From: Gemmatimonadales bacterium | GTDB lineage: Bacteria; Gemmatimonadota; Gemmatimonadetes; Gemmatimonadales; GWC2-71-9 | Length of the DNA stretch: 64,000 nucleotides | Direction of reading: 5' to 3' | Assembly: GCA_035491895.1 (NCBI GenBank) | Contig: DATJJY010000045.1 | Span: forward strand, 7,673-71,672 | Part shown: positions 1 to 64,000 of the stretch, in pieces | Position numbering within the stretch: position 1 is the stretch's first letter | Layout of the letters: the number at the start of each line of letters is the position of its first letter | Program-made: the position numbers and the translations under genes | The notes under the pieces: generated by a model | What the model saw: only the letters and a program-made list of their open reading frames with translations | Database searches by the model: none | Told to the model about the DNA's origin: nothing

Positions 1-692
1 TCGCCGTACGTGGTGCCGAGATACCGCACAATGCTGCCGCCGATGGGATAGATGATCCCGCCGCCCGCATAGGCGAGCTGGGTCAGCGGCGGCAGCCGTC
101 CCGATACCGTCAGCTCGCGCAGAATCATCTCGTCGCGCGAGTCCTCACCCGCCGAGAAGTACTCGGCCAGCCCCTCCGTCCACCACAACGGCAGGTTGGC
201 GTGCGTGGTGCGCGGGTAGCGCACGTACGCCTCGGTCGCGAGGCTGAGCTGGAAGACGTGCACCAGCTCGTGGCGCAGCGTGTGGCGGAAGTCGGCGTAG
301 TTGCCGGTGAACGGCAGCGTCACGCGCCGCTTGAGGAAGTCGGTGACGCCGAGCAGCGCCTCCGGCGGAGCGTAGGGGAGGACGTTCGTCTGCTCGAAAT
401 CGGTGTGCGACGCGTAGATGATCAGTGGAATGCGGTGCGTCACCGCATGGCTGAAGCGCCGCTCCAGCACGCCGTAACTCTCCTCGGCGTACGCCAGCGC
501 GACGCGCGCCAGCTCCTCTTCCTCGGGATAGAAATAGAGGTCGACGTGCTCGCCGGGGAGAACGCGCCACGCGAAGCTCTGATACTGGATCTTGTTCTGC
601 CCGAAATAGCCGAACTGCGCCGCGAGGACGCGCGGCACACCGCTCGCGACGCAGAGCGCCAGCGCGAGTCGCGCGACCCGGAGCCCGCTCAC
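1..692 (-). CDS. Secreted HExxH zinc-metallopeptidase-like protein, N-terminal fragment (3' end lies beyond the window start)
   Basis: My own minus-strand translation from GTG 692 gives VSGLRVARLALALCVASG... (signal-like), then ...FRHTLRHELVHVFQLS... (HExxH) and WWTEGLAEYF. The frame is open to position 1. It is absent from the ORF track because no stop falls in the window. The start overlaps the upstream stop as GTGA (689-692). Confidence 0.6.
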   Translation of the reverse strand, partial: MSGLRVARLALALCVASGVPRVLAAQFGYFGQNKIQYQSFAWRVLPGEHVDLYFYPEEEELARVALAYAEESYGVLERRFSHAVTHRIPLIIYASHTDFEQTNVLPYAPPEALLGVTDFLKRRVTLPFTGNYADFRHTLRHELVHVFQLSLATEAYVRYPRTTHANLPLWWTEGLAEYFSAGEDSRDEMILRELTVSGRLPPLTQLAYAGGGIIYPIGGSIVRYLGTTYG

Positions 693-2743
693 CGGTGAAT
701 GCTCCGGATCCGGTCTCCCTGGGCGAGCGACTGCAACACGCGCGCGTCGCCGCTCAGGCGCCCGAAGATCGTGTACGTGCCGTCGAGATGCGGCTGATTC
801 GAATAGGTGATGAAGAACTGGCTGCCGCCGGTGTCGGGGCCCGACAGGGCCATGCCGACCGACCCGGTCGTGTAATGCAGCGGGTTGATCTCGTCGCGCA
901 GCACGGTGCCCGGACCACCCCAGCCGTCGCCGCGCGGATCCCCCGCCTGGGCGACGAAGTTGGGCACGACGCGATGCCACGTCTCGCCGTCGAAATAACG
1001 GCGATCGACGAGGGCCAGGAACGCCGTCACGGTCAGCGGCGCCTGCACCGGGAGCAGCTCGACGGTCAGGTTGCCCCGGTCGGTCTCGATCGTGACCTGC
1101 GGGTTCGGCTGCCCCATCGCCGCGGGCAGCAGGTAGCGCCGCACGATGTCGCGATAGTCCGCGTCGGTCTTCCCGGTCGTGATCGGACCCGCTCCCGTCC
1201 CCCACGCGTCGGCCGCCTCGGACAGCCGGGCGGCGGCAAGGCGGCGCACCAGGTAATCATCGGGACGGGAGCTGCCGCTCACGAACGCCTGGACTACCCG
1301 CACTCGCTGCGCTGCCCCACCCTCGGCGATCGCCGCCAGCGCCGCCACCGCCGACAGGCGCGCGTCGTCGAACGGATCGTTCTGGGCGCGGTTGTACGCG
1401 GCCATGAGGCGGTCGACGTCGTCGACCGACGGATGGCGCGCCAGGAGATCCGCGGCGACACTGCGCACCGCGGGATCGGTGTGCGTCAGCAGCGTCCGGG
1501 CCCGGCCGACGAGCGCCGTATCGCTGTCGGCGACGACGCGCGCGAGGCCGCCGAGCGCCGCCGCCACCACGCGAGCGTCGGGATCGCCGAGCAGCGCCTC
1601 GAGTCGCGAGCGGTTCTTCGTCACCGTATACGCCTCCACCGCGACGCTGCGCCAGCGCCACTCGGTGCTGGCGGCCACCGTCCCGGCGGCGCCGTTTCCG
1701 ACACCGCTATCGGCCTCCGCGAGCCCCAGGATCGCCTGGCGCCGCACGCCGAACACCGCGCTCGCGAGCTGGCGCCGCAGCGCCTCGATCGCCGCCGACC
1801 CGCCCAGCACCCCGAGCGTTGTCTCGGCCTGCACCACGACCCCCACCGTCGCATCGGTGAGCGCGCTCACGACGCTCGAGGCGAGGCCGGAATCGCGGCG
1901 GAACGAGGCGAGCGCCCGCAACGCGTTGATGCGCACGCCGGTGTTCTCGTCGGCGACGAGCGGCCGGAGACGCGCCGCGACGGCCGCACGGCCGAGGCCG
2001 CTCGAATCGGCGAGCGTCGCCGTAAGGCTCTTCGCAGCGATGGCGCGCACTTCGTCCGACTGGTCGTTCAGCGCGCGCAGCAGCTGGGCCGCCGCCGACG
2101 CACTGCGCAAGCGTCCCAGCGAGTAGAGTGCGCGAGCGCGCGCCGTCTCGTCGGCGTTGTCGGCGAAGCCGACCAGCTGCGGGATCGGGGCGCGCGCCCC
2201 GAGACGCCACGCTTCGACGAGCGCGGTGCTCACGACCGGCGCGACGCTGGCCTGCCCGAGCGGCGCGGTCTCCAGGATGGTGCGAATCGCCAGCGCGCCC
2301 TCCGCTCCCCCGATCTTCGCGAGCGCCGTGACCGCCTCGATCTCGCGCGGTCCCTGCGCCGCCGGTGGAACGCTGCGGACGAGGGTGAGGAGCGGATCGA
2401 CGGCGCGGGCATCCTTCAGCAGCCCGAGCGCGAACGCGGCGCTCGCCTGGACCGCGACGGTGGAGTCGGTCAACACCGGGATCAGCAGATCGACGGCCTG
2501 GGGATCGCCGATGCGTCCCGCCGCCAGCGCGGCCTGGACGCGCACGTTCAGGTTGTCGGCGTGCAGCGCCTGCGCCAGCGCACTGCCGTCGTATTGGCGC
2601 CCGTCGGAGAGGGCCAGCAGGTGCGCGATCGTGCCGACGACCGCCTCGTCCAGCGGCGGCGCCGGGGAGGCCTGCGCGGCGAGCGTAGCGCCGGCCGTGA
2701 GCGCGGCCGCGAGGCTACAGGCGAACCGGATCGGGTATCGCAT
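689..2743 (-). CDS. Secreted HEAT-repeat protein fused to a C-terminal cyclophilin-type peptidyl-prolyl isomerase
   Basis: 684 aa with an N-terminal signal (MRYPIRFACSLAAALTAGATLAAQA). About 480 aa of Ala/Leu-rich helical repeats follow (...VRxxAAxALG...). The C-terminus reads FHRVVPNFVAQAGDPRGDGWGGPG...GSQFFITYSNQPHLDGTYTIFGRL, typical of cyclophilin PPIases. Confidence 0.85.
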   Translation of the reverse strand: MRYPIRFACSLAAALTAGATLAAQASPAPPLDEAVVGTIAHLLALSDGRQYDGSALAQALHADNLNVRVQAALAAGRIGDPQAVDLLIPVLTDSTVAVQASAAFALGLLKDARAVDPLLTLVRSVPPAAQGPREIEAVTALAKIGGAEGALAIRTILETAPLGQASVAPVVSTALVEAWRLGARAPIPQLVGFADNADETARARALYSLGRLRSASAAAQLLRALNDQSDEVRAIAAKSLTATLADSSGLGRAAVAARLRPLVADENTGVRINALRALASFRRDSGLASSVVSALTDATVGVVVQAETTLGVLGGSAAIEALRRQLASAVFGVRRQAILGLAEADSGVGNGAAGTVAASTEWRWRSVAVEAYTVTKNRSRLEALLGDPDARVVAAALGGLARVVADSDTALVGRARTLLTHTDPAVRSVAADLLARHPSVDDVDRLMAAYNRAQNDPFDDARLSAVAALAAIAEGGAAQRVRVVQAFVSGSSRPDDYLVRRLAAARLSEAADAWGTGAGPITTGKTDADYRDIVRRYLLPAAMGQPNPQVTIETDRGNLTVELLPVQAPLTVTAFLALVDRRYFDGETWHRVVPNFVAQAGDPRGDGWGGPGTVLRDEINPLHYTTGSVGMALSGPDTGGSQFFITYSNQPHLDGTYTIFGRLSGDARVLQSLAQGDRIRSIHR

Positions 2744-3083
2744 GCAGGCGTTCGGTGACGTCGGCCGGCACGCGGCTCAGCGCGCGGCGGCGGTCCAGAG
2801 CGATCAAAGAAGTTTCCGCGGTGGCGAGGATCTCGGCGGTCCCGGCGCGCTCCACGGCGTAGCCGAACACGACCCGGCGCGAGGCCAGATCGCGAACCCA
2901 ACACCGGATGCGCACGACATCGTCGTATCGGGCGGCCAGACGGTACCGGATGCGTGCTTCGGTCACCGCCAGGAAGACGCCGCGCTCCTCCATGTCCTTG
3001 TAGGTGACCCCCGTTCGCCGGAGGTGTTCCGTACGGGCAATGTCCAGCCACACGAGATAATTGCCGTGATACACGAACCCCAT
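2715..3083 (-). CDS. Acyl-CoA thioesterase, 4HBT/YbgC-like hotdog fold
   Basis: MGFVYHGNYLVWLDIARTEHLR...VTEARIRYRLAARYDDVVRIRCWV is the YbgC-type pattern. Upstream in frame are only ...VEHRVNYSETDQ and a CTG at 3149, so the true start may be that CTG. The gene overlaps the downstream start by 29 nt. Confidence 0.75.
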   Translation of the reverse strand: MGFVYHGNYLVWLDIARTEHLRRTGVTYKDMEERGVFLAVTEARIRYRLAARYDDVVRIRCWVRDLASRRVVFGYAVERAGTAEILATAETSLIALDRRRALSRVPADVTERLHAIPDPVRL

Positions 3084-3153
3084 CTGGTCGGTTTCGGAGT
3101 AGTTGACGCGGTGTTCGACGGAGCTGACCGGATCGGCTGATGGGTCCAGAGCG

Positions 3154-5550
3154 TCACTCGCCGTAGGGGATCCAGATGTTCTTCACCTGCGTGGCATGGC
3201 GCAGAAACTCCCGGCCTTCTCCCACGCGCGGATCGAGCCAGTCGCGCGCGCCCGGGACCCAGGTGCGCTTCATGTTCCCCGCCGACGCCGCTTCCACCGC
3301 CTTCGCGCCCGCGGCGCCACCCGCGTACCACACGGCATCGACATCCAGGTGCTCGGCCAGGATCCCGGCCAGCGCATCGGTCTCCCCCGTCACGATGTTG
3401 ATGACGCCGCCGGGAAGATCGGACGTTTCGAGCACGCTGTAGAAATCGGTGGCGGCAAGGGGATAGGGCGACGACGGGATCGCGACGACGGTGTTGCCCA
3501 CCGCGACCGCCGGAGCGACGAGCGACACGAAGCCGAGCAGCGGCGCCGCCGCCGGTGCGGCGATGCCGATCACCCCAATGGGCTCGTTCATGGCGAGCGT
3601 CACGCCGCGGATCGGCACCTGGTGCACCGCGCCGTCGTACTTGTCCGCCCAGGCGGCGTAGGTGAAGAGCCGCGCGATCGCGGCCTCGACTTCGCGCCGC
3701 GCGTCGTCGCCCGTGCCACCGGTGAGCGCCGCGATCCGGGCCGTGAACTCGCCCGTTCGCGTCGCGAGGTTTTCGGCGATGTAATACAGGATCTGCGCGC
3801 GGAGATGCCCCGCCCCGCGACCCCACTCCGCGGCGGCGTGCGCCGCTTCCACGGCGTCGCGAATATCCTTGCGGTTTCCCTCGCCGACCTCGCCGATGAT
3901 CCGTCCGTCGCCGGAGCGGATCTGGCGGCTGTAGCCCTGATCGGGGCGAACTTGCTTCCCCCCGATGTAGAGCTTGGGGGTGCGGTCGATGGGCGGCAAG
4001 GTACCAGGTGTCGGGTGTCGGGTGTCAGCGGGCACCGGGGCGGGCACAGGCGTCCCTGACACCTGACCCCCGGCACCCGACACCTCGAGTTTCAAGTACT
4101 CATACATGCCTTCGCGACCACCCTCGCGCCCGAACCCCGACTCGCGATAGCCGCCGAATCCCGAGGCGGCGTCGAACAGATTGGTCGAGTTGATCCAGAC
4201 GACGCCGGCTTTGATCTTCGGCGCGACGTCCAGGGCGAGATTGATGTTCTCCGTCCAGACGGACGCGGCGAGTCCGTACGGGGTGTTGTTCGCCAGCGCC
4301 ACCGCTTCCGCCGGCGTCCGGAACGTCATCGAGACGAGCACCGGTCCGAAGATCTCGACCTGGGCGATCGTGGCGGCGGGAGCGACGCCGGTGAACAGCG
4401 TCGGCGGATAGAAGTAGCCGTCGGTCGGGCATGCCCACGATGGCTGCCACATCGTGGCGCCCTCGGCGACCCCCGTCTCGACCAGCCCCCGGATGCGCTC
4501 GAGCTGCACCGGGGCCACGATCGCGCCCATGTCGACCGCTTTGTCGAGCGGCGAGCCGACACGCAGCTTCTCCATGCGGGTGCGCAGCTTCGCGATCAAC
4601 CGCTCGGCGATCCCTTCCTGCACCAGCATGCGCGAGCCGGCGCAGCACACCTGCCCCTGGTTGAACCAGATGGCGTCCACCACCCCCTCGACGACGCTGT
4701 CCAGGTCGGCATCCTCGAAGACGATGAAGGGACTCTTCCCCCCGAGCTCGAGCGTCAGCTTTTTCCCGGTGCCCGCCGTCGCCTTGCGAATCACCCGCCC
4801 GACCTCGGTCGAGCCGGTGAAGGCGATCTTGTCGACGCCGGCGTGCTCGACGAGCAGCGCGCCGGTCCGGCCGTCGCCCGTAATCACGTTGAGGACACCC
4901 GGCGGCAGCCCCGCGTCCTTCGCGATGTCGGCAAAGCAGAGCGCGGTGAGCGACGTGAACTCGGCCGGCTTCAGCACCACCGTGTTTCCCGCCGCCAGCG
5001 CCGGCGCGATCTTCCACGCCAGCATGAGGAGCGGGAAATTCCACGGGATGATCTGACCGACGACGCCGATGGGTCCGTATCCCGGGAATTCGACGTCGCG
5101 CAGCTGGGCCCAGCCGGCGTGATGGTAGAAGTGCCGGGCGACGAGCGGGATGTCGAGATCGCGGGTCTCGCGGATCGACTTGCCGTTGTCGAGGCTCTCG
5201 AGCACGGCGAGGAGGCGCGAGTGCTTCTGGACGGCCCGCGCCAGCGCGTACAGATGGCGGGCGCGGACGTGTCCGGGGAGCGCCGACCACGCCGGCAACA
5301 CCTCGCGCGCGGCTCGCACCGCGGCATCGACGTCGGGCGCTCCGGCCTGCGCGATGCGCGCCAGCACGGCCCGCGTCGCGGGGTTGATCGTCTCGAACGT
5401 CTCCCCTGCCGCGGGCGCGACCCACTTCCCGCCGATGAACAACCCGAACGTTCCAGTGCGCGCGCGGATCCAGTCGAGCGCGGGGCCGCTCGCCTCCGGC
5501 GCCGGCCCCCACTCCATCGTCTCGAAGATGCGGGCGACGGTCGTGGTCAC
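3154..5550 (-). CDS. Fused aldehyde dehydrogenase: complete catalytic ALDH domain, Pro-rich linker, then a second truncated ALDH-like cofactor-binding half
   Basis: 798 aa. The first ~490 aa carry ELGGKSP and FNQGQVCCAGSR (catalytic Glu and Cys) and end with ...GREGMYEYLKLE. After the linker VSGAGGQVSGTPVPAPVPADTRHPTPGTLPP, a second ALDH-type N-terminus starts (TPKLYIGGKQV...) with no catalytic Cys/Glu motifs. Confidence 0.85.
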   Translation of the reverse strand: MTTTVARIFETMEWGPAPEASGPALDWIRARTGTFGLFIGGKWVAPAAGETFETINPATRAVLARIAQAGAPDVDAAVRAAREVLPAWSALPGHVRARHLYALARAVQKHSRLLAVLESLDNGKSIRETRDLDIPLVARHFYHHAGWAQLRDVEFPGYGPIGVVGQIIPWNFPLLMLAWKIAPALAAGNTVVLKPAEFTSLTALCFADIAKDAGLPPGVLNVITGDGRTGALLVEHAGVDKIAFTGSTEVGRVIRKATAGTGKKLTLELGGKSPFIVFEDADLDSVVEGVVDAIWFNQGQVCCAGSRMLVQEGIAERLIAKLRTRMEKLRVGSPLDKAVDMGAIVAPVQLERIRGLVETGVAEGATMWQPSWACPTDGYFYPPTLFTGVAPAATIAQVEIFGPVLVSMTFRTPAEAVALANNTPYGLAASVWTENINLALDVAPKIKAGVVWINSTNLFDAASGFGGYRESGFGREGGREGMYEYLKLEVSGAGGQVSGTPVPAPVPADTRHPTPGTLPPIDRTPKLYIGGKQVRPDQGYSRQIRSGDGRIIGEVGEGNRKDIRDAVEAAHAAAEWGRGAGHLRAQILYYIAENLATRTGEFTARIAALTGGTGDDARREVEAAIARLFTYAAWADKYDGAVHQVPIRGVTLAMNEPIGVIGIAAPAAAPLLGFVSLVAPAVAVGNTVVAIPSSPYPLAATDFYSVLETSDLPGGVINIVTGETDALAGILAEHLDVDAVWYAGGAAGAKAVEAASAGNMKRTWVPGARDWLDPRVGEGREFLRHATQVKNIWIPYGE
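4005..4084. repeat. Inverted pair of heptamer runs (CAGGTGT CGGGTGT CGGGTGT ... CTGACAC CTGACCC CCGGCAC CCGACAC) inside the ALDH coding sequence
   Basis: GGTGTCGGGTG (4008-4018) is the exact complement of CACCCGACACC (4074-4084). The segment encodes precisely the inter-domain linker. Confidence 0.8.
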
Positions 5551-5551
5551 G

Positions 5552-6595
5552 TCACACCATCGGATGCCGGTGCGCGGCGCTGTAGCGGCCGGTCACGAAG
5601 TACTCGAGCTGGCGCTCGATGTCGGTGAGCAGGGCGGAGGCGCCCAGCCGGAAGCGGTCGGCGTGCAGCCAGGGGAGGCCCAGCTCTTCCTTCATGAGGA
5701 TGAGCCAATCGAGGGCACCTTTGGCGGTGCGGATCCCTCCCGCCGGCTTGAAGCCGACGGCGTGGCGGGTGCGGTCCTGGTACTCGCGAATCATCCGGGT
5801 CATGACGAGTCCCACCGGGAGCGTCGCGTTCACGGGCTCCTTGCCGGTCGACGTCTTGATGAAATCGGCGCCCGCCATCATCGCCACGAGACTCGCCCGG
5901 GCGACGTTGGTGAGCGTCGCGAGCTCCCCCGTGGCGAGGATCACCTTCACGTGCGCGTCGCCGCACGCTTCGCGGAACGCCAGGACCTCTTCGTAGAGAC
6001 CCGACCAGTCCCCGGTGAGGACGTGGGCGCGTGTGATCACGACGTCGATCTCCTCGGCGCCCGCCTCGACCGACGCGCGCACCTCGGCGAGCCGCTGCGG
6101 GAAGGGATTCAGCCCCGCCGGGAATCCCGTCGACACCGCGGCCACCGGAATGCCGCTCCCCTCGAGCGCCCGGACCGCGGTCGGGACGAGGGCGTGGTAG
6201 ACGCACACCGCGCCCACGGTGAGCCCCAGCGACTCGACGCCCAGGGCTGCTATCAGATCGTGGCGGATGGGGGCCCGCGCCTTGGCACAGAGCCGCAGCA
6301 CGTTCCCCGGTGTGTCGTCGCCCTGGAGGGTGGTGAGATCGATGCAGGTCACGGCGCGGAGCAGCCACGCGGCCTGCCATTCCTTCTTGACGGTGCGGCG
6401 TTTCGGCAACGTGGCGGCGCGGCGCTCGACGGCGCTGCGGTTGATGCGGATCGAGCGAATCAAGTCGAGGTCCAGCGGAATGCCGGGATTGCGCTCGGCA
6501 ACGACCGGCGGGCGCGCGGCGCTCCCCTCGGGCGCCCCCCTCGGTCCGGGAGCGCGCGGGCGACGTATGCGCGGATCGTCGCGTGTGACCGTCAT
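5552..6595 (-). CDS. deoC: Deoxyribose-phosphate aldolase (long form)
   Basis: CIDLTTLQGDDTPGNV, VGAVCVY, EIDVVI and the Schiff-base lysine context ADFIKTSTGK, followed by GFKPAGGIRT. The stop lies 2 nt before the ALDH start. Confidence 0.85.
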   Translation of the reverse strand: MTVTRDDPRIRRPRAPGPRGAPEGSAARPPVVAERNPGIPLDLDLIRSIRINRSAVERRAATLPKRRTVKKEWQAAWLLRAVTCIDLTTLQGDDTPGNVLRLCAKARAPIRHDLIAALGVESLGLTVGAVCVYHALVPTAVRALEGSGIPVAAVSTGFPAGLNPFPQRLAEVRASVEAGAEEIDVVITRAHVLTGDWSGLYEEVLAFREACGDAHVKVILATGELATLTNVARASLVAMMAGADFIKTSTGKEPVNATLPVGLVMTRMIREYQDRTRHAVGFKPAGGIRTAKGALDWLILMKEELGLPWLHADRFRLGASALLTDIERQLEYFVTGRYSAAHRHPMV

Positions 6596-6656
6596 GCTGT
6601 CGGGAGAATGCGCGGGACGATGGCAAAAGTCAAAGGCGGTTCATAGCTTGGGGGCC

Positions 6657-7400
6657 GTGCCACCGCCCGCATCCCGCTGCCTCGTCGTGGCCGACGCCCA
6701 CCTGGGCCAGGTCCCCGAGTCCGTCGCTCGCGCCTTCCATACCTTCCTCGATACGGTGCCGCAGCCGGGCGACGAGCTGGTCGTCAACGGCGATCTGTTC
6801 GACTTCTGGTTCGAGTACGGCACCGTGGTGCCGCGCCGCCACCTCGCGACCGTCATGAAGCTCGCCGGCCTCGTGCAGCGCGGCATTCCGGTCACGTTCC
6901 TGGGCGGCAACCACGACCGCTGGGGCGGCGACTTCCTGCGCCGGGACATGGGGATCGGCTACCACTCCGGCGCTGCCGAGCTCGTCCTCGCGGGCCGGCG
7001 GGCGCTCGTGGTGCACGGCGACGGACTGACCGAACAGCACTGGAGCGGCGCCCTGCTCCACTGGCTGCTGCGCCAGCCGCTGACCATCGCTGTGTTCCGC
7101 ATGCTGCACCCCGCGATCGGGTTCTGGATCGCCGACCGGTTGTCGGGAACGCTGGCCGACAGCACCAAGGACAAGGCGGTGCTCGACCGGGCTGAAGCGG
7201 CGCAGGCGGCGTACGCGCGGGCGCTGCTCGAGCAGCGGACGGACCTGTCGCTCGTCGTGATGGCGCACACGCACCGTCCCCGGCTCGAGGATGTGGGAAA
7301 CGGACGCGCGTACGTGAACCCGGGAGCCTTTCTTGACGGTGGCCGCTATGCGGTGATTACGGCGGAGTCAGTCGATCTGAAGACTTTCACAGACGTCTGA
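6657..7400 (+). CDS. lpxH: UDP-2,3-diacylglucosamine hydrolase-like metallophosphoesterase
   Basis: CLVVADAHLG, VVNGDLFDFWFEY, FLGGNHDRWGG, VHGDG and MAHTHRP are calcineurin-like motifs in LpxH order. The track ORF (6219) over-extends across deoC. Plausible starts are GTG 6657 or TTG 6648. Confidence 0.65.
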   Translation: MPPPASRCLVVADAHLGQVPESVARAFHTFLDTVPQPGDELVVNGDLFDFWFEYGTVVPRRHLATVMKLAGLVQRGIPVTFLGGNHDRWGGDFLRRDMGIGYHSGAAELVLAGRRALVVHGDGLTEQHWSGALLHWLLRQPLTIAVFRMLHPAIGFWIADRLSGTLADSTKDKAVLDRAEAAQAAYARALLEQRTDLSLVVMAHTHRPRLEDVGNGRAYVNPGAFLDGGRYAVITAESVDLKTFTDV

Positions 7401-7425
7401 CGTCAGACGTCTGACGTCAGAATCA
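7391..7425. repeat. 7-nt periodic array AGACGTC/TGACGTC x4.5, with a perfect 24-nt palindrome at 7390-7413
   Basis: The sequence reads AGACGTC TGACGTC AGACGTC TGACGTC AGAATCA. CAGACGTCTGACGTCAGACGTCTG equals its own reverse complement. The stop of lpxH-like (7398-7400) and the stop of murI (7423-7425) both lie inside the array. Confidence 0.9.
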
Positions 7426-8223
7426 CCCGAGCGAGACGACCTCCACCTCTTGCAGTCGTTCGCCGAGGAACCGTGCTCCCACATTGCGGAAGTGCGGCTC
7501 GTCGTCCGACACGACGAACTCGTGCGTGACGTGGCTGTCGTCCGACGTCGCCAGTCCGCCCGCCGCGAGCTGGCGCACCACCTCCGCCGCCGTCTCTTCC
7601 GCGCTGTCGATCAGACGCACCGTCGGCCCCAGCACCCGGGAGAGCAGCGGCTTGAGGAGGGGATAGTGGGTGCAACCGAGGACCAGGACGTCGACGTCCG
7701 CGGCGAGAAGCGGCTCGAGGTACTCGCGCGCGACGAGCTCCGTCGCGGGATGGTCGAACCACCCTTCCTCGATGAGCGGCACGAAGAGCGGGCACGCCTG
7801 CGAGATGACGGTCGCGTCGGGGCGCAGCGCCTTGATGGCGCGCTCGTAGGCACCGCTCGCGATCGTGCCCGCGGTCCCGATCACGCCGATGCGGCCGCTC
7901 CGGGTCGCTCTGGTGGCCGCCCACGACCCCGGCTCGATCACGCCGATGACGGGGACCGGCGAGCGCGAGCGCAGCTCGTCGAGGGCATGGGCGGTGCTCG
8001 TGTTGCAGGCGACGACGACCATCTTCACGCCGCGTTCCAGCAAATACTGGAGGATCTCGGCGCTGTAGCGACGCACCGTCTCGGGGGACTTCGGACCATA
8101 GGGAACGCGCGCCGTATCGCCGAAGTACACGACCGACTCCCGCGGCAGGTGCTCGAAGATCGCGTGCGCGACGGTGAGCCCGCCGATGCCGGAGTCGAAG
8201 ACGCCGAGCGGAGCGGCGTTCAC
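7423..8223 (-). CDS. murI: Glutamate racemase
   Basis: LGVFDSGIGGLTV, VYFGDTARVPYG, VVACNTSTA and LGCTHYPLL. The real start is GTG 8223, overlapping the upstream stop as GTGA. The first ~108 aa of the track ORF are spurious. Confidence 0.85.
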   Translation of the reverse strand: MNAAPLGVFDSGIGGLTVAHAIFEHLPRESVVYFGDTARVPYGPKSPETVRRYSAEILQYLLERGVKMVVVACNTSTAHALDELRSRSPVPVIGVIEPGSWAATRATRSGRIGVIGTAGTIASGAYERAIKALRPDATVISQACPLFVPLIEEGWFDHPATELVAREYLEPLLAADVDVLVLGCTHYPLLKPLLSRVLGPTVRLIDSAEETAAEVVRQLAAGGLATSDDSHVTHEFVVSDDEPHFRNVGARFLGERLQEVEVVSLG

Positions 8224-8690
8224 GGACGCGGCAAGGGGAAGCTCACGCCGACGCCTCCCGGCAGCGCCTGGACCTTCAGGTCTTTGGGAAAATCCCTCAG
8301 ATGCGCCGCGACGAACGCCTCGGCGCCCGCGAAGAGATGGTTGAACCCCCAGAGCACGAGCCAGTCCTGCACCTCCTGGCGCTTGGCGTGCAGGTTCGGG
8401 AGGTTTGCTTCCTTGAAGTAGTTCGCCTCCTGCTGCGCTTTCAGGGTCATGTACATCGTCGTCCCTTCCCAGACCACGAAGATCGCCCCGGTGACGTTGC
8501 GGCCGGTGGCGGCCTGTCCCCAGCCGGGGAGCAGCAGAGAGCGCCACAGCGCGCCGATCGGGCCGACGAGATGCGAGGTGTCGGCGGGCGCCGCGGCGCG
8601 AGGCTGCGTGTCTTGCGGCGTCTGGGCGGACAGGCGGACGGCCGGTCGGGCGGTCAAAGTCAAAACCAATAGGATCGACAGCCCTTTCAT
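8220..8690 (-). CDS. Small secreted/membrane-associated hypothetical protein (possibly DUF5683-like, LLPGWGQ motif)
   Basis: ATG 8690 gives MKGLSILLVLTLTARPAVRLSAQ (signal), then ...LLLPGWGQAATGRN...; 156 aa. It is the C-terminal part of the over-extended track ORF 8220..9845. ATGA overlap with the upstream stop (8687-8690). Confidence 0.6.
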   Translation of the reverse strand: MKGLSILLVLTLTARPAVRLSAQTPQDTQPRAAAPADTSHLVGPIGALWRSLLLPGWGQAATGRNVTGAIFVVWEGTTMYMTLKAQQEANYFKEANLPNLHAKRQEVQDWLVLWGFNHLFAGAEAFVAAHLRDFPKDLKVQALPGGVGVSFPLPRP

Positions 8691-9580
8691 TGTGCCACCA
8701 GCACGTTCAGACACCCCGGCTCCACCGTCACGGTGCACTCCCGCGTCTCCGGCGTGCGCAGCTCTCCATCGAGATGCAACAGCAACGGCGCCTCCGGCGA
8801 ACGGATCGTGAGCGAGCGCGTGCGAACTATCGTCACTTCTTTCATTCCGCCGTGCGTTCCTCGCATCACACGCGGCAGCGCGGCGAGGAACCGCGGCAAA
8901 CCGATCTTCCGAATGATACAGATGTCGAGCAGGCCGTCCGCAGGGTCGGCGCCCGGAGCGAACCGGTAGCTGCCCCCCGCGGTCGTCCCGTTGCACACCT
9001 CGACCATCATCATGTTCCCCTGCTCGCCGTGCGAGTCGGTGCGGACCTCGAGCAGCGGCGGCCGGAAGCCGGCAAAGGTCCGCAGCACCGGCACCAGGTA
9101 AGAGAGAAACCCCTGCAACCCCGGCATCGCGTTGCGGGTCCGGACGACGGCGGGCCCGAAGCCGAATCCCAGCGTGTTCACGAAGTACTCGCCCAGCACC
9201 TTCCCCGCATCGAAGCGGCGCGGTTGGGCGGCGACGAGACGCGTCACCGCGCGGTCGACGTCGTGGCGGTACACGCCCGTGAGCTTGGCGAAGTCGTTCC
9301 CGGTGCCGAGCGGCACGACGCCGAGCGGCGCACTCGAGCCCGCCGCCAGGAGTCCGTTCGCCACCTCGTGTACCGCTCCGTCCCCGCCCACGGCGATAAT
9401 CCGCCGCGCGCCGTCCTGAACGGCCCGAGCGGCCAGCTCGGTGGCCTGCCCCGGCCGCTCGGTCTCGACCAGCTCGACCGTCCAACCGCCGCGGCGAAAC
9501 GCCCGCACGAGCGGCTCGCGCGCCCGCCGCGCGGCGCCGCCCCCGGCGGCAGGGTTGAGAATGACGTGAGCATCCGGCAC
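8687..9580 (-). CDS. Diacylglycerol-kinase-family lipid kinase (YegS/BmrU-like)
   Basis: VILNPAAGGG, a GGDGAVHEVANGL nucleotide-binding motif, PLGTGNDFA, and a C-terminal LHLDGE. Confidence 0.8.
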   Translation of the reverse strand: MPDAHVILNPAAGGGAARRAREPLVRAFRRGGWTVELVETERPGQATELAARAVQDGARRIIAVGGDGAVHEVANGLLAAGSSAPLGVVPLGTGNDFAKLTGVYRHDVDRAVTRLVAAQPRRFDAGKVLGEYFVNTLGFGFGPAVVRTRNAMPGLQGFLSYLVPVLRTFAGFRPPLLEVRTDSHGEQGNMMMVEVCNGTTAGGSYRFAPGADPADGLLDICIIRKIGLPRFLAALPRVMRGTHGGMKEVTIVRTRSLTIRSPEAPLLLHLDGELRTPETRECTVTVEPGCLNVLVAQ

Positions 9581-9612
9581 GCTGGAGGGAACAACCTACT
9601 GCACCGACCCGA

Positions 9613-9969
9613 CTACTGCAGGTAATGCTCGTTCCAGGCGACTTCGAACTCCCATTTGCACGAGGGACAGGGCATGCGCTTCGTCCCCGCCGAAAGCGGG
9701 GCCCGCTCGGTGCAGCTGGGACAGACGGCGTATTCGCTCGTGAAGCCCGCCGGCGGCGTCCCGATCCAGCTGGCCCGTTGCTGGACGACCGTCCACTTCG
9801 CAGGCGGCCGCTTGACGAATTCGAGCATCGCCTTGGCGACCGCAACCGGTTTCTTGTTCACCTCGAGGGTGGCATGCAGGTCATCTTGTTTCAGGACACG
9901 GTACCACGCGCCGCGCCGGATGTGCAGGTTCACGTTCTCGCACAAGCGGGCGTACAGGGGCTCAGGCAC
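9613..9969 (-). CDS. Hypothetical zinc-ribbon protein, paralogue B
   Basis: 118 aa: MPEPLYARLCENVNLHIRRGAWYRV... with a C-terminal CPSC-x15-CPSCKWEFEVAW. It is clearly paralogous to the adjacent CDS. Confidence 0.6.
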   Translation of the reverse strand: MPEPLYARLCENVNLHIRRGAWYRVLKQDDLHATLEVNKKPVAVAKAMLEFVKRPPAKWTVVQQRASWIGTPPAGFTSEYAVCPSCTERAPLSAGTKRMPCPSCKWEFEVAWNEHYLQ

Positions 9970-9984
9970 GTCGGAGTCCTCGCG

Positions 9985-10341
9985 TCAGGTCAGATACGCT
10001 TCGTCCCAGGCGACCTCGAATTCGAACTTGCAATAGGCGCACCGCAGGCGGCGCATCCGGGTCGGCAGGGCGGCCCGCTCGCTGCAGCTCGGGCACACGC
10101 CGTAGCGCTCGGTGAAGTTGCGCGGTGACTTCTTCGCGTCCTCGGGACGCTGCGTCACGACGGTCCAGCGCGGCGGCGGGCGCTTGACGATTTCGAGGAA
10201 CGCCGCGGCCACGACCACGTTGCGGCCGTTCACCTCGAGCATCGCCTTGAGGCCTTCGACACGAACGACCTTGTACCACGCGCCGCGGCGCAACCGCACG
10301 TTGATGTTCTCGCGGAGCCTGGCGTAGAGGCGTTCGGGCAT
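9985..10341 (-). CDS. Hypothetical zinc-ribbon protein, paralogue A
   Basis: MPERLYARLRENINVRLRRGAWYKV... with CPSC-x14-CAYCKFEFEVAW. The start was taken at the second Met (10341) by alignment with paralogue B. Confidence 0.6.
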   Translation of the reverse strand: MPERLYARLRENINVRLRRGAWYKVVRVEGLKAMLEVNGRNVVVAAAFLEIVKRPPPRWTVVTQRPEDAKKSPRNFTERYGVCPSCSERAALPTRMRRLRCAYCKFEFEVAWDEAYLT

Positions 10342-10367
10342 GGCGGCTGGGACCAATTATGGGGAAA

Positions 10368-10398
10368 CGGCGTCGAGCGTCAAATTCTCGAGACGCCG
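10368..10398 (-). terminator. Possible hairpin just 3' of the tRNA
   Basis: CGGCGTC(GAG) at 10368-10377 pairs with (CTCga)GACGCCG at 10387-10398, giving a 7+3 bp stem. On the minus strand it is followed only by a weak GTTTCCCC. Confidence 0.3.
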
Positions 10399-10401
10399 GT
10401 G

Positions 10402-10495
10402 TGGCGGGAGCGTGTAGGAATCGAACCTACCGAAGCCCTTGCGAACCCCAGCTGGTTTTGAAGACCAGTCAGACCACCAGGCCCAATCCGCTCCC
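10402..10495 (-). tRNA. selC: tRNA-Sec (anticodon UCA)
   Basis: 94 nt: GGGAGCGGATTGGGCCTGGTGGTCTGACTGGTCTTCAAAACCAGCTGGGGTTCGCAAGGGCTTCGGTAGGTTCGATTCCTACACGCTCCCGCCA. Hand fold: 7 bp plus G:A in an 8-position acceptor, and a 6-bp D stem (UGGGCC/GGUCUG with G-U pairs) with a 4-nt loop. The anticodon arm is CUGGU-CU[UCA]AA-ACCAG. The variable arm is 7 bp with a GCAA tetraloop, the T stem is 5 bp, and the 3' end is GCCA. Confidence 0.85.
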
Positions 10496-10774
10496 TCGCG
10501 CCACCCGCAAGCCGCTGAGAATCTCACTAGCTGCCCCGCTCCTCCGCCATATGTGAAGGCGGGCGAGCGCGCTTGCGGAACGGTCGTGCGAGGATCCGAC
10601 AGTCTTTAGTTAATGACCGGTTTTCGGCGGTGCGCTGCCGCACACTTGCACCGCGACTTGTGGCCTGGACGCCACGCTTTCCGGTCCTGCCCGGCGGTCG
10701 TCAGGCGGAATATCAGTAACGCAAAATGGCCCAATTGTTGCAGTTACGCCTTGCGACCCCTAGGAGAATTGCGG

Positions 10775-13291
10775 ATGCGCCCGGTCCAACACCGGCTCCT
10801 GTGCCAGGCGGTTGCCGTGACCCTGGCCCTCGGTTTCGTCGCTTGCACCGACACCAACGATCCCCTGCGCCCCGGCGTGCAGGCGTTGTATACGACACCC
10901 ACCGGTCTCCTCACCGCCAATCCGCCGCAGATCTTCGTCGGCGCCGGCGACATTTCGAGCTGCAGCAACAGCGGCGACGAGGCGACCGCCAAACTGCTCG
11001 ACGCGATCCCCAGTCCGGCGACGGTCTACAACATCGGCGACGACGCCTACGACAACGGCTCGTCGTCCGAGTTCAACAACTGCTATAACCCGACGTGGGG
11101 CCGGCACAAGTCCCGCACCAAGCCCACCCCGGGAAATCACGAGTACAACTCTAACGGGGCAGCTCCGTACTACGCCTACTTCGGGGCCGCGGCAGGTCCT
11201 TCCGGGCGGGGCTACTACAGCTTCGATCTGGGCGCCTGGCACATCCTCTCGCTCAACAGCAACGTCTCGTCGTCGTCCGGCTCGGCGCAGGATACCTGGC
11301 TCCGGGCCGATCTCGCCGCGCACCCGAACCAGTGCATCCTGGCGTACTACCATCACCCGCTGTACTCCTCGACGGCCACCTACACCAGCGTCCGGGGGCT
11401 CGTGAACGCCCTGTACGCCTACCACGCGGACCTGATCCTGAACGGGCACCGGCATTTCTATGAACGGCTGAAGCCGATGGATCCGACCGGCAAGTCCGAC
11501 CCGACGAACGGTGTCCGTGAGATCATCGCGGGGATGGGTGGAATTGGCAGTGGCAGCCCCAACTCCAGCTATTCCCTCAGTGAGGCGAGCAACGGCAACA
11601 CTTTTGGTGTACTGAAGCTCTACCTCTACGACGACAGCTACGCGTGGAAGTTCGTTCCCGTCGCGGGGAAGACGTACACCGATTCGGGAAGCACCGCCTG
11701 CCACTCGTCTGGTGGCGGCGGGGGTGGCGGGGGTGGCGGGGTGTCGGCGTCGAACTCGACGGTCTCGGCCAATCCGACGTCCTTCACCGCGGGCAGCGGC
11801 TCGTCCACGATCACCGTGACGGCGAAGGACGGCAACGGCAATACGATCAGCGGCGCCAGCGTGACGGTCACATCGTCCGGGACCGGGAACACCCTCTCCC
11901 CGGCTTCCGGCTCGACCAACTCCAGCGGCGTGTTCACGAGCGCGCTTACTTCGACCGTGGCGGCGACGAAGACCGTGTCCGCCACCATCAACGGCACCGC
12001 GATCACACAGACGGCCACCGTCACCGTGAATCCCGCGTCGAGCGTGTCGGCCTCGTTGTCCACCGTCGGGGCGTCGCCGACGTCGTTCACCGCGGGTGGG
12101 AACAGCACCATCACCGTCACCGTCAAGGACGGGAGCGGGAACCCGCTGAGCGGGATCCCGGTGACTCTCTCGGCCACCGGAGCCGGCAACAGCTTCACCC
12201 AGCCAGCGGCCACGAACGGGAGCGGCGTCACGACGGGGACGTTCGGCTCCACCGGCGCGGGCTCGCATACGGTGACGGCCGTCGCCGGCGGCGTGACGCT
12301 GAATCAGCAACCGGTCGTGTCGGTGAGCGCCGGATCGGCAAACGCAGGAAACTCCAGCGTGACCGCCCAGCCGACAGCGATCGCCGTGGGGACTGGCTCG
12401 TCGACGATTACCGTGACGGTCAAGGATCAGTTCGGGAATCCCATGAGCGGCTCGAACGTGGTGCTCGCGGCATCCGGCTCCGGGAATACGCTCACGGGGG
12501 GCGGCGCGACGAACGCCAGCGGAGTCGCGACGGGCACCCTCAGCTCGACCGTCATGGAGACGAAGGTCGTCTCGGCCACCGCCGACGGCGTCGCCATCTC
12601 GCAGACTGCGTCGGTGTCGGTCACGAACCAACCGCCGCCCGGAATCACCCAGACGCTGCTCACCTCGGGCCACGACCCGACCAACACGTCGACCTTCACT
12701 ACGGCGTCCATCACGCCGGCGGCCAACGCCCTCGTGACCGTCGCGGTATTGACGCACCAGTCGTCGTCGGCCGCGCCGAACCCGACGTTGACCGGCGGCG
12801 GGATGGCGAGCTGGACGGTCGTGGCCAGCGTCGCCTACGATGGCGCCACGCCGCTCGATCGCCTGACCATCTACCGGGCGATGAGCGCCGCCCCCGGCAG
12901 CGGGCCGATCACGATCACCACGAGCGTCACGGTCTCCAATTGTCAGTGGATCGTGTCGCAGTGGAGCGGTGTCGACCAATCAGGGACGAACGGCTCGGGC
13001 GCTATCGTGCAGACGGCCTCCGCATCCGGCGCCGCGGTGACGACCCTGACAGCCGCGCTCGCGTCCTTCGCGAGCGGCAATGATGTAGCGTATGGTGCGT
13101 TCGGAGTGGCGAACGCTACGGCGGTCGTGACGGCCGGGAGCGGGTTCACCACGATCGATCAGCAGCCGTCCGGAGAAGGCTCGGTCGGCGATCTCTTCGC
13201 GGAATGGGCCGTGAACACTCCCGCCGTGAATGCGACCTGGCCCAGCAAGCCCGCGGGCGCCCTGGGCGTCGAGATCAAGGCTGGTCCCTGA
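10775..13291 (+). CDS. Giant lipoprotein: calcineurin-like metallophosphoesterase + poly-Gly + 3 Ig-like (Big-type) repeats + unassigned C-terminal module
   Basis: Start ATG 10775 follows AGGAGA (10762-10767), not 10613. Lipobox LALGFVAC|TD. Motifs GDISSCS, GDDAYDNG, GNHEY, HHPLYSS and GHRHFYER. About 10 Gly codons at 11711-11740. Three ~97-aa repeats, then the 215-aa tail. Confidence 0.85.
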   Translation: MRPVQHRLLCQAVAVTLALGFVACTDTNDPLRPGVQALYTTPTGLLTANPPQIFVGAGDISSCSNSGDEATAKLLDAIPSPATVYNIGDDAYDNGSSSEFNNCYNPTWGRHKSRTKPTPGNHEYNSNGAAPYYAYFGAAAGPSGRGYYSFDLGAWHILSLNSNVSSSSGSAQDTWLRADLAAHPNQCILAYYHHPLYSSTATYTSVRGLVNALYAYHADLILNGHRHFYERLKPMDPTGKSDPTNGVREIIAGMGGIGSGSPNSSYSLSEASNGNTFGVLKLYLYDDSYAWKFVPVAGKTYTDSGSTACHSSGGGGGGGGGGVSASNSTVSANPTSFTAGSGSSTITVTAKDGNGNTISGASVTVTSSGTGNTLSPASGSTNSSGVFTSALTSTVAATKTVSATINGTAITQTATVTVNPASSVSASLSTVGASPTSFTAGGNSTITVTVKDGSGNPLSGIPVTLSATGAGNSFTQPAATNGSGVTTGTFGSTGAGSHTVTAVAGGVTLNQQPVVSVSAGSANAGNSSVTAQPTAIAVGTGSSTITVTVKDQFGNPMSGSNVVLAASGSGNTLTGGGATNASGVATGTLSSTVMETKVVSATADGVAISQTASVSVTNQPPPGITQTLLTSGHDPTNTSTFTTASITPAANALVTVAVLTHQSSSAAPNPTLTGGGMASWTVVASVAYDGATPLDRLTIYRAMSAAPGSGPITITTSVTVSNCQWIVSQWSGVDQSGTNGSGAIVQTASASGAAVTTLTAALASFASGNDVAYGAFGVANATAVVTAGSGFTTIDQQPSGEGSVGDLFAEWAVNTPAVNATWPSKPAGALGVEIKAGP
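11741..12643 (+). repeat. Three in-frame ~290-nt coding repeats (bacterial Ig-like domains) in lipoprotein 1
   Basis: The protein pattern S(T/S)VxAxPTxxxAGxxSTITVTVKDxxGNPxSGxxVxLxAxGxGN...GVxTGTxxSTxxxxKxVxAxxxGVxIxQxxxVSV recurs three times. Confidence 0.8.
12621..13291 (+). repeat. 671-nt direct repeat, copy 1 (3' end of lipoprotein 1), colinear with 16456-17126
   Basis: Both copies are exactly 671 nt from TCACGAACCAACCGCCGCCCGGAATCACCCAGACG to GGTCCCTGA, with only scattered substitutions by eye (roughly 90% or better, not counted). Confidence 0.85.
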
Positions 13292-13310
13292 CCCCTAGGA
13301 GAAACAACGG

Positions 13311-16300
13311 ATGAGCCCGGTCCAAAACCGCCTTCTGTGCCAGACGGTTGCCGTGACCCTGGCCCTCGGTTTCGTCGCCTGTACCGATACCAACGATCCC
13401 CTCCGCCCCGGCGTGCAGGCGTTGTACACCACACCCACCGGTCTCCTCACCGCCAATCCGCCGCAGATCTTCGTCGGCGCGGGCGACATTTCGAGCTGTA
13501 GCAACACCGGCGACGAGGCCACCGCCAAACTGCTCGACGCGATCCCCGATCCGGCGACGGTCTACAACATTGGGGACGACGCCTACAACAACGGCACCAC
13601 CGCCGAATTCGCCTGTTACAACTCGACGTGGGGGCGCCACAAGTATCGCACCCAACCCACCTCGGGCAATCACGAGTACAACTCCTCAGGCGCCGCCGGC
13701 TACTTCCAGTACTTCGGCGCCGCTGCTCATCCATCGAGCGTTTCGGACTCGGCCGGTTTCTATAGCTTCAATCTGGGCGCCTGGCACATCATCTCGCTCA
13801 ACAGCGACATCACGCGATCGGCGGGCTCCAAGCAAGACAAGTGGCTGGCGGCCGACTTGGCGGCACACCCGAATCAATGCACGCTCGCCTACTGGCATCA
13901 CCCGCTCTACTCCTCCACCGGCGGGACCGGCTCGGGGGGCGTGAGCCTCACGTCGATGCGGCCGTTCTGGGACCGGTTGTACGCGGCGCATGCTGACCTC
14001 GTTCTGAACGGGCACCGCCATTTCTACGAGCGGATGGCGTTGATGAAGCCCGACGGCAGCGCCGATCCGACCAACGGCATCCGGGAAATCATCGCGGGTT
14101 CGGGGGGCATCGGCGGCGGCAGCGAGACGAATCTCTTCCCGCTGCATCAGACCGGCGACGGCAGCACGTTCGGCGTGCTGAAGCTGTACCTGTACGACGA
14201 CAGCTACGCCTGGAAATTCATCCCCGTCGCTGGGAAGACCTACACCGACTCGGGGAGCACCGCCTGCCACTCCTCCGGCGGCGGTGGTGGCCCTGGCCCC
14301 GTCTCGGCGACGAACTCTACGGTCTCGGCCAATCCGACATCGTTCACCGTCGGGAGCGGCTCGTCCACGATCACGGTCACCGCCAAGGACGCCAACGGCA
14401 ACACGCTGAGCGGCTCGAACGTCGTCCTGGCGTCGACGGGGAGCGGCAACACCTTCACCCCGGCCTCGGGCACCACCAACGGCAGCGGCGTCTTCACGAG
14501 CACGTTCACGTCGAGCGTCGCCGAAGGCAAGACGATTTCGGCGAACATCGACGGCACCGCGATCACCCAGACGGCGTCCGTCACCGTCAACTCTTCGGGA
14601 GGCGGGGGCGGCGGCACGATCACCCAGACGCTCCTGACTTCGGGCGGCAACGGCGTCAATCAGAGCGTCTACACGACGGCCTCGATCTCTCCCGCGGCGA
14701 ACGCCCTCGTCACCGTTGCCATCCGGATGCGGCGCTCGAGCGGCGCCCTGACCCCGACGGTTACGGGCGGCGGCATGTCGAGCTGGACGCAGGTGGCGAG
14801 CCTCGACTACGACCCGCTGTCGACCCCGACCTCCCGGCTCCTGGTGTTCCGCGCAATGAGCGGGGCGCCCGGCAGCGGGCCGGTCACCATCACGTTCTCG
14901 AGCAGTATCTCGAACGTGGAGTGGAGTGTCTCCCAGTGGACCGGGGTCGACCAGACGGGAACGAACGGCTCGGGGGCCATCGGACAGACCGGATCCATCG
15001 GCGCCGATGCCACCACGTCGCTCTCCAAGGCGCTGGCGGCGTTCGGCAACGCCAACAACGTCGGCTTCGGCGTCGTCGGTGCGAGCACGGCGGCCCCCGC
15101 CGTAACGCCCGGCAGCGGTCTCACCGAGATCTCGGAGCCGACCTCGGGTGAATCGACGCTGCTCGAGACCGAGCAGGGCGTGAATGTGAGCACGGTCGCG
15201 GCCACCCTCAGCAAGTCGGCCAACGCCGGCCTGCTCGCCATCGAGATCAAAGCAGGCGCGGGCGGCGGGCCCGCGGTCTCCGCAGCCAATTCGACCGTCG
15301 GGGCCAGCTCGCCCATTACAGCCGGTGGGAGCCCGTCGACAATCACGGTGACAGCGCGGGACGGCAGCAACAATCCCATCAGCGGCGCCACCGTCGTCCT
15401 TGCGGCCACCGGCTCCGGTAATACCCTCACCCAGCCGTCCGCCACCACCAACGGCAGCGGCGTCGCGACCGGGACGCTGGCATCGACCGTGGCCGAGGAC
15501 AAGACGATTTCGGCCACGATCAACGGCGTCGCGATCACCCAGACCGCCACGGTGACCGTCAGTCCTGGAGCCGTGTCGGCCTCCACTTCCACGGTCGGAG
15601 CGACCTCGCCGATTACCGCCGGGAGCGGCACGTCGACGATCACCGTCACGGCAAAGGACGCGAACAACAACCTGATCAGCGGTGCCACCGTCGTCCTAGC
15701 CGCTACAGGAACGGGAAACACGCTGACCCAGCCGTCTGGCACGACGGTGAACGGCGTCGCGACGGGTTCCCTCGCCTCGACCGATGCGGAAACCAAGACC
15801 GTCTCGGCGACGATCAACGGCACGTCGATCACGCAGACGGCATCGGTCGTCGTCAACCCGGCGGGCCCCGCAGTTTCCGCTGCGAATTCAACCGTCGGTG
15901 CAACGTCGCCGATCACGGCGGGCAGCGGCACCTCGACGATCACGGTCACCGTCATGGACGGCAGCAACAATCCGCTGAGCGGCGTCTCCGTGACCCTTTC
16001 GGCGACCGGCATCGGAAACACGATCACCCAGCCTGCGGCAGCGACGGATGTCAACGGCGTGACGACCGGCTCTTTGAGCTCGACGGCGGCCGGGACCAAG
16101 ACCATCACCGCGGTGGCCGGCGGCGTCACGCTCACTCAGCAGGCCGTCGTGACGGTGACCGCGGGACCGGCTGACGCCGGTCAGTCGACCGTCGCGGCGG
16201 CGCCGGCGTCGATCCTCGTCAACACGGGATCGTCCACCATCACCGTTACCGTGAAGGACGCCTTCGGCAATCCGGTGAGCGGCTCGACGGTCCTCGTAGC

Positions 16301-17126
16301 GTCGACGGGGAGCGGCAACACCGTCACGGGTCCCTCGGGAACCACCGGGTCGAACGGCGTCGCGACCGCGACCTTCAGCTCGAGCGTCGCCGAAGGGAAG
16401 ACGCTGTCAGCGACTGCCGACGGCACCGCGATCACGCAAACCGCATCGGTGACGGTCACGAACCAACCGCCGCCCGGAATCACCCAGACGCTGCTCACCT
16501 CGGGCCACGACCCGACCAACACATCGACCTTCACCACCGGCTCCATTGCGCCGGCGCCGAACACGCTGGTCACCGTCGCGGTGCTGACGCACCAGGCCTC
16601 CGCGGCGGCGCCCGATCCAACATTGACCGGCGGCGGAATGGCAAACTGGCAGGTGGTGGCGAGCGTCGCCTACGACGGCGCTACGCCGCTCGACCGGCTG
16701 ACCATCTACCGGGCGATGAGCGCGGCGCCGGGCAGTGGGGCGATTACGATCAAGACGAGTGTCACCGTCTCCAATTGTCAGTGGATCGTGTCCCAGTGGA
16801 GCGGTGTCGATCAATCGGGGACGAACGGCTCGGGCGCTATCGTCCAGACGGCCTCCGCATCCGGCGCCGCGGTGACGACCCTGACGGCCGCGCTCGCGTC
16901 CTTCGCGAGCGGCAATGACGTGGCGTATGGTGCGTTCGGAGTGGCGAACCCGACGGCGGTCATAACGGCGGGAAGCGGGTTCACGACGATCGATCAGCAG
17001 CCGTCGGGCGAGAGCTCGGTCGGCGATCTCTTCGCGGAATGGGCCCTGAACACCCCCGCCGTGACCGCGACCTGGCCCAGCAAGCCCGCCGGCGCCCTGG
17101 GCGTCGAGATCAAGGCGGGTCCCTGA
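13311..17126 (+). CDS. Giant lipoprotein paralogue: metallophosphoesterase + Gly hinge + 1 Ig-like repeat + internal copy of tail module + 4 Ig-like repeats + terminal tail module
   Basis: 1271 aa, 19 nt after the previous stop, with the same CCCCTAGGAGA RBS block. The lipobox and phosphoesterase motifs match the paralogue. The internal module (14619-15256) ends ...LLAIEIKAG, like the terminal ...LGVEIKAGP. Confidence 0.85.
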   Translation: MSPVQNRLLCQTVAVTLALGFVACTDTNDPLRPGVQALYTTPTGLLTANPPQIFVGAGDISSCSNTGDEATAKLLDAIPDPATVYNIGDDAYNNGTTAEFACYNSTWGRHKYRTQPTSGNHEYNSSGAAGYFQYFGAAAHPSSVSDSAGFYSFNLGAWHIISLNSDITRSAGSKQDKWLAADLAAHPNQCTLAYWHHPLYSSTGGTGSGGVSLTSMRPFWDRLYAAHADLVLNGHRHFYERMALMKPDGSADPTNGIREIIAGSGGIGGGSETNLFPLHQTGDGSTFGVLKLYLYDDSYAWKFIPVAGKTYTDSGSTACHSSGGGGGPGPVSATNSTVSANPTSFTVGSGSSTITVTAKDANGNTLSGSNVVLASTGSGNTFTPASGTTNGSGVFTSTFTSSVAEGKTISANIDGTAITQTASVTVNSSGGGGGGTITQTLLTSGGNGVNQSVYTTASISPAANALVTVAIRMRRSSGALTPTVTGGGMSSWTQVASLDYDPLSTPTSRLLVFRAMSGAPGSGPVTITFSSSISNVEWSVSQWTGVDQTGTNGSGAIGQTGSIGADATTSLSKALAAFGNANNVGFGVVGASTAAPAVTPGSGLTEISEPTSGESTLLETEQGVNVSTVAATLSKSANAGLLAIEIKAGAGGGPAVSAANSTVGASSPITAGGSPSTITVTARDGSNNPISGATVVLAATGSGNTLTQPSATTNGSGVATGTLASTVAEDKTISATINGVAITQTATVTVSPGAVSASTSTVGATSPITAGSGTSTITVTAKDANNNLISGATVVLAATGTGNTLTQPSGTTVNGVATGSLASTDAETKTVSATINGTSITQTASVVVNPAGPAVSAANSTVGATSPITAGSGTSTITVTVMDGSNNPLSGVSVTLSATGIGNTITQPAAATDVNGVTTGSLSSTAAGTKTITAVAGGVTLTQQAVVTVTAGPADAGQSTVAAAPASILVNTGSSTITVTVKDAFGNPVSGSTVLVASTGSGNTVTGPSGTTGSNGVATATFSSSVAEGKTLSATADGTAITQTASVTVTNQPPPGITQTLLTSGHDPTNTSTFTTGSIAPAPNTLVTVAVLTHQASAAAPDPTLTGGGMANWQVVASVAYDGATPLDRLTIYRAMSAAPGSGAITIKTSVTVSNCQWIVSQWSGVDQSGTNGSGAIVQTASASGAAVTTLTAALASFASGNDVAYGAFGVANPTAVITAGSGFTTIDQQPSGESSVGDLFAEWALNTPAVTATWPSKPAGALGVEIKAGP
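15266..16478 (+). repeat. Four in-frame ~300-nt coding repeats (Ig-like domains) in lipoprotein 2
   Basis: PAVSAANSTVGA(S/T)SPITAGSG(T/S)STITVT... recurs four times. A fifth, N-proximal copy lies at about 14301-14590. Confidence 0.8.
16456..17126 (+). repeat. 671-nt direct repeat, copy 2 (3' end of lipoprotein 2)
   Basis: See 12621-13291. Confidence 0.85.
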
Positions 17127-17127
17127 G

Positions 17128-17511
17128 CTAGCGGATCGCGATCGCGTCGATCTCCACGCGGGCACCCTTCGGCAACCCGGCCGCCTGTACGGTCGAGCGC
17201 GCCGGGCGGTGCCCGCCGAAGTGTCGGGCGTATACCTCGTTCATCGCCGCGAAATCCGCCATGTCGATGAGATAGACCGTCGTCTTCACCACCTGGCCGA
17301 GCGACGATCCCGAGGCAGCGAGCACGGCGGTGAGGTTTTGCAGCACCTGCTCCGTTTGCTCCGCGACGGTCGCGCCGACGAGCTCTCCCGACTTCGGGTC
17401 GAGCGCCACCTGCCCCGCCGTGTATACCGTGTCGTCGGTGACGATCGCCTGGCTGTAAGGACCGATCGCCTTGGGTGCCTTGTCGGTCGCTACCGGATTG
17501 AGCGTCTTCAT
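17128..17511 (-). CDS. ridA: RidA/YjgF-family reactive-intermediate deaminase
   Basis: APKAIGPYSQAI...YTAGQVALDP...TTVYL.DM.DF...N.VY...RPARSTVQ...LPKGARVEIDAIA. Confidence 0.85.
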   Translation of the reverse strand: MKTLNPVATDKAPKAIGPYSQAIVTDDTVYTAGQVALDPKSGELVGATVAEQTEQVLQNLTAVLAASGSSLGQVVKTTVYLIDMADFAAMNEVYARHFGGHRPARSTVQAAGLPKGARVEIDAIAIR

Positions 17512-19184
17512 CAGAACAGCCCCTCGATCGTGCCGTCGGGATGCAAGCGGATCCGCTCGGCCGCCGGACTCTTACCCAAGCCCGGCATCGTCATGATGTC
17601 CCCGGCCAACGCCACCACGAAGCCGGCGCCGGCGGAGGGAAGAATGTCCCGCACCTGCAGCGTGAACCCCGACGGCGCGCCGAGCTTGGACGCGTCGTCG
17701 CTGAACGAGTACTGCGTCTTGGCCATGCAGACCGGCGTCTCCCCCAACCCCAGCCTGGGCAGCAGCTCGAGCGCCCGCTCGGCGGGCGGCGCGTAGGACA
17801 CGCCGCCGGCGCCGTAGATCTCCCGGGCGATCGTCTCGATCTTCTCGGCGATCGGCCGGCGCTCATCGTACAGCGGCTTGAACGACGCCTTCCCGTCGTC
17901 CAGCAGCTGCAGGATCGCCCGACCCACTTCGAGCCCGCCGTCCCCGCCCTTCTCCCACACCTCACAGCGCACCGCCTCCACACCTTCGGCCTGGCACGCG
18001 GCGCGCACCGCTTCGATTTCCTCGTCAGTGTCGGTGATGAAGCGGTTCAGCGCCACGACGCAGGGAACCCCGAACTTCTTGACGTTGCGCACGTGGCGGG
18101 TGAGGTTCGCCGCCCCGCGCTCGACGGCCGCGCGGTCGGGTTTTCCGAGGTTCTCCTTCTTCACGCCGCCGTGCATCTTCAGCGCCCGCACCGTCCCTAC
18201 GACCACCGCGGCTTCGGGCTGCAAGCCGGACATGCGGCACTTGATGTCGAAGAACTTTTCGGCACCGAGGTCGGCGCCGAACCCGGCCTCCGTCAGCACG
18301 ATGTCCGCGAGCCTGAGGCCAAGCTGCGTCGCCATCACCGAGTTACAGCCGTGGGCGATATTGCCGAACGGCCCGCAGTGGACCAGCGCCGGCCCCCCCT
18401 CGAGCGTCTGCACGAGGTTGGGCTTCAAGGCGTCCTTCAACAGCAGCGTCATCGCGCCCTCGGCCTTCAGGTCGCTGGCGCGCACGCCGGTCCGTCCTTG
18501 CGTGAGCCCGACGATGATGCGCGCCAGCCTCGTCTCGAGGTCCTTGAGACTCGTGGCCAGGGCCATGATGGCCATGACCTCGGAGCCCGGGATGATGACG
18601 AAGCGCTCTTCGCGCGTCGGGCCGCCGTTGGTTCCCCCCAGCCCGACGATGATCTGGCGCAGCGCCCGGTCGTTCATGTCAATGGTACGCGGCCAGGTGA
18701 TGCGGCGGGTGTCGAGCCCGAGCGCGTTGCCGTGATGCAGGTGGGCGTCGAGCATCGCCGACAGCAGGTTGTGCGCGCTCGAGATGGCGTGGAAGTCGCC
18801 GGTGAAATGGAGATTGATGTCCTCCATCGGTACGACCTGCGCATAACCACCGCCCGCGGCCCCGCCCTTGACCCCGAACACCGGGCCGAGCGACGGCTCG
18901 CGGATACAGAGCAGCGCCTTCTTGCCGAGCTTGCGCAGCGCCTGCGCCACGCCGACGGTGACCGTGGACTTCCCCTCTCCCGCCGGCGTCGGGTTGATAC
19001 CGGTCACGAGCACGAGCCGTCCGGTCGCTTGGCGGCGCTCGATCGCCTGCAGCGAGATCTTCGCCTTGTACCGCCCGTAGAATTCCACTTCGTCGTCGGC
19101 CAGGCCGAGCTCCCGGGCGACGTCCGCGATGGGGCGGAGTTTGGCCGCCTGGGCGATCGCGATGTCGGTCGGTACGGTGGTCAC
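17511..19184 (-). CDS. fhs: Formate--tetrahydrofolate ligase
   Basis: 557 aa with TDIAIAQAAKLRPI, INPTPAGEGKST, EPSLGPVFGVKGGAAGGGY and LVHCGPFGNIAHGCNS. Confidence 0.92.
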   Translation of the reverse strand: MTTVPTDIAIAQAAKLRPIADVARELGLADDEVEFYGRYKAKISLQAIERRQATGRLVLVTGINPTPAGEGKSTVTVGVAQALRKLGKKALLCIREPSLGPVFGVKGGAAGGGYAQVVPMEDINLHFTGDFHAISSAHNLLSAMLDAHLHHGNALGLDTRRITWPRTIDMNDRALRQIIVGLGGTNGGPTREERFVIIPGSEVMAIMALATSLKDLETRLARIIVGLTQGRTGVRASDLKAEGAMTLLLKDALKPNLVQTLEGGPALVHCGPFGNIAHGCNSVMATQLGLRLADIVLTEAGFGADLGAEKFFDIKCRMSGLQPEAAVVVGTVRALKMHGGVKKENLGKPDRAAVERGAANLTRHVRNVKKFGVPCVVALNRFITDTDEEIEAVRAACQAEGVEAVRCEVWEKGGDGGLEVGRAILQLLDDGKASFKPLYDERRPIAEKIETIAREIYGAGGVSYAPPAERALELLPRLGLGETPVCMAKTQYSFSDDASKLGAPSGFTLQVRDILPSAGAGFVVALAGDIMTMPGLGKSPAAERIRLHPDGTIEGLF

Positions 19185-19187
19185 ACT

Positions 19188-19988
19188 CTAGTCCTCCCTG
19201 GAGGCGAGCGGTGTGGCGATGCGGGGGCCGAAGACGCGGAGCGCGTTCTCGGCGGTCTGTCGCGCCAGCTCGTCGGGCGAGGTGCCGCGCTGGCGCGCGA
19301 GTACGGTGACGATCTCGGGAACGTAGGCCGGCTCGTTGCGGCGCCCGCGGTGCGGGACGGGCGCGAGGTAGGGCGCATCGGTCTCGACGAGCAGCCGTTC
19401 GGCGGGGGCCGCCGACGTCTGGACCGCGGGATTCCAGTTCTTGAACGTGATCATTCCGCTGAACGAGAAGTAGGCGCCGGCATCCATGCCCGCGGTGAAG
19501 ATCGCGCGGCTGCCGGCGAAGCAGTGGAGCACGAGGGCCGGCACGCGGCCGCCCCATTCCCGCAGCAGCGCCGCCATATCGTCGTCGGCGTCGCGGGCGT
19601 GAATCACCACCGGTTTCCCAAGGTCCCGCGCGAGCGCGAGCTGTCCCTCGAACGCCGCGCGCTGCGCGGCCCGCGGTGCGTGATCGTAGTGATAGTCGAG
19701 TCCCGTTTCGCCGACGGCGACCAGCTCGGGACGCCCCAGCATCTCGCGCAGCTTCCCGGGCGTGGCCTCGTCCCAGCTCGCGGCATCGTGGGGGTGGACG
19801 CCGGCGGTCGCCGACAGCCCGGCGTGCGCCCGGGCGAGGGCCGCGGCGCGCTCACTGCCCGCCAGCGATTCGCCAATCACAACGACGTGTCCCACACCGG
19901 CCGCCGCCGCCCGCGCCAGCACGGCCGGGCGGTCGTCGTCGAATGCCGCGTCCCCCAGGTGGCAATGGGCGTCCACCAGGGCCGGCAC
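19188..19988 (-). CDS. tatD: TatD-family metal-dependent hydrolase/DNase
   Basis: VPALVDAHCHLGD..., GVHPHDA, GETGLDYHY, IHARDA and ETDAPYLAP. GTG 19988 lies 2 nt after the secF stop. The track ORF (to 20522) over-extends into secF. Confidence 0.8.
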   Translation of the reverse strand: MPALVDAHCHLGDAAFDDDRPAVLARAAAAGVGHVVVIGESLAGSERAAALARAHAGLSATAGVHPHDAASWDEATPGKLREMLGRPELVAVGETGLDYHYDHAPRAAQRAAFEGQLALARDLGKPVVIHARDADDDMAALLREWGGRVPALVLHCFAGSRAIFTAGMDAGAYFSFSGMITFKNWNPAVQTSAAPAERLLVETDAPYLAPVPHRGRRNEPAYVPEIVTVLARQRGTSPDELARQTAENALRVFGPRIATPLASRED

Positions 19989-19990
19989 CG

Positions 19991-21013
19991 TCAGACGGCG
20001 GCCTTGGAGCGGCTGCTGCCGCTTCCTCCGCTGGGCGCCGGAGCCGGCACGGGCGTGACCATCGGCTCCCGGGGGGCGTAGGCGCGGGCGCCGCGGGCGT
20101 CCTGGCCCGGCCAGCGCTTCTCGATCAGGAGCAGCACGGGAGCAGCGATGTAGATCGATGAGAAGGTGCCCGTGAAGATCGCGAACGTCATCACCAGGGC
20201 GAAGGGCCGGATCACCTCGCCTCCGAAGATCACCAGCGCGAGCGTCGCCGCCATCGTCGTCCCGTGGGTCAGGATCGAGCGCGGCAGCGTCTCGTTGATC
20301 GACAGGTTGAGGATCTCGTACAGGTTGGTGCGCCGGAACTTGCGCAGGTTCTCGCGCACGCGATCGAAGATGATGATGGTGTCGTTGAGCGAGTACCCCA
20401 CCATGGTGAGCACTGCGCCCACCACGACCAGGCTGACCTCGAGGTTCGTGTATCGGATAAAGGCGATGGTCGTGAGGATGTCGTGGAACGTGGCGAGCAC
20501 CGCCGCGAGCCCGAAGCGCCATTCGAAACGGTAGGCGAGATAGGCGAGCGTCACGAAGAACGAGAAGAAGATCGCCAGGAGCGCTTTGCCCTGCAGCTCC
20601 TTCCCGACCTTGGGACCCACCGCCTCGCGCTTCTCGATCCGGTAGTTGTCATGCCCCAGCTTCTGGTCCAGGGCGCGACCGACCGCCGCCACCGTCTCCT
20701 CGGTTCCACCTCCCGGCGTCGTCGCGTGCGCACCGAGCCGCGCCCGGATGCTGTAGGAGGTATCGGAGCCGAACGATTGGATCTCCGCGCCGGGGATGCC
20801 GGCCGCGTCCAGATCGGCGCGCAGCTCGGCCGTCTGCACCGGCTGCCTGGTCTCGATCTGGATGAAGGTGCCGCCCGTGAACTCGATGCTGTAGTTGAGG
20901 CCCTTGACCGCGAGCAGCACGAGACCCGGGATGATGATGAGCGCGGTGAGGCCGTACGCGTAGCGGCGCCACTTGATGAAGTCGTAGTTGGCGTTGGCGA
21001 AGAGTCGGATCAT
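19991..21013 (-). CDS. secF: Protein translocase subunit SecF
   Basis: NYDFIKWRRYAYGLT, GLNYSIEFTGGT, and the SecD/F membrane-domain pattern ...DTIIIFDRVREN... Confidence 0.9.
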   Translation of the reverse strand: MIRLFANANYDFIKWRRYAYGLTALIIIPGLVLLAVKGLNYSIEFTGGTFIQIETRQPVQTAELRADLDAAGIPGAEIQSFGSDTSYSIRARLGAHATTPGGGTEETVAAVGRALDQKLGHDNYRIEKREAVGPKVGKELQGKALLAIFFSFFVTLAYLAYRFEWRFGLAAVLATFHDILTTIAFIRYTNLEVSLVVVGAVLTMVGYSLNDTIIIFDRVRENLRKFRRTNLYEILNLSINETLPRSILTHGTTMAATLALVIFGGEVIRPFALVMTFAIFTGTFSSIYIAAPVLLLIEKRWPGQDARGARAYAPREPMVTPVPAPAPSGGSGSSRSKAAV

Positions 21014-22668
21014 CAGACGCTCAGGGTTTGCATGTCGGGCCGCCGGCGCAGCCAGATCATGTAGAAGGTGCGCACGACGAAGATCGCGGTGATCATCGAC
21101 GCGATGATGCCGATGATCAGGGTGATGGCAAAGCCCTGCACCGGTCCCGTGCCCACGAGATAGAGAATGAACGCCGTGAGGGCGGTCGACACGTTGGAGT
21201 CGATGATCGCGCTCATCGCGTGCGTGAACCCCTCATCGACCGCCAGTCGCACCGTCTTGCCGTGCTGCAGCTCCTCGCGGATGCGCTCGAAGATCAGCAC
21301 GTTGGCGTCGACCGCGATCCCCACCGACAACACGAGCCCCGCCAGCCCCGGCAGCGTGAGCGTGAACCCGAACACCGAGAGGCCGGCGAGCGTCAGCAGC
21401 AGGTACAGCGTGAGCGAGGCCACGGCCAGGGCGCCGGAGAGCCGGTAATAGCCCACCATGATGAGGATCACCAGCGCCACGCCGACGATGCCGGCCTTGA
21501 TGCCGTCGTGGATCGAATCGGCGCCGAGCGACGGCCCGATGGTCCGTTCTTCGACGATTTGCAGCGGCGCCGGGAGCGCGCCGGCGCGCAGCACCAGCGC
21601 GAGATCCTGCGCCTCGGTGAGCGCCTTGTTCTGGAGATCGATCTGGCCGGTGCCGCAGATCTGGTCGTTGATGATCGGCGGCTGGCCCTGAACGCGGTTG
21701 TCGAGGATGATCGCCATGTAGTCGTGCACGTGGCGGCCCGTTTCGTCGCAGAACTTCCGCGAGCCGCGCCGCGTGAGATCGAACACGACGACCGAATGAT
21801 TGTTGAGCTGGTCACGCTTGGCGGCCGCCTTCGTCAGCTCCTCGCCGGTGATGATCGGCTTGTCCTCGACGACATACAGCGGGCGGTATAACCGTGCCTG
21901 GCGCGATTCGGACTCGGTGCCCCATTTCAGATCAAAGCCGCGAGGGATGGCGGCCGTCACTTCCGGCCGGGCCAGGAGGCTTTCGGCCCGCGCCACCTGC
22001 TCGTCGGGAACGAGAAACTCCCCGGGGAGCCCCCCCTGGAAAAGCAGGGCGGACAATGCCCCCGGCGCGTTCGATTCGGCGGTGTCAGGAGCGGGCGTCG
22101 CGGACTTCTTCTTGGTCGTGTCGGCGCCCTTCTTGGAGGTGTCGGCGCCGAACAGCTGCGTCACGGCGCTCACCTGGGCACCGCTCGGCGCCTTCACGCC
22201 GGCGACCCGCAGCGCGCGGTCGATGCCCGGGAGGGCGTCGCGGAACTGGTTCTTCATGTCGGTGATGCGGAACTCGAGAAACGCGGTGCGCTGCACGATC
22301 GACACGGCGCGCGCCGGGTCCTTTTCTCCCGCCAGCTCCACGACGAGCCGGCACTGTCCGACGATCTGCACCACCGGCTCCGTCGTGCCGAATTCGTCCA
22401 CCCGCGTCCGCACCACGCGCTGGGCGCGCTGGATCGCGTCGGCGCAGTCCGCCACCGCTCCCTTCGACTGATCGACCTCGAGCGCGAGATGGATCCCGCC
22501 CTGGAGGTCGAGGCCGAGGTTGATCGGCACCTGGCGAACCGAGGTGTCCCGCATTCGGCCCGTCTGGGGATCCTGCGTCCGCTGCGTCACGTTTCTCGGG
22601 ATGAGCGCCGCTATCGAAGCGCCCAGCAACAGGAAAATGAAGATCAAACGACCGCGAATCGATCTCAT
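21013..22668 (-). CDS. secD: Protein translocase subunit SecD
   Basis: Real start ATG 22668 (MRSIRGRLIFIFLLLGA), an ATGA overlap with the ribF stop. LGLDLQGGIHL and IGPSLGADSI are present, with a membrane domain. The track ORF to 23268 over-extends. Confidence 0.9.
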   Translation of the reverse strand: MRSIRGRLIFIFLLLGASIAALIPRNVTQRTQDPQTGRMRDTSVRQVPINLGLDLQGGIHLALEVDQSKGAVADCADAIQRAQRVVRTRVDEFGTTEPVVQIVGQCRLVVELAGEKDPARAVSIVQRTAFLEFRITDMKNQFRDALPGIDRALRVAGVKAPSGAQVSAVTQLFGADTSKKGADTTKKKSATPAPDTAESNAPGALSALLFQGGLPGEFLVPDEQVARAESLLARPEVTAAIPRGFDLKWGTESESRQARLYRPLYVVEDKPIITGEELTKAAAKRDQLNNHSVVVFDLTRRGSRKFCDETGRHVHDYMAIILDNRVQGQPPIINDQICGTGQIDLQNKALTEAQDLALVLRAGALPAPLQIVEERTIGPSLGADSIHDGIKAGIVGVALVILIMVGYYRLSGALAVASLTLYLLLTLAGLSVFGFTLTLPGLAGLVLSVGIAVDANVLIFERIREELQHGKTVRLAVDEGFTHAMSAIIDSNVSTALTAFILYLVGTGPVQGFAITLIIGIIASMITAIFVVRTFYMIWLRRRPDMQTLSV

Positions 22669-23573
22669 GCGATCCCTTCTCCGTTGAGACTGCGGCGCGC
22701 CGCCGTGCGGTCCTGCGCCAGCTGCTCGATCAGCGCCTCGCGCGAAGGAAATGCGCGCACGTCGCGCAGACGCCCTACCCACTCCACCCACACCGTCGCG
22801 CCGTAGATCTCGGCGTCGAACTCGAACAGGTGAATCTCGAGTCCCCGCTCGGTGACCCCGAACGTGGGACGCGATCCCTGATTCATCATACCGCCGTAGC
22901 GCGCCCCGTCGGGCAGCGTCACCCGCACCGCGTACACGCCGTCGGGCGGCAACAACTTCCGCGCGTCGGGGACCGGGAGGTTGAGCGTCGGAATCCCGAT
23001 CGTCCGTCCCCGCCCGGCTCCACGCTCCACCGTGCCCAATGCGCCGTACGGTCGCCCCAGCCAGCGCCGCGCGAGGCCGAGATCGCCGTGGGCCAGCGCC
23101 GTCCGGATCAACGTGGACGATATCGGCTGCCCGTCGTCTCTCACCGGGTCGACCACGTCGACCGCGAACCCGTCGCTCGCCGCGATGCGCCGCACCGTGT
23201 CCACGTCCCCCGAGCGGCCGCGCCCGAAGCCGTGGTCGTGTCCCAGCACCAGCTCGTCCATGCGCCACCGCGCTCGCAGCACGTCCCGCACGAACTCCAA
23301 CGGCTCGAGCCGCGCGAACTCGGGCGTGAACGGCAACGTCTCGACCCGGCTCACGCCGGCCGCCTCCAACAAACGCCGTTTTTCAGCCGGCAGCGTCAAC
23401 AGCGGCGGCGCCGCGCCCGGGTTCACGATCGCGAGCGGGTGCGGATCGAACGTCACGACCACGCTCTCGCCCCCGCGCGCCCGCGCCCGGCGCGTGATCT
23501 CGGCGAGCACCGCCTGGTGCCCGCGATGCACCCCGTCGAACGTGCCGACGGTCACCACCGCGCCCGCCATCAA
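22665..23573 (-). CDS. ribF: Bifunctional riboflavin kinase / FMN adenylyltransferase
   Basis: VTVGTFDGVHRGHQAV, FDPHP, GHDHGFG, GRTIGIPTLN and EIHLFEFDAEIYG. Confidence 0.9.
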   Translation of the reverse strand: MMAGAVVTVGTFDGVHRGHQAVLAEITRRARARGGESVVVTFDPHPLAIVNPGAAPPLLTLPAEKRRLLEAAGVSRVETLPFTPEFARLEPLEFVRDVLRARWRMDELVLGHDHGFGRGRSGDVDTVRRIAASDGFAVDVVDPVRDDGQPISSTLIRTALAHGDLGLARRWLGRPYGALGTVERGAGRGRTIGIPTLNLPVPDARKLLPPDGVYAVRVTLPDGARYGGMMNQGSRPTFGVTERGLEIHLFEFDAEIYGATVWVEWVGRLRDVRAFPSREALIEQLAQDRTAARRSLNGEGIA

Positions 23574-24406
23574 TCCGCCAGAACGACCCGCGGCTTCAGC
23601 ACGTCGCCCGCGCGATCCGCCACCGCGACCAGCGTCTCCCCGGCGAACATCGCCACCGGTGTCGCCGTGGCGTCGCCCGCCGCCGCAATCCAGCGGCCGT
23701 GGACGACGGCGTTCCGCTCCGCCGTATCGACATCGCGCCGCTCGAGGTGGCGCACCAGCACCCCGGGCGGCAAGAGCGCCGCCGCCGTCGCCGCGGCGGG
23801 CGCCACCGCCTCTGCCAACCGAAACGGACCGACGACGGTACGCCGCAACGCGGCGAGATGCCCGCCACAGCCCAGCGCCGCGCCGATGTCCCGGGCGAGG
23901 GACCGCAGATACGTGCCGCCGCTCACCGTCGCCCGAAACTCCACGTCGGGCAGGGCGAAGGCCGTGACCTCGAGCGCGGTGATCTCCACGTCGCGCTCCG
24001 ACGGCTCGACCACTTCACCGCGCCGCGCCCGCCGGTACGCCCGCTCCCCGTCCACCTTCACCGCCGAGTACGCGGGCGGCCGCTGCCGGTACGTCCCGCG
24101 AAAGCCGTCGAGCGCCCGCTCCAGCGCCGTCCGGTCCACCGCGACGGGCCGCGAATCCAGCACCTGTCCCGTTGCGTCGTCGGTATCGGTCGTGACACCG
24201 AGCCGGATGCGTCCCTCGTACGACTTGGTCCACGCCGCGGCGAACGGCACGAGCCGCGTCGCCCGCCCCACGACCATCACGAGCAGCCCCGCGGCGAACG
24301 GATCGAGCGTGCCCGTATGTCCGACGCGTCGCGTGCCCAGCGCCCGGCGCACGATATCCACCATGTCGTGCGAGGTGGGACCGGCCGGTTTCGCCACCAG
24401 CAGCAC
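23570..24406 (-). CDS. truB: tRNA pseudouridine(55) synthase
   Basis: LLVAKPAGPTSHD, VGHTGTLDPFAAGLL, Q.PPAYSAVKV.G and GTYLRSLARD. Confidence 0.9.
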   Translation of the reverse strand: MLLVAKPAGPTSHDMVDIVRRALGTRRVGHTGTLDPFAAGLLVMVVGRATRLVPFAAAWTKSYEGRIRLGVTTDTDDATGQVLDSRPVAVDRTALERALDGFRGTYRQRPPAYSAVKVDGERAYRRARRGEVVEPSERDVEITALEVTAFALPDVEFRATVSGGTYLRSLARDIGAALGCGGHLAALRRTVVGPFRLAEAVAPAAATAAALLPPGVLVRHLERRDVDTAERNAVVHGRWIAAAGDATATPVAMFAGETLVAVADRAGDVLKPRVVLAD

Positions 24407-24414
24407 CCCGTCGG

Positions 24415-24771
24415 TCAGTCGTCCCCCGCCTTCAGGTCTTTCAGCATGCGATCGATGCGCTGTGCGTGCTCCAGCCCGCGATCCAGCCGGAAATGCAGCT
24501 CGGGACTGGTGCGCAGCCGCAGCTGGCGCGACAGCTCGGCGCGCAGATACCGCGCCGCGCTGGTCAGGCCCTCGAGGCTGCGCGCCTTCTCCTCTTCCGG
24601 CGCCATCACGCTCACGCTGATCGTGGCGTGCGACAGATCGGCCGTGACTTCGACGCCGGTGACCGTCACGAAGCCGATGCGCGGATCGCGGACGTCGCTC
24701 GTGAGAAACTCGGCGACGGCCTGGCGGATCAGCTCGGCGACGCGCTCGGGGCGATGCTTCGGGGTGCGCAT
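24415..24771 (-). CDS. rbfA: Ribosome-binding factor A
   Basis: RPERVAELIRQAVAEFL...DPRIGFVTVTGVEVT.DL.HA...VS. Conserved position between DUF503 and truB. Confidence 0.85.
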   Translation of the reverse strand: MRTPKHRPERVAELIRQAVAEFLTSDVRDPRIGFVTVTGVEVTADLSHATISVSVMAPEEEKARSLEGLTSAARYLRAELSRQLRLRTSPELHFRLDRGLEHAQRIDRMLKDLKAGDD

Positions 24772-24772
24772 G

Positions 24773-25054
24773 TCAGAGGTAGCTCGTGCTCGAATCCATG
24801 ACGCGCGCGCCGTCCGCTCCCGCCACCAGCCGATCGGCCTGCTGCAGCACCTGCTCGGCGTGACGCTTGTCGGTCGTGACGACCGCCGCGGACAGCTCCG
24901 CCCGCTGCCAGAGATCCTGGTGGTCGGTTTCCGAAACGGAGACGTTGAACTGCCGGTGCAACCGGTCCTTGAGACTCTTCACGATCTGCCGCTTCTCCTT
25001 CAGCGACTGGCACGCGCCAAGGTGCAGCTCCCAGGTGATGAGACCGACGATCAC
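24773..25054 (-). CDS. DUF503 (YlxP-like) protein
   Basis: 93 aa: MIVGLITWELHLGACQSLKEKRQIVKSLKDRL...FNVSVSE.D. Typical position after infB. Confidence 0.75.
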   Translation of the reverse strand: MIVGLITWELHLGACQSLKEKRQIVKSLKDRLHRQFNVSVSETDHQDLWQRAELSAAVVTTDKRHAEQVLQQADRLVAGADGARVMDSSTSYL

Positions 25055-25058
25055 CTGG

Positions 25059-27725
<2,667 letters not shown>

Positions 27726-28040
27726 TCACTCCTCCGAAAGCCGCATCAATCCGCGCGCCAATGCGCGGTCGCCCGTCCCCGCCGTCTGCACCGGCGGGCG
27801 CCCGAGCTGCGCGCCCAGCCGTTCCGCCACCGGCCCGGCGAGCACCGGTACGCCCCGTGCCCGCGCCAGCCGTTCGACCTTGTCCCGCGTCCGCGGGCTG
27901 GCATCGGCCGCGAGCACCACTACGGCGATCCGCCCCTGCTGCAGTTTCATCCGCACGCCCGACACGCCGATCACCACGTTCCCCGCGCGGACCCCCAACC
28001 CCAGGAGGCCCCCCAGACGGTCGGTGGCGTGGCCGGTCAC
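27726..28040 (-). CDS. ylxQ: L7Ae/YlxQ-family RNA-binding protein
   Basis: GTG 28040 overlaps the nusA stop as GTGA. LLGLGVRAGNVVIGVSGV...VVVLAADASPRT..K........VP matches the L7Ae-like pattern, and the nusA-infB position is conserved. The first ~168 aa of the track ORF are spurious. Confidence 0.65.
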   Translation of the reverse strand: MTGHATDRLGGLLGLGVRAGNVVIGVSGVRMKLQQGRIAVVVLAADASPRTRDKVERLARARGVPVLAGPVAERLGAQLGRPPVQTAGTGDRALARGLMRLSEE

Positions 28041-29383
28041 GCCGCCTGCGGCGGGGGCGCGTCCGTTCCGGCGCCCGGCTCCTCGCCGCCTTCCTCCGTC
28101 AGCTCGTTGAGGAACGCCATCAGCCGGTCCGCCAGCTCGGTGGTCATCCCCTGGAGCTTGTCGACCTCCTCCCGCTCGAGGTCGAAGATGTCCTGCAGCG
28201 TCTTCTTGCCATTCTGCTCCAGCACCGCCATGAGATCGGCGGGCATTCCCTTGAGCTCGACCAGCGGCACCTTCACCGCCTGCTCTTCCTCGGGGGGCAG
28301 CGGGGCGAACAGCGGGCCCTCGCCGCCGCGCTCCAGCCACTCGCGGCTCGAATAGAGGTCGATCTTCCAGCCGGTCAGCTCCGAGGCGAGCCGCACGTTC
28401 TGGCCGTTGCGGCCGATGGCGAGCGACAGCTGATCCTCGTCGACGATCGCCTGAATGGTGCGGCTCTCGGGGTCTGAGAAGACGCGCGCCACCCGGGCCG
28501 GGGCGAGCGCCAGCTTGGCGAACCGCTCGGGATCGGGCGACCACGGCACGATGTCGATCCGCTCGCCGTTCAGCTCGTTCACCACCGCCTGCACGCGCGA
28601 GCCCTTGAGGCCGACGCAGGCGCCGACGGGATCGATGGCGTCGTCGCGCGAGATCACGGCGATCTTGGTGCGGCTTCCCGCCTCGCGCGCGGTGGCCCGG
28701 ATCTCCACGATCTGCTGCTGGATTTCCGGGACCTCGATCTTGAACAGCGCCTTGACGAACAGCGGGTCCGCCCGCGACAGAATGAGCCGCGGCCCCTTGG
28801 GCGTCTCCTCGATGCGCTTCAGCACCGCCCGGATCGAGTCACCCTGGTGGTAGTGCTCGCGATGATTCTGCTCGCGGTAGGGGATGATCGCCTCCGCCTC
28901 GCGGAACTTGGCGAGCATGACGACGATCTTGCCGCGCTCGATCTGCTGCACTTCGCCGGGGAGCAGCTCCCCCACCTTCCCGGTGAACTCGTCGCGGATG
29001 CGGCTGCGCTCGCCCTCGCGCACGCGCTGGATGATGCGCTGCTTCGCCGCCTGCACCGCCGTGCGGCCGAATTCCTGGAACGGCACCTCTTCTTCGAGCA
29101 CGTCCCCCGGCTGGAAATCGGGGTCCTCGTAGCGGGCTTCCTCGAGCGAGATCTGCGTGCCGGGGTCTTCGACCGCCTCGACGACGGTTTTCAGCACGAC
29201 GATGCGGATCGTGCCCTTGAGCTCGTCGATCGAAATCTCGGCCCGCACGTTCGGGCCATAGCGCTTCACCAGCGCCGCGTGCAGCCCGTCCTTCAACAGC
29301 TCGATCATTTCTCCGCGCTCGAGCTGCTTGGAGGTCGTCAGCTCTTTAATCGCGGAGACGACGTCGGTTGCATTTGCCATCAC
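28037..29383 (-). CDS. nusA: Transcription termination/antitermination factor NusA
   Basis: 448 aa with S1 and KH motifs (GKIVVMLAKFREAEAIIP, VGACVGLKGSRVQAV, AIGRNGQNVRLASELTGWKIDL). The start is GTG 29383 or ATG 29380. Confidence 0.95.
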   Translation of the reverse strand: MMANATDVVSAIKELTTSKQLERGEMIELLKDGLHAALVKRYGPNVRAEISIDELKGTIRIVVLKTVVEAVEDPGTQISLEEARYEDPDFQPGDVLEEEVPFQEFGRTAVQAAKQRIIQRVREGERSRIRDEFTGKVGELLPGEVQQIERGKIVVMLAKFREAEAIIPYREQNHREHYHQGDSIRAVLKRIEETPKGPRLILSRADPLFVKALFKIEVPEIQQQIVEIRATAREAGSRTKIAVISRDDAIDPVGACVGLKGSRVQAVVNELNGERIDIVPWSPDPERFAKLALAPARVARVFSDPESRTIQAIVDEDQLSLAIGRNGQNVRLASELTGWKIDLYSSREWLERGGEGPLFAPLPPEEEQAVKVPLVELKGMPADLMAVLEQNGKKTLQDIFDLEREEVDKLQGMTTELADRLMAFLNELTEEGGEEPGAGTDAPPPQAA

Positions 29384-29393
29384 TGTATTCCGT

Positions 29394-29428
29394 TCATCAG
29401 TTGTCGGTCATCGGTTATCGGTTACCAA
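29394..29428. repeat. Degenerate heptamer run TCATCAG TTGTCGG TCATCGG TTATCGG TTACCAA in the rimP-nusA spacer
   Basis: Read directly. The rimP stop (29422-29424) lies in the last unit. Confidence 0.6.
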
Positions 29429-29880
29429 TCCACCGCCAGGCGGGCTTCCCGGGCCGCCGCAAGCGGCAGCGTCACGGGCTCCCGGCCTTCGGGGTGCAGC
29501 ACTACGGTCGACTCGTCCGGGACCGCCACGATCCGGGCGCGGACCCGGCCCAACCCCTCCAGCCGCACCATCACTTCCCGCCCGACGAAGCGCACCCAGT
29601 GCCGGTGCCAGCGCACCGGCCGGTCGAACCCCGGACTCGAGACCTCGAGCTGGTAGCGGGGACCCAACGGGCCGCCGTCATCCAGCCACGCTTCCAGTGT
29701 CCGGCTGGCCAGCGCGCAGTCGTCCACGGTCACGCGCCGCTCCGGATCCGCCGGGGGCCAATCGATGCGCACTTGAACGAGCGGCCGGTTCGGCGTGCCG
29801 CCCAGACGAAGGTCGGCCAGATCCAGTCCCAACGTCTCCAACCGGGACCGAACGGCCTCCACCAGGCTGTCGGTGAGCAT
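29422..29880 (-). CDS. rimP: Ribosome maturation factor RimP
   Basis: MLTDSLVEAVRSRLETLGLDLADLRL...LQVRID...EVSSPG.DRPL. The start was set at ATG 29880 because a terminator hairpin with a U8 tract occupies 29881-29910. Confidence 0.8.
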   Translation of the reverse strand: MLTDSLVEAVRSRLETLGLDLADLRLGGTPNRPLVQVRIDWPPADPERRVTVDDCALASRTLEAWLDDGGPLGPRYQLEVSSPGFDRPVRWHRHWVRFVGREVMVRLEGLGRVRARIVAVPDESTVVLHPEGREPVTLPLAAAREARLAVDW

Positions 29881-29910
29881 AAAAAAAAGCGCGGGCCGAA
29901 CTACGCCCGC
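29881..29910 (-). terminator. Intrinsic terminator: GCGGGC-8 nt loop-GCCCGC, then GC and U8
   Basis: The minus strand reads AGCGGGCGTAGTTCGGCCCGCGCTTTTTTTT, then ATG (rimP). It is the only T8/A8 run noticed in this GC-rich window, and it lies downstream of the pgeF stop. Confidence 0.6.
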
Positions 29911-29945
29911 TTCGATTGGGGAATGTATCGGCCCGCCTGGGCCTG

Positions 29946-30728
29946 TCAAGGCGACAGGAGCGGCATCCCCAGGTACGCCACCATTCTACCGTCGCGACCG
30001 TCCGACGCACGGTGCGAGTAGAACTGGTCGTTGTGATGCGCGCTGCAGTAGGCCGAAATGCTGACCTCGCTCACCCCCAGCGCCGCACCTCGTCCCGCCA
30101 GCAACCCCCGCAAGTCGACGAACGTCGGGGATGCGGCCGGGGGACGACCCGTCACGCGCTCCGAGACTTCATAACCTACTTCATAACAGTTGCCACAAAT
30201 GCCGACGCCACAATGCATTACGAAATCTCTGCAGGAGGCACCCGTCGCGGCCGTCAAGTCGCCCAGGGCGCGCTCGAGAATCCCGCCCGCTACGCCGCGC
30301 CATCCCGCGTGCAGCAGCGCCACGACCCCCTGCTGCGGCGCCGCGAGGTAGACGGGGATGCAGTCGGCGACGGTGATCACGAGCAGCGTCCCAGGGTCCT
30401 GGGTGGCGTGGCCGTCGACGCCATCGAGCACGAGCCACCCGGGGGGCAGGTCGGAGTGCCACTTGATCTCGCTGCCGTGCACCTGGTGGCTCATGACGAC
30501 GGTGGGAAACCCCGACTCGAACGCCCTGCGGAACGCGCGCCAGCGGGTCATCACCTGGCCCGTCGGCTCCTCGCTCCAGAGGCCGAGGGAGAAGCCACCG
30601 GTCCGGGTCGTGATGCCCGCGACGATGCCGTAGCGCGCCGCCCATTCCGAGAGCTCGAGCCGGGGCACCGCCGCATCCCCGGCCGGCACCTCGAGCACGA
30701 TCGTCGCTGCGGGGACACTGGCGGTCAC
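29946..30728 (-). CDS. pgeF: Peptidoglycan editing factor PgeF / YfiH (polyphenol-oxidase-like purine nucleoside phosphorylase family)
   Basis: SHQVHGSE, TVADCIPV, LHAGWRGV and CGNCYEV...SYR-type motifs. Confidence 0.85.
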   Translation of the reverse strand: MTASVPAATIVLEVPAGDAAVPRLELSEWAARYGIVAGITTRTGGFSLGLWSEEPTGQVMTRWRAFRRAFESGFPTVVMSHQVHGSEIKWHSDLPPGWLVLDGVDGHATQDPGTLLVITVADCIPVYLAAPQQGVVALLHAGWRGVAGGILERALGDLTAATGASCRDFVMHCGVGICGNCYEVGYEVSERVTGRPPAASPTFVDLRGLLAGRGAALGVSEVSISAYCSAHHNDQFYSHRASDGRDGRMVAYLGMPLLSP

Positions 30729-30740
30729 CGGTCCGGTCTC

Positions 30741-32045
30741 CTACCGTCCATCCTCGCGCCGCTCGATCTGCGCCCCCAGCGCCCGCAACCGCTCGTCGAT
30801 GCGCTCGTACCCGCGCTCGATCTGTCCCACATTGCGGATCACCGAATCGCCCTGGGCGGCGAGGGCGGCGAGCAACATGGCCATCCCGGCCCGAATGTCG
30901 GGGCTCTCCACTTCCCCGCCCCGGAGCGCCGAAGGGCCCGCGATCACGGCGCGATGCGGATCGCACAGCACGATGCGCGCCCCCATCCCGATCAGCTTGT
31001 CCACGAAAAACAGGCGCGACTCAAACATCTTCTCGAACACGAGCAGCGGGCCCTCGCACTGCGTGGCGACGACGATCGCGATCGACATGAGGTCCGCCGG
31101 GAAGGCCGGCCAGGGACCATCCTCGAGCTTCGGGATGTGGCCCCCGAGATCGGGGCGGATGCGGCGCTCCTGATCGCGCTCGACGATGAGGGCGTCGCCA
31201 TCGACACGCGGCCGGACCCCGAGCCGGTCGAACGCGAATAGCGTCGCCCGCAGATCCTCCGTGCGCACGCCCTCGATGCGCACCGCGCCGTTGGTGACGG
31301 CCGCCAGACCGATAAACGAGCCGACTTCGATGTGATCGGGACCGATCCGGAACGGCTCGGACGCCGTCCCGAGCGGCCCGCCGCCGTGGACGTGCAGCAG
31401 GTTGGTTCCGATGCCGTCGATGTGGGCCCCCAGCATCGTCAGGAACCGGGCCAGATCCTGCACATGGGGCTCACTGGCGGCGTTGCGCAGCAGCGTGTCG
31501 CCCTTCGCCCGCACGGCGGCCATGAGCGCGTTCTCGGTCCCGGTGACACTCGGCTCGTCGAGAAAAACGTCGGCCGCCGTGAGCGATTTCGCCTCGAGCT
31601 GGTACTGCTTTCCCACTTCGACCTCGGCGCCGAGCGCCTCGAGCGCCAGGAAATGCGTGTCGACGCGGCGCCGTCCGATGACGTCGCCGCCCGGCGGCGG
31701 CAGCGCCACCCGCCCGAAGCGCGCCACCATCGGCCCGGCGAAGAGGATCGACGCCCGCACCTTGGCGCACAGCGCCGGGTCGAGGTCCCGCGGCTGCGCG
31801 TTGCGCGTGTCGACCTCGAGCGCATTGGGCCCCGTCCAGGAGACACTCGCGCCGAGGTGTTGCAGCAGGGCGAGCATGGTTTCGACATCCCGGATGTGCG
31901 GCACGTTCTCGATGCGACAGGGGCCGTCGGCGAGCAGCGTGGCGGCCAGGATGGGGAGTGCGGCGTTCTTGTTGCCGGCGGGGCGAATCGTGCCCTCGAG
32001 CGCGCGGGCACCGGACACGCAAAACGTCGGGGGCATGGGGGCCAA
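30741..32045 (-). CDS. murA: UDP-N-acetylglucosamine 1-carboxyvinyltransferase
   Basis: G.I.PAGNKNAALPILAATLL, CDPHR, GGEV.SPDIRAGMA.LLAAL.A.G.S and IERGYE. Confidence 0.95.
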   Translation of the reverse strand: MAPMPPTFCVSGARALEGTIRPAGNKNAALPILAATLLADGPCRIENVPHIRDVETMLALLQHLGASVSWTGPNALEVDTRNAQPRDLDPALCAKVRASILFAGPMVARFGRVALPPPGGDVIGRRRVDTHFLALEALGAEVEVGKQYQLEAKSLTAADVFLDEPSVTGTENALMAAVRAKGDTLLRNAASEPHVQDLARFLTMLGAHIDGIGTNLLHVHGGGPLGTASEPFRIGPDHIEVGSFIGLAAVTNGAVRIEGVRTEDLRATLFAFDRLGVRPRVDGDALIVERDQERRIRPDLGGHIPKLEDGPWPAFPADLMSIAIVVATQCEGPLLVFEKMFESRLFFVDKLIGMGARIVLCDPHRAVIAGPSALRGGEVESPDIRAGMAMLLAALAAQGDSVIRNVGQIERGYERIDERLRALGAQIERREDGR

Positions 32046-32094
32046 CCTACCGGAACGCTTGCGCGGGCGTCAAGCGAGGGCGAACGTATCGCGC

Positions 32095-33210
32095 GTGTTT
32101 CCGCTGCCGCCGCTGATCGCCGCGGTGCTGGTCGCGCTCGCGGCACTGCTCGTCACCTATCTCCCTCGCCCGCCCTGGCTGGTCGCCGTCCTGGCGGGCG
32201 CGCGCCGCGCCCCACCGATCGGCTGGCTCGTGATCGGCGTCGTCCTGGGACCGCTGCTCGGTGTGCTCGATCGACCGCTCATCGATGCGCTGACGCCGGT
32301 GGTGGCGTGCGCGATCGGATGGCTCGCCGCCGGTGCGGCGGCCCGCCTCGCCGCTCCGGTCTCGGGGACGGCGATCCGCGAGCCCTGGTCGGCGGCGGAT
32401 GTCGCGTGGCTCGTGGCGGCATTTCTCATCCCGGCGGGGCTGTTATACGGCGCGCTGCGCGTGCTCCCGCCCCCCTTCGTCCCCGCCTGGAAGCCGGCCT
32501 GGCCGGTCATCGCTGTGTTGTCCGCATCGCTGGCCCTCGCGGCGTCGCCACGCGCCGCGGCCGCGACGGGGTGGTCGCTGCTCGTCACCGCCGCGGCGCT
32601 GCTCGGCTACTTCCCGCATGCGCGTCGCAGCGACGTGCAGCCCATCGCGCTGTGGCTGGGCTTCGCACTCGGCGGCCCGCTCGTCGGCGTTCTCGTGGCC
32701 CGGAGGCTGGGGCGGCAGACGAAAACGCGGGCTGCGGCGACGATCACCGCGCTCTGTCTCGCCGCCGGGATCGGCATGGCGTCGGGGGCGTCACCGTATC
32801 TGGTCTGCGGATTGCTCGGACTCGCGCTCGCGAAATGGGGGCCGGGCTACGAGCGACTCGCCGACGAGCTGGCGCCGACCGAGTCCACCGTCGGCGCGTT
32901 GTTGTGGTTCGCCGCCGGCGTGCTCGCCGGAGGCCGGTTCCCGGCGGTGTACGTGGCGGCACTGCTGCTGGCGCTCTGGCCGGCGCTGCGGCGCCGTTTT
33001 GTCGCCGCGGTTCCGGCGACCCGCCACACCCTGGGACTCGCGCTCGCACTCTCCTTCGCGTTGACGAGCACCCGCTCGCTCGGAACCGAGAGTGGGGCCG
33101 TCGTGACCGCTGCGGCGCTCGCCCTGCTCGTCACATCCCTGGTGCCGCTGCGCAGCCGGGCACCGGCCCCGTTGACTTCGGCCACGCCGCAGCCTGAGGT
33201 TACAGTATGA
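32095..33210 (+). CDS. Polytopic integral membrane protein, function unknown
   Basis: From GTG 32095: VFPLPPLIAAVLVALAALLV..., about 10 hydrophobic segments rich in Ala/Leu/Gly. Upstream, the track ORF (31402) is antisense to murA and therefore spurious. The start is uncertain. Confidence 0.55.
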   Translation: MFPLPPLIAAVLVALAALLVTYLPRPPWLVAVLAGARRAPPIGWLVIGVVLGPLLGVLDRPLIDALTPVVACAIGWLAAGAAARLAAPVSGTAIREPWSAADVAWLVAAFLIPAGLLYGALRVLPPPFVPAWKPAWPVIAVLSASLALAASPRAAAATGWSLLVTAAALLGYFPHARRSDVQPIALWLGFALGGPLVGVLVARRLGRQTKTRAAATITALCLAAGIGMASGASPYLVCGLLGLALAKWGPGYERLADELAPTESTVGALLWFAAGVLAGGRFPAVYVAALLLALWPALRRRFVAAVPATRHTLGLALALSFALTSTRSLGTESGAVVTAAALALLVTSLVPLRSRAPAPLTSATPQPEVTV

Positions 33211-33629
33211 TCCCCACGTGGGCCGCGGTGGTGGGTGCCATCAGCCTCGCCGTCATCGCCGCCGCGGCACTGGTATCCGCTCTGGCGGTTCTCGCGGCCG
33301 CCTACGGCGTGCGGGCCTTCCTCAGTGCCATCCGCCATTCGGCCGAACCCGTCGTCCAGGACGTGCGCCAGCTGATCGGGACGATCCGCACGGAAGCGGA
33401 CGGCCTCGCCGAAACCTCGCGCGACATGCGCCAGCGCATCGTGCACGCGGCCGACGCCGCCGAAGCCCGGCTGTCGGAGCTGGGTGAAACCCTGGGTGAA
33501 GCCGAGCGGGAGATCGGGGAAACCGCGAAGGACGTCGCGGCCACCGCGCGGACCGTACGGCGCGGAGTGTCGGTTTGGCGGCTGGGCCGGTCGCTGCGCA
33601 AGCGCAAGGACACCGAGGAGGCCGACTGA
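33207..33629 (+). CDS. Membrane-anchored coiled-coil hypothetical protein
   Basis: One N-terminal TM (WAAVVGAISLAVIAAAALVSALAVLAAAYGV), then a charged helical region. ATGA overlap with the preceding stop. Confidence 0.5.
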   Translation: MIPTWAAVVGAISLAVIAAAALVSALAVLAAAYGVRAFLSAIRHSAEPVVQDVRQLIGTIRTEADGLAETSRDMRQRIVHAADAAEARLSELGETLGEAEREIGETAKDVAATARTVRRGVSVWRLGRSLRKRKDTEEAD

Positions 33630-34567
33630 AGCGCGGCCTGGCCCTGCTGGGAGTCGCCGCGGCCGCGCTCGTGTTGTTCCCTGGTGCGGCGCACGCGTGG
33701 ACTCCCGCGACGCACATCTATCTCGGGGAGTCGGTGCTCGCCAATCTCTCCGCCCTCCCCTCGTCCGTCGCCGACCTGCTGCGCGCCTTCCCCTTCGATT
33801 TCCTCTATGGCAACATCGCCGCCGACACATCGATGGCGAAGAAGTACGCGCCGGTGGGCCGCCATTGCCACGCCTGGCACGTGGGGCGCGAGATTTACGA
33901 GCTGGCCCACACCGACGCCTTGCGCGCGTTCGGCCTCGGGTACCTGTCGCATCTCGCCGCCGACACCGTGGCGCACAACTTCTACGTTCCGCATCAGCTC
34001 GTGCTCACGAGCAGCACCGCCGCCCTCGGCCACAGCTACTGGGAGAGCCGGCTCGAAACGCACCTCGGCGAGCGGTACCCGCGCACGGCGAAGTCCGTGA
34101 TCCTGCAGGATCACGGCGGGAGCGATGCGCATCTCGACGCCATCCTCTCGCCGACGTTGTTCAGCATCCGCACCAACCGCCGCCTGTTCCGCGGCATGGT
34201 GCATCTCACCGAGAACCAGAGCTGGCAATGGGTGTTCCAGCTGATCGCGGAGAACAGCCGCTGGGATCTTCCCCCCGACGACGTCGAGCGCCACATGTCG
34301 GTCGCGTTCGAGTACGTGATGGTGGGGTTGTCGGACGACGACGCCCCGCCGCACCGCCTCGACCCGGCGGGCGACAAGGCGCTCGGGCTGGCGAAGCAGA
34401 TGCGGCGGCGCGCGCTGCAGGCAGGGGGGCGGACCGATCCCGAGCGGATCCGGGCGACGGCCGAAGAGCACTTCGGGCTCCCCGATTCGACGCTGGATTT
34501 CTGGCGTGGCGCGCGCGCGGCGAAACCGTGGCGCGAGGAGGCGCTCAGCCCCCCAATCGCTCCTTGA
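33575..34567 (+). CDS. Zinc-dependent phospholipase C-like family protein
   Basis: Signal-like LLGVAAAALVLFPGAAHA, then WTPATHIYLGE, FLYGNIAADT, HAWH and YLSHLAADTVAHNF, a His/Asp pattern of the PLC/S1-P1 fold. The start (ATG 33575 or CTG 33626) is uncertain. Confidence 0.65.
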   Translation: MAAGPVAAQAQGHRGGRLKRGLALLGVAAAALVLFPGAAHAWTPATHIYLGESVLANLSALPSSVADLLRAFPFDFLYGNIAADTSMAKKYAPVGRHCHAWHVGREIYELAHTDALRAFGLGYLSHLAADTVAHNFYVPHQLVLTSSTAALGHSYWESRLETHLGERYPRTAKSVILQDHGGSDAHLDAILSPTLFSIRTNRRLFRGMVHLTENQSWQWVFQLIAENSRWDLPPDDVERHMSVAFEYVMVGLSDDDAPPHRLDPAGDKALGLAKQMRRRALQAGGRTDPERIRATAEEHFGLPDSTLDFWRGARAAKPWREEALSPPIAP

Positions 34568-35972
34568 CGAGCGTGGGGACGCGGGTCGGATCGGCCTTCC
34601 CCTTCGACACCTTCATTACCTGACCCACGAAAAACGGCAGCAATTTCGTCTCGCCCTTCTGGTAGCGCGCCACTTCCGTCGGATGCCCGGCGATCACCTC
34701 TTCGACCCACCCCGTCAGCGCACCGGCGTCCGCCACCTGGATCAGGCCGAGCCGCTCGGCCACGGCGCGCGGGTCGCCCAGCCCGTTGTCGGCCATCGCC
34801 GCGAACACCTGCTTGGCGGCCGGATTCGACACCGTCCCGTCCTTCACCAGCTCGATCAATCGGGCGAGACGCTCCGGCGTCACGCGCAGCGCCCCAGCGC
34901 GCTCTTTCGTGTCGGCGAGGACTTCGCCCATCACCCAGTTGGCGGCCGGCTTGGCGTCCGCGCCCGCCGCGACCGTCATTTCGAAGTAGTCGGCGATGGT
35001 GCGGGATTGCACCAGCACCGCAGCGTCCTGCGCCGGAATCCCGTACCGGGTGGCGAACCGCTCGCCGCGCGCCGCGGGCAGCTCCGGCAGGGCCGCGCGC
35101 TCGTCCTCGAGCCACTGTTCGGGTACGACGAGCACCGGTAAGTCGGGCTCGGGGAAGTAGCGGTAGTCCTTGCTCTCTTCCTTGCTGCGCTGTGGACGCA
35201 CCGCGTTCGATTTCGCGTCGAACAGCATCGTCTGCTGCTCGATCGTTCCGCCGGACTCCAGCACGGCGATCTGGCGATCCCGCTCGAGCGTGAGCGCCTT
35301 CTCGACGAAGGCGAAGGAGTTGATGTTCTTGACTTCGGTCTTCGTCCCGAGCGCCGCCGCCCCGACCCGGCGAACCGACACGTTCGCGTCGACCCGCAGG
35401 CTTCCCTTCTCCATGTCGCAGTCGGAGACGTCGGCGTACTCGAGCACCTCCTTCAGGGCAAGAAGGTAGGCGCGGGCTTCCTGCGGCGAGCGGAAATCGG
35501 GACCGGTCACGATCTCGGCCAGCGGCACGCCGGAGCGGTTGAGATCGATCGCGGAGCTCTTCGGCACGCGATCGTGGATCGACTTGCCCGCGTCCTCTTC
35601 CACGTGCAGCCGCACGATCGTCGCGGACACCGCTCCACGATCCGGACTGGTGTAGGCGAGCTGCCCGTCGGTGGAGAGGGGATCTTCGTACTGCGAGATC
35701 TGATATCCCTTCGGCAGGTCGGGATAGAAATAGTTCTTGCGGGCGAAGATGCTGCGCAGGTGCACCTGACAGCGCAGCGCCAGCGCCGCCCGGACGGCGA
35801 GCTGGATGGCGAAGCCGTTGACGGTCGGCAGCGCGCCCGGCAGGCCGAGGCAGACGGGGCAGACGTTGGTGTTGGGTGGAGCGCCGAAGGCGGTGGAGCA
35901 GCCGCAGAACATTTTCGACCGCGTCCGCAGCTGCACGTGCGTCTCCAGCCCGATCACCGTTTCCCAGCTCAT
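34545..35972 (-). CDS. gatB: Asp/Glu-tRNA amidotransferase subunit B
   Basis: WETVIGLETHVQL, CPVCLGLPG, NYFYPDLPKGYQISQ and a C-terminal YqeY-like tail. Confidence 0.95.
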   Translation of the reverse strand: MSWETVIGLETHVQLRTRSKMFCGCSTAFGAPPNTNVCPVCLGLPGALPTVNGFAIQLAVRAALALRCQVHLRSIFARKNYFYPDLPKGYQISQYEDPLSTDGQLAYTSPDRGAVSATIVRLHVEEDAGKSIHDRVPKSSAIDLNRSGVPLAEIVTGPDFRSPQEARAYLLALKEVLEYADVSDCDMEKGSLRVDANVSVRRVGAAALGTKTEVKNINSFAFVEKALTLERDRQIAVLESGGTIEQQTMLFDAKSNAVRPQRSKEESKDYRYFPEPDLPVLVVPEQWLEDERAALPELPAARGERFATRYGIPAQDAAVLVQSRTIADYFEMTVAAGADAKPAANWVMGEVLADTKERAGALRVTPERLARLIELVKDGTVSNPAAKQVFAAMADNGLGDPRAVAERLGLIQVADAGALTGWVEEVIAGHPTEVARYQKGETKLLPFFVGQVMKVSKGKADPTRVPTLVKERLGG

Positions 35973-37333
35973 ACTTCGTCGCTGCCGGGCACCGCCCGCT
36001 CCAGGGTGAACGCCGCCTCGAGCATTTCGTCCTCGAGGAACAACGGGGCGAGCAGCTGTCCGCCGATCGGCAGGCCGTCGACCCTCCCGATCGGCAGGGT
36101 CAAGCCGGGGATGCCGGCGAGGTTGGCCGTCACGGTGAAGATGTCGGCCAGATACATCGAGACCGGGTCGGCCAGCTTCTCCCCCGCCTTGAACGCCGGC
36201 GTGGGCGTGGACGGCGTAAACAGCAGGTCGACCCCGCGGTCGAAGACGTTGCGGAAATCCTGGGCGATGAGCGCGCGCATGCGCTGCGCGCGGCGGTAGT
36301 AGGCGTCGTAGTACCCGGCCGACAGGACGTACGTCCCCACGAGAATGCGGCGCCGTACCTCGGGTCCGAACCCCTTCCCGCGCGTGCTCTGGTACAGCGC
36401 GCGAACGTCCGGCGCTCCGTTGAAGCGCGGCCCGTACCGCACGCCATCGTAGCGCGCCAGGTTCGACGACGCCTCGGCGGGAGCGATGATGTAGTAGGTC
36501 GGAATCGCGTACGCCGTGTGGGGCAGCGAGACGTCCCGCACCGCCGCGCCGAGATCCTTGAGCGTCTTGATGACCCGCTCGCAGGCGCGGCGCACCCCGG
36601 GATCAAGGTCCGGGGGAAAGTATTCCTTCGGGATGCCGATCACGAATCCCTGGAGGTTTTCCGGCGGCGCCGGGATCTGGAACGGATCGCGATCCTCGCA
36701 GGTGGCATCCATCGGGTCGCGCCCGCTGATCGTGGCGAGCACACGGGCGGCATCGGACACCATGCGGCCGCAGACTCCGATCTGATCGAGCGAGCTGCCG
36801 AAGGCGACGAGGCCGTAGCGCGACACCCGGCCGTAGGTGGGTTTGATCCCCACCACACCGCAGAACGACGCCGGTTGCCGCACCGAGCCGCCCGTCTCCG
36901 ATCCCAGCGCGGCCGGCACGGCGCCCGCCGCCACCAGCGCCGCGGAGCCGCCCGAGGAGCCGCCGGGGACGCGGGCGGGATCGAGCGGGTGCATGGTACG
37001 CCCGAACGCCGAATGCTCGGTGGACGATCCCATGGCGAACTCGTCGCAGTTCGTCTTGCCGGCGATCAACGCCCCCGCCGCTTTGAGCCGGGTGATCGCC
37101 GTGGCTTCGAAGGGTGAGCGGTATCCCTCGAGGATGCGCGAGCCGCAGCTCGTCGTGTACTCGAGGGTGCAGATGTTGTCCTTCACCACCACCGGCATCC
37201 CGGCGAGCGGACCGGTCGTCCCGTGCTCCGCCTGACTGGTGAGAGACGCCTCGACTTCCGGGAGCGGCGTGAGGAGCGCGTTGAGGGACGCGGCCCCGGC
37301 GAGTCGGCTCGCCGTTTCGGCGATACTCGTCAC
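35969..37333 (-). CDS. gatA: Asp/Glu-tRNA amidotransferase subunit A
   Basis: GMPVVVKDNICT and GGSSGGSAA (amidase signature). GTG 37333 overlaps the gatC stop as GTGA. The track ORF to 37666 over-extends. Confidence 0.9.
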   Translation of the reverse strand: MTSIAETASRLAGAASLNALLTPLPEVEASLTSQAEHGTTGPLAGMPVVVKDNICTLEYTTSCGSRILEGYRSPFEATAITRLKAAGALIAGKTNCDEFAMGSSTEHSAFGRTMHPLDPARVPGGSSGGSAALVAAGAVPAALGSETGGSVRQPASFCGVVGIKPTYGRVSRYGLVAFGSSLDQIGVCGRMVSDAARVLATISGRDPMDATCEDRDPFQIPAPPENLQGFVIGIPKEYFPPDLDPGVRRACERVIKTLKDLGAAVRDVSLPHTAYAIPTYYIIAPAEASSNLARYDGVRYGPRFNGAPDVRALYQSTRGKGFGPEVRRRILVGTYVLSAGYYDAYYRRAQRMRALIAQDFRNVFDRGVDLLFTPSTPTPAFKAGEKLADPVSMYLADIFTVTANLAGIPGLTLPIGRVDGLPIGGQLLAPLFLEDEMLEAAFTLERAVPGSDEV

Positions 37334-37653
37334 TCCGTGTCGTCTCCGCCGGCCGTGCCGGCGCCGAACGCGCCGAGCCGTGGCACGAGAAAGAAGCCGT
37401 CGCGGAACGCCGGCGCCAGCTGGGCGGGCGTCAGGGCGAGCGGCACGGGCCGTACCTCGTCGACGCGATACCGCACCGCCACCGGGCCCGGCGTGAACGG
37501 CTGCACCGTCTCCGTTCCCGGGACGGCCGCGATCTGCGAGACGTAATCGAGAATGCGCGACATCTGCTCGGTGAGCGCCGGCAGCGCCGCCTCGTCGACG
37601 TGCAGCTCGGCGAGCCGGGCGATGCGCTCGAGCTCCTGACGCGAGACGCTCAT
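37330..37653 (-). CDS. gatC: Asp/Glu-tRNA amidotransferase subunit C
   Basis: VSRQELERIARLAELHVDEAALPALTEQMSRILDYVSQI, 107 aa. Conserved gatCAB order. Confidence 0.85.
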   Translation of the reverse strand: MSVSRQELERIARLAELHVDEAALPALTEQMSRILDYVSQIAAVPGTETVQPFTPGPVAVRYRVDEVRPVPLALTPAQLAPAFRDGFFLVPRLGAFGAGTAGGDDTE

Positions 37654-39911
37654 GCCGTGTCGCCATCCCAGTCGCGCTCCAGCCCCGCGAAGGCGACCAG
37701 CAAATGCTTCGTCCCCACGTCGACGTCGTCGAACTGGACCATGACCTTGAGGTTGCGGCCGATGCCGGACACGTCCTGCACGATGCCGCTGCCGAACTTC
37801 CGATGCCGCACCCGCTCTCCTTTCACGTATCGTGGCACGTCTTGCGATTCTTCGACATCGAACGGCTCATCGATCGGCAGCCGCTCGACGGCGGGGCGTC
37901 TCGTCGGCGCACTCACGCGTGAGCCCCCGCCCCGTGCCATGCCAGCGCCGCGCGACCAGGCGGGGGTCGTGCTGCGTTCGACGACGACCGCGGGCGGCAG
38001 CGCGTCGAGGAAACGCGACGGCTCCGCCATCTCCAGCCGCCCATTGCGATAACGGGTGCGCGCCCAAGAGAGATACAATCGCTCGCGCGCGCGCGTCAGA
38101 CCCACGTAGCACAGCCGGCGCTCTTCCTCGAGCCCGCCCGGCTCCCCCGCCGTGCGCGCGAGTGGGAAGAGTCCGTCCTCGAGACCCGCCAATGCCACCA
38201 CCGGCCACTCCAACCCCTTCGCCATGTGGACGGTGAGGAGCGTAACGCCCGAGGCGCCCGCCCCGCCGTACTCGTCCGTGGGCGTCAGCAGGGCCGATTG
38301 CGTGAGGTAACGCCCGATCAGCGACCCGCCATCCTCCTCCGCATCGACCGTCTCGGCCACCTCGGCCCACGCCGCGGCCCCGGCGGCCAGCTCCCGCACG
38401 TTCTCCAGCCGCTCGACCCCTTCCACACCTTCATCAGCGAGCCACGCCTCGTACCCGGTGGCCGCGATAGTCGTTTCGAGCGCGGTGGCGGGGTCGGCCT
38501 GCCCCACCGCATCCCGCAGCCGGTCGACCAGGGACGCGAACTGCCGCAGTGCGTCCTTGAGCCCGGGCCGTACCCCCTCGAGCCGGTCGGCAGTGCGGGC
38601 GGCTTCGAGCAGCGGCTTCTTCCATTGCCGGGCGGCGGCCGCCAGAACGCCGAGCGACGTCTCACCGATCCCCCGGCGGGGCACGTTGGCGACCCGGGCG
38701 AACGCCTGGTCGTCGGCGGGATTGGCGATCAGGCGCAGGTACGCGAGCAGGTCCTTCACCTCGCGCCGCTCGTAGAAGCTCACGGCCCCGACCAGGCGGT
38801 ACGGTACGCCGCGCATGCGGAACGCCTCTTCCATGGGCCGGGACTGGGAATTGGTGCGGTACAGCACTGCCATCCCCTCGTACCCGACGTCGTGCTGCTC
38901 GGCCTGCTCGGCGAACTGCGCCGCGAGCCACTCCGCTTCATCGCGCTCGTCGGCCGCCGTGAGCAGGACGATCTGCTCCCCGCCCTGGATGGCGGTGAAC
39001 AGCGTCTTCCCGATGCGGTCCTTGTTCTCGGAGATGACGCCGTTGGCGGCGTCGAGGATGATCTGGGTGGAGCGGTAGTTCTGCTCGAGCTTGACGAGCG
39101 TCGTCCCCGGAAAATCCTGCTGAAAGGCGAGCATGTGCCGCACATCGGCTCCGCGCCACCCGTAGATCGCCTGATCGTCGTCGCCCACGACACAGAGATT
39201 GCGGTGCTGCTCGGCGAGCGCCTTTACCAGTCGATATTGCGCGGCATTCGTGTCCTGAAACTCGTCCACCAGTACGTGGTCGAAGCGGCGCTGCCACCAT
39301 GAAAGCCGCTCGGGATGCTCGCGGAACAGCCGCAGCGGCGAGAGCAGCAAGTCGTCAAAATCCATCGCGTTGGCGCGCTGCAGCGCACCGCCCAGCTCGC
39401 GATAACAGTCCGCCGCTACCCGGGCCAGCGGCGAATCGGCGGTATGATAGAACTCGTCGGGGTCGATGAGCCGGTTCTTGGCGCCCGAAATGAGCGCGTA
39501 CAGGGCGCGCGGCGGATACGCCTTGGGTGACAGCTCGCGCTGCTCCAGCATGCGTTTGAGCAGGGCCTGCGAGTCGTCCTCGTCGTAGATCGTGAAGTTC
39601 GGGCCGAACCCGAGCAGCGGCGCCTCGCGCCGCAGCAGGCGCGCCGAGAGCGAGTGGAACGTCCCGATCCACAATCCCCGGGGATCGGCGCCGAGCAGCG
39701 CCGCGACGCGCTCGCGCATCTCTCCGGCGGCCTTGTTGGTGAAAGTGACGGCGAAGATGCGGTCCGCCCGGACGCCGCACGACTGGATCAGATACGCGAT
39801 TCGCGCCGTGAGCACCCGCGTCTTTCCCGATCCCGCGCCCGCCAGAACCATCAACGGCCCGGCGTCGTGCTCTACGGCCCGGCGTTGCTCCGGATTGAGC
39901 GGCAGGCTCAC
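37650..39911 (-). CDS. pcrA: ATP-dependent DNA helicase, UvrD/PcrA/Rep family
   Basis: LNPEQRRAVEH, AGAGSGKTRVLT, VDEFQDTN, YRST and TVHMAKGLEWPVV. GTG 39911 overlaps the kinase stop as GTGA. Confidence 0.9.
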   Translation of the reverse strand: MSLPLNPEQRRAVEHDAGPLMVLAGAGSGKTRVLTARIAYLIQSCGVRADRIFAVTFTNKAAGEMRERVAALLGADPRGLWIGTFHSLSARLLRREAPLLGFGPNFTIYDEDDSQALLKRMLEQRELSPKAYPPRALYALISGAKNRLIDPDEFYHTADSPLARVAADCYRELGGALQRANAMDFDDLLLSPLRLFREHPERLSWWQRRFDHVLVDEFQDTNAAQYRLVKALAEQHRNLCVVGDDDQAIYGWRGADVRHMLAFQQDFPGTTLVKLEQNYRSTQIILDAANGVISENKDRIGKTLFTAIQGGEQIVLLTAADERDEAEWLAAQFAEQAEQHDVGYEGMAVLYRTNSQSRPMEEAFRMRGVPYRLVGAVSFYERREVKDLLAYLRLIANPADDQAFARVANVPRRGIGETSLGVLAAAARQWKKPLLEAARTADRLEGVRPGLKDALRQFASLVDRLRDAVGQADPATALETTIAATGYEAWLADEGVEGVERLENVRELAAGAAAWAEVAETVDAEEDGGSLIGRYLTQSALLTPTDEYGGAGASGVTLLTVHMAKGLEWPVVALAGLEDGLFPLARTAGEPGGLEEERRLCYVGLTRARERLYLSWARTRYRNGRLEMAEPSRFLDALPPAVVVERSTTPAWSRGAGMARGGGSRVSAPTRRPAVERLPIDEPFDVEESQDVPRYVKGERVRHRKFGSGIVQDVSGIGRNLKVMVQFDDVDVGTKHLLVAFAGLERDWDGDTA

Positions 39912-41071
39912 GATGCGGCACCCAACGGGAATTCCAGCACGAAGCGACACCCCGGTGCTTCCGGATAGAAGAGCAGACGGCCGCCGTGCTGTTGCTCCAC
40001 GATGCGACGCGCCAGCGGCAACCCCAGCCCCCAACCGCCCGGTTTCGTCGAGAACCCCGCTTCGAGCGCGCGGGAGATGCGGCCCGATGGAATCCCCGGC
40101 CCGTCGTCCCGGACGGTGATGCGCGCGCGTCCGTCGGCGGCCTCAGCCGTCACGTGCACCGTCCCGCCCCGGCCGGCGAGCGCGTCGATCGCGTTTTTCA
40201 CGATCGCCTCGAGCGCCCATTCGATCAGCACGGGATCGCCCTGCACCATGGGGCCCGTTCCCGCGGCCGCCAGCGTCATCGTCACCGGGTGCGCGCGCGT
40301 CGGGAGCCGGGGCCGGAAATACGCTACCACCCGCTCCGCCGTCGCCCCGACCGCCACCGCCTCCCGCCGCGGGGGCCGGCCGATGCGCTCGAAGCGTCGC
40401 GCTACCCGTTCGAGGCGCTCGACGTCCGTCTGCAGGTAATCGGCCACTTCGGTCGCCGGCCGTTCGGGATGCTCGCGCAGCTGGGCGATCCACCCCGTGA
40501 GGCTCATGAGCGGCGTCCCGAGCTGATGCGCCGACTCGCGCGCCATCGCGACCCACAACCGGTCGCGTACGGCGCCCAGCCGGACGCGATACGCCCAGAT
40601 CGCGAGCCCGACGAGCACCAGCAGTACGCCGCCCTGCAGCGCGGCGAGCCGCTCGAGCCGGCGTGTCACCGGGAGGCCGCCGAAATGCACCGTACCGATT
40701 CCGGCACCCGTGATCGGCGGATTGACCGCGTCCAGCTCGGCGACCCAGGCGCGCAGCGAGGCGCTGTCCCTGGACAAGCCGGCGGGCGCGTTCTCCAGCG
40801 CCGTGACGCGCCCCGCACTGTCGGTGATGGCCAGCGGGATCCCCAACGCCCGTACCTGGGCGGCCAGCTCGAACAACGTCTCGGTGGCGGCGTCGGGGCG
40901 CGGGTCGTTCAACCCGCCGAAGACGTGCCCGAACATGCGGCTCGTCTCGCGGGCGTCCTCCCGCAGGTGACGCGCCACGACCCACGCCGAGCCGACCGAC
41001 AGCGCGCCGAACGCGAACGCCAGCACCACCAGGATCGCCGGTCCGGACCGGTACAGCGCTCCCTTACGCAC
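39908..41071 (-). CDS. Membrane sensor histidine kinase with no cognate regulator adjacent
   Basis: Two TM segments flank a ~120-aa periplasmic loop. H-box ESAHQLGTPLMSL. The N, G1 and G2 boxes are NAIDAL, RDDGPGIP and GWGLGLPLARRIV. Confidence 0.85.
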   Translation of the reverse strand: MRKGALYRSGPAILVVLAFAFGALSVGSAWVVARHLREDARETSRMFGHVFGGLNDPRPDAATETLFELAAQVRALGIPLAITDSAGRVTALENAPAGLSRDSASLRAWVAELDAVNPPITGAGIGTVHFGGLPVTRRLERLAALQGGVLLVLVGLAIWAYRVRLGAVRDRLWVAMARESAHQLGTPLMSLTGWIAQLREHPERPATEVADYLQTDVERLERVARRFERIGRPPRREAVAVGATAERVVAYFRPRLPTRAHPVTMTLAAAGTGPMVQGDPVLIEWALEAIVKNAIDALAGRGGTVHVTAEAADGRARITVRDDGPGIPSGRISRALEAGFSTKPGGWGLGLPLARRIVEQQHGGRLLFYPEAPGCRFVLEFPLGAAS

Positions 41072-42377
41072 CGGCCGCGGCGAGGCGTTCGCTGCCCATG
41101 TAGGGAACCAGGGCCCGCGGCAGCGAGACGCTGCCGTCCGGAGCCTGCCGCGTCTCGAGCAGCGCGGCGATGGTCCGCGGCAGCGCGACCCCGGAGGCGT
41201 TCAGCGTGTGGACGAACTCGGGCTTCTCGCCCTTGGCGGCGCGAAACCGGATCCCCGCCCGCCGGGCCTGAAAATCGGTGAATGTGGATGCGCTCGACAC
41301 TTCGAGCCACGCGCCGACTCCCGGCGCCCACGCTTCGAGATCGTAGGTCTTGGCGGCGGAGAATCCGAGGTCACCCGCCGCCAGCGCCACGACGCGATAC
41401 GGCAGCTCGAGCAGCTGCAGCACCGCCTCGGCGTGACTCGTCAGCTGCTCGAGCTCGCGCTCGGAGTCGGCCGGCCGCACGAACCGCACCAGCTCCACCT
41501 TGTCGAACTGATGCACCCGCAGGAGGCCGCGCGTATCCTTTCCGGCGGCGCCCGCTTCCCGTCGGAAGCACGGCGTGTAGGCGGTGTGCGCGATCGGCAG
41601 GCGCGCGCCATCGAGGATCTCGTCGCGATACAGGTTCGTCAGCGGCACCTCGGCGGTCGGGACGAGATAGAGTTCGTCCTCTGTGGTGCGATAGGCGTCA
41701 TCCGCGAACTTCGGCAGCTGTCCCGTCCCCTCCATCATCTCGCGTCGCACTACGAACGGGGGCGCGACCTCGATGTAGCCGTGCTGGCGCGTGTGCAGGT
41801 CGAGCATGAGCTGCAGGAGCGCCCGCACCAGCCGCGCGCCGGCGCCGACGAACACCGGGAAGCCCGATCCGGCGAGCTTGGCGCCGCGCGGGAGGTCGAA
41901 CAACCCCAGCCGCTCCCCGATCTCCCAGTGCGGCTTCACGTCCGCTCCCGCGGGGCGCGGCGTCCCCCAGGTGCGGACGACGACGTTGGAACTCGCCGGA
42001 CCGTCGGGGACATCGGGCAGCGGGAGGTTGGGAACGTAGAGCAGTCTCTCGTTGAGCTCGTCGTCGATTGCGGAAAGTGTCGTCTCGAGCTCATCGATCT
42101 GACCACCAACTGCCTGGCTCTCCCGCACCAGACGCTCGGCTTCGGAGTCGGCCGGAATGTCCACCTTGCCGCCCGCTTTCCGGACCCGCTTGCTGATGTC
42201 GGCGGTTATGGCATTGCGCTTGCCACGAAGCTGATCGATCTCCGTGACCGTCACGCGTCGTCGGGCATCCAGGTTCTGAATGTCACCAACAAGACCATCG
42301 ATCCCCGCGTCGCCGCGGCGCGCGAGCGCCGCCCGCACCTGAGCGGGGTCGCTGCGCAACAGCCGCAGGTCGATCAT
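41064..42377 (-). CDS. serS: Seryl-tRNA synthetase
   Basis: MIDLRLLR.DP, a coiled-coil arm, class II motifs (FRREAG, GLLRVHQFDKVE) and C-terminal TLNASGVALPRT. Confidence 0.95.
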   Translation of the reverse strand: MIDLRLLRSDPAQVRAALARRGDAGIDGLVGDIQNLDARRRVTVTEIDQLRGKRNAITADISKRVRKAGGKVDIPADSEAERLVRESQAVGGQIDELETTLSAIDDELNERLLYVPNLPLPDVPDGPASSNVVVRTWGTPRPAGADVKPHWEIGERLGLFDLPRGAKLAGSGFPVFVGAGARLVRALLQLMLDLHTRQHGYIEVAPPFVVRREMMEGTGQLPKFADDAYRTTEDELYLVPTAEVPLTNLYRDEILDGARLPIAHTAYTPCFRREAGAAGKDTRGLLRVHQFDKVELVRFVRPADSERELEQLTSHAEAVLQLLELPYRVVALAAGDLGFSAAKTYDLEAWAPGVGAWLEVSSASTFTDFQARRAGIRFRAAKGEKPEFVHTLNASGVALPRTIAALLETRQAPDGSVSLPRALVPYMGSERLAAAGA

Positions 42378-42381
42378 ACCG

Positions 42382-42945
42382 CTACTTGGTCGGGTAGCCG
42401 GGCGTGAGGCTGTGGTAGCCGCAATTCTGATTCGTCAACACCTGCAGATCTATGCGCCGCGCGACGGTGTCGATCTTCAGGACTTCGAGCTTCGCGTAGA
42501 GGAATCCGAACCCTGCCGTGAGCGGGCAGCTCGTCGCGCGGGAGTGGACCACGGCGACGGTACCGCTGTCCACGGGGACGGGCAGAGAGTCGACGTACGC
42601 GCCGCCGGGTGAGGTGGTAATCGCATCGAATGACGCGCTCTGGGGCTGGATCCCCGACCCGATACCGAGGTGCAGGGCGCCGCTCGGCAAGAGCACGGCC
42701 GTGTCGCCCGGTGTAATGTTGAACGCAAAGTCGAAATCCGACTCCAGGTCCGTGCGCACGACGTGCGGCGCAGCGATGCGGAACCCCGACGGCAAGTCGA
42801 GCGCGGTGCCGTCGAGTGCGTACAGCGACACCGTGTCTACGACGTTCTGGCTGACACCCGTCGGGAGCCCGGTCTCCCCGCAAGCGATGGTCAGGAGCAC
42901 GAGTGCCAGGGAGGCGAACGAGGCGGCGGTGAGACAGCGACGCAT
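42382..42945 (-). CDS. Hypothetical lipoprotein
   Basis: MRRCLTAASFASLALVLLTIAC|GE lipobox, with a beta-rich remainder and no recognisable motif. The start was taken at the Met preceding the signal peptide. Confidence 0.55.
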   Translation of the reverse strand: MRRCLTAASFASLALVLLTIACGETGLPTGVSQNVVDTVSLYALDGTALDLPSGFRIAAPHVVRTDLESDFDFAFNITPGDTAVLLPSGALHLGIGSGIQPQSASFDAITTSPGGAYVDSLPVPVDSGTVAVVHSRATSCPLTAGFGFLYAKLEVLKIDTVARRIDLQVLTNQNCGYHSLTPGYPTK

Positions 42946-43005
42946 GGCGTGCGTGAAGATACCCTCGTGCCGCGGACCGATCAACCCTTAACCGACTATC
43001 ACTGC

Positions 43006-43034
43006 TTGACTTCCCGTATGGTGCGTCCTAGCTT
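43006..43034 (+). promoter_or_regulatory. Possible sigma70-type promoter: TTGACT-17 nt-TAGCTT
   Basis: TTGACT is at 43006-43011 and TAGCTT at 43029-43034. The ATG at 43044 would leave a very short or absent leader. Pattern match only. Confidence 0.35.
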
Positions 43035-43043
43035 CGCGCGCGT

Positions 43044-43397
43044 ATGCCGACGATCCGTGAGCTAGTGCAGGCGATCGCCCGTCGCGATGGCGTCGACGCG
43101 GTCGTCGTGGTGGGGCGCGACGGATTGCCCATCGACTCCGCGACCCGGAACGGCATCGATTCGGAGAGTGTCGCCGCCGTGCTTCCCGCGGTGATCCGCG
43201 GGATGACTGATCTGGGCGGCGCCGGGGGCCGCGGTGACTTCGCCACCGCGGTGCTCGAATTCGCGGTCGGCATGGCGGTGGTCGCCGTGCTCCACTCCGA
43301 CGCCCTCCTCGTCATCCTGGTACGACCCGAGACCAACGTCGGCAGCCTGCTCTTCGATATCCGCCGCCATCGCACGGCTATCGCCGGCTTGCTGTAA
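43044..43397 (+). CDS. Roadblock/LC7 (MglB-like) domain protein
   Basis: 117 aa: ...VDAVVVVGRDGLPIDS......ESVAAVLPAVI......LG....G.F...VLEF..G.AVVAVL.SDALLVILV.P..N.G.L, the typical Roadblock/LC7 pattern. Confidence 0.75.
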   Translation: MPTIRELVQAIARRDGVDAVVVVGRDGLPIDSATRNGIDSESVAAVLPAVIRGMTDLGGAGGRGDFATAVLEFAVGMAVVAVLHSDALLVILVRPETNVGSLLFDIRRHRTAIAGLL

Positions 43398-43414
43398 CCA
43401 GAGGGGCAGGCACC

Positions 43415-43828
43415 GTGGCCCATCCCGCCGGCTCCCGCATCCGCCGACTGCTTGTCGTGGACGACGAGCCACACATCGGACTGTTGCTGCAGCTCCAGCT
43501 CGAATCGCGCGGCTACGAGCTGCGGCTGGCGCGCTCGTTGTTCGAGGCGCGCGGCGCACTCAAGACCGATTGGGGCCCACCCGACGGCATCCTGCTCGAC
43601 ATCCACCTGCCCGACGGCTCGGGTGTCGATCTGCTGCGCGAGCTGCGCGAGCGGCCCGCCACGGCCACGATTCCGGTGCTCGTCCTGACGGCGGAGGGCG
43701 AAGAGCGCGTCCTCGCGGAAGCCCGCCGCCTCGGCGCGCAGACGATCACGAAGCCCTTCAGTCCCACGAAACTGCGCGCCCAGGTCGCTGCGCTCGTCGG
43801 CGACACCGACCCGGACGCCGCCGGGTGA
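43415..43828 (+). CDS. Stand-alone response-regulator receiver domain (CheY-like)
   Basis: RLLVVDDEP, phospho-acceptor context ILLDIHLPDGSG, IPVLVLTA and ITKPF. There is no output domain. Confidence 0.85.
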   Translation: MAHPAGSRIRRLLVVDDEPHIGLLLQLQLESRGYELRLARSLFEARGALKTDWGPPDGILLDIHLPDGSGVDLLRELRERPATATIPVLVLTAEGEERVLAEARRLGAQTITKPFSPTKLRAQVAALVGDTDPDAAG

Positions 43829-44844
43829 ATACCTGGGCGGTAATCCTCGCCGGAGGCGCCGGAACCCGGTTCTGGCCGCTCTCCACGGCCGAGCGGCCGA
43901 AACAGCTCCTGCCCCTCGCCGGCGATCGCCCCTTGCTGGCCCAGGCGGTGCGCCGGCTCGACGGCCTCGTACCTCCGAATCGCGTGCTCATCCTCACCGG
44001 ACCGTTTCTGGTGGAGCGGGTCACCGAGCTCGTTCCCGAAGTGCCCGCGGTCCAGGTCCTCGCCGAGCCCCGCGCCGCGTCGACCGCCCCGGCGCTCGTC
44101 TGGGGCGCGAACTGGATCGCACGGCGCGATCCGGGCGCACAGATGTTGTCGCTGCATGCCGATTGGGCCGTGGGCGATGACGCGGCGTTCCGCGTCGCGG
44201 CCGAACGCGCGCTCGCGACGGCTCGCGACCACGATGTTCTGGTGACGGTCGGCGTAAAGCCGACGCGCGCCGAGACGGCATACGGGTACATCATTCCCGG
44301 CGCCGCGCTCAGCGGCAACCGCCACGCGCGCCGCGTGCAGCGATTCGTCGAGAAGCCCACGGCCACGCGCGCAGCGCAGCTGCGCCGCCGCCGCGCCTTG
44401 TGGAACACCGGGCTCTTTGCGTGGGGCGTCGAGCGCTTTCTCGCCGAGGCCGCCGAGCACGCGCGCGAGCTGCGGCCCGGGCTGCCGGCGCTCGCCTCGG
44501 GCGACGCCGCCGCGTTCTTCGCCGCCGTCACACCCGCGGCGGTCGACATCGCCGTGCTCGAGCGCACCAAGCGGCTCGCGGTCGTCGCGGGGACATTCCG
44601 CTGGGACGACATCGGGTCGTGGGACGCCCTGTTCCGCATCCGCACCCCCGACCCGCACGGCAACATCGCCGTCGGCAACGTGACGATCGGCGACGACGTG
44701 CGGCGCTGCGTGTTGTGGTCGGAAAACGAGCACTTGGCGGTCAGCGGCATCACCGATCTGGTCGTGGTGCGCGCCAACGGACACACGCTCGTCATGCCCA
44801 CCGGACGCGCCGATCGGCTGAAGGCCTTGGTCCAGAAGCTGTGA
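43825..44844 (+). CDS. manC: Mannose-1-phosphate guanylyltransferase (NTP-transferase family)
   Basis: GTG 43825 (GTGA overlap) gives VNTWAVILAGGAGTRFWPLSTAERPKQLLPL, then ...YGYI..G and FVEKP. The track ORF from 43234 over-extends. Confidence 0.85.
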   Translation: MNTWAVILAGGAGTRFWPLSTAERPKQLLPLAGDRPLLAQAVRRLDGLVPPNRVLILTGPFLVERVTELVPEVPAVQVLAEPRAASTAPALVWGANWIARRDPGAQMLSLHADWAVGDDAAFRVAAERALATARDHDVLVTVGVKPTRAETAYGYIIPGAALSGNRHARRVQRFVEKPTATRAAQLRRRRALWNTGLFAWGVERFLAEAAEHARELRPGLPALASGDAAAFFAAVTPAAVDIAVLERTKRLAVVAGTFRWDDIGSWDALFRIRTPDPHGNIAVGNVTIGDDVRRCVLWSENEHLAVSGITDLVVVRANGHTLVMPTGRADRLKALVQKL

Positions 44845-46010
44845 CGCTCGCCCTCTACCTGCTCGACCCCGATCCGGCGCCCGCCTGGGCGCCGTTCGCC
44901 GGCGTGCGCCCCCTGTCCGAGCTGCGGGCCGGCGCCCATCTGATCCGCGAGCGCTGGGAGACGTTCGTCGGCGCCGAGGCGACGGAGGTGCTCGCGCTGC
45001 CCCATCTCGCGGGCTTCGCCGAGCCCGGGATGCCGCCGGTGCGCGCCCGGCACGCCATCGCCGGCCCGGCGGTGATCGGCTCCTCGACCTTCGCCCCGCG
45101 CGGCATCGCTCCAGCGCTCCCCGCGGCCGCCGCGCGACTCGTGTCCCGCGGCATCACCGTCGGATGGGCCGTCCCCGCCGGTACGACGTGGGAGGGTCCG
45201 CAGCCCGTGGCGCAGGCAGTCGAGGTCCCGGGCGTCGTGCTGCACGGCGTGTTCGATCTCCTCCCGGCGCTGAACCAGCTCCTCCCCGAGGACCTGCAGG
45301 CCATGCTGGGCGACTCCGATCCGATCCCCGCCGGCTCGATCGTAATCGGCGACCCCGCGGGCGTGGCGGTGCACGGGGCGGTCGTCGAGCCCGGCGTAGT
45401 GTTCGACGTCTCGAACGGTCCGGTCGTGGTGGAGAGCGGTGCCGAAATCCGCTCCGGCGCGCGTCTCGAGGGACCGCTCTGGATCGGCGCCAACACGCGC
45501 GTGCTGGGCGGCGACATCCGCGGCTCGGCGATCGGACCACGCTGCAACGTCCGGGGTGAGATGTCGGCGTGCGTGTTTCTCGGCTACGCCAACAAGTCGC
45601 ACGACGGCTTCGTCGGCTCGAGTATCGTCGGCCGGTGGGCGAACTTCGGTGCCGGGAGCGTCACGTCGAATCTCAAGAACACCTACGGCCCCGTCCGGCT
45701 CGATGTCGCCGGCACGGCGATCGAAACCGGCCAGCAGTTTCTCGGCAGCCTGCTCGGGGATCACGCCAAGACGGCGATCGGCACGCTCCTCGTGACGGGA
45801 ACCGTCGTGGGCGCCGGCGCCAGTGTATTCGACGGCGTCCGCGCCCCCAAGTACGTGGCGCCGTTCGCCTGGGGCGGCGGCACCGACGAGCGGATGACGC
45901 GTGACGGATTTCTGAAGACGGTCGAGCGAGTGTTGCCGCGGCGGGACGAGACGCTCACACCGGAGATGCGTGAGGTGTTGGGGCGGGTGTATGACTGGGC
46001 GACGAGGTAA
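44841..46010 (+). CDS. Putative sugar nucleotidyltransferase-like protein with a C-terminal left-handed beta-helix (alt-GlmU-like)
   Basis: GTG 44841 (GTGA overlap). The N-terminus lacks GxGxR (LYLLDPDPA..WAPF...RPLSELR.G). The C-terminus has hexapeptide repeats (IGANTRVLGGDIRGSAIGPRCNVRGEMSACVFLGYANKSHDGFVGSSIVGRWANFGAGSV). Confidence 0.7.
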   Translation: MTLALYLLDPDPAPAWAPFAGVRPLSELRAGAHLIRERWETFVGAEATEVLALPHLAGFAEPGMPPVRARHAIAGPAVIGSSTFAPRGIAPALPAAAARLVSRGITVGWAVPAGTTWEGPQPVAQAVEVPGVVLHGVFDLLPALNQLLPEDLQAMLGDSDPIPAGSIVIGDPAGVAVHGAVVEPGVVFDVSNGPVVVESGAEIRSGARLEGPLWIGANTRVLGGDIRGSAIGPRCNVRGEMSACVFLGYANKSHDGFVGSSIVGRWANFGAGSVTSNLKNTYGPVRLDVAGTAIETGQQFLGSLLGDHAKTAIGTLLVTGTVVGAGASVFDGVRAPKYVAPFAWGGGTDERMTRDGFLKTVERVLPRRDETLTPEMREVLGRVYDWATR

Positions 46011-46029
46011 TGTCCGGCGTCCAACCGGC

Positions 46030-46071
46030 GGACGTCTGACGTCAGACATCAGACGTCTGGTATCAGATGGC
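46030..46071. repeat. 7-nt periodic array GGACGTC TGACGTC AGACATC AGACGTC TGGTATC AGATGGC between convergent genes
   Basis: It contains the palindromes GTCTGACGTCAGAC (46034-46047) and CAGACGTCTG (46050-46059). Confidence 0.85.
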
Positions 46072-46457
46072 TACCATGCCCGCGACGTCAGCGGCGGCGC
46101 GTCGGGGACGTGCAGCGTATCGGGACGCGCCGTGGGAGGACCCATGCGCCGCAGCGTCACCGGCTTGTCGAGATCGCCCCCCGAGATCGTGAGCTTATCG
46201 CCCTGCACTTTCATGCCGTAGACGTTCCACACGCCGTCACCCATCGTGAACCAGACGCTGTCCCCCACCACCCGCCAGCGCGCCACCTGATCGCCGAACT
46301 GAGCCGAGCTGTCCGAGCGCACCATGATGAGTCGGGGCCCGTCGTCGGTGTGCGCCTCCCACTTCCCTTCGAGCCGGGGCGCGGAGCGTCCCTGGGCCGA
46401 CAGCGCGGCACCAGGGAGAACCGACAGCAGACACAGGACCAGCAACCGGTGTGGCAT
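46071..46457 (-). CDS. Small secreted hypothetical protein
   Basis: ATG 46457 gives MPHRLLVLCLLSVLPGAALSAQG (signal), 128 aa, beta-rich. Confidence 0.5.
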   Translation of the reverse strand: MPHRLLVLCLLSVLPGAALSAQGRSAPRLEGKWEAHTDDGPRLIMVRSDSSAQFGDQVARWRVVGDSVWFTMGDGVWNVYGMKVQGDKLTISGGDLDKPVTLRRMGPPTARPDTLHVPDAPPLTSRAW

Positions 46458-46467
46458 GCCGTGAAAT

Positions 46468-47706
46468 CTAATTGGTTCCCGGCTGAACTTCCGGAAGGGA
46501 GGCGGGAGCTGGCACGGCGCCATCGGGGGCCGCGCCGCTCACCGGCAGCGGTGCGCGCTCGTCGGCGACGACGGCCAGCTTGGTCTCCCACCGGCGCATC
46601 ATTTCGATGAACACCCGGACGTAATGGGGATCGAACTCCATCCCGGCACGCCCCTCGATGTACGGCAGGACCTGCTCGACCGGCCAGGCATCGCGATACG
46701 GACGCCGGGTCCGCAGCGCGTCGTAGACGTCGCAGACGTGCACCAGGTTGCTCGCTTCGTGACAGGAGCGGCGATAGCGCACCTGGGGATAGCCGAGCCC
46801 GTTGAGCATGATGTGGTGCTCGTAGGCGACCACCGCGGCAAGGTCGAGATCCTCCTCGCTCTCGAAAATGAGTCGGGCCCCTTCGACCGGGTGACGATTC
46901 ATGACGACGCGCTCATCCGGGGTGAGCTTCCCCGCCTTCGTGAGGATCTCGATCGGGATCCGCACCTTCCCGAGATCGTGCAGCAGCCCCGCGACGCCGA
47001 AGGCGCGGACGTCGGAGGGAGCCATCTCGAGGTATTCGGCCAACGCCATGCTCAACACCGACACGTTGAGCGAATGCGTGGTGGTGTACTCGTCGAATTG
47101 CTTGAGCTGCAGGAGCGGCAGGATCATCTGTTGATCGCCGTGCATCGCCACCGAGAGCGACCGGACGACGGCCTCCGCCTCGGCGAGCGGCAGCGACTCC
47201 CGCTGCTGCACCTCGTCGTGCAACCAGCGGATCGTCTCCACTTCTTCGCCCAATGAGAGGGCGATCGTCGCGGTGGGAAGCCCGTCCGCCGGCAGTTCCC
47301 CACTGCCGCGCACGCCGACGACGCCGAACTTGATCGCCGTGGGCCGCTGTTGGCGAGCTTCGGCTGTGTCGATGCCCTCCACCGTCAGACGTGCAAGGAC
47401 ATCCTCGAGAAAGACTTCGAAATCGTCCCGCGTGACATGGTCGGCGAACTCGAGGCGCTGGATGCCTGCCTCGGCGAGCCGGTTGGACCAGCCCCACTCA
47501 CGCATCTCGCGCAGCGGCAGCCTCCCGAAAATCACTTCATCGCCGAGAAATGTGAACAACGGGTGTGGATGCTTCGCCTGCAGATCGAGCAGCTCCTGGT
47601 AGGCAGTGTCGACCGCCCGGGCACGCGCCGGATGTCCTTCGCCGTAGAGCGACATCCCGGCAAGCGCCTGCGCGAACGCGCCGAGAAACCTGGCGGGCTC
47701 GCTCAC
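46468..47706 (-). CDS. HD-GYP domain protein (putative cyclic-di-GMP phosphodiesterase)
   Basis: HSLNVSVLSMALA, LLHDLGKVRIP and HHIMLNGLGYP (HD...HHxxxxGxGYP) follow a ~190-aa N-terminal helical domain. Confidence 0.85.
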   Translation of the reverse strand: MSEPARFLGAFAQALAGMSLYGEGHPARARAVDTAYQELLDLQAKHPHPLFTFLGDEVIFGRLPLREMREWGWSNRLAEAGIQRLEFADHVTRDDFEVFLEDVLARLTVEGIDTAEARQQRPTAIKFGVVGVRGSGELPADGLPTATIALSLGEEVETIRWLHDEVQQRESLPLAEAEAVVRSLSVAMHGDQQMILPLLQLKQFDEYTTTHSLNVSVLSMALAEYLEMAPSDVRAFGVAGLLHDLGKVRIPIEILTKAGKLTPDERVVMNRHPVEGARLIFESEEDLDLAAVVAYEHHIMLNGLGYPQVRYRRSCHEASNLVHVCDVYDALRTRRPYRDAWPVEQVLPYIEGRAGMEFDPHYVRVFIEMMRRWETKLAVVADERAPLPVSGAAPDGAVPAPASLPEVQPGTN

Positions 47707-49832
47707 GGCGTCTCAGGCTCCGGGTCGGTGGCCGCCCGCACGTCGGCATCGTTCGAGACCGCCGCCAGCGCCAGGAGCTCCAACGCGCGCGGCTCGGTCC
47801 GCCACCCGGTGGCGAGTGCGGCGACTGCGGCGACGAGCTCGCGTGATCGTGGCAACAGCTTGCGCTTGCCCAACAGCGTGCGCCCGCCGTCGACGAGCTT
47901 GACCAGCTGCTCCAACGCCTCCGGTGCGCGCGCCACCCCCAGCAGACGAATCGCCTGCTGCCGCAGATCCGGTGCCGTCTGCCGGTCGGTGGCGAGGGCG
48001 ATGATGCCCGGGAGAGCGCTCCGCGGCACGCCCTGTAATGCCGCGATCAAGGCGATCCGCACGAGGCGATGCTCGCTGTCGGCGAGTGCCTGCGTGATGA
48101 CGCGGTCACGCTCGCCCGGGGCTTTGACGCCGATCTTGAACGCCTCCAGCCGCACCCGGGGGTCCGTATGGGAGACCCACGGCAACACGGAGAACCCATC
48201 CGGCAGCTGCGGCAGCTCGTCGAGCACGCTCAGCAGGTTGCGCTGCACGTACCAGCGCTCGTCGGACAGCCGGGCCGTGAGGCTCGGCCCGAGCACCGGC
48301 CCCAGGCGCTTTACCCGATCGAGCAGTGCTCGGCGCGTCGCGCGCACTTCGGCGTTGGCGAGGGCATCGAGCAAGGCGTCCGCGGCCCGCACGCCGAGAC
48401 GCGGCAACATGCGATCGACTGTGGCGAAATCCACCGGCTCGGACGCGAGCAGCCGCTGCAGCGTTTCCGGGCCCGCCGCGCGGTCCCACAGGTCTTCGGC
48501 GGTCGTCGTGCCCTCGGGGGCCGCCTCGAGCAAATCGATCAGCACACCGAGACGGCCACGGTCGACCAGAGCTTCACAGGCACGATACACACCCGGCCCG
48601 GCGGCACCGATTTCGAGGCTCATTTGCACGAGCCGCTCGGGCTCGGGGGCGTGTCTCCAGGCGATCGAGTGGACGGCGGCCGTTGAGGACTGCGACATCC
48701 GCTGCAGCGCATGGCCGTATGCCTCGGGATTCGGGTCTGTCAGGCTCCACCCCGTGAGCAGCCCGCGCACCTGCTCGCGCAATGCGCTGTCGGCCAGGGC
48801 CCGCGCCTGGGGTTTCCCCTGCTCGGCGTGCGCCGCCATCTTCGACAGCATCCGCATCAGCGACCCCGACACGGAGTGATGGGACGCATCGGCCACCGCT
48901 TTGACGATGTCGAGCACCGCCTCGACCGCCATCCCATGGGAGGCGTCGAGCACGAATTTCTGGCGCTGTGCGCCGTCGCCGCCCATCTCGATCAGCCGGC
49001 GCAGCGTGGTGGGCTGCATTTCGCCGATCAGTCGCGAGGTACGGCGGCGCAGCTCGACCGCCTCCTGGCCGCCGGCGGACTTGAGCTCCTCGGCGATCTG
49101 CAGCAGGTACCCGACGATGACCTGATCGTAGGCCTCGCTCTTGGGGTGCTCGTCGATCGCTTTGGCGATCACGGCGGGCTTGGTGGGCGGCGCCTCGTCT
49201 TCGCCGAGCTGGCCGGCCAGGGCGGCCCGGGCCAGGCCGATCCACATCTGGGCACCCCGCACGCGCGCATCGCGCAGACCGGATTCGTCCGCCGAGCCGG
49301 CCGAGTCGGCGAGATCAGGCGGCAATCCCGCGTCGTCGAGGAGCTCCAGCCGCTCGTAGGTCATCGGGTGCAGTCGGATGTGGCGCCACGCCGAGAGTCG
49401 CGCCGGGTCGCCGAGACCGAGCGGCTGCCCGGTCCGGTCGGCCTCGACCGCGAGGGTGCGCAGGACGTCCCGGATCTCGTCGAGATCGACGCCCCGGTGA
49501 AACGAGACCGCGCCGAGGTGGTGGCGGTGCAGGCGGCCCGCCAGCTCCGCCAGCACCGGGTGGCGCGAATCGGTCGCGACGCCCTCGATTACCAGCTGGT
49601 CGCGCGCCACTCCGAGCGACAGCGAGGCACGGTCCTGCAACAGCGCATCGGCCCGACGCAGCAGGCCCAGCGCCGCCGGCTCGAGCGATGGGTGGTCCTC
49701 GGGATACATCGAATGCTTATGGAGGGCGATCGACAACTCGATCAGAAAGTCGCTGAGCTCGCGGGACAACGTCGCGCGCTCATGCGGCGCGGGGGCAGCC
49801 GGTGGGAGGCCCGATCCCGACGGACTGGTCAC
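47703..49832 (-). CDS. Large HEAT/ARM-like helical repeat protein
   Basis: About 709 aa from GTG 49832 (start uncertain). The N-terminal ~150 aa resemble the N-domain of the adjacent HD-GYP protein. The C-terminal part has HEAT-like ...VRxxAxxALG... repeats. ATGA-type overlap with the HD-GYP start. Confidence 0.65.
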   Translation of the reverse strand: MTSPSGSGLPPAAPAPHERATLSRELSDFLIELSIALHKHSMYPEDHPSLEPAALGLLRRADALLQDRASLSLGVARDQLVIEGVATDSRHPVLAELAGRLHRHHLGAVSFHRGVDLDEIRDVLRTLAVEADRTGQPLGLGDPARLSAWRHIRLHPMTYERLELLDDAGLPPDLADSAGSADESGLRDARVRGAQMWIGLARAALAGQLGEDEAPPTKPAVIAKAIDEHPKSEAYDQVIVGYLLQIAEELKSAGGQEAVELRRRTSRLIGEMQPTTLRRLIEMGGDGAQRQKFVLDASHGMAVEAVLDIVKAVADASHHSVSGSLMRMLSKMAAHAEQGKPQARALADSALREQVRGLLTGWSLTDPNPEAYGHALQRMSQSSTAAVHSIAWRHAPEPERLVQMSLEIGAAGPGVYRACEALVDRGRLGVLIDLLEAAPEGTTTAEDLWDRAAGPETLQRLLASEPVDFATVDRMLPRLGVRAADALLDALANAEVRATRRALLDRVKRLGPVLGPSLTARLSDERWYVQRNLLSVLDELPQLPDGFSVLPWVSHTDPRVRLEAFKIGVKAPGERDRVITQALADSEHRLVRIALIAALQGVPRSALPGIIALATDRQTAPDLRQQAIRLLGVARAPEALEQLVKLVDGGRTLLGKRKLLPRSRELVAAVAALATGWRTEPRALELLALAAVSNDADVRAATDPEPETP

Positions 49833-49880
49833 CCTTCTAAGGTAATACTTGAGGTGTTTCCCTTCTGTATCGAAACAGAA

Positions 49881-49912
49881 CAGGCACCCCGGGACCCTCC
49901 CCGGAGTGCCTG
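49881..49912 (-). terminator. Hairpin downstream of groEL
   Basis: CAGGCAC-CC-CCGG...CCGG-A-GTGCCTG stem. On the minus strand it is followed by TTCTGTTTCG, which is moderately U-rich. Confidence 0.45.
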
Positions 49913-49923
49913 CCCCTATGCGT

Positions 49924-49935
49924 CCAGACGTCTGG
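49924..49935. repeat. 12-nt perfect palindrome CCAGACGTCTGG, 13 nt beyond the groEL stop (same AGACGTCT core as 7391 and 46051)
   Basis: Read directly. Confidence 0.8.
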
Positions 49936-49947
49936 GCGTCTAGCCTT

Positions 49948-51916
<1,969 letters not shown>

Positions 51917-51968
51917 CGTCCGCCTCCACCAGAAGTAGAACTGTGTAAGTTGTTGCGAAATATGACTA

Positions 51969-51995
51969 GTAGCACTCTACCATGATGAGTGCCAG
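51969..51995 (-). promoter_or_regulatory. CIRCE operator (HrcA binding site)
   Basis: gTAGCACTC-N9-GAGTGCCAg compared with the consensus TTAGCACTC-N9-GAGTGCTAA. It lies 53-79 nt upstream of the groES ATG. Confidence 0.8.
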
Positions 51996-52008
51996 AAATC
52001 GGAAGGGG

Positions 52009-52037
52009 AATCTCTCTCTCCCCTCCCCTGATGTCAA
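52009..52037 (-). promoter_or_regulatory. Possible groES promoter: TTGACA-17 nt-GAGATT
   Basis: On the minus strand, TTGACA is at 52037-52032 and a weak -10 at 52014-52009. CIRCE follows immediately downstream, as in classic HrcA-controlled promoters. Confidence 0.35.
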
Positions 52038-52070
52038 GGGGCGCAGGAAGCTGCTAACCGCCTACCGGAC

Positions 52071-52469
52071 CTATGGTTGGAAGGGTGGGCCGCGCCCTAC
52101 GCCGAGTGAATCGAGCAACGCCTCGGCGCGTCCGGCGAGATCCGTCGGGAGCTGACCGACGACGGCCGCTGCCGCGCCGATGATCGCCCCCGTCCGTGTG
52201 TCCGCCAATCGCACATGCAATACCGGGCCCAGCGAATCGCCCGGCTCGCGATACAGGAAGTGCACCACCGCGGCCGTCGGACCCGAACCGCCCTTCACTT
52301 CCGAGAGCACGACGAACCGGTGCCGGCGCAGCGCGGCCCCCAGCGCGCTGCTCAGCGAATCGTTCCCCGAAACGAGAAACGCGTACCCGTGCAGCGAAGC
52401 GGGCATGTGGTAGCGGGTGGCGGGGGCACACGCCACGGCCAGGGACAGTGGAATGAGCGAGTACCTCAC
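52071..52469 (-). CDS. Hypothetical lipoprotein
   Basis: GTG 52469 (GTGA overlap with the NlpC/P60 stop) gives VRYSLIPLSLAVAC|AP lipobox, 132 aa. Confidence 0.55.
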   Translation of the reverse strand: MRYSLIPLSLAVACAPATRYHMPASLHGYAFLVSGNDSLSSALGAALRRHRFVVLSEVKGGSGPTAAVVHFLYREPGDSLGPVLHVRLADTRTGAIIGAAAAVVGQLPTDLAGRAEALLDSLGVGRGPPFQP

Positions 52470-53488
52470 TGCAGCAAGCGTCGCACACCCACCCATTTCG
52501 GGATCCAGTAGGCGCCGTCGGGATCGCTCACATCGAGGCGCGACAGTTTCACGCCGGTCGATGAGCTGTGAATGAATTTTCCCTCTCCGACGTAGAGCCC
52601 GACGTGGGTTACGCCGCCGTCCTCGCGGCCCGAGAAGGCGAGAATGTCCCCGGGTAACAGAGAATCCACGACTCGCGCGATGGCGTTCCCCGCCTCGGCC
52701 TGGGCTCGACTCGTGCGGGGAAGACGAATGCCGTGACGCGCATACGCGTATTGAATCAGCCCCGAGCAGTCGAAGCCATTCTCGGCCGTCCCGCCCCACT
52801 GATAGGGGCTGCCCAGCACGTCGAGCGCCGTCTCGACCACGTCCATTCCCCGCCCACTCACGAACATCAACAGGGGCTGCGCCGAGTCGGCGCGCGGCTG
52901 ATAGGCGGAAGGCGACCCCGGAGCGGAGGTCGAAATGGGAGGCGGCGGGACGATCGTCGCATCCGACCGATGCACCATCCCCCCCAACCCGATCGTCAGC
53001 CCGAGCGTGGTGCCGAATCCCTTGCGTGGTGTCCCCGGTCGCCAGAACCCATGCGGCCCGCGGTCGATGACGCGATAGCGCTCTTCCAATGCCAATCCCA
53101 CGATCCGCAGCGGCCGCCACTCGACACCCATACCGGCCGTCCAAAGTGCCGCCAACGACTGGCGCGCGGTATCGGCATCCATCCCCAGCGCTCCACTCGC
53201 CATCCCGTAGACGGCGAGCGCCGACCCGCCGCGCGGTGTTTCCAGCTCGTACCCGATGCCGAAGAAACTGCGAGACGATCCGGTCCGCTCGCTGAGCACC
53301 TGCAATGCTGCGCCGTGGCGCAGGAGGGAGCCGAGGGGCCGGTCGAACCGCGCTTCGTACGTCGTCAGATCGCCGCCTGCCCAGCTGCCATAGAGCAGAC
53401 TGAGATCGCGCTGCTGCGCGGTCAGCCGCCCGGCCGCGAGGCCGCCGGCGACCAGAACGATGGCGGACAACCGCTCAGTGATCCGCAA
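52466..53488 (-). CDS. NlpC/P60 cell-wall peptidase with an N-terminal beta-rich (barrel-like) domain
   Basis: The C-terminus reads GSPYQWGGTAENGFDCSGLIQYAY...GDILAF......THVGLYVG.GKFIH (Cys-His catalytic pattern). The start is TTG 53488 or 53470 (uncertain). Confidence 0.8.
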   Translation of the reverse strand: MRITERLSAIVLVAGGLAAGRLTAQQRDLSLLYGSWAGGDLTTYEARFDRPLGSLLRHGAALQVLSERTGSSRSFFGIGYELETPRGGSALAVYGMASGALGMDADTARQSLAALWTAGMGVEWRPLRIVGLALEERYRVIDRGPHGFWRPGTPRKGFGTTLGLTIGLGGMVHRSDATIVPPPPISTSAPGSPSAYQPRADSAQPLLMFVSGRGMDVVETALDVLGSPYQWGGTAENGFDCSGLIQYAYARHGIRLPRTSRAQAEAGNAIARVVDSLLPGDILAFSGREDGGVTHVGLYVGEGKFIHSSSTGVKLSRLDVSDPDGAYWIPKWVGVRRLLQ

Positions 53489-53771
53489 CGCTCCGCTGCT
53501 CCAGTGACGGACGAGGCGCCATGCGATGGGCGAGGAGGTGCGGCACGCGGCGCATGAACCACACCCAGATCCACAGGGTCCCGAATCCACAGACGGCGGC
53601 TCCCACCAATCCCGGCGCGATCAGCGCGAGTGGGTTTCGAGAATGCGGCGCCAGGTGGGCGCCGAGCCACATGCCCAAAAACGAAGCTCCCCAGGCCCAG
53701 AGCGGCGTGAGGAGCCAACCGACGACGACGAGTGCGTGCGCCAACCAGCGGGGCATCCCCGCGACGCTCAC
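53475..53771 (-). CDS. Small membrane protein, unknown function
   Basis: 98 aa with three hydrophobic segments (WLAHALVVVGWLLTPLWAWGASFLGMWLGA...). Confidence 0.5.
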   Translation of the reverse strand: MSVAGMPRWLAHALVVVGWLLTPLWAWGASFLGMWLGAHLAPHSRNPLALIAPGLVGAAVCGFGTLWIWVWFMRRVPHLLAHRMAPRPSLEQRSVADH

Positions 53772-54385
53772 GCGCTAGGCTTCCGGATAATGGACCAGAG
53801 GGCGAAGGCGGTGAGGGTCACCACGTATGCTCCGCCGATCACCACCGGCCACGCGACCGGGATGATCGTCACTTTCGCAACGACCGCGAGCACCACGGCG
53901 CCCAGCACCACCGGGGTCGCGATCTGCCCCAACGAGGCGGGTCCCCGTGCATTACGCCCCGCCGTGAGCATGCCGCCCATCCAGGCGACGAAGGTGCCGA
54001 GCATCCACCAAATCGGGAGATACCACCACGTGCTCCCGCCTCCGATCGCGTCCCAGGTCCAGGGATACGCCTTGAACGGGCGCAGCAACACGATATCGAA
54101 TGCCATGAATACCACCGTACCCCACAACCCCACCGCCGCGGCTCCCGCGACACCCTCCGTACCCCGGGACCCGACCCATTGTCCCGGCAAGAGGCTCACG
54201 AGCACGCCGGCCACGAGCACGAGCAGCGCTTCGAGTGCCGTCTGCGCGACCCCCGCGGGCAACAGCCGGGAGAGGGCCAGGAAGGCCACGACCGAGACTC
54301 CGGTCGTGAGGCCTACCTTGGTGCCGCTCATGAGGATATGACGGAAATCGGACCGGTCGGTAGCCGCCATGGCGCTGGTTGTCAT
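53768..54385 (-). CDS. Integral membrane protein, unknown function
   Basis: 205 aa with about 6 TM segments, Trp-rich (WWYLPIWWMLGTFVAWMGG). ATGA-type overlap with the next gene. Confidence 0.6.
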   Translation of the reverse strand: MTTSAMAATDRSDFRHILMSGTKVGLTTGVSVVAFLALSRLLPAGVAQTALEALLVLVAGVLVSLLPGQWVGSRGTEGVAGAAAVGLWGTVVFMAFDIVLLRPFKAYPWTWDAIGGGSTWWYLPIWWMLGTFVAWMGGMLTAGRNARGPASLGQIATPVVLGAVVLAVVAKVTIIPVAWPVVIGGAYVVTLTAFALWSIIRKPSA

Positions 54386-54409
54386 CGGCCCTAATCTAGC
54401 GTTTCGCCT

Positions 54410-55192
54410 CTACCAGCCAAGACCCAGTGCCCGAGCCGCCAACCGCAGCCCCACGAGCGTCAGGTCCGGTTGCACGGTCTCGATCTCGTGGGTGAGCGGA
54501 GCAACGAGCGGCGCCAACCCCCCCGTCGCGACCACATACGGCGGCTCGCCCGCGCTGGGCCACTCATCGCGGATCCGGCGGATGAGACCGTCCACCGCGT
54601 CGACGGTGCCCCAGATCACCCCGGAGCGGATGCAATCCTCGGTGCGGCGGCCGATCACCCGCTCGGGGGGCGTGAGCTCGGTGGCCGGCAGCTTGGCGGT
54701 GCGGCGCACCAGCTCGTCCGACGCCGTACGGATCCCCGGCATGATGACGCCGCCGATGAAGCGGCCGTCCTTGGTGATGCAGTCGAAGGTGGTGGCCGTG
54801 CCGAAATCGACGACGATCGTGTCGCGCTCGAACAAGTTGCAGGCGGCGAGGGTGTTCACGATCCGGTCGGCGCCGACCGTCAGCGGCTCGGCGACGTCGA
54901 GCGTGATCGGCAGGTCCGAGTGGCCATCCACCTGCACCGGGGTCACCCCGGTGATCCCGGTGACGCCGTCGCAGACGTGTTGGGTGACGGGTGGGGCGAC
55001 CGAGGCAACCACCACCGCTCGGACCGCCGACGGCGAGTGTCCCGCGTTGGTGAGGTACGTCGAGAGCAGCGCGCCCCACTCGTCGGGAGTGCGAGCCGTG
55101 GTCGTCGTGAGACGCCAATGCCCCAGCAGCTGTTCCCCCTGGAACAGCCCGACTGTGGTCTCGGTGTTGCCGATGTCGAGGGCTAAGAGCAC
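54410..55192 (-). CDS. coaX: Type III pantothenate kinase
   Basis: MLLALDIGNTETTVGLF, VDFGTATTFD, GG.I.PG and ATGG.A. Confidence 0.9.
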   Translation of the reverse strand: MLLALDIGNTETTVGLFQGEQLLGHWRLTTTTARTPDEWGALLSTYLTNAGHSPSAVRAVVVASVAPPVTQHVCDGVTGITGVTPVQVDGHSDLPITLDVAEPLTVGADRIVNTLAACNLFERDTIVVDFGTATTFDCITKDGRFIGGVIMPGIRTASDELVRRTAKLPATELTPPERVIGRRTEDCIRSGVIWGTVDAVDGLIRRIRDEWPSAGEPPYVVATGGLAPLVAPLTHEIETVQPDLTLVGLRLAARALGLGW

Positions 55193-55203
55193 GCACGAAT
55201 ATA

Positions 55204-56001
55204 CTAAGCGGTCTCCACGTGGCCCTCGCGCACGACGGCGACCTGCCCTGCACCTTCCACCAGCAGGGCCCCATCGGGGCGTACGCCGCGGGCGAGACCC
55301 GGGACGGGACCGCGCAACGGACGGTCGCGCAACCAGTCACGCGCCGCGAACGCGGCGCATTCCTGCTCCGAGAGCCGGTCGGCGGCGGTGTCCAGGCGGG
55401 TGAGCGGCGGCACCAGCCGGTCGAGCACATCGAGCAGCCGAACGCGCGGCACGATCGCCGAAAGTGCGATCGCCGCGTCGCCGACCTCGGCGGGAATCTC
55501 GTTCAGCACGTTGACGCCGAGACCGATGGCGAGCCACTGCAGCCGGTCGCCGTGCCACCGGCCCTCGCACAGTACGCCCGCCAGTTTGCGATCGTTCAGG
55601 AAGACGTCGTTGGGCCACTTGAGTCGAGCGAGCGGCCGACCGGCGAGCTCATCGACCACGTCGGCCAGGACGAGTCCGGCGCGGATCGAAACGATCCCGA
55701 GCGGCAGCGCGCGGGGCCGCAGCAACAGCGCGAGCCACACGCCCCCGGGGGGCGAGTGCCAGGTGCGGCCGTCCCGCCCGCGACCCGCCGTCTGCTCCAG
55801 GGCGAGCACTACCGTTCCGGCGGGTGCGCCTTCGCTCCCGAGCGCGTGGGCCCGGTCGAGCGTCGATCCGAGCGATTGCGCCAGCTCGCAGCGCGGTACG
55901 GTCCACCGCCGTCCCAGCGCGGCCGCGGGAATCCCCTCGAGCGTTCCCCTTGTCCCCCCCGTCACGCGTACCAGCGCATCAGCACGGCGACGATCCAGCA
56001 C
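55204..56001 (-). CDS. birA: Biotin--[acetyl-CoA-carboxylase] ligase (no HTH domain)
   Basis: EQTAGRGRDGRTWHSPPGGVWLALLLRP and LKWPNDVFL..RKLAGVL.E. The start is GTG 56001 or TTG 56034. The track ORF to 56370 over-extends across the uppP start. Confidence 0.8.
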   Translation of the reverse strand: MLDRRRADALVRVTGGTRGTLEGIPAAALGRRWTVPRCELAQSLGSTLDRAHALGSEGAPAGTVVLALEQTAGRGRDGRTWHSPPGGVWLALLLRPRALPLGIVSIRAGLVLADVVDELAGRPLARLKWPNDVFLNDRKLAGVLCEGRWHGDRLQWLAIGLGVNVLNEIPAEVGDAAIALSAIVPRVRLLDVLDRLVPPLTRLDTAADRLSEQECAAFAARDWLRDRPLRGPVPGLARGVRPDGALLVEGAGQVAVVREGHVETA

Positions 56002-56052
56002 GACGGAGCGAAGGCATTCGCGAGTATAGCCCAAAGCGATAGCTTGGCCACC

Positions 56053-56868
56053 ATGCACACGATCATCGTGGCGATCATCCTGGGGCTCGTCGAAGGCGCG
56101 ACCGAGTTCCTCCCCGTCTCGTCCACCGGTCATCTGATTCTGGCAGGACACGCGCTGGGCTTCGTCGGCCCGACTGCCGACGCGTTCGAGATCATCATCC
56201 AACTCGGCGCCATTCTGGCGGTTGTCTGGCTGTACCGCGCGATGCTGTGGAAGGTGACCCGGGACGGGTTCACCGTGCCGGCGTCGCGCCAGTTCATCGG
56301 CGCGCTGTTCGTGGCATTTCTGCCGGCGGCGATCGTGGGGCTGCTTACGCACCACTGGATCACTGCGCACTTATTCATTCCCCCGGTCGTGATCGCCACC
56401 ATGATCCTCGGCGGCGTGGCCATTCTCGTCATCGAGCGGCTGCGCCCCGCACCACGCATAGAAACGGTGATGGAGATCGGCTACCGCACTGCGCTCTTAA
56501 TCGGCATCGCGCAGCTCTTCTCTCTCATCCCGGGCGTGTCGCGCTCAGGGGCCACGATCATGGGGGCGTTGCTCGCGGGCGTCGGCCGACCGGCCGCGGC
56601 TGAGTTCTCGTTCCTGCTGGCGATCCCAGTCATGCTCGCCGCTACGGGCCTCGAGCTCTGGGAGAACCGACGGCTCCTGTCGGGATCGGATGCAGGGGTG
56701 TTCGCGATCGGCTTCGTCGTGGCTTTCCTGGGCGCCCTGGTGGTCGTCCGCTGGCTCGTAAGGTTCGTGTCGCGTCACTCTTTCGACGTCTTCGCCTGGT
56801 ACCGCATTGCGTTTGGGTTCGCCCTGTTGGTGCTGCTCCTCCTGGGTGTGCGCTGGATTGCGGCGTAG
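56053..56868 (+). CDS. uppP: Undecaprenyl-diphosphate phosphatase
   Basis: ATG 56053 gives MHTIIVAIILGLVEGATEFLPVSSTGHL, then PGVSRSGATI and FSFLLAIP. Confidence 0.9.
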   Translation: MHTIIVAIILGLVEGATEFLPVSSTGHLILAGHALGFVGPTADAFEIIIQLGAILAVVWLYRAMLWKVTRDGFTVPASRQFIGALFVAFLPAAIVGLLTHHWITAHLFIPPVVIATMILGGVAILVIERLRPAPRIETVMEIGYRTALLIGIAQLFSLIPGVSRSGATIMGALLAGVGRPAAAEFSFLLAIPVMLAATGLELWENRRLLSGSDAGVFAIGFVVAFLGALVVVRWLVRFVSRHSFDVFAWYRIAFGFALLVLLLLGVRWIAA

Positions 56869-57063
56869 CGGTCCGTCGTTACGACTCGCCGATGTCCTCA
56901 TCCAGTTTCAAATGGCCGCATCTGATTGCGTCGAGCTGCAACGGTTAACGCAGGTGAGTGATTGTGCGACAACTGCCAGCTTGGCCGTGACGACAGCGAT
57001 GCGATCCTGTGACGGCAGGTGATTCTTTTAACCCCTACACCGCGCCCGGCACCTGCATGTAGT

Positions 57064-57900
57064 TCACACCACCCTCCCGAGGACGAGTGCGCCAAGACCG
57101 AACACCATTGCGACCTTGAGGAGTCCGCTCGCCGTCACGAACCGCCGCTGCTGGAGGGCACGCACCGCGACGAGCAGGATCACGAGCGCCGCGCCCGCTA
57201 CGCCGAAGTACATGGCACCGTATCCCGCGACGAGGGGCAAGATCACGGCCAGTGGCAGAAAGGCTGCGCTGACCCAGACGGCGACACGCGTGGCCCCAAT
57301 CAGCCCGAACCGCACCGGGAGCGTTTGCCGACCGGCGGCGCGATCCCCCGCCTCGTCTTCCAGATCCTTCACGAGCTCCCGGGCGAGGTGCAGCCACCCC
57401 GCGAGCACCCAGGGCACGACGCCCGCCGCGGGACGGCCGACGGCGAGCGCGCCGTAGAACAGCGGCAGACCCCCTACGACGGCTACCGCGACGTTGCCCG
57501 GCGCCCCGCGCCGCTTCAGGAGCGGCGAATAGCCGAGCATCACGGCGAGCGCCAGGAGCGCCATCAGTACCTGGCGCCCGGAAACGAGCGCGGCGGCGCC
57601 GATGCCGACCATGATCCCGAGCCAGATGACGAGGTGGGCCGTCTCGCGGCGCAGGCGTTCCGCCGCGAGGGGATGGCGGCCGGGAGCGTTGACGCGATCG
57701 GCGGCGACGTCCTGCACGTCGTTGGCCGCATTCCCCGCCGCCCCGAGACCGATCGCGGAAAGCGCGGCGAACCCCAGCAGCTTCGGCACGGCCATGGTGC
57801 CGAGCGCGATCCAGCCGCCGGCGAGTACACCGGCTGCGGCCAACAGGAGATTGTGTGCGCGGACGAGCCGCCACAGATCAGTCACGCAGTACGTTCTCAT
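57064..57900 (-). CDS. UbiA-family aromatic/isoprenoid prenyltransferase
   Basis: About 8-9 TM segments. Asp-rich motif GNAANDVQDVAADRVN (NDxxDxxxD) and a second DLEDEAGDR. Start ATG 57900 overlaps the bshA end by 23 nt. Confidence 0.75.
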   Translation of the reverse strand: MRTYCVTDLWRLVRAHNLLLAAAGVLAGGWIALGTMAVPKLLGFAALSAIGLGAAGNAANDVQDVAADRVNAPGRHPLAAERLRRETAHLVIWLGIMVGIGAAALVSGRQVLMALLALAVMLGYSPLLKRRGAPGNVAVAVVGGLPLFYGALAVGRPAAGVVPWVLAGWLHLARELVKDLEDEAGDRAAGRQTLPVRFGLIGATRVAVWVSAAFLPLAVILPLVAGYGAMYFGVAGAALVILLVAVRALQQRRFVTASGLLKVAMVFGLGALVLGRVV

Positions 57901-59002
57901 AGAGGCGCTCGTACTGCGGCACGATCCGGTCGGCCGAGAAATCATCCGCTCGCCGCACCGCGTGGCGCCGCATCTCCTCCAGCCGCTCCGGATCGCGCAG
58001 CACTTCGATGGCCCGATCGGTCATCGTCGCGACGTCGCCCACGTCCGCGAGGAAGCCCGACTCTCCTTCCGTCACAACTTCGGGGAGCCCGCCCACGCGG
58101 CTCGCGATGACCGGCACCCCGCACGCCATCGCCTCGAGCGCCGCCAGACCGAACGATTCGGTCTCGGAGGGGAGCAGGAAGAGATCGCCGCCGCGCAGCA
58201 GGTCGGCGACATCGTCGACTCGTCCCGCGAAGCGGACGTTGCGCTGCACGCCGAGCCGGACGGCCTCACGTTGCGCCGGATCCCGGTCCGGACCGTCTCC
58301 GACCATCACGAGCGTCGCCTTCATCGCCTTGCGCACCCCGGCGAATACGCGCACGACGTCGACGAGGCGTTTCACGGGACGGAAATTGGAGATGTGCACC
58401 AGGACACGGTGGTCCGGCGGCGCCAGCTTGCAGCGCATCGCGGGATCGGTCGCCGGGAAGTACTCCACCTTATTGATGAAGTTGGGAATGACGAGCACCT
58501 CGCACCCGTCGCAGCCGAACGTGCGGTACGTCTCCTCGCGCAGGAACGCGGAGACCGCGGTGACGCGATCGGAGTGCTCGATGGAGAACTTGGTGAGCGA
58601 GAAGTAGGACGGATCCTTGCCGACGAGGGTGATGTCGGTGCCGTGCAGCGTCGTCACGACCTTCAAATCCCGCTCCTCGGCGAGCATCTGCTTCGCGAGC
58701 CACGCCGTGGCGGCATGGGGAATCGCGTAGTGCACGTGCATGACCTGCAGCTCTTCCCGCTGGGCGACCTCGTGCTGTTTCACCGCCAGCGCGAAGGCGT
58801 ACTGCGACTGTTCGAACAGCGGATAATCGGCCGGCACGACCTCGTGAAACGTGACGTGCTCGGTAACGCCGCGCAGCCGGAACGGACTGGCGTAGGAGAT
58901 GAAATGCACGTCGTGCCCGCGCCGCGCGAGCTCGAGGCCGAGCTCCGTCGCGACGGCCCCGGAGCCGCCGTAGGTCGGATATAGAGTGATGCCGATTCTC
59001 AT
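57878..59002 (-). CDS. bshA: N-acetyl-alpha-D-glucosaminyl L-malate synthase (GT4; bacillithiol biosynthesis)
   Basis: MRIGITLYPTYGGSGAVATELGLELARRGHDVHFIS, HVHYAIPHA, LAKQML, VTTLHGTDIT, SDRVTAVS and NFI closely track the Bacillus BshA sequence as I remember it. Confidence 0.8.
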   Translation of the reverse strand: MRIGITLYPTYGGSGAVATELGLELARRGHDVHFISYASPFRLRGVTEHVTFHEVVPADYPLFEQSQYAFALAVKQHEVAQREELQVMHVHYAIPHAATAWLAKQMLAEERDLKVVTTLHGTDITLVGKDPSYFSLTKFSIEHSDRVTAVSAFLREETYRTFGCDGCEVLVIPNFINKVEYFPATDPAMRCKLAPPDHRVLVHISNFRPVKRLVDVVRVFAGVRKAMKATLVMVGDGPDRDPAQREAVRLGVQRNVRFAGRVDDVADLLRGGDLFLLPSETESFGLAALEAMACGVPVIASRVGGLPEVVTEGESGFLADVGDVATMTDRAIEVLRDPERLEEMRRHAVRRADDFSADRIVPQYERLYENVLRD

Positions 59003-59010
59003 GGGAACCG

Positions 59011-59059
59011 AGACCTCAGACCTCAGACGTCAGACCTCAGACCTCAGACATCAGACACC
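59011..59059. repeat. Seven tandem heptamers AGACCTC x2, AGACGTC, AGACCTC x2, AGACATC, AGACACC
   Basis: Read directly in the miaA-bshA junction. The miaA stop (59051-59053) lies inside the array. On the coding (minus) strand the units read GAGGTCT. Confidence 0.9.
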
Positions 59060-60103
59060 AGCCGACACCAACCGCCAACGGGCTTCAATGGTGGCGGCCA
59101 AGTCGTTCGCCGATTCCGTCGCGTCGAGCATCCACACCTGATCGGGCTGATGTCCGACCTCTGACGTCTGAACCCGTAGTTGATTTCGAAACCACGTCTC
59201 CTGCCGCTTCGCATACTGGCGTGACGACCGCACGATCGCGTCGCGCAGTTCGCCCGGCTGGATCCGGCCCGCCAGCATGGCGACGATCTCGCGATACCCC
59301 ACCCCGTCGAGACCGGCGGCGTCGGGCGCCGTGCCGCGCGCCAGCTCGGCGCGAACCTCGTCCACGAACCCGGCCGCCAGCATGGCGTCGACCCGCTCGG
59401 CGATGCGGCGCCGCAGCAGCTCGCGCGGAATCGTGAGCACGATGTACCAGGGGCGCATCACCCCGGCCGCGCGGGCCATGCGCTGCCACAGCGAGAGCGG
59501 ACGTCCCGTCAACAGCGCGACTTCGAGCACACGCGCCGCGCGCTGCCGTCCGCCGCCGGAAAATCGCGGGTCGAGGCGCAGCGCCCAGCGCGAGAGATCC
59601 GGCCCCGGCAGCGTGGCCGTCCAGTCGCGCAGCCGATCACGCCGCGCCGGATCGAGTGGTGGCTCCTGAAACAAGCCGTCGGCGAGCGCGCGGACGTAGA
59701 ATCCCGTTCCGCCCACGACCAGCGGCACTCGGCCCCCGGCCCGGGCCGTCGTGAGCCATCCCGCCGCTTCGCGGGCGAATCGGCCGGCGCTGAAACGCTC
59801 CCCCGGCTCGACGAGATCGACCCCCTCGTGCGGGACCTGGGCGCGCAACAGAGCGGTGGGCTTGGCGGTCCCGATGTCGAGGCGGCGATAGACCTGCCGG
59901 GCATCGGCCGAGATCACCGTGAGCGGGAGACGCTGCGCCAGCGCGATGGCGACCGCGGTCTTCCCGACGGCCGTCGGACCGACGATGACGGGTGTGAGCG
60001 GGCGGTCGGGCGGATAGGCAGACGGGCGGAGGAGACCCACAGGCGATACGCGCCCGCGCCCGACCGACTGACCGCCTGACCGCCTGACCGCCGTCTTTCT
60101 CAT
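59051..60103 (-). CDS. miaA: tRNA dimethylallyltransferase
   Basis: VIVGPTAVGKTAVAIALA (P-loop), SADARQVYR.LDIGTAKP and VGGTGFY. ATG 60103 overlaps the mutL stop as ATGA but gives an unusually long (~35 aa) pre-P-loop extension encoded partly by an octamer repeat, so the true start may be further downstream. Confidence 0.85.
   Translation of the reverse strand: MRKTAVRRSGGQSVGRGRVSPVGLLRPSAYPPDRPLTPVIVGPTAVGKTAVAIALAQRLPLTVISADARQVYRRLDIGTAKPTALLRAQVPHEGVDLVEPGERFSAGRFAREAAGWLTTARAGGRVPLVVGGTGFYVRALADGLFQEPPLDPARRDRLRDWTATLPGPDLSRWALRLDPRFSGGGRQRAARVLEVALLTGRPLSLWQRMARAAGVMRPWYIVLTIPRELLRRRIAERVDAMLAAGFVDEVRAELARGTAPDAAGLDGVGYREIVAMLAGRIQPGELRDAIVRSSRQYAKRQETWFRNQLRVQTSEVGHQPDQVWMLDATESANDLAATIEARWRLVSAGV
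60068..60091. repeat. Octamer CTGACCGC x3
   Basis: Read directly, at the extreme 5' end of the miaA ORF. Confidence 0.8.
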
Positions 60104-61788
60104 CTCCCAAATCTCCGCTCTAACTCGCCTTTGGGAAGCTGCACGATCGTGGGTCGTCCGTGAACGTCGTGTGCGGGGAGTGTGGCGCTCAACAGCCGGC
60201 GCACCAGCTCTCGCGCTTCCTCGGGATCGAGATGGTGTCCCGCCTTGATCGCGGCGCGGCAGGCGAACGTCGCCCCGAACCGCTCGAGCCGGTTCGCCCA
60301 GCCGCCGAACCGGCCGCCCGCCAGGTCGCTCACCAGCTCTTGCAGGCAGCGTGCCGCCTCGAAGCGCGGATGCGGATTGGGGGCCGTGTGCACCACGACG
60401 GTCCGACCCGAGAACGGCTCCAGCTCGAATCCCACACGCGCCAAGAGCTCACGATGCGCGTCGATCGCTTCGAGCTCGGGGCCGCTGAATTCCAGGGTGA
60501 GCGGCAACAGCAAACGCTGGGCCGGTGCGCCGTCCCCGGAGAGCTGCCGCATCACCTGCTCGTACAATACGCGCTCGTGCGCGGAATGCTGGTCCACGAT
60601 CGCGACCGCGTCTTCGGTCTGGAACAGGAGATAGGTGTCGAACACCTGCAGCAGCTCGGGACCGCGTGGACGCCCGCCCATGGGCTCGGTGAACAGCTCC
60701 GTGGGCATCCCGGCCGGAATCGTCCCCGTCCCGTCCCACGGCGTCGCCTCGAGCACCGGCGCGGCTCCGCTGGAGGCTCCCCCGAGCGGCGCGGCGGCGT
60801 CCAACGGAGCCAGCGCGCGCCGCACCCCCTCCTCCACCAGCTGCTCGATCTGAATCCGATCGCGGAACCGTACCTCCGCTTTCGTGGGGTGCACGTTCAC
60901 GTCCACGGCGTCGCCCGGAAGATCGAGAAACAGGAGCAGCGACGGCCGGTCCCCCGGCGCGATCGCCGAGCGATATCCGGCCTCGGCCGCGCGCAACAGG
61001 AATGGATCCTTCACCGGACGCCCGCGCACGAACACGAACGCCTTGCGGCCCGCCGGACGCGCCTGTGACGGACGCTGTGCGAACCCCGACACTTCGGCGC
61101 CACCGACCCGGGTCGAGAGCGGCAACAGCGTGTCGGCCAGGTCCCGTCCCCACAGGGCGTGGATGCGCTCGATCAGGCGCGCGGCCGCCGGCGCGTCGAG
61201 CAGCGGCCGTCCATCACTCGTCAGCGAGAAGGCGACGTCGGGGCGCGCCAGCGCGAGCACGGTGAGCACATCGGAGACCGCGCGCGTCTCCGTGGCGGGG
61301 GCGCGCAGGAACTTGCGCCGCGCCGGCGTATTGAAGAACAGGCCGCGCACCGTCACCGACGTCCCCTGCTGCCGCACCGCGGGCTCCGCGGCCTCGATCG
61401 TCCCGCCGGTCACCCGCAACCGGATGCCGCTTGCCCCGTCCGCGGTCTCGAGCTCGAAGCGGGACACGGAGGCGATTGCCGGCAGCGCTTCGCCCCGGAA
61501 GCCGAAAGAGCCGACGCCGATGAGATCGGCAACGGAGCGGATCTTGCTCGTGGCGTGGCGCCGCAATGCCAGCTGCGCGTCGTCGGGCGCCATTCCGTGC
61601 CCGTCGTCCGAGACCCGGATCAGCGCCCGCCCGCCTTCCTCGATCTCGACCCGGACCACTCGCGCCCCGGCGTCGAGGGCGTTCTCGACCAGCTCTTTCA
61701 CGACCGACGCCGGCCGCTCGACCACCTCCCCCGCCGCGATCTGATCGGCCACGCGGTCGGGGAGGACGGCGATGCGCGGCGGGTTCAC
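60100..61788 (-). CDS. mutL: DNA mismatch repair protein MutL
   Basis: GTG 61788 (GTGA overlap) gives VNPPRIAVLPDRVADQIAAGEVVERPASVVKELVENALDAGA, then DDGHGM and GFRGEAL, with a C-terminal dimerisation domain. Confidence 0.9.
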   Translation of the reverse strand: MNPPRIAVLPDRVADQIAAGEVVERPASVVKELVENALDAGARVVRVEIEEGGRALIRVSDDGHGMAPDDAQLALRRHATSKIRSVADLIGVGSFGFRGEALPAIASVSRFELETADGASGIRLRVTGGTIEAAEPAVRQQGTSVTVRGLFFNTPARRKFLRAPATETRAVSDVLTVLALARPDVAFSLTSDGRPLLDAPAAARLIERIHALWGRDLADTLLPLSTRVGGAEVSGFAQRPSQARPAGRKAFVFVRGRPVKDPFLLRAAEAGYRSAIAPGDRPSLLLFLDLPGDAVDVNVHPTKAEVRFRDRIQIEQLVEEGVRRALAPLDAAAPLGGASSGAAPVLEATPWDGTGTIPAGMPTELFTEPMGGRPRGPELLQVFDTYLLFQTEDAVAIVDQHSAHERVLYEQVMRQLSGDGAPAQRLLLPLTLEFSGPELEAIDAHRELLARVGFELEPFSGRTVVVHTAPNPHPRFEAARCLQELVSDLAGGRFGGWANRLERFGATFACRAAIKAGHHLDPEEARELVRRLLSATLPAHDVHGRPTIVQLPKGELERRFGR

Positions 61789-64000
61789 AACCGCACGACC
61801 TGGCTCGAGAGCACCCACCCGTTGACGCCGTCGCTGCGCCGGATTCGCAGCCAGCGTCCGCCGGCGAACGTGTCGACCACCTCCGCCGCCGCGCCCGGCT
61901 CGAGCACCAGACTCGCGCTGGAGGGACCGTAGGGCGCGGCCCGCACGGGGGTGCGCGGGCTCGTGATCACGACGAGCGGCCGGTCGTCACGACGCTGCTC
62001 GAACACCCCGAGCACGGCCGCAGTGAGCGCGAGCGTGCCGAACGAGGCACCCACGATGCGCCGCGCCCCGCGACTCACGATCAGCACCCCCCAGCACACG
62101 ATCCAGAGCGTCGCCGCCACGATCCACCACTCACCCGGAGTGAGCAACCCGACATCGAGCAGGCTCGCGCTCGCGGCGTCGGGAGGCGGCAGCAGGTCGC
62201 GCGCGCGCCGGATCGCGCCGTTGCGGGGCGCGAGACGCTCCGCCATGACCCATGCCGCGACCGCTTTGCCGTCCTCGCCGCTGCGGTACAGCGTCGCTCC
62301 GAGATCGTACCAGTGCGCCGGATCGAGTGTGTCGCGTGCCGCCCGGCCGGAAAACGAATCCGCGGCGGCGCTCAGGGCCCCGGCCTGGTAAAGCGCCTCG
62401 GCGCTCGTCCCCTGAGCCCGTACGTCGCGCACGCCGCCGATCACGGACAGAAGCAGCACTCCGAGCCCGACACTCGAGCGGCGGCGCCGCCCGCGGCTGT
62501 CGTGCGACAACGCTTTCAACACCGCTCGCAGCTCGGCCGCCAGCTCGTGCGGGTCACCGGAAGTGCGCGGCCCATAGCGAATGCCGCGCAGCCGCTCGCG
62601 CAAGCGCCCCACATGCTCGGCGAGCTTGCGCTCGACGCCCGCGGCCCGGAGCGCGCGGGCGAGGCTCTCGCCGTCGTGGTTGAAGGCATCGGCGACGTGC
62701 GCCTGCACCAGGATGCCGAACGCCCGCTCCAGCACCGCCAGCTCGCCCGGGTCGTGCACGGCGGGCTCGACCGGGGGCGGTGGCGGGGCCCGGCGGCGCA
62801 ACCGCAGGAACAGCCCAAACGGTGGCACGAGGAATACCGCGAGCCAGCCGACGGGCCACAGCCAGCCCTTCAGCTCATCGCTCCAATCGCGCTGGCCCGG
62901 CTCGAGCAGCTCGGGTGTGGCGCGCGCCGCGCGGTGCTCCCCGCTCTGGGCCGTCACGAAGGAACGGGCAGGGATGCTGGCCACCTCGTAGCGGCGGACG
63001 GAAGGATCGTAGTACGGATACCGCACTTCGGGGAGCAGGAACACCCCCGCCGAGTCGGGCACGACGAGGAGCCGGAACGTCTTCTTGCCGCCGACGTGTC
63101 CCCCCGGCGCCTCAATGCGCACGGTGGTCTCTTCCGGATAGGAGCGGAATCCCGGCGGCCAGTGCAGTGCGGGAGGCGGCCAGAGCTCGACATTCCCGCC
63201 GCCGTCGAGCGTCGCGGCGACCTCGAGCGGCTCACCCACGTGGCCCTCGGGGGGATTCACGGCGACCGTGAGCTGCAGGCTCTCGGCGACGACCCCCAGG
63301 TCGCCGGGGGGACGGTCGGCCGCCGGCAGCGGTTGGACGGCCACGACCGCCGAATCGGTCGACAGCGAATAGCGCTCCTCGGAGCTGAAGAACGAAAAGT
63401 TCACCGGGACGGCGTACTCCACCGATCCCGGCGGGATCACGATGCTCCCCGCCGTCAGCGGAAAGAGGATCTGGTGGACGGCGTACAGATCCATCGGCAG
63501 GCCGTGTACGGTGCGTGACAGCACGACGCCGCTCGGCGTGGCGGGTGGATAGCTCCACACGTTTTCAGGCGTGAGTAGCGTGAGCAGCGGCGGACGGCGC
63601 AGCCGCTCGCGCAGCGGCCGCGGGAACCAGGCCGCGAGAATGACATCGAGCTGATGACCGACGGTGGCGGGGGCCGCGGGAGCGACGATTGAGAGCGCCA
63701 CCTGATCGCCGCGGTAGGGTGGCGGTGCCGCAGTGAGCAGCGCACGGGCGGCGACGCTGAGTGCGCCGGTTGGGAACGACGCTGCACTGTCCACCGCGAT
63801 CGTGAACGGGGCCGTGGTCGCGACGGCGTCCCCGACGTGCACGCTCACGGAGCCGATCGTCAACCGCCCCGGCCGCTCGGCACGGAGCGTGAGCGCCCGC
63901 AGCGCCGTGCGCGACGCACCCGCGGTACCCTCGAGCGCGACCTCCGCCGCATCCCGTGTGCCCACGACCGAGAAGCCGGAGAGTGGCGGCAGGTCGAACC
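61785..64000 (-). CDS. BatD-like aerotolerance-operon protein fused to TPR and C-terminal SH3 domains (5' end outside the window)
   Basis: The frame stays open past 63965 to the window edge. It has Ig-like BatD-type repeats, one TM (WLWPVGWLAVFLVPPFGLFL), a TPR-like segment (AEALYQAGALSAAADSF...WYDLGATLYRSGEDGKA) and a second TM. The bacterial SH3-like end reads VRAAPYG....L.L.PGA..EVVD..GGWLRIRRSDGVNGWV. Confidence 0.7.
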   Translation of the reverse strand, partial: FDLPPLSGFSVVGTRDAAEVALEGTAGASRTALRALTLRAERPGRLTIGSVSVHVGDAVATTAPFTIAVDSAASFPTGALSVAARALLTAAPPPYRGDQVALSIVAPAAPATVGHQLDVILAAWFPRPLRERLRRPPLLTLLTPENVWSYPPATPSGVVLSRTVHGLPMDLYAVHQILFPLTAGSIVIPPGSVEYAVPVNFSFFSSEERYSLSTDSAVVAVQPLPAADRPPGDLGVVAESLQLTVAVNPPEGHVGEPLEVAATLDGGGNVELWPPPALHWPPGFRSYPEETTVRIEAPGGHVGGKKTFRLLVVPDSAGVFLLPEVRYPYYDPSVRRYEVASIPARSFVTAQSGEHRAARATPELLEPGQRDWSDELKGWLWPVGWLAVFLVPPFGLFLRLRRRAPPPPPVEPAVHDPGELAVLERAFGILVQAHVADAFNHDGESLARALRAAGVERKLAEHVGRLRERLRGIRYGPRTSGDPHELAAELRAVLKALSHDSRGRRRRSSVGLGVLLLSVIGGVRDVRAQGTSAEALYQAGALSAAADSFSGRAARDTLDPAHWYDLGATLYRSGEDGKAVAAWVMAERLAPRNGAIRRARDLLPPPDAASASLLDVGLLTPGEWWIVAATLWIVCWGVLIVSRGARRIVGASFGTLALTAAVLGVFEQRRDDRPLVVITSPRTPVRAAPYGPSSASLVLEPGAAAEVVDTFAGGRWLRIRRSDGVNGWVLSSQVVRL

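Follow-up and report, generated by a model that had tools for sequence, protein, structure and literature searches.

Two tandem genes of an uncultured soil Gemmatimonadales bacterium, here called P1 and P2, make up one operon, and each encodes a predicted lipoprotein that joins a purple acid phosphatase (PAP)-like head to an Ig-like rod and to a module of ~215 aa that we call T. The enzyme part is ordinary; the T tip domain is the new part. With a probability that we put at roughly 0.55, P1 and P2 are surface-anchored phosphate-scavenging enzymes with a ligand-binding tip, that is, lipidated envelope proteins made from a sigma-54 operon at a locus that shuffles its modules.

Two genes in a conserved slot between selC and ridA

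The window (the whole 64-kb stretch of DNA that was analysed) contains both open reading frames that a preliminary description had reported, 838 and 1271 aa long, co-directional on the + strand and separated by a gap of 19 nt:

10402..10495, - strand, tRNA-Sec (selC), left neighbour (ARAGORN; Rfam 75.7 bits)
10775..13291, + strand, P1 CDS, 838 aa: lipobox, PAP head, Gly11, three Big_1 repeats, T
13311..17126, + strand, P2 CDS, 1271 aa: lipobox, PAP head, G5PGP, one Big_1 repeat, G6, T(a), four Big_1 repeats, T(b)
17128-17511, - strand, RidA gene, right neighbour of P2

The start at 10755 given earlier falls 20 nt upstream of the P1 ATG (10775). A longer P1 ORF, from 10613, is unlikely: the conserved promoter (10727-10741) and the ribosome-binding site (10762-10767) described below fall within the extension. 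Long antisense ORFs across the region were set aside as by-products of GC-rich repetitive coding sequence. Because P1 and P2 have a GC3 of 0.86-0.87 and hundreds of homologues, we take them to be real genes and not chance GC-rich ORFs.

The tRNA-Sec and RidA genes flank the pair as had been noted, no mobility gene was seen near it, and the remainder of the window consists of housekeeping genes. The pair had been called an accessory block, a term that we abandon: the slot murI-dagK-zr-zr-selC-[gene(s)]-ridA-fhs-tatD-secF has been conserved across at least 14 Gemmatimonadales genomes. The tRNA-Sec adjoins a family gene in each of the 14 syntenic loci that we scanned, and only the architecture and copy number of the gene or genes in the selC-ridA slot vary. 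An island integrated at selC was considered and rejected, the slot and its flanks being conserved across these genomes with no integrase seen. PADLOC found no defence model that matches P1, P2 or two small upstream proteins.

The head is predicted to be a purple acid phosphatase

The N-terminal part of both proteins carries the predicted enzyme:

10940..11710, + strand, P1 PAP-like head, aa 56-312 (Pfam, PDB sequence and profile searches, AF2, Foldseek)
13476..14276, + strand, P2 PAP-like head, aa 56-322 (motif positions; PDB PAPs at 4.5e-9)

The motifs first read from the sequence (GDISSC, GDDAY.NG, GNHEY, HHPLYSS and GHRHFYER) are all present, and the five blocks align with GDLG/GDLSY/GNHE/MHSP/GHVHAYER of kidney-bean PAP. 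The predicted metal ligands are D59, D89, Y92, N121, H193, H225 and H227 in P1 and, from motif positions, D59, D89, Y92, N120, H196, H235 and H237 in P2. Loss of such residues had been named as an outcome that would speak against the enzyme; the alignment retains all seven, and each ligand position is kept in 25-28 of 28 homologous sequences.

Pfam Metallophos (PF00149) matches P1 with 36.1 bits at 1.2e-8 (cut-off 21.5) and gives no report for the P2 head, whether searched within the whole protein or by itself, despite 71% identity to the P1 head. The Metallophos or PhoD-like and Big-type matches that had been expected were obtained in part, with Big_1 in both proteins and Metallophos in P1 but not in P2. 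PDB sequence searches matched PAPs only (P1 at 6e-9 by phmmer and 1e-15 by profile). For the AF2 model of the P1 head (pLDDT 88), the best 29 Foldseek matches are all PAPs (~1e-13, TM 0.65-0.73); other metallophosphoesterases score less well (Rv0805 2e-8, GpdQ 2e-7, PhoD 3e-7), and on this comparison a PhoD-like head was rejected. By sequence and predicted fold the head is PAP-like, and its predicted active site is complete. The calcineurin-like metallophosphoesterase core of ~300 aa proposed earlier stands as far as its intact ligands go, but is specifically PAP-like.

Like kidney bean PAP (1KBP/4DHL), wheat phytase (6GIT) and mammalian TRAP (1QHW), the head has GDxx / GDxxY / GNHE / xHxP / GHxHxYER blocks, seven ligands that include a Tyr and the same predicted fold, and PAPs are its best sequence, profile and structure matches. 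Unlike these enzymes, to which its identity is only ~19-23%, it is bacterial, lipobox-anchored and joined to an Ig rod and T, and it lacks the N-terminal fibronectin-like domain of plant PAPs. Higher head identity (54-59%) is found with secreted bacterial metallophosphatases whose heads fall in the same subfamily and which also have Ig-like or carbohydrate-binding fusions. These include Gemmatimonadota Big_2+Metallophos proteins of ~477 aa ('alkaline phosphatase'), Actinobacteria CBM96/DNRLRE+Metallophos proteins and what JGI naming calls 'acid phosphatase type 7', all names from automatic annotation; they differ from P1 and P2 in being short, in having as a rule a single accessory domain and in lacking T. 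We found no experimentally characterised member among them. A literature search on the architecture or on bacterial lipoprotein PAPs gave nothing relevant except the soil PAP-like phytase Pho18, and, among the papers covered, no characterised protein whose modules follow this order, in line with the preliminary description.

T has a predicted all-beta fold and belongs to a large, unnamed family

Three copies of T lie in the operon:

12644..13288, + strand, P1 terminal T, aa 624-838 (homologues, AF2, Foldseek)
14619..15260, + strand, P2 internal T (Ta), aa 437-650 (orthologous internal-T class)
16479..17123, + strand, P2 terminal T (Tb), aa 1057-1271 (alignment to P1 T)

Tb is 92.6% identical to P1 T in protein sequence and 89% in nucleotide sequence, and Ta shares 52-56% identity with the terminal modules. 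The tail could not be placed when the sequence was first read, and databases agree: searches of Pfam, NCBIfam and PDB sequences found no match for T (for PDB none at E<=10), and NCBIfam has none for P1 or P2 either. We collected 239 T homologues, and searches gave 5,068 clusters at E<=1e-3 and 1,607 at E<=1e-30.

AF2 models T as an all-beta fold with pLDDT 95.4. Against the PDB, Foldseek returned noise only (best E 3e-3, TM 0.25, PRD1 coat protein), and for this reason we assign T to no jelly-roll, lectin or CBM class. T is a confidently predicted all-beta fold with no PDB counterpart. It occurs alone, in tandem (T-T, T-T-T) and at N-terminal, internal and C-terminal positions, which together with the pLDDT identifies it as an autonomous domain.

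A signature drawn from 209 domains (T20-x-S-x2-P-x2-N-x-L ... G-x-G-x2-T-W ... R78 ... W102 ... G-x-N-G-x2-A-x2-Q123 ... G-x-G-F ... E210) is matched by all three copies in the window, and over these domains the polar set R78, Q123, E210, N116 and N147 is 78-96% conserved; R78, Q123 and E210 correspond to R701, Q746 and E833 of P1. A receptor-binding tip that varies would not usually keep its polar residues so strictly; the pattern could equally reflect a shared ligand, catalysis or a structural role.

Structural matches of T come from phages. Foldseek against BFVD gave 75 matches at E<=1e-3, with a best E of 1.2e-19 (TM 0.92, rmsd 1.4 A), to functionally uncharacterised phage tail-region proteins such as A0A6J5Q4D9 of an uncultured Caudovirales phage. 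The matches include the 'minor tail proteins' of actinophages, for example those of Mycobacterium phages Tweety, Gaia and Shauna1, at TM 0.6-0.8. T was also found in 80 IMG/VR phage loci at 31-43% identity; in one of them the neighbours match tail-fibre and virion-structural PHROGs. Unlike in P1 and P2, phage T stands at the very N-terminus of proteins without a signal peptide, and this extreme position is seen in 54 of 143 representatives. Tail fibres usually attach to the virion, rather than to the receptor, by their N-terminus, so the N-terminal position of T in phage proteins counts against T as a receptor-binding tip.

Other searches gave little. A tblastn search with bacterial and phage-like T found no match in 50,697 deposited phage genomes; the only PHROGs match, a weak one, was between two free-standing T proteins and phrog_38872, for which no function is given; Pfam found nothing in the C-terminal parts of phage T proteins; and cluster look-up of large T proteins returned no names. 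The neighbours of a T-only lipoprotein (P0056) are housekeeping genes and uninformative.

Among bacteria, T is fused to Rhs/Tc toxins, CBM_4_9, PKD and a galactose/glyoxal-oxidase-like enzyme, and also to Big_2 and Metallophos in a different order. One scaffold bearing different catalytic heads is the pattern of a non-catalytic targeting module, and the partners of T thus suggest a targeting role. On sequence and modelled structure, T belongs to a large, unnamed family common to tailed-phage tail-region proteins and Rhs/Tc polymorphic toxins.

The conserved residues also bring up a rather improbable reading, in which T is itself an enzyme (glycan- or ester-cleaving, like phage-tail depolymerase domains) and P1 and P2 are bifunctional polymer degraders. 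Enzymatic domains are often found in phage tail proteins, and the polar and charged set, with an acidic residue at 111 in addition to the five above, persists from phage to bacteria at ~35% identity. However, T has no likeness to an enzyme fold in the PDB (best TM 0.25-0.33), and tandem arrays and the flanking of diverse true enzymes are typical of a binding or scaffold domain.

The rod projects T, and modules are exchanged at the locus

Between head and tip lie glycine hinges and Big_1 repeats:

11711..11743, + strand, Gly11 hinge, P1 aa 313-323 (9-nt tandem repeat GGCGGGGGT x2.8 at 11717-11741)
11744..12631, + strand, P1 Big_1 repeats I1-I3, aa 324-619 (Pfam Big_1 1.1e-33, Invasin_D3 3.1e-31, three stretches)
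14304..14597, + strand, P2 Big_1 repeat I1, aa 332-429 (Pfam, repeat alignment)
15273..16466, + strand, P2 Big_1 repeats I2-I5, aa 655-1052 (Pfam, repeat alignment)

Pfam finds Big_1 in P2 at 4.9e-54 over 5 stretches. The glycine run reported after the head is there in both proteins, as G11 in P1 and as G5PGP and G6 in P2. Counts of 3 and 5 Ig-like repeats had also been read correctly, but the five of P2 are split 1 + 4 by the internal T, and the two proteins do not share one order of parts as had been thought, since P2 has the extra T (head-Ig-T-Ig4-T). Reverse-order paralogues (lipobox-Ig6-head) exist in related genomes.

The head begins ~30 residues past the Cys of the lipobox. Because it adjoins the predicted lipid anchor, the stalk holds T away from the membrane, and not the enzyme as first proposed. 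The earlier reading of P1 and P2 as surface phosphoesterases for phosphate scavenging, polymer processing or adhesion keeps its phosphatase head and lipobox but must be revised in that the stalk bears T.

P1 and P2 are homogenised at both ends, in our reading by gene conversion. Terminal T modules are swapped between close relatives, as if replaced cassette-like, and the locus would have evolved by module shuffling. In a more speculative reading, which we regard as doubtful, T is an exchangeable specificity module of undescribed fold, common to tail-region proteins of phages, to Rhs toxins and to surface enzymes of bacteria, and a sigma-54 'display' locus by selC shuffles Ig/T cassettes much as phages do receptor-binding domains. 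This would retarget the surface phosphatase to new substrates or cells, or serve as a decoy for, or competitor of, phage adsorption, an option suggested by the same module being carried by phages.

P1 and P2 might instead be primarily adhesins, whose Big_1 rod and T tip attach to particles, polymers or cells while the head is secondary (processing the bound surface, extracellular DNA or polymers) or a membrane-proximal base. Their tandem Big_1/Invasin_D3 rod capped by a distinct C-terminal domain mirrors the layout of invasin and intimin. Tip swapping between close relatives is as expected of specificity determinants, phage tail-region proteins and Rhs toxins are both cell-targeting, and paralogues with the same rod and tip but no phosphatase exist (T-I-I-T types). 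Unlike in invasin and intimin, however, a lipid anchor and an enzyme take the place of the N-terminal beta-barrel (no barrel match in P1 or P2), and the tip has the T fold, not a C-type-lectin-like one. What makes the adhesin reading unlikely to us is the head: every catalytic ligand is retained, identity among orthologous heads is 76-88%, in the P1 type as well conserved as the rod or better, and the pairing of head with T is found in several independent layouts (H-I-T, H-T, T-H-T), which argues that catalysis matters.

Signal peptide and probable cell-surface location

Both proteins begin with a lipobox signal, as the preliminary description had found (LALGFVAC|TD):

10775..10846, + strand, P1 signal peptide and lipobox LALGFVA|C24 (PROSITE PS51257 match)

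The PS51257 rule requires {DERK}(6)-[LIVMFWSTAG](2)-[LIVMFYSTAGCQ]-[AGS]-C with the Cys at 15-35 and K or R within the first 7 residues. P1 and P2 share the sequence AVTLAL-GF-V-A-C24; the early basic residues are R2 and R7 in the first and R7 in the second, and both proteins match the rule in its strict form. So do 47 of 94 family N-termini; most of the others deviate by a Thr at -1 or a Pro near the Cys. The Cys that closes the hydrophobic region is kept in 77 distinct family N-termini, where it is followed by T, S or V at +2, by D or E at +3 (46/77) and by D at +4 (26/77). These features are an indirect hint that P1 and P2 are lipidated, cleaved by signal peptidase II and exposed at the surface.

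Gemmatimonadota and Bacteroidetes both belong to the FCB group (Fibrobacteres-Chlorobi-Bacteroidetes superphylum). Like the Sus-like surface lipoprotein enzymes of Bacteroidetes, P1 and P2 would combine an enzyme and binding domains in a modular extracellular architecture, and they have a lipobox followed by polar and then acidic residues (C-T/S-D-D/T...) (PMC5080379). Their +2 to +4 residues resemble the Bacteroidetes lipoprotein surface-export signal SDDDD (PMC5080379), a partial match to a signal defined in another phylum. Unlike Sus-like systems, the P1/P2 locus has no adjacent TonB-dependent transporter or SusD-like gene. Type IX secretion was rejected: there is no C-terminal sorting domain (Por_Secre_tail type), T is also N-terminal and internal, and Pfam leaves the last 215 aa unmatched at a threshold as loose as E<=1.

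The periplasm is the default orientation of diderm lipoproteins. P1 and P2 could face it, on the inner membrane or the inner leaflet of the outer membrane, as periplasmic phosphatases with the Ig and T parts as spacers or docking elements, and T, being conserved, might attach to an envelope component that is itself conserved; Pfam finds neither a type IX sorting domain nor an autotransporter barrel. We think this very unlikely. By a rough estimate from typical domain sizes, a head, 3-5 Ig and 1-2 T domains would extend beyond a periplasm of normal width, the acidic residues at +3/+4 recall the surface-export signal of Bacteroidetes (PMC5080379), and the partners of T are extracellular (phage tail region, Rhs toxins, CBM).

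A conserved sigma-54-type promoter

One candidate promoter and two ribosome-binding sites were found for the operon:

10727..10741, + strand, sigma-54-type (-24/-12) promoter element TGGCCCAATTGTTGC, 34 nt before the P1 start codon
10762..10767, + strand, P1 ribosome-binding site AGGAGA, read from sequence (context CCCCTAGGAGAA)
13297..13302, + strand, P2 ribosome-binding site AGGAGA, within the 19-nt gap (same CCCCTAGGAGAA context as P1)

We used the consensus TGGCAC-N5-TTGC, with GG at -24, GC at -12 and correct spacing before the gene. The background for such an element is 0.01 per 200 nt, and the whole window has just 3 matches. The GG and TTGC of the element are unchanged across 11 syntenic loci while the surrounding intergenic DNA diverges. 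An element of this type lies 43-64 nt upstream of 13 family genes, nearly all of them selC-linked copies, and is missing before other paralogue types. A palindrome-like block further upstream (~10625-10675) is common to close relatives only. No sigma-70-like site was found on the + strand, and no promoter element inside the P1-P2 gap. This footprint points to a sigma-54-dependent operon, whose transcription would be expected to start near 10752-10754 and would need an enhancer-binding activator; no gene for one was found among the window ORFs scanned. Control by phosphate limitation, for which a test had been suggested earlier, is not indicated, since the conserved promoter is of the sigma-54 type; that such control does not point to phosphate starvation counts against the phosphate-scavenging reading.

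Discussion

We favour the view that P1 and P2 are phosphate-scavenging enzymes of the cell surface. The proteins would be exported to the surface and, outward from the lipid anchor, would present the PAP-type binuclear head, the glycine hinge, the Big_1 rod and the distal T, with a second T inside the rod of P2. The T tip may bind a polymeric, particulate or cell-surface ligand, and the membrane-proximal phosphatase could then free orthophosphate from phosphoesters within easy reach of the uptake systems of the same cell. Lipidation, surface exposure, the substrate, the binding role of T and the sigma-54 dependence are inferred in this view.

Soils abound in Gemmatimonadota, a phylum with hardly any cultured members, and to our knowledge its extracellular phosphorus-acquisition machinery is essentially uncharted. 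The locus described here defines a large, lineage-expanded family of predicted lipid-anchored PAP-type phosphatases that could aid the turnover of organic phosphorus in soil, and its conserved sigma-54-type promoter offers a concrete handle on regulation. The T family, with more than 1,600 sequence clusters and neither a Pfam model nor a solved structure, links phage tail-region proteins, polymorphic toxins and surface enzymes. A name and a solved structure for T would allow better annotation of thousands of proteins in phages and bacteria.

Two tandem genes encode predicted modular lipoproteins

At a G+C content of ~70%, the window contains long spurious ORFs on every strand. P1 and P2 are real genes, as the preliminary description had proposed for these two + strand coding sequences spaced 19 nt apart: their ORFs, a GC3 of 0.86-0.87 and hundreds of homologues for each all agree. 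Both are preceded by the ribosome-binding context CCCCTAGGAGAA, and every motif quoted previously is found in their sequences. A longer P1 ORF starting at 10613 is unlikely because the extension would take in the ribosome-binding site as well as a conserved promoter element.

Genes of the locus and its surroundings
692-2776, - strand: unusual HEAT-repeat fusion with a C-terminal cyclophilin-type peptidyl-prolyl isomerase
6201-7397, + strand: unrelated second gene for a calcineurin-like metallophosphoesterase (Metallophos 6e-8), 3.4 kb upstream of the locus
9613-9969 and 9985-10356, - strand: two small paralogous proteins (118 and 123 aa)
10402-10495, - strand: tRNA-Sec (selC), upstream of P1
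10775-13291, + strand: P1, 838 aa
13311-17126, + strand: P2, 1271 aa

At its stop codon, P2 meets a convergent gene of the RidA family (Endoribonuclease L-PSP). The remaining scanned genes of the window are housekeeping (IF-2, NusA, EPSP synthase, UvrD, GroEL, MutL, SerS, MurI, Fhs, TatD, SecF). The two small paralogues, sited between a dagK-like gene and tRNA-Sec, are mutually 55-60% identical and carry two CxxC pairs. Their Pfam match is weak (IBR_1 alone), a PADLOC search gave no match, and they are possibly zinc-ribbon proteins.

Using custom-built module HMMs, we read the order of the phosphatase head, the Big_1 repeats (Ig) and a ~215-aa module, T. Pfam finds Metallophos in P1 and the expected Big-type matches in both proteins (Big_1/Invasin_D3, three in P1 and five in P2). 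All parts listed in the preliminary description are present, although an additional internal T copy of P2 (Ta, aa 437-650) had been overlooked.

Module order and P1-P2 identity
P1: lipobox - head - Gly11 - Ig x3 - T
P2: lipobox - head - G5PGP - Ig - G6 - T(a) - Ig x4 - T(b)
Signal and linker: 94.5%
Head: 71%
Corresponding Ig repeats (I1-I1, I2-I4, I3-I5): 67-74%
Terminal T: 92.6% (89% at the nucleotide level)
P1 T versus P2 internal Ta: 56%

Identity is thus a mosaic that changes module by module, and P2 looks like a P1-type protein carrying an inserted Ta-Ig-Ig block. In P1, a perfect 9-nt tandem repeat (11717-11741, + strand; GGCGGGGGT x2.8) codes for the Gly11 hinge; slippage in this in-frame tract could alter hinge length.

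P1 and P2 both satisfy the PROSITE lipobox rule, in keeping with the lipoprotein signal suggested earlier. Across 77 distinct family N-termini, the Cys closes an uncharged hydrophobic region with A, T or S at -1, and is followed by T/S/V at +2, D/E at +3 in 46 and D at +4 in 26. The export signal of Bacteroidetes lipoproteins is similar, a polar residue and then acidic ones (SDDDD or SDDFE; PMC5080379). The resemblance may serve as a lead toward surface exposure, short of proof. The head starts ~30 residues past the Cys. The enzyme would therefore be membrane-proximal with the Ig rod holding T away, the reverse of the proposal that the stalk keeps the enzyme off the membrane. The order lipobox-Ig6-head is also encoded in related genomes.

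The head is a predicted purple acid phosphatase

In PDB sequence searches with both heads, purple acid phosphatases (PAPs) were the only matches, led by the wheat PAP phytase 6GIT (6e-9 for P1, 4.5e-9 for P2) and followed by kidney-bean PAP. A profile of 28 homologues improved the PAP match to 1e-15 with five PAP motif blocks aligned. All seven metal-ligand positions are retained in P1 (D59, D89, Y92, N121, H193, H225, H227; kept in 25-28 of the 28 homologues), and the P2 head has the same motifs. The AlphaFold model of the head (pLDDT 88) likewise places PAPs of plants and mammals in all of its best 29 Foldseek matches against the PDB (E ~1e-13, TM 0.65-0.73), with GAP50, Rv0805, GpdQ and PhoD ranking below. 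Based on these searches, the head is predicted to be a PAP-type binuclear phosphatase. The metallophosphoesterase assignment of the preliminary description holds, and its PhoD-like option is ruled out by this ranking.

The P2 head (13383-14276, + strand) gives no Pfam PF00149 match, in the full protein or alone at E<=1, despite having all motifs and 71% identity to the P1 head, itself above threshold. This calls for caution in domain-based annotation of the subfamily, which is very large (>7,800 matches). Relatives in other bacteria are 54-59% identical, fused to Big_2, PKD or CBM96 modules and automatically named, for example, 'alkaline phosphatase' or 'acid phosphatase type 7'. We found no experimentally characterised member. 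Pho18, a PAP-like enzyme from a soil metagenome, has phytase activity, showing that phytases occur among bacterial PAP-like enzymes (PMC6355987).

T is shared with phage proteins and toxins

T matched nothing in Pfam, NCBIfam or PDB sequences, as anticipated for a tail that could not be placed. Its AlphaFold model, from a 36-homologue alignment, is very confident (pLDDT 95.4, pTM 0.93; 13 strands and one short helix), and Foldseek found nothing comparable in the PDB (best E 3e-3, TM 0.25). Against predicted phage protein structures the same model has 75 matches. An uncharacterised protein from an uncultured Caudovirales phage heads the list (E 1.2e-19, TM 0.92, rmsd 1.4 A); 'minor tail proteins' from phages of Mycobacterium and Gordonia come next, along with rhizobiophage proteins (TM 0.6-0.8).

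A T profile searched against 1.84 billion cluster representatives retrieved 1,607 proteins at E<=1e-30 and 5,068 at E<=1e-3, the latter count possibly holding some non-T matches because the profile included ~55 flanking Ig-linker positions. Among the best 143 matches, T stands alone in 62, as T-T in 35 and as T-T-T in 14, the others including head and Ig modules; in 54 it begins at residue 2-4 of a protein without signal peptide. T is also encoded on 80 IMG/VR viral contigs (31-43% identity). One stand-alone T gene shares its contig with a capsid gene, and the neighbours of another viral T locus match tail-fibre and virion-structural PHROGs. A sequence-level search of deposited phage genomes gave no match.

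T also occurs inside polymorphic toxins of the Rhs and SpvB/TcdB types. For example, two to three tandem T copies lie within P0133 (aa 1144-1813) and within P0146 (aa 1466-1915), toxins with Ntox33 or Ntox44 tips. Other fusions join T to CBM_4_9 or, in T-H-T order, to Big_2, Metallophos and PKD. A galactose/glyoxal-oxidase-like propeller is a further fusion partner of T in Gemmatimonadales: a paralogue at locus L035 (9833-14122, + strand) reads lipobox-T-Ig3-T-Big_2 x2 with a C-terminal Kelch propeller of this kind, so the Ig/T scaffold bears enzymes other than the phosphatase. A common ~1,330-aa paralogue type (L029, 7235-11251, + strand) has the order T-Big_2 x3-X-Big_7-Ig2-T, where X (~270 aa, aa ~560-830) has no Pfam match.

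We suggest that T may be a non-catalytic targeting module or binding tip, mainly because one Ig/T scaffold bears different catalytic heads, as targeting modules do. Five polar residues of T (R78, N116, Q123, N147, E210) are 78-96% conserved across 209 domains; a catalytic or a structural role would also fit this signature, equally well.

Modules are exchanged at a fixed chromosomal slot

Scanning one genome per species, we found 76 family loci, nearly all in uncultured Gemmatimonadales MAGs and often with several paralogues per genome; Chloroflexi have head-only relatives. Architectures are combinatorial (H-I3-T, H-I-T-I3-T, H-T, H-I8-T, T-I2-T, I6-H and others; H, head; I, Ig). The order murI - dagK-like - two small Cys-rich proteins - tRNA-Sec - family gene(s) - ridA - fhs - tatD - secF is shared by at least 14 loci, one or both small proteins being kept in all syntenic loci. 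We accordingly reject an island at this locus, and with it the label of accessory block.

Content of the slot between selC and ridA
One short gene: L001, L002, L004
One long gene: L008, L016, L024, L047, L013, L037, L027
Two tandem genes: L006, L010, window
One inverted copy: L025
Split gene: L031

The split gene comprises an H-I ORF (9941-11431) and a T-I3-T ORF (11514-13784), and may have arisen by a frameshift, belong to a pseudogene or stem from faulty assembly. In L010 (~4500-7880), L047 (~7490-9930) and L025 (~5360-9980), 2-4 kb of additional DNA sits between the small-protein genes or tRNA-Sec and the family gene.

Heads of short-gene loci share 86-88% identity with the P1 head, and those of long-gene loci 79-85% with the P2 head, compared to just 71% between P1 and P2, so the two head lineages are old. 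Conversely, within this one genome P1 and P2 share 93-95% identity in the signal/linker and the terminal T, above that to any orthologue. At the nucleotide level, the 5' ends (10775-10939 versus 13311-13475) share 93% and the terminal T (12644-13288 versus 16479-17123) 89%, compared to 74% for the heads. This pattern indicates that gene conversion between the two neighbouring genes has homogenised both ends.

The internal T modules make up one coherent orthologous class (62-73% identity), while terminal T falls into distinct types (70-88% or merely 49-58%). The type differs even at a locus whose flanking fhs shares 95% identity (L008). Judged from these identities, the tip is replaced like a cassette, terminal T being swapped between close relatives.

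A conserved sigma-54-type element precedes P1

The sigma-54 promoter consensus is TGGCAC-N5-TTGC. Its -24/-12 core and spacing occur in TGGCCCAATTGTTGC (10727-10741, + strand), whose GG and TTGC stay unchanged across 11 syntenic loci, in contrast to the diverging intergenic DNA around them. The element lies 43-64 nt ahead of 13 family-gene starts, almost all selC-linked, compared to a background of 0.01 per 200 nt; apart from one further weak match, none was seen before other paralogue types. In the window as a whole, TGGC-N7-TTGC occurs three times, within chance expectation (1.5 +/- 1.2); the other two matches are at 42209-42223 (+ strand) and 57237-57251 (- strand).

A + strand scan gave no sigma-70-like site. 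No promoter was found in the 19-nt gap, so P1 and P2 probably form one operon. At ~10625-10675 (+ strand), ~60-100 nt upstream of the element, close relatives share the block GTGCGCTGCCGCACAC...TGCACCG.GACTTGTGGCC, and more distant loci have GTTGC-N6-GCAAC-like palindromes at the equivalent place; this may be a putative enhancer-binding-protein site. A sigma-54-type promoter does not support a simple control by phosphate of the PhoB type. For a predicted surface lipoprotein it would fit the argument that sigma-54 governs the bacterial exterior (PMC3162934).

Known and new features

The preliminary observation is thus confirmed, its interpretation in part only. The head and the Ig rod are of known kinds, and surface-anchored metallophosphoesterases are no novelty in principle. 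Our literature search found no characterised counterpart of the P1/P2 architecture, in agreement with the preliminary description, and this specific architecture is new. Also new are the conserved sigma-54-type footprint upstream of P1 and the shuffling, conversion and tip swapping at one fixed chromosomal slot. Finally, T is a new domain family with a confidently predicted fold, without Pfam model or solved structure, and common to phage tail-region proteins and Rhs toxins. The interest of the locus rests chiefly on T.
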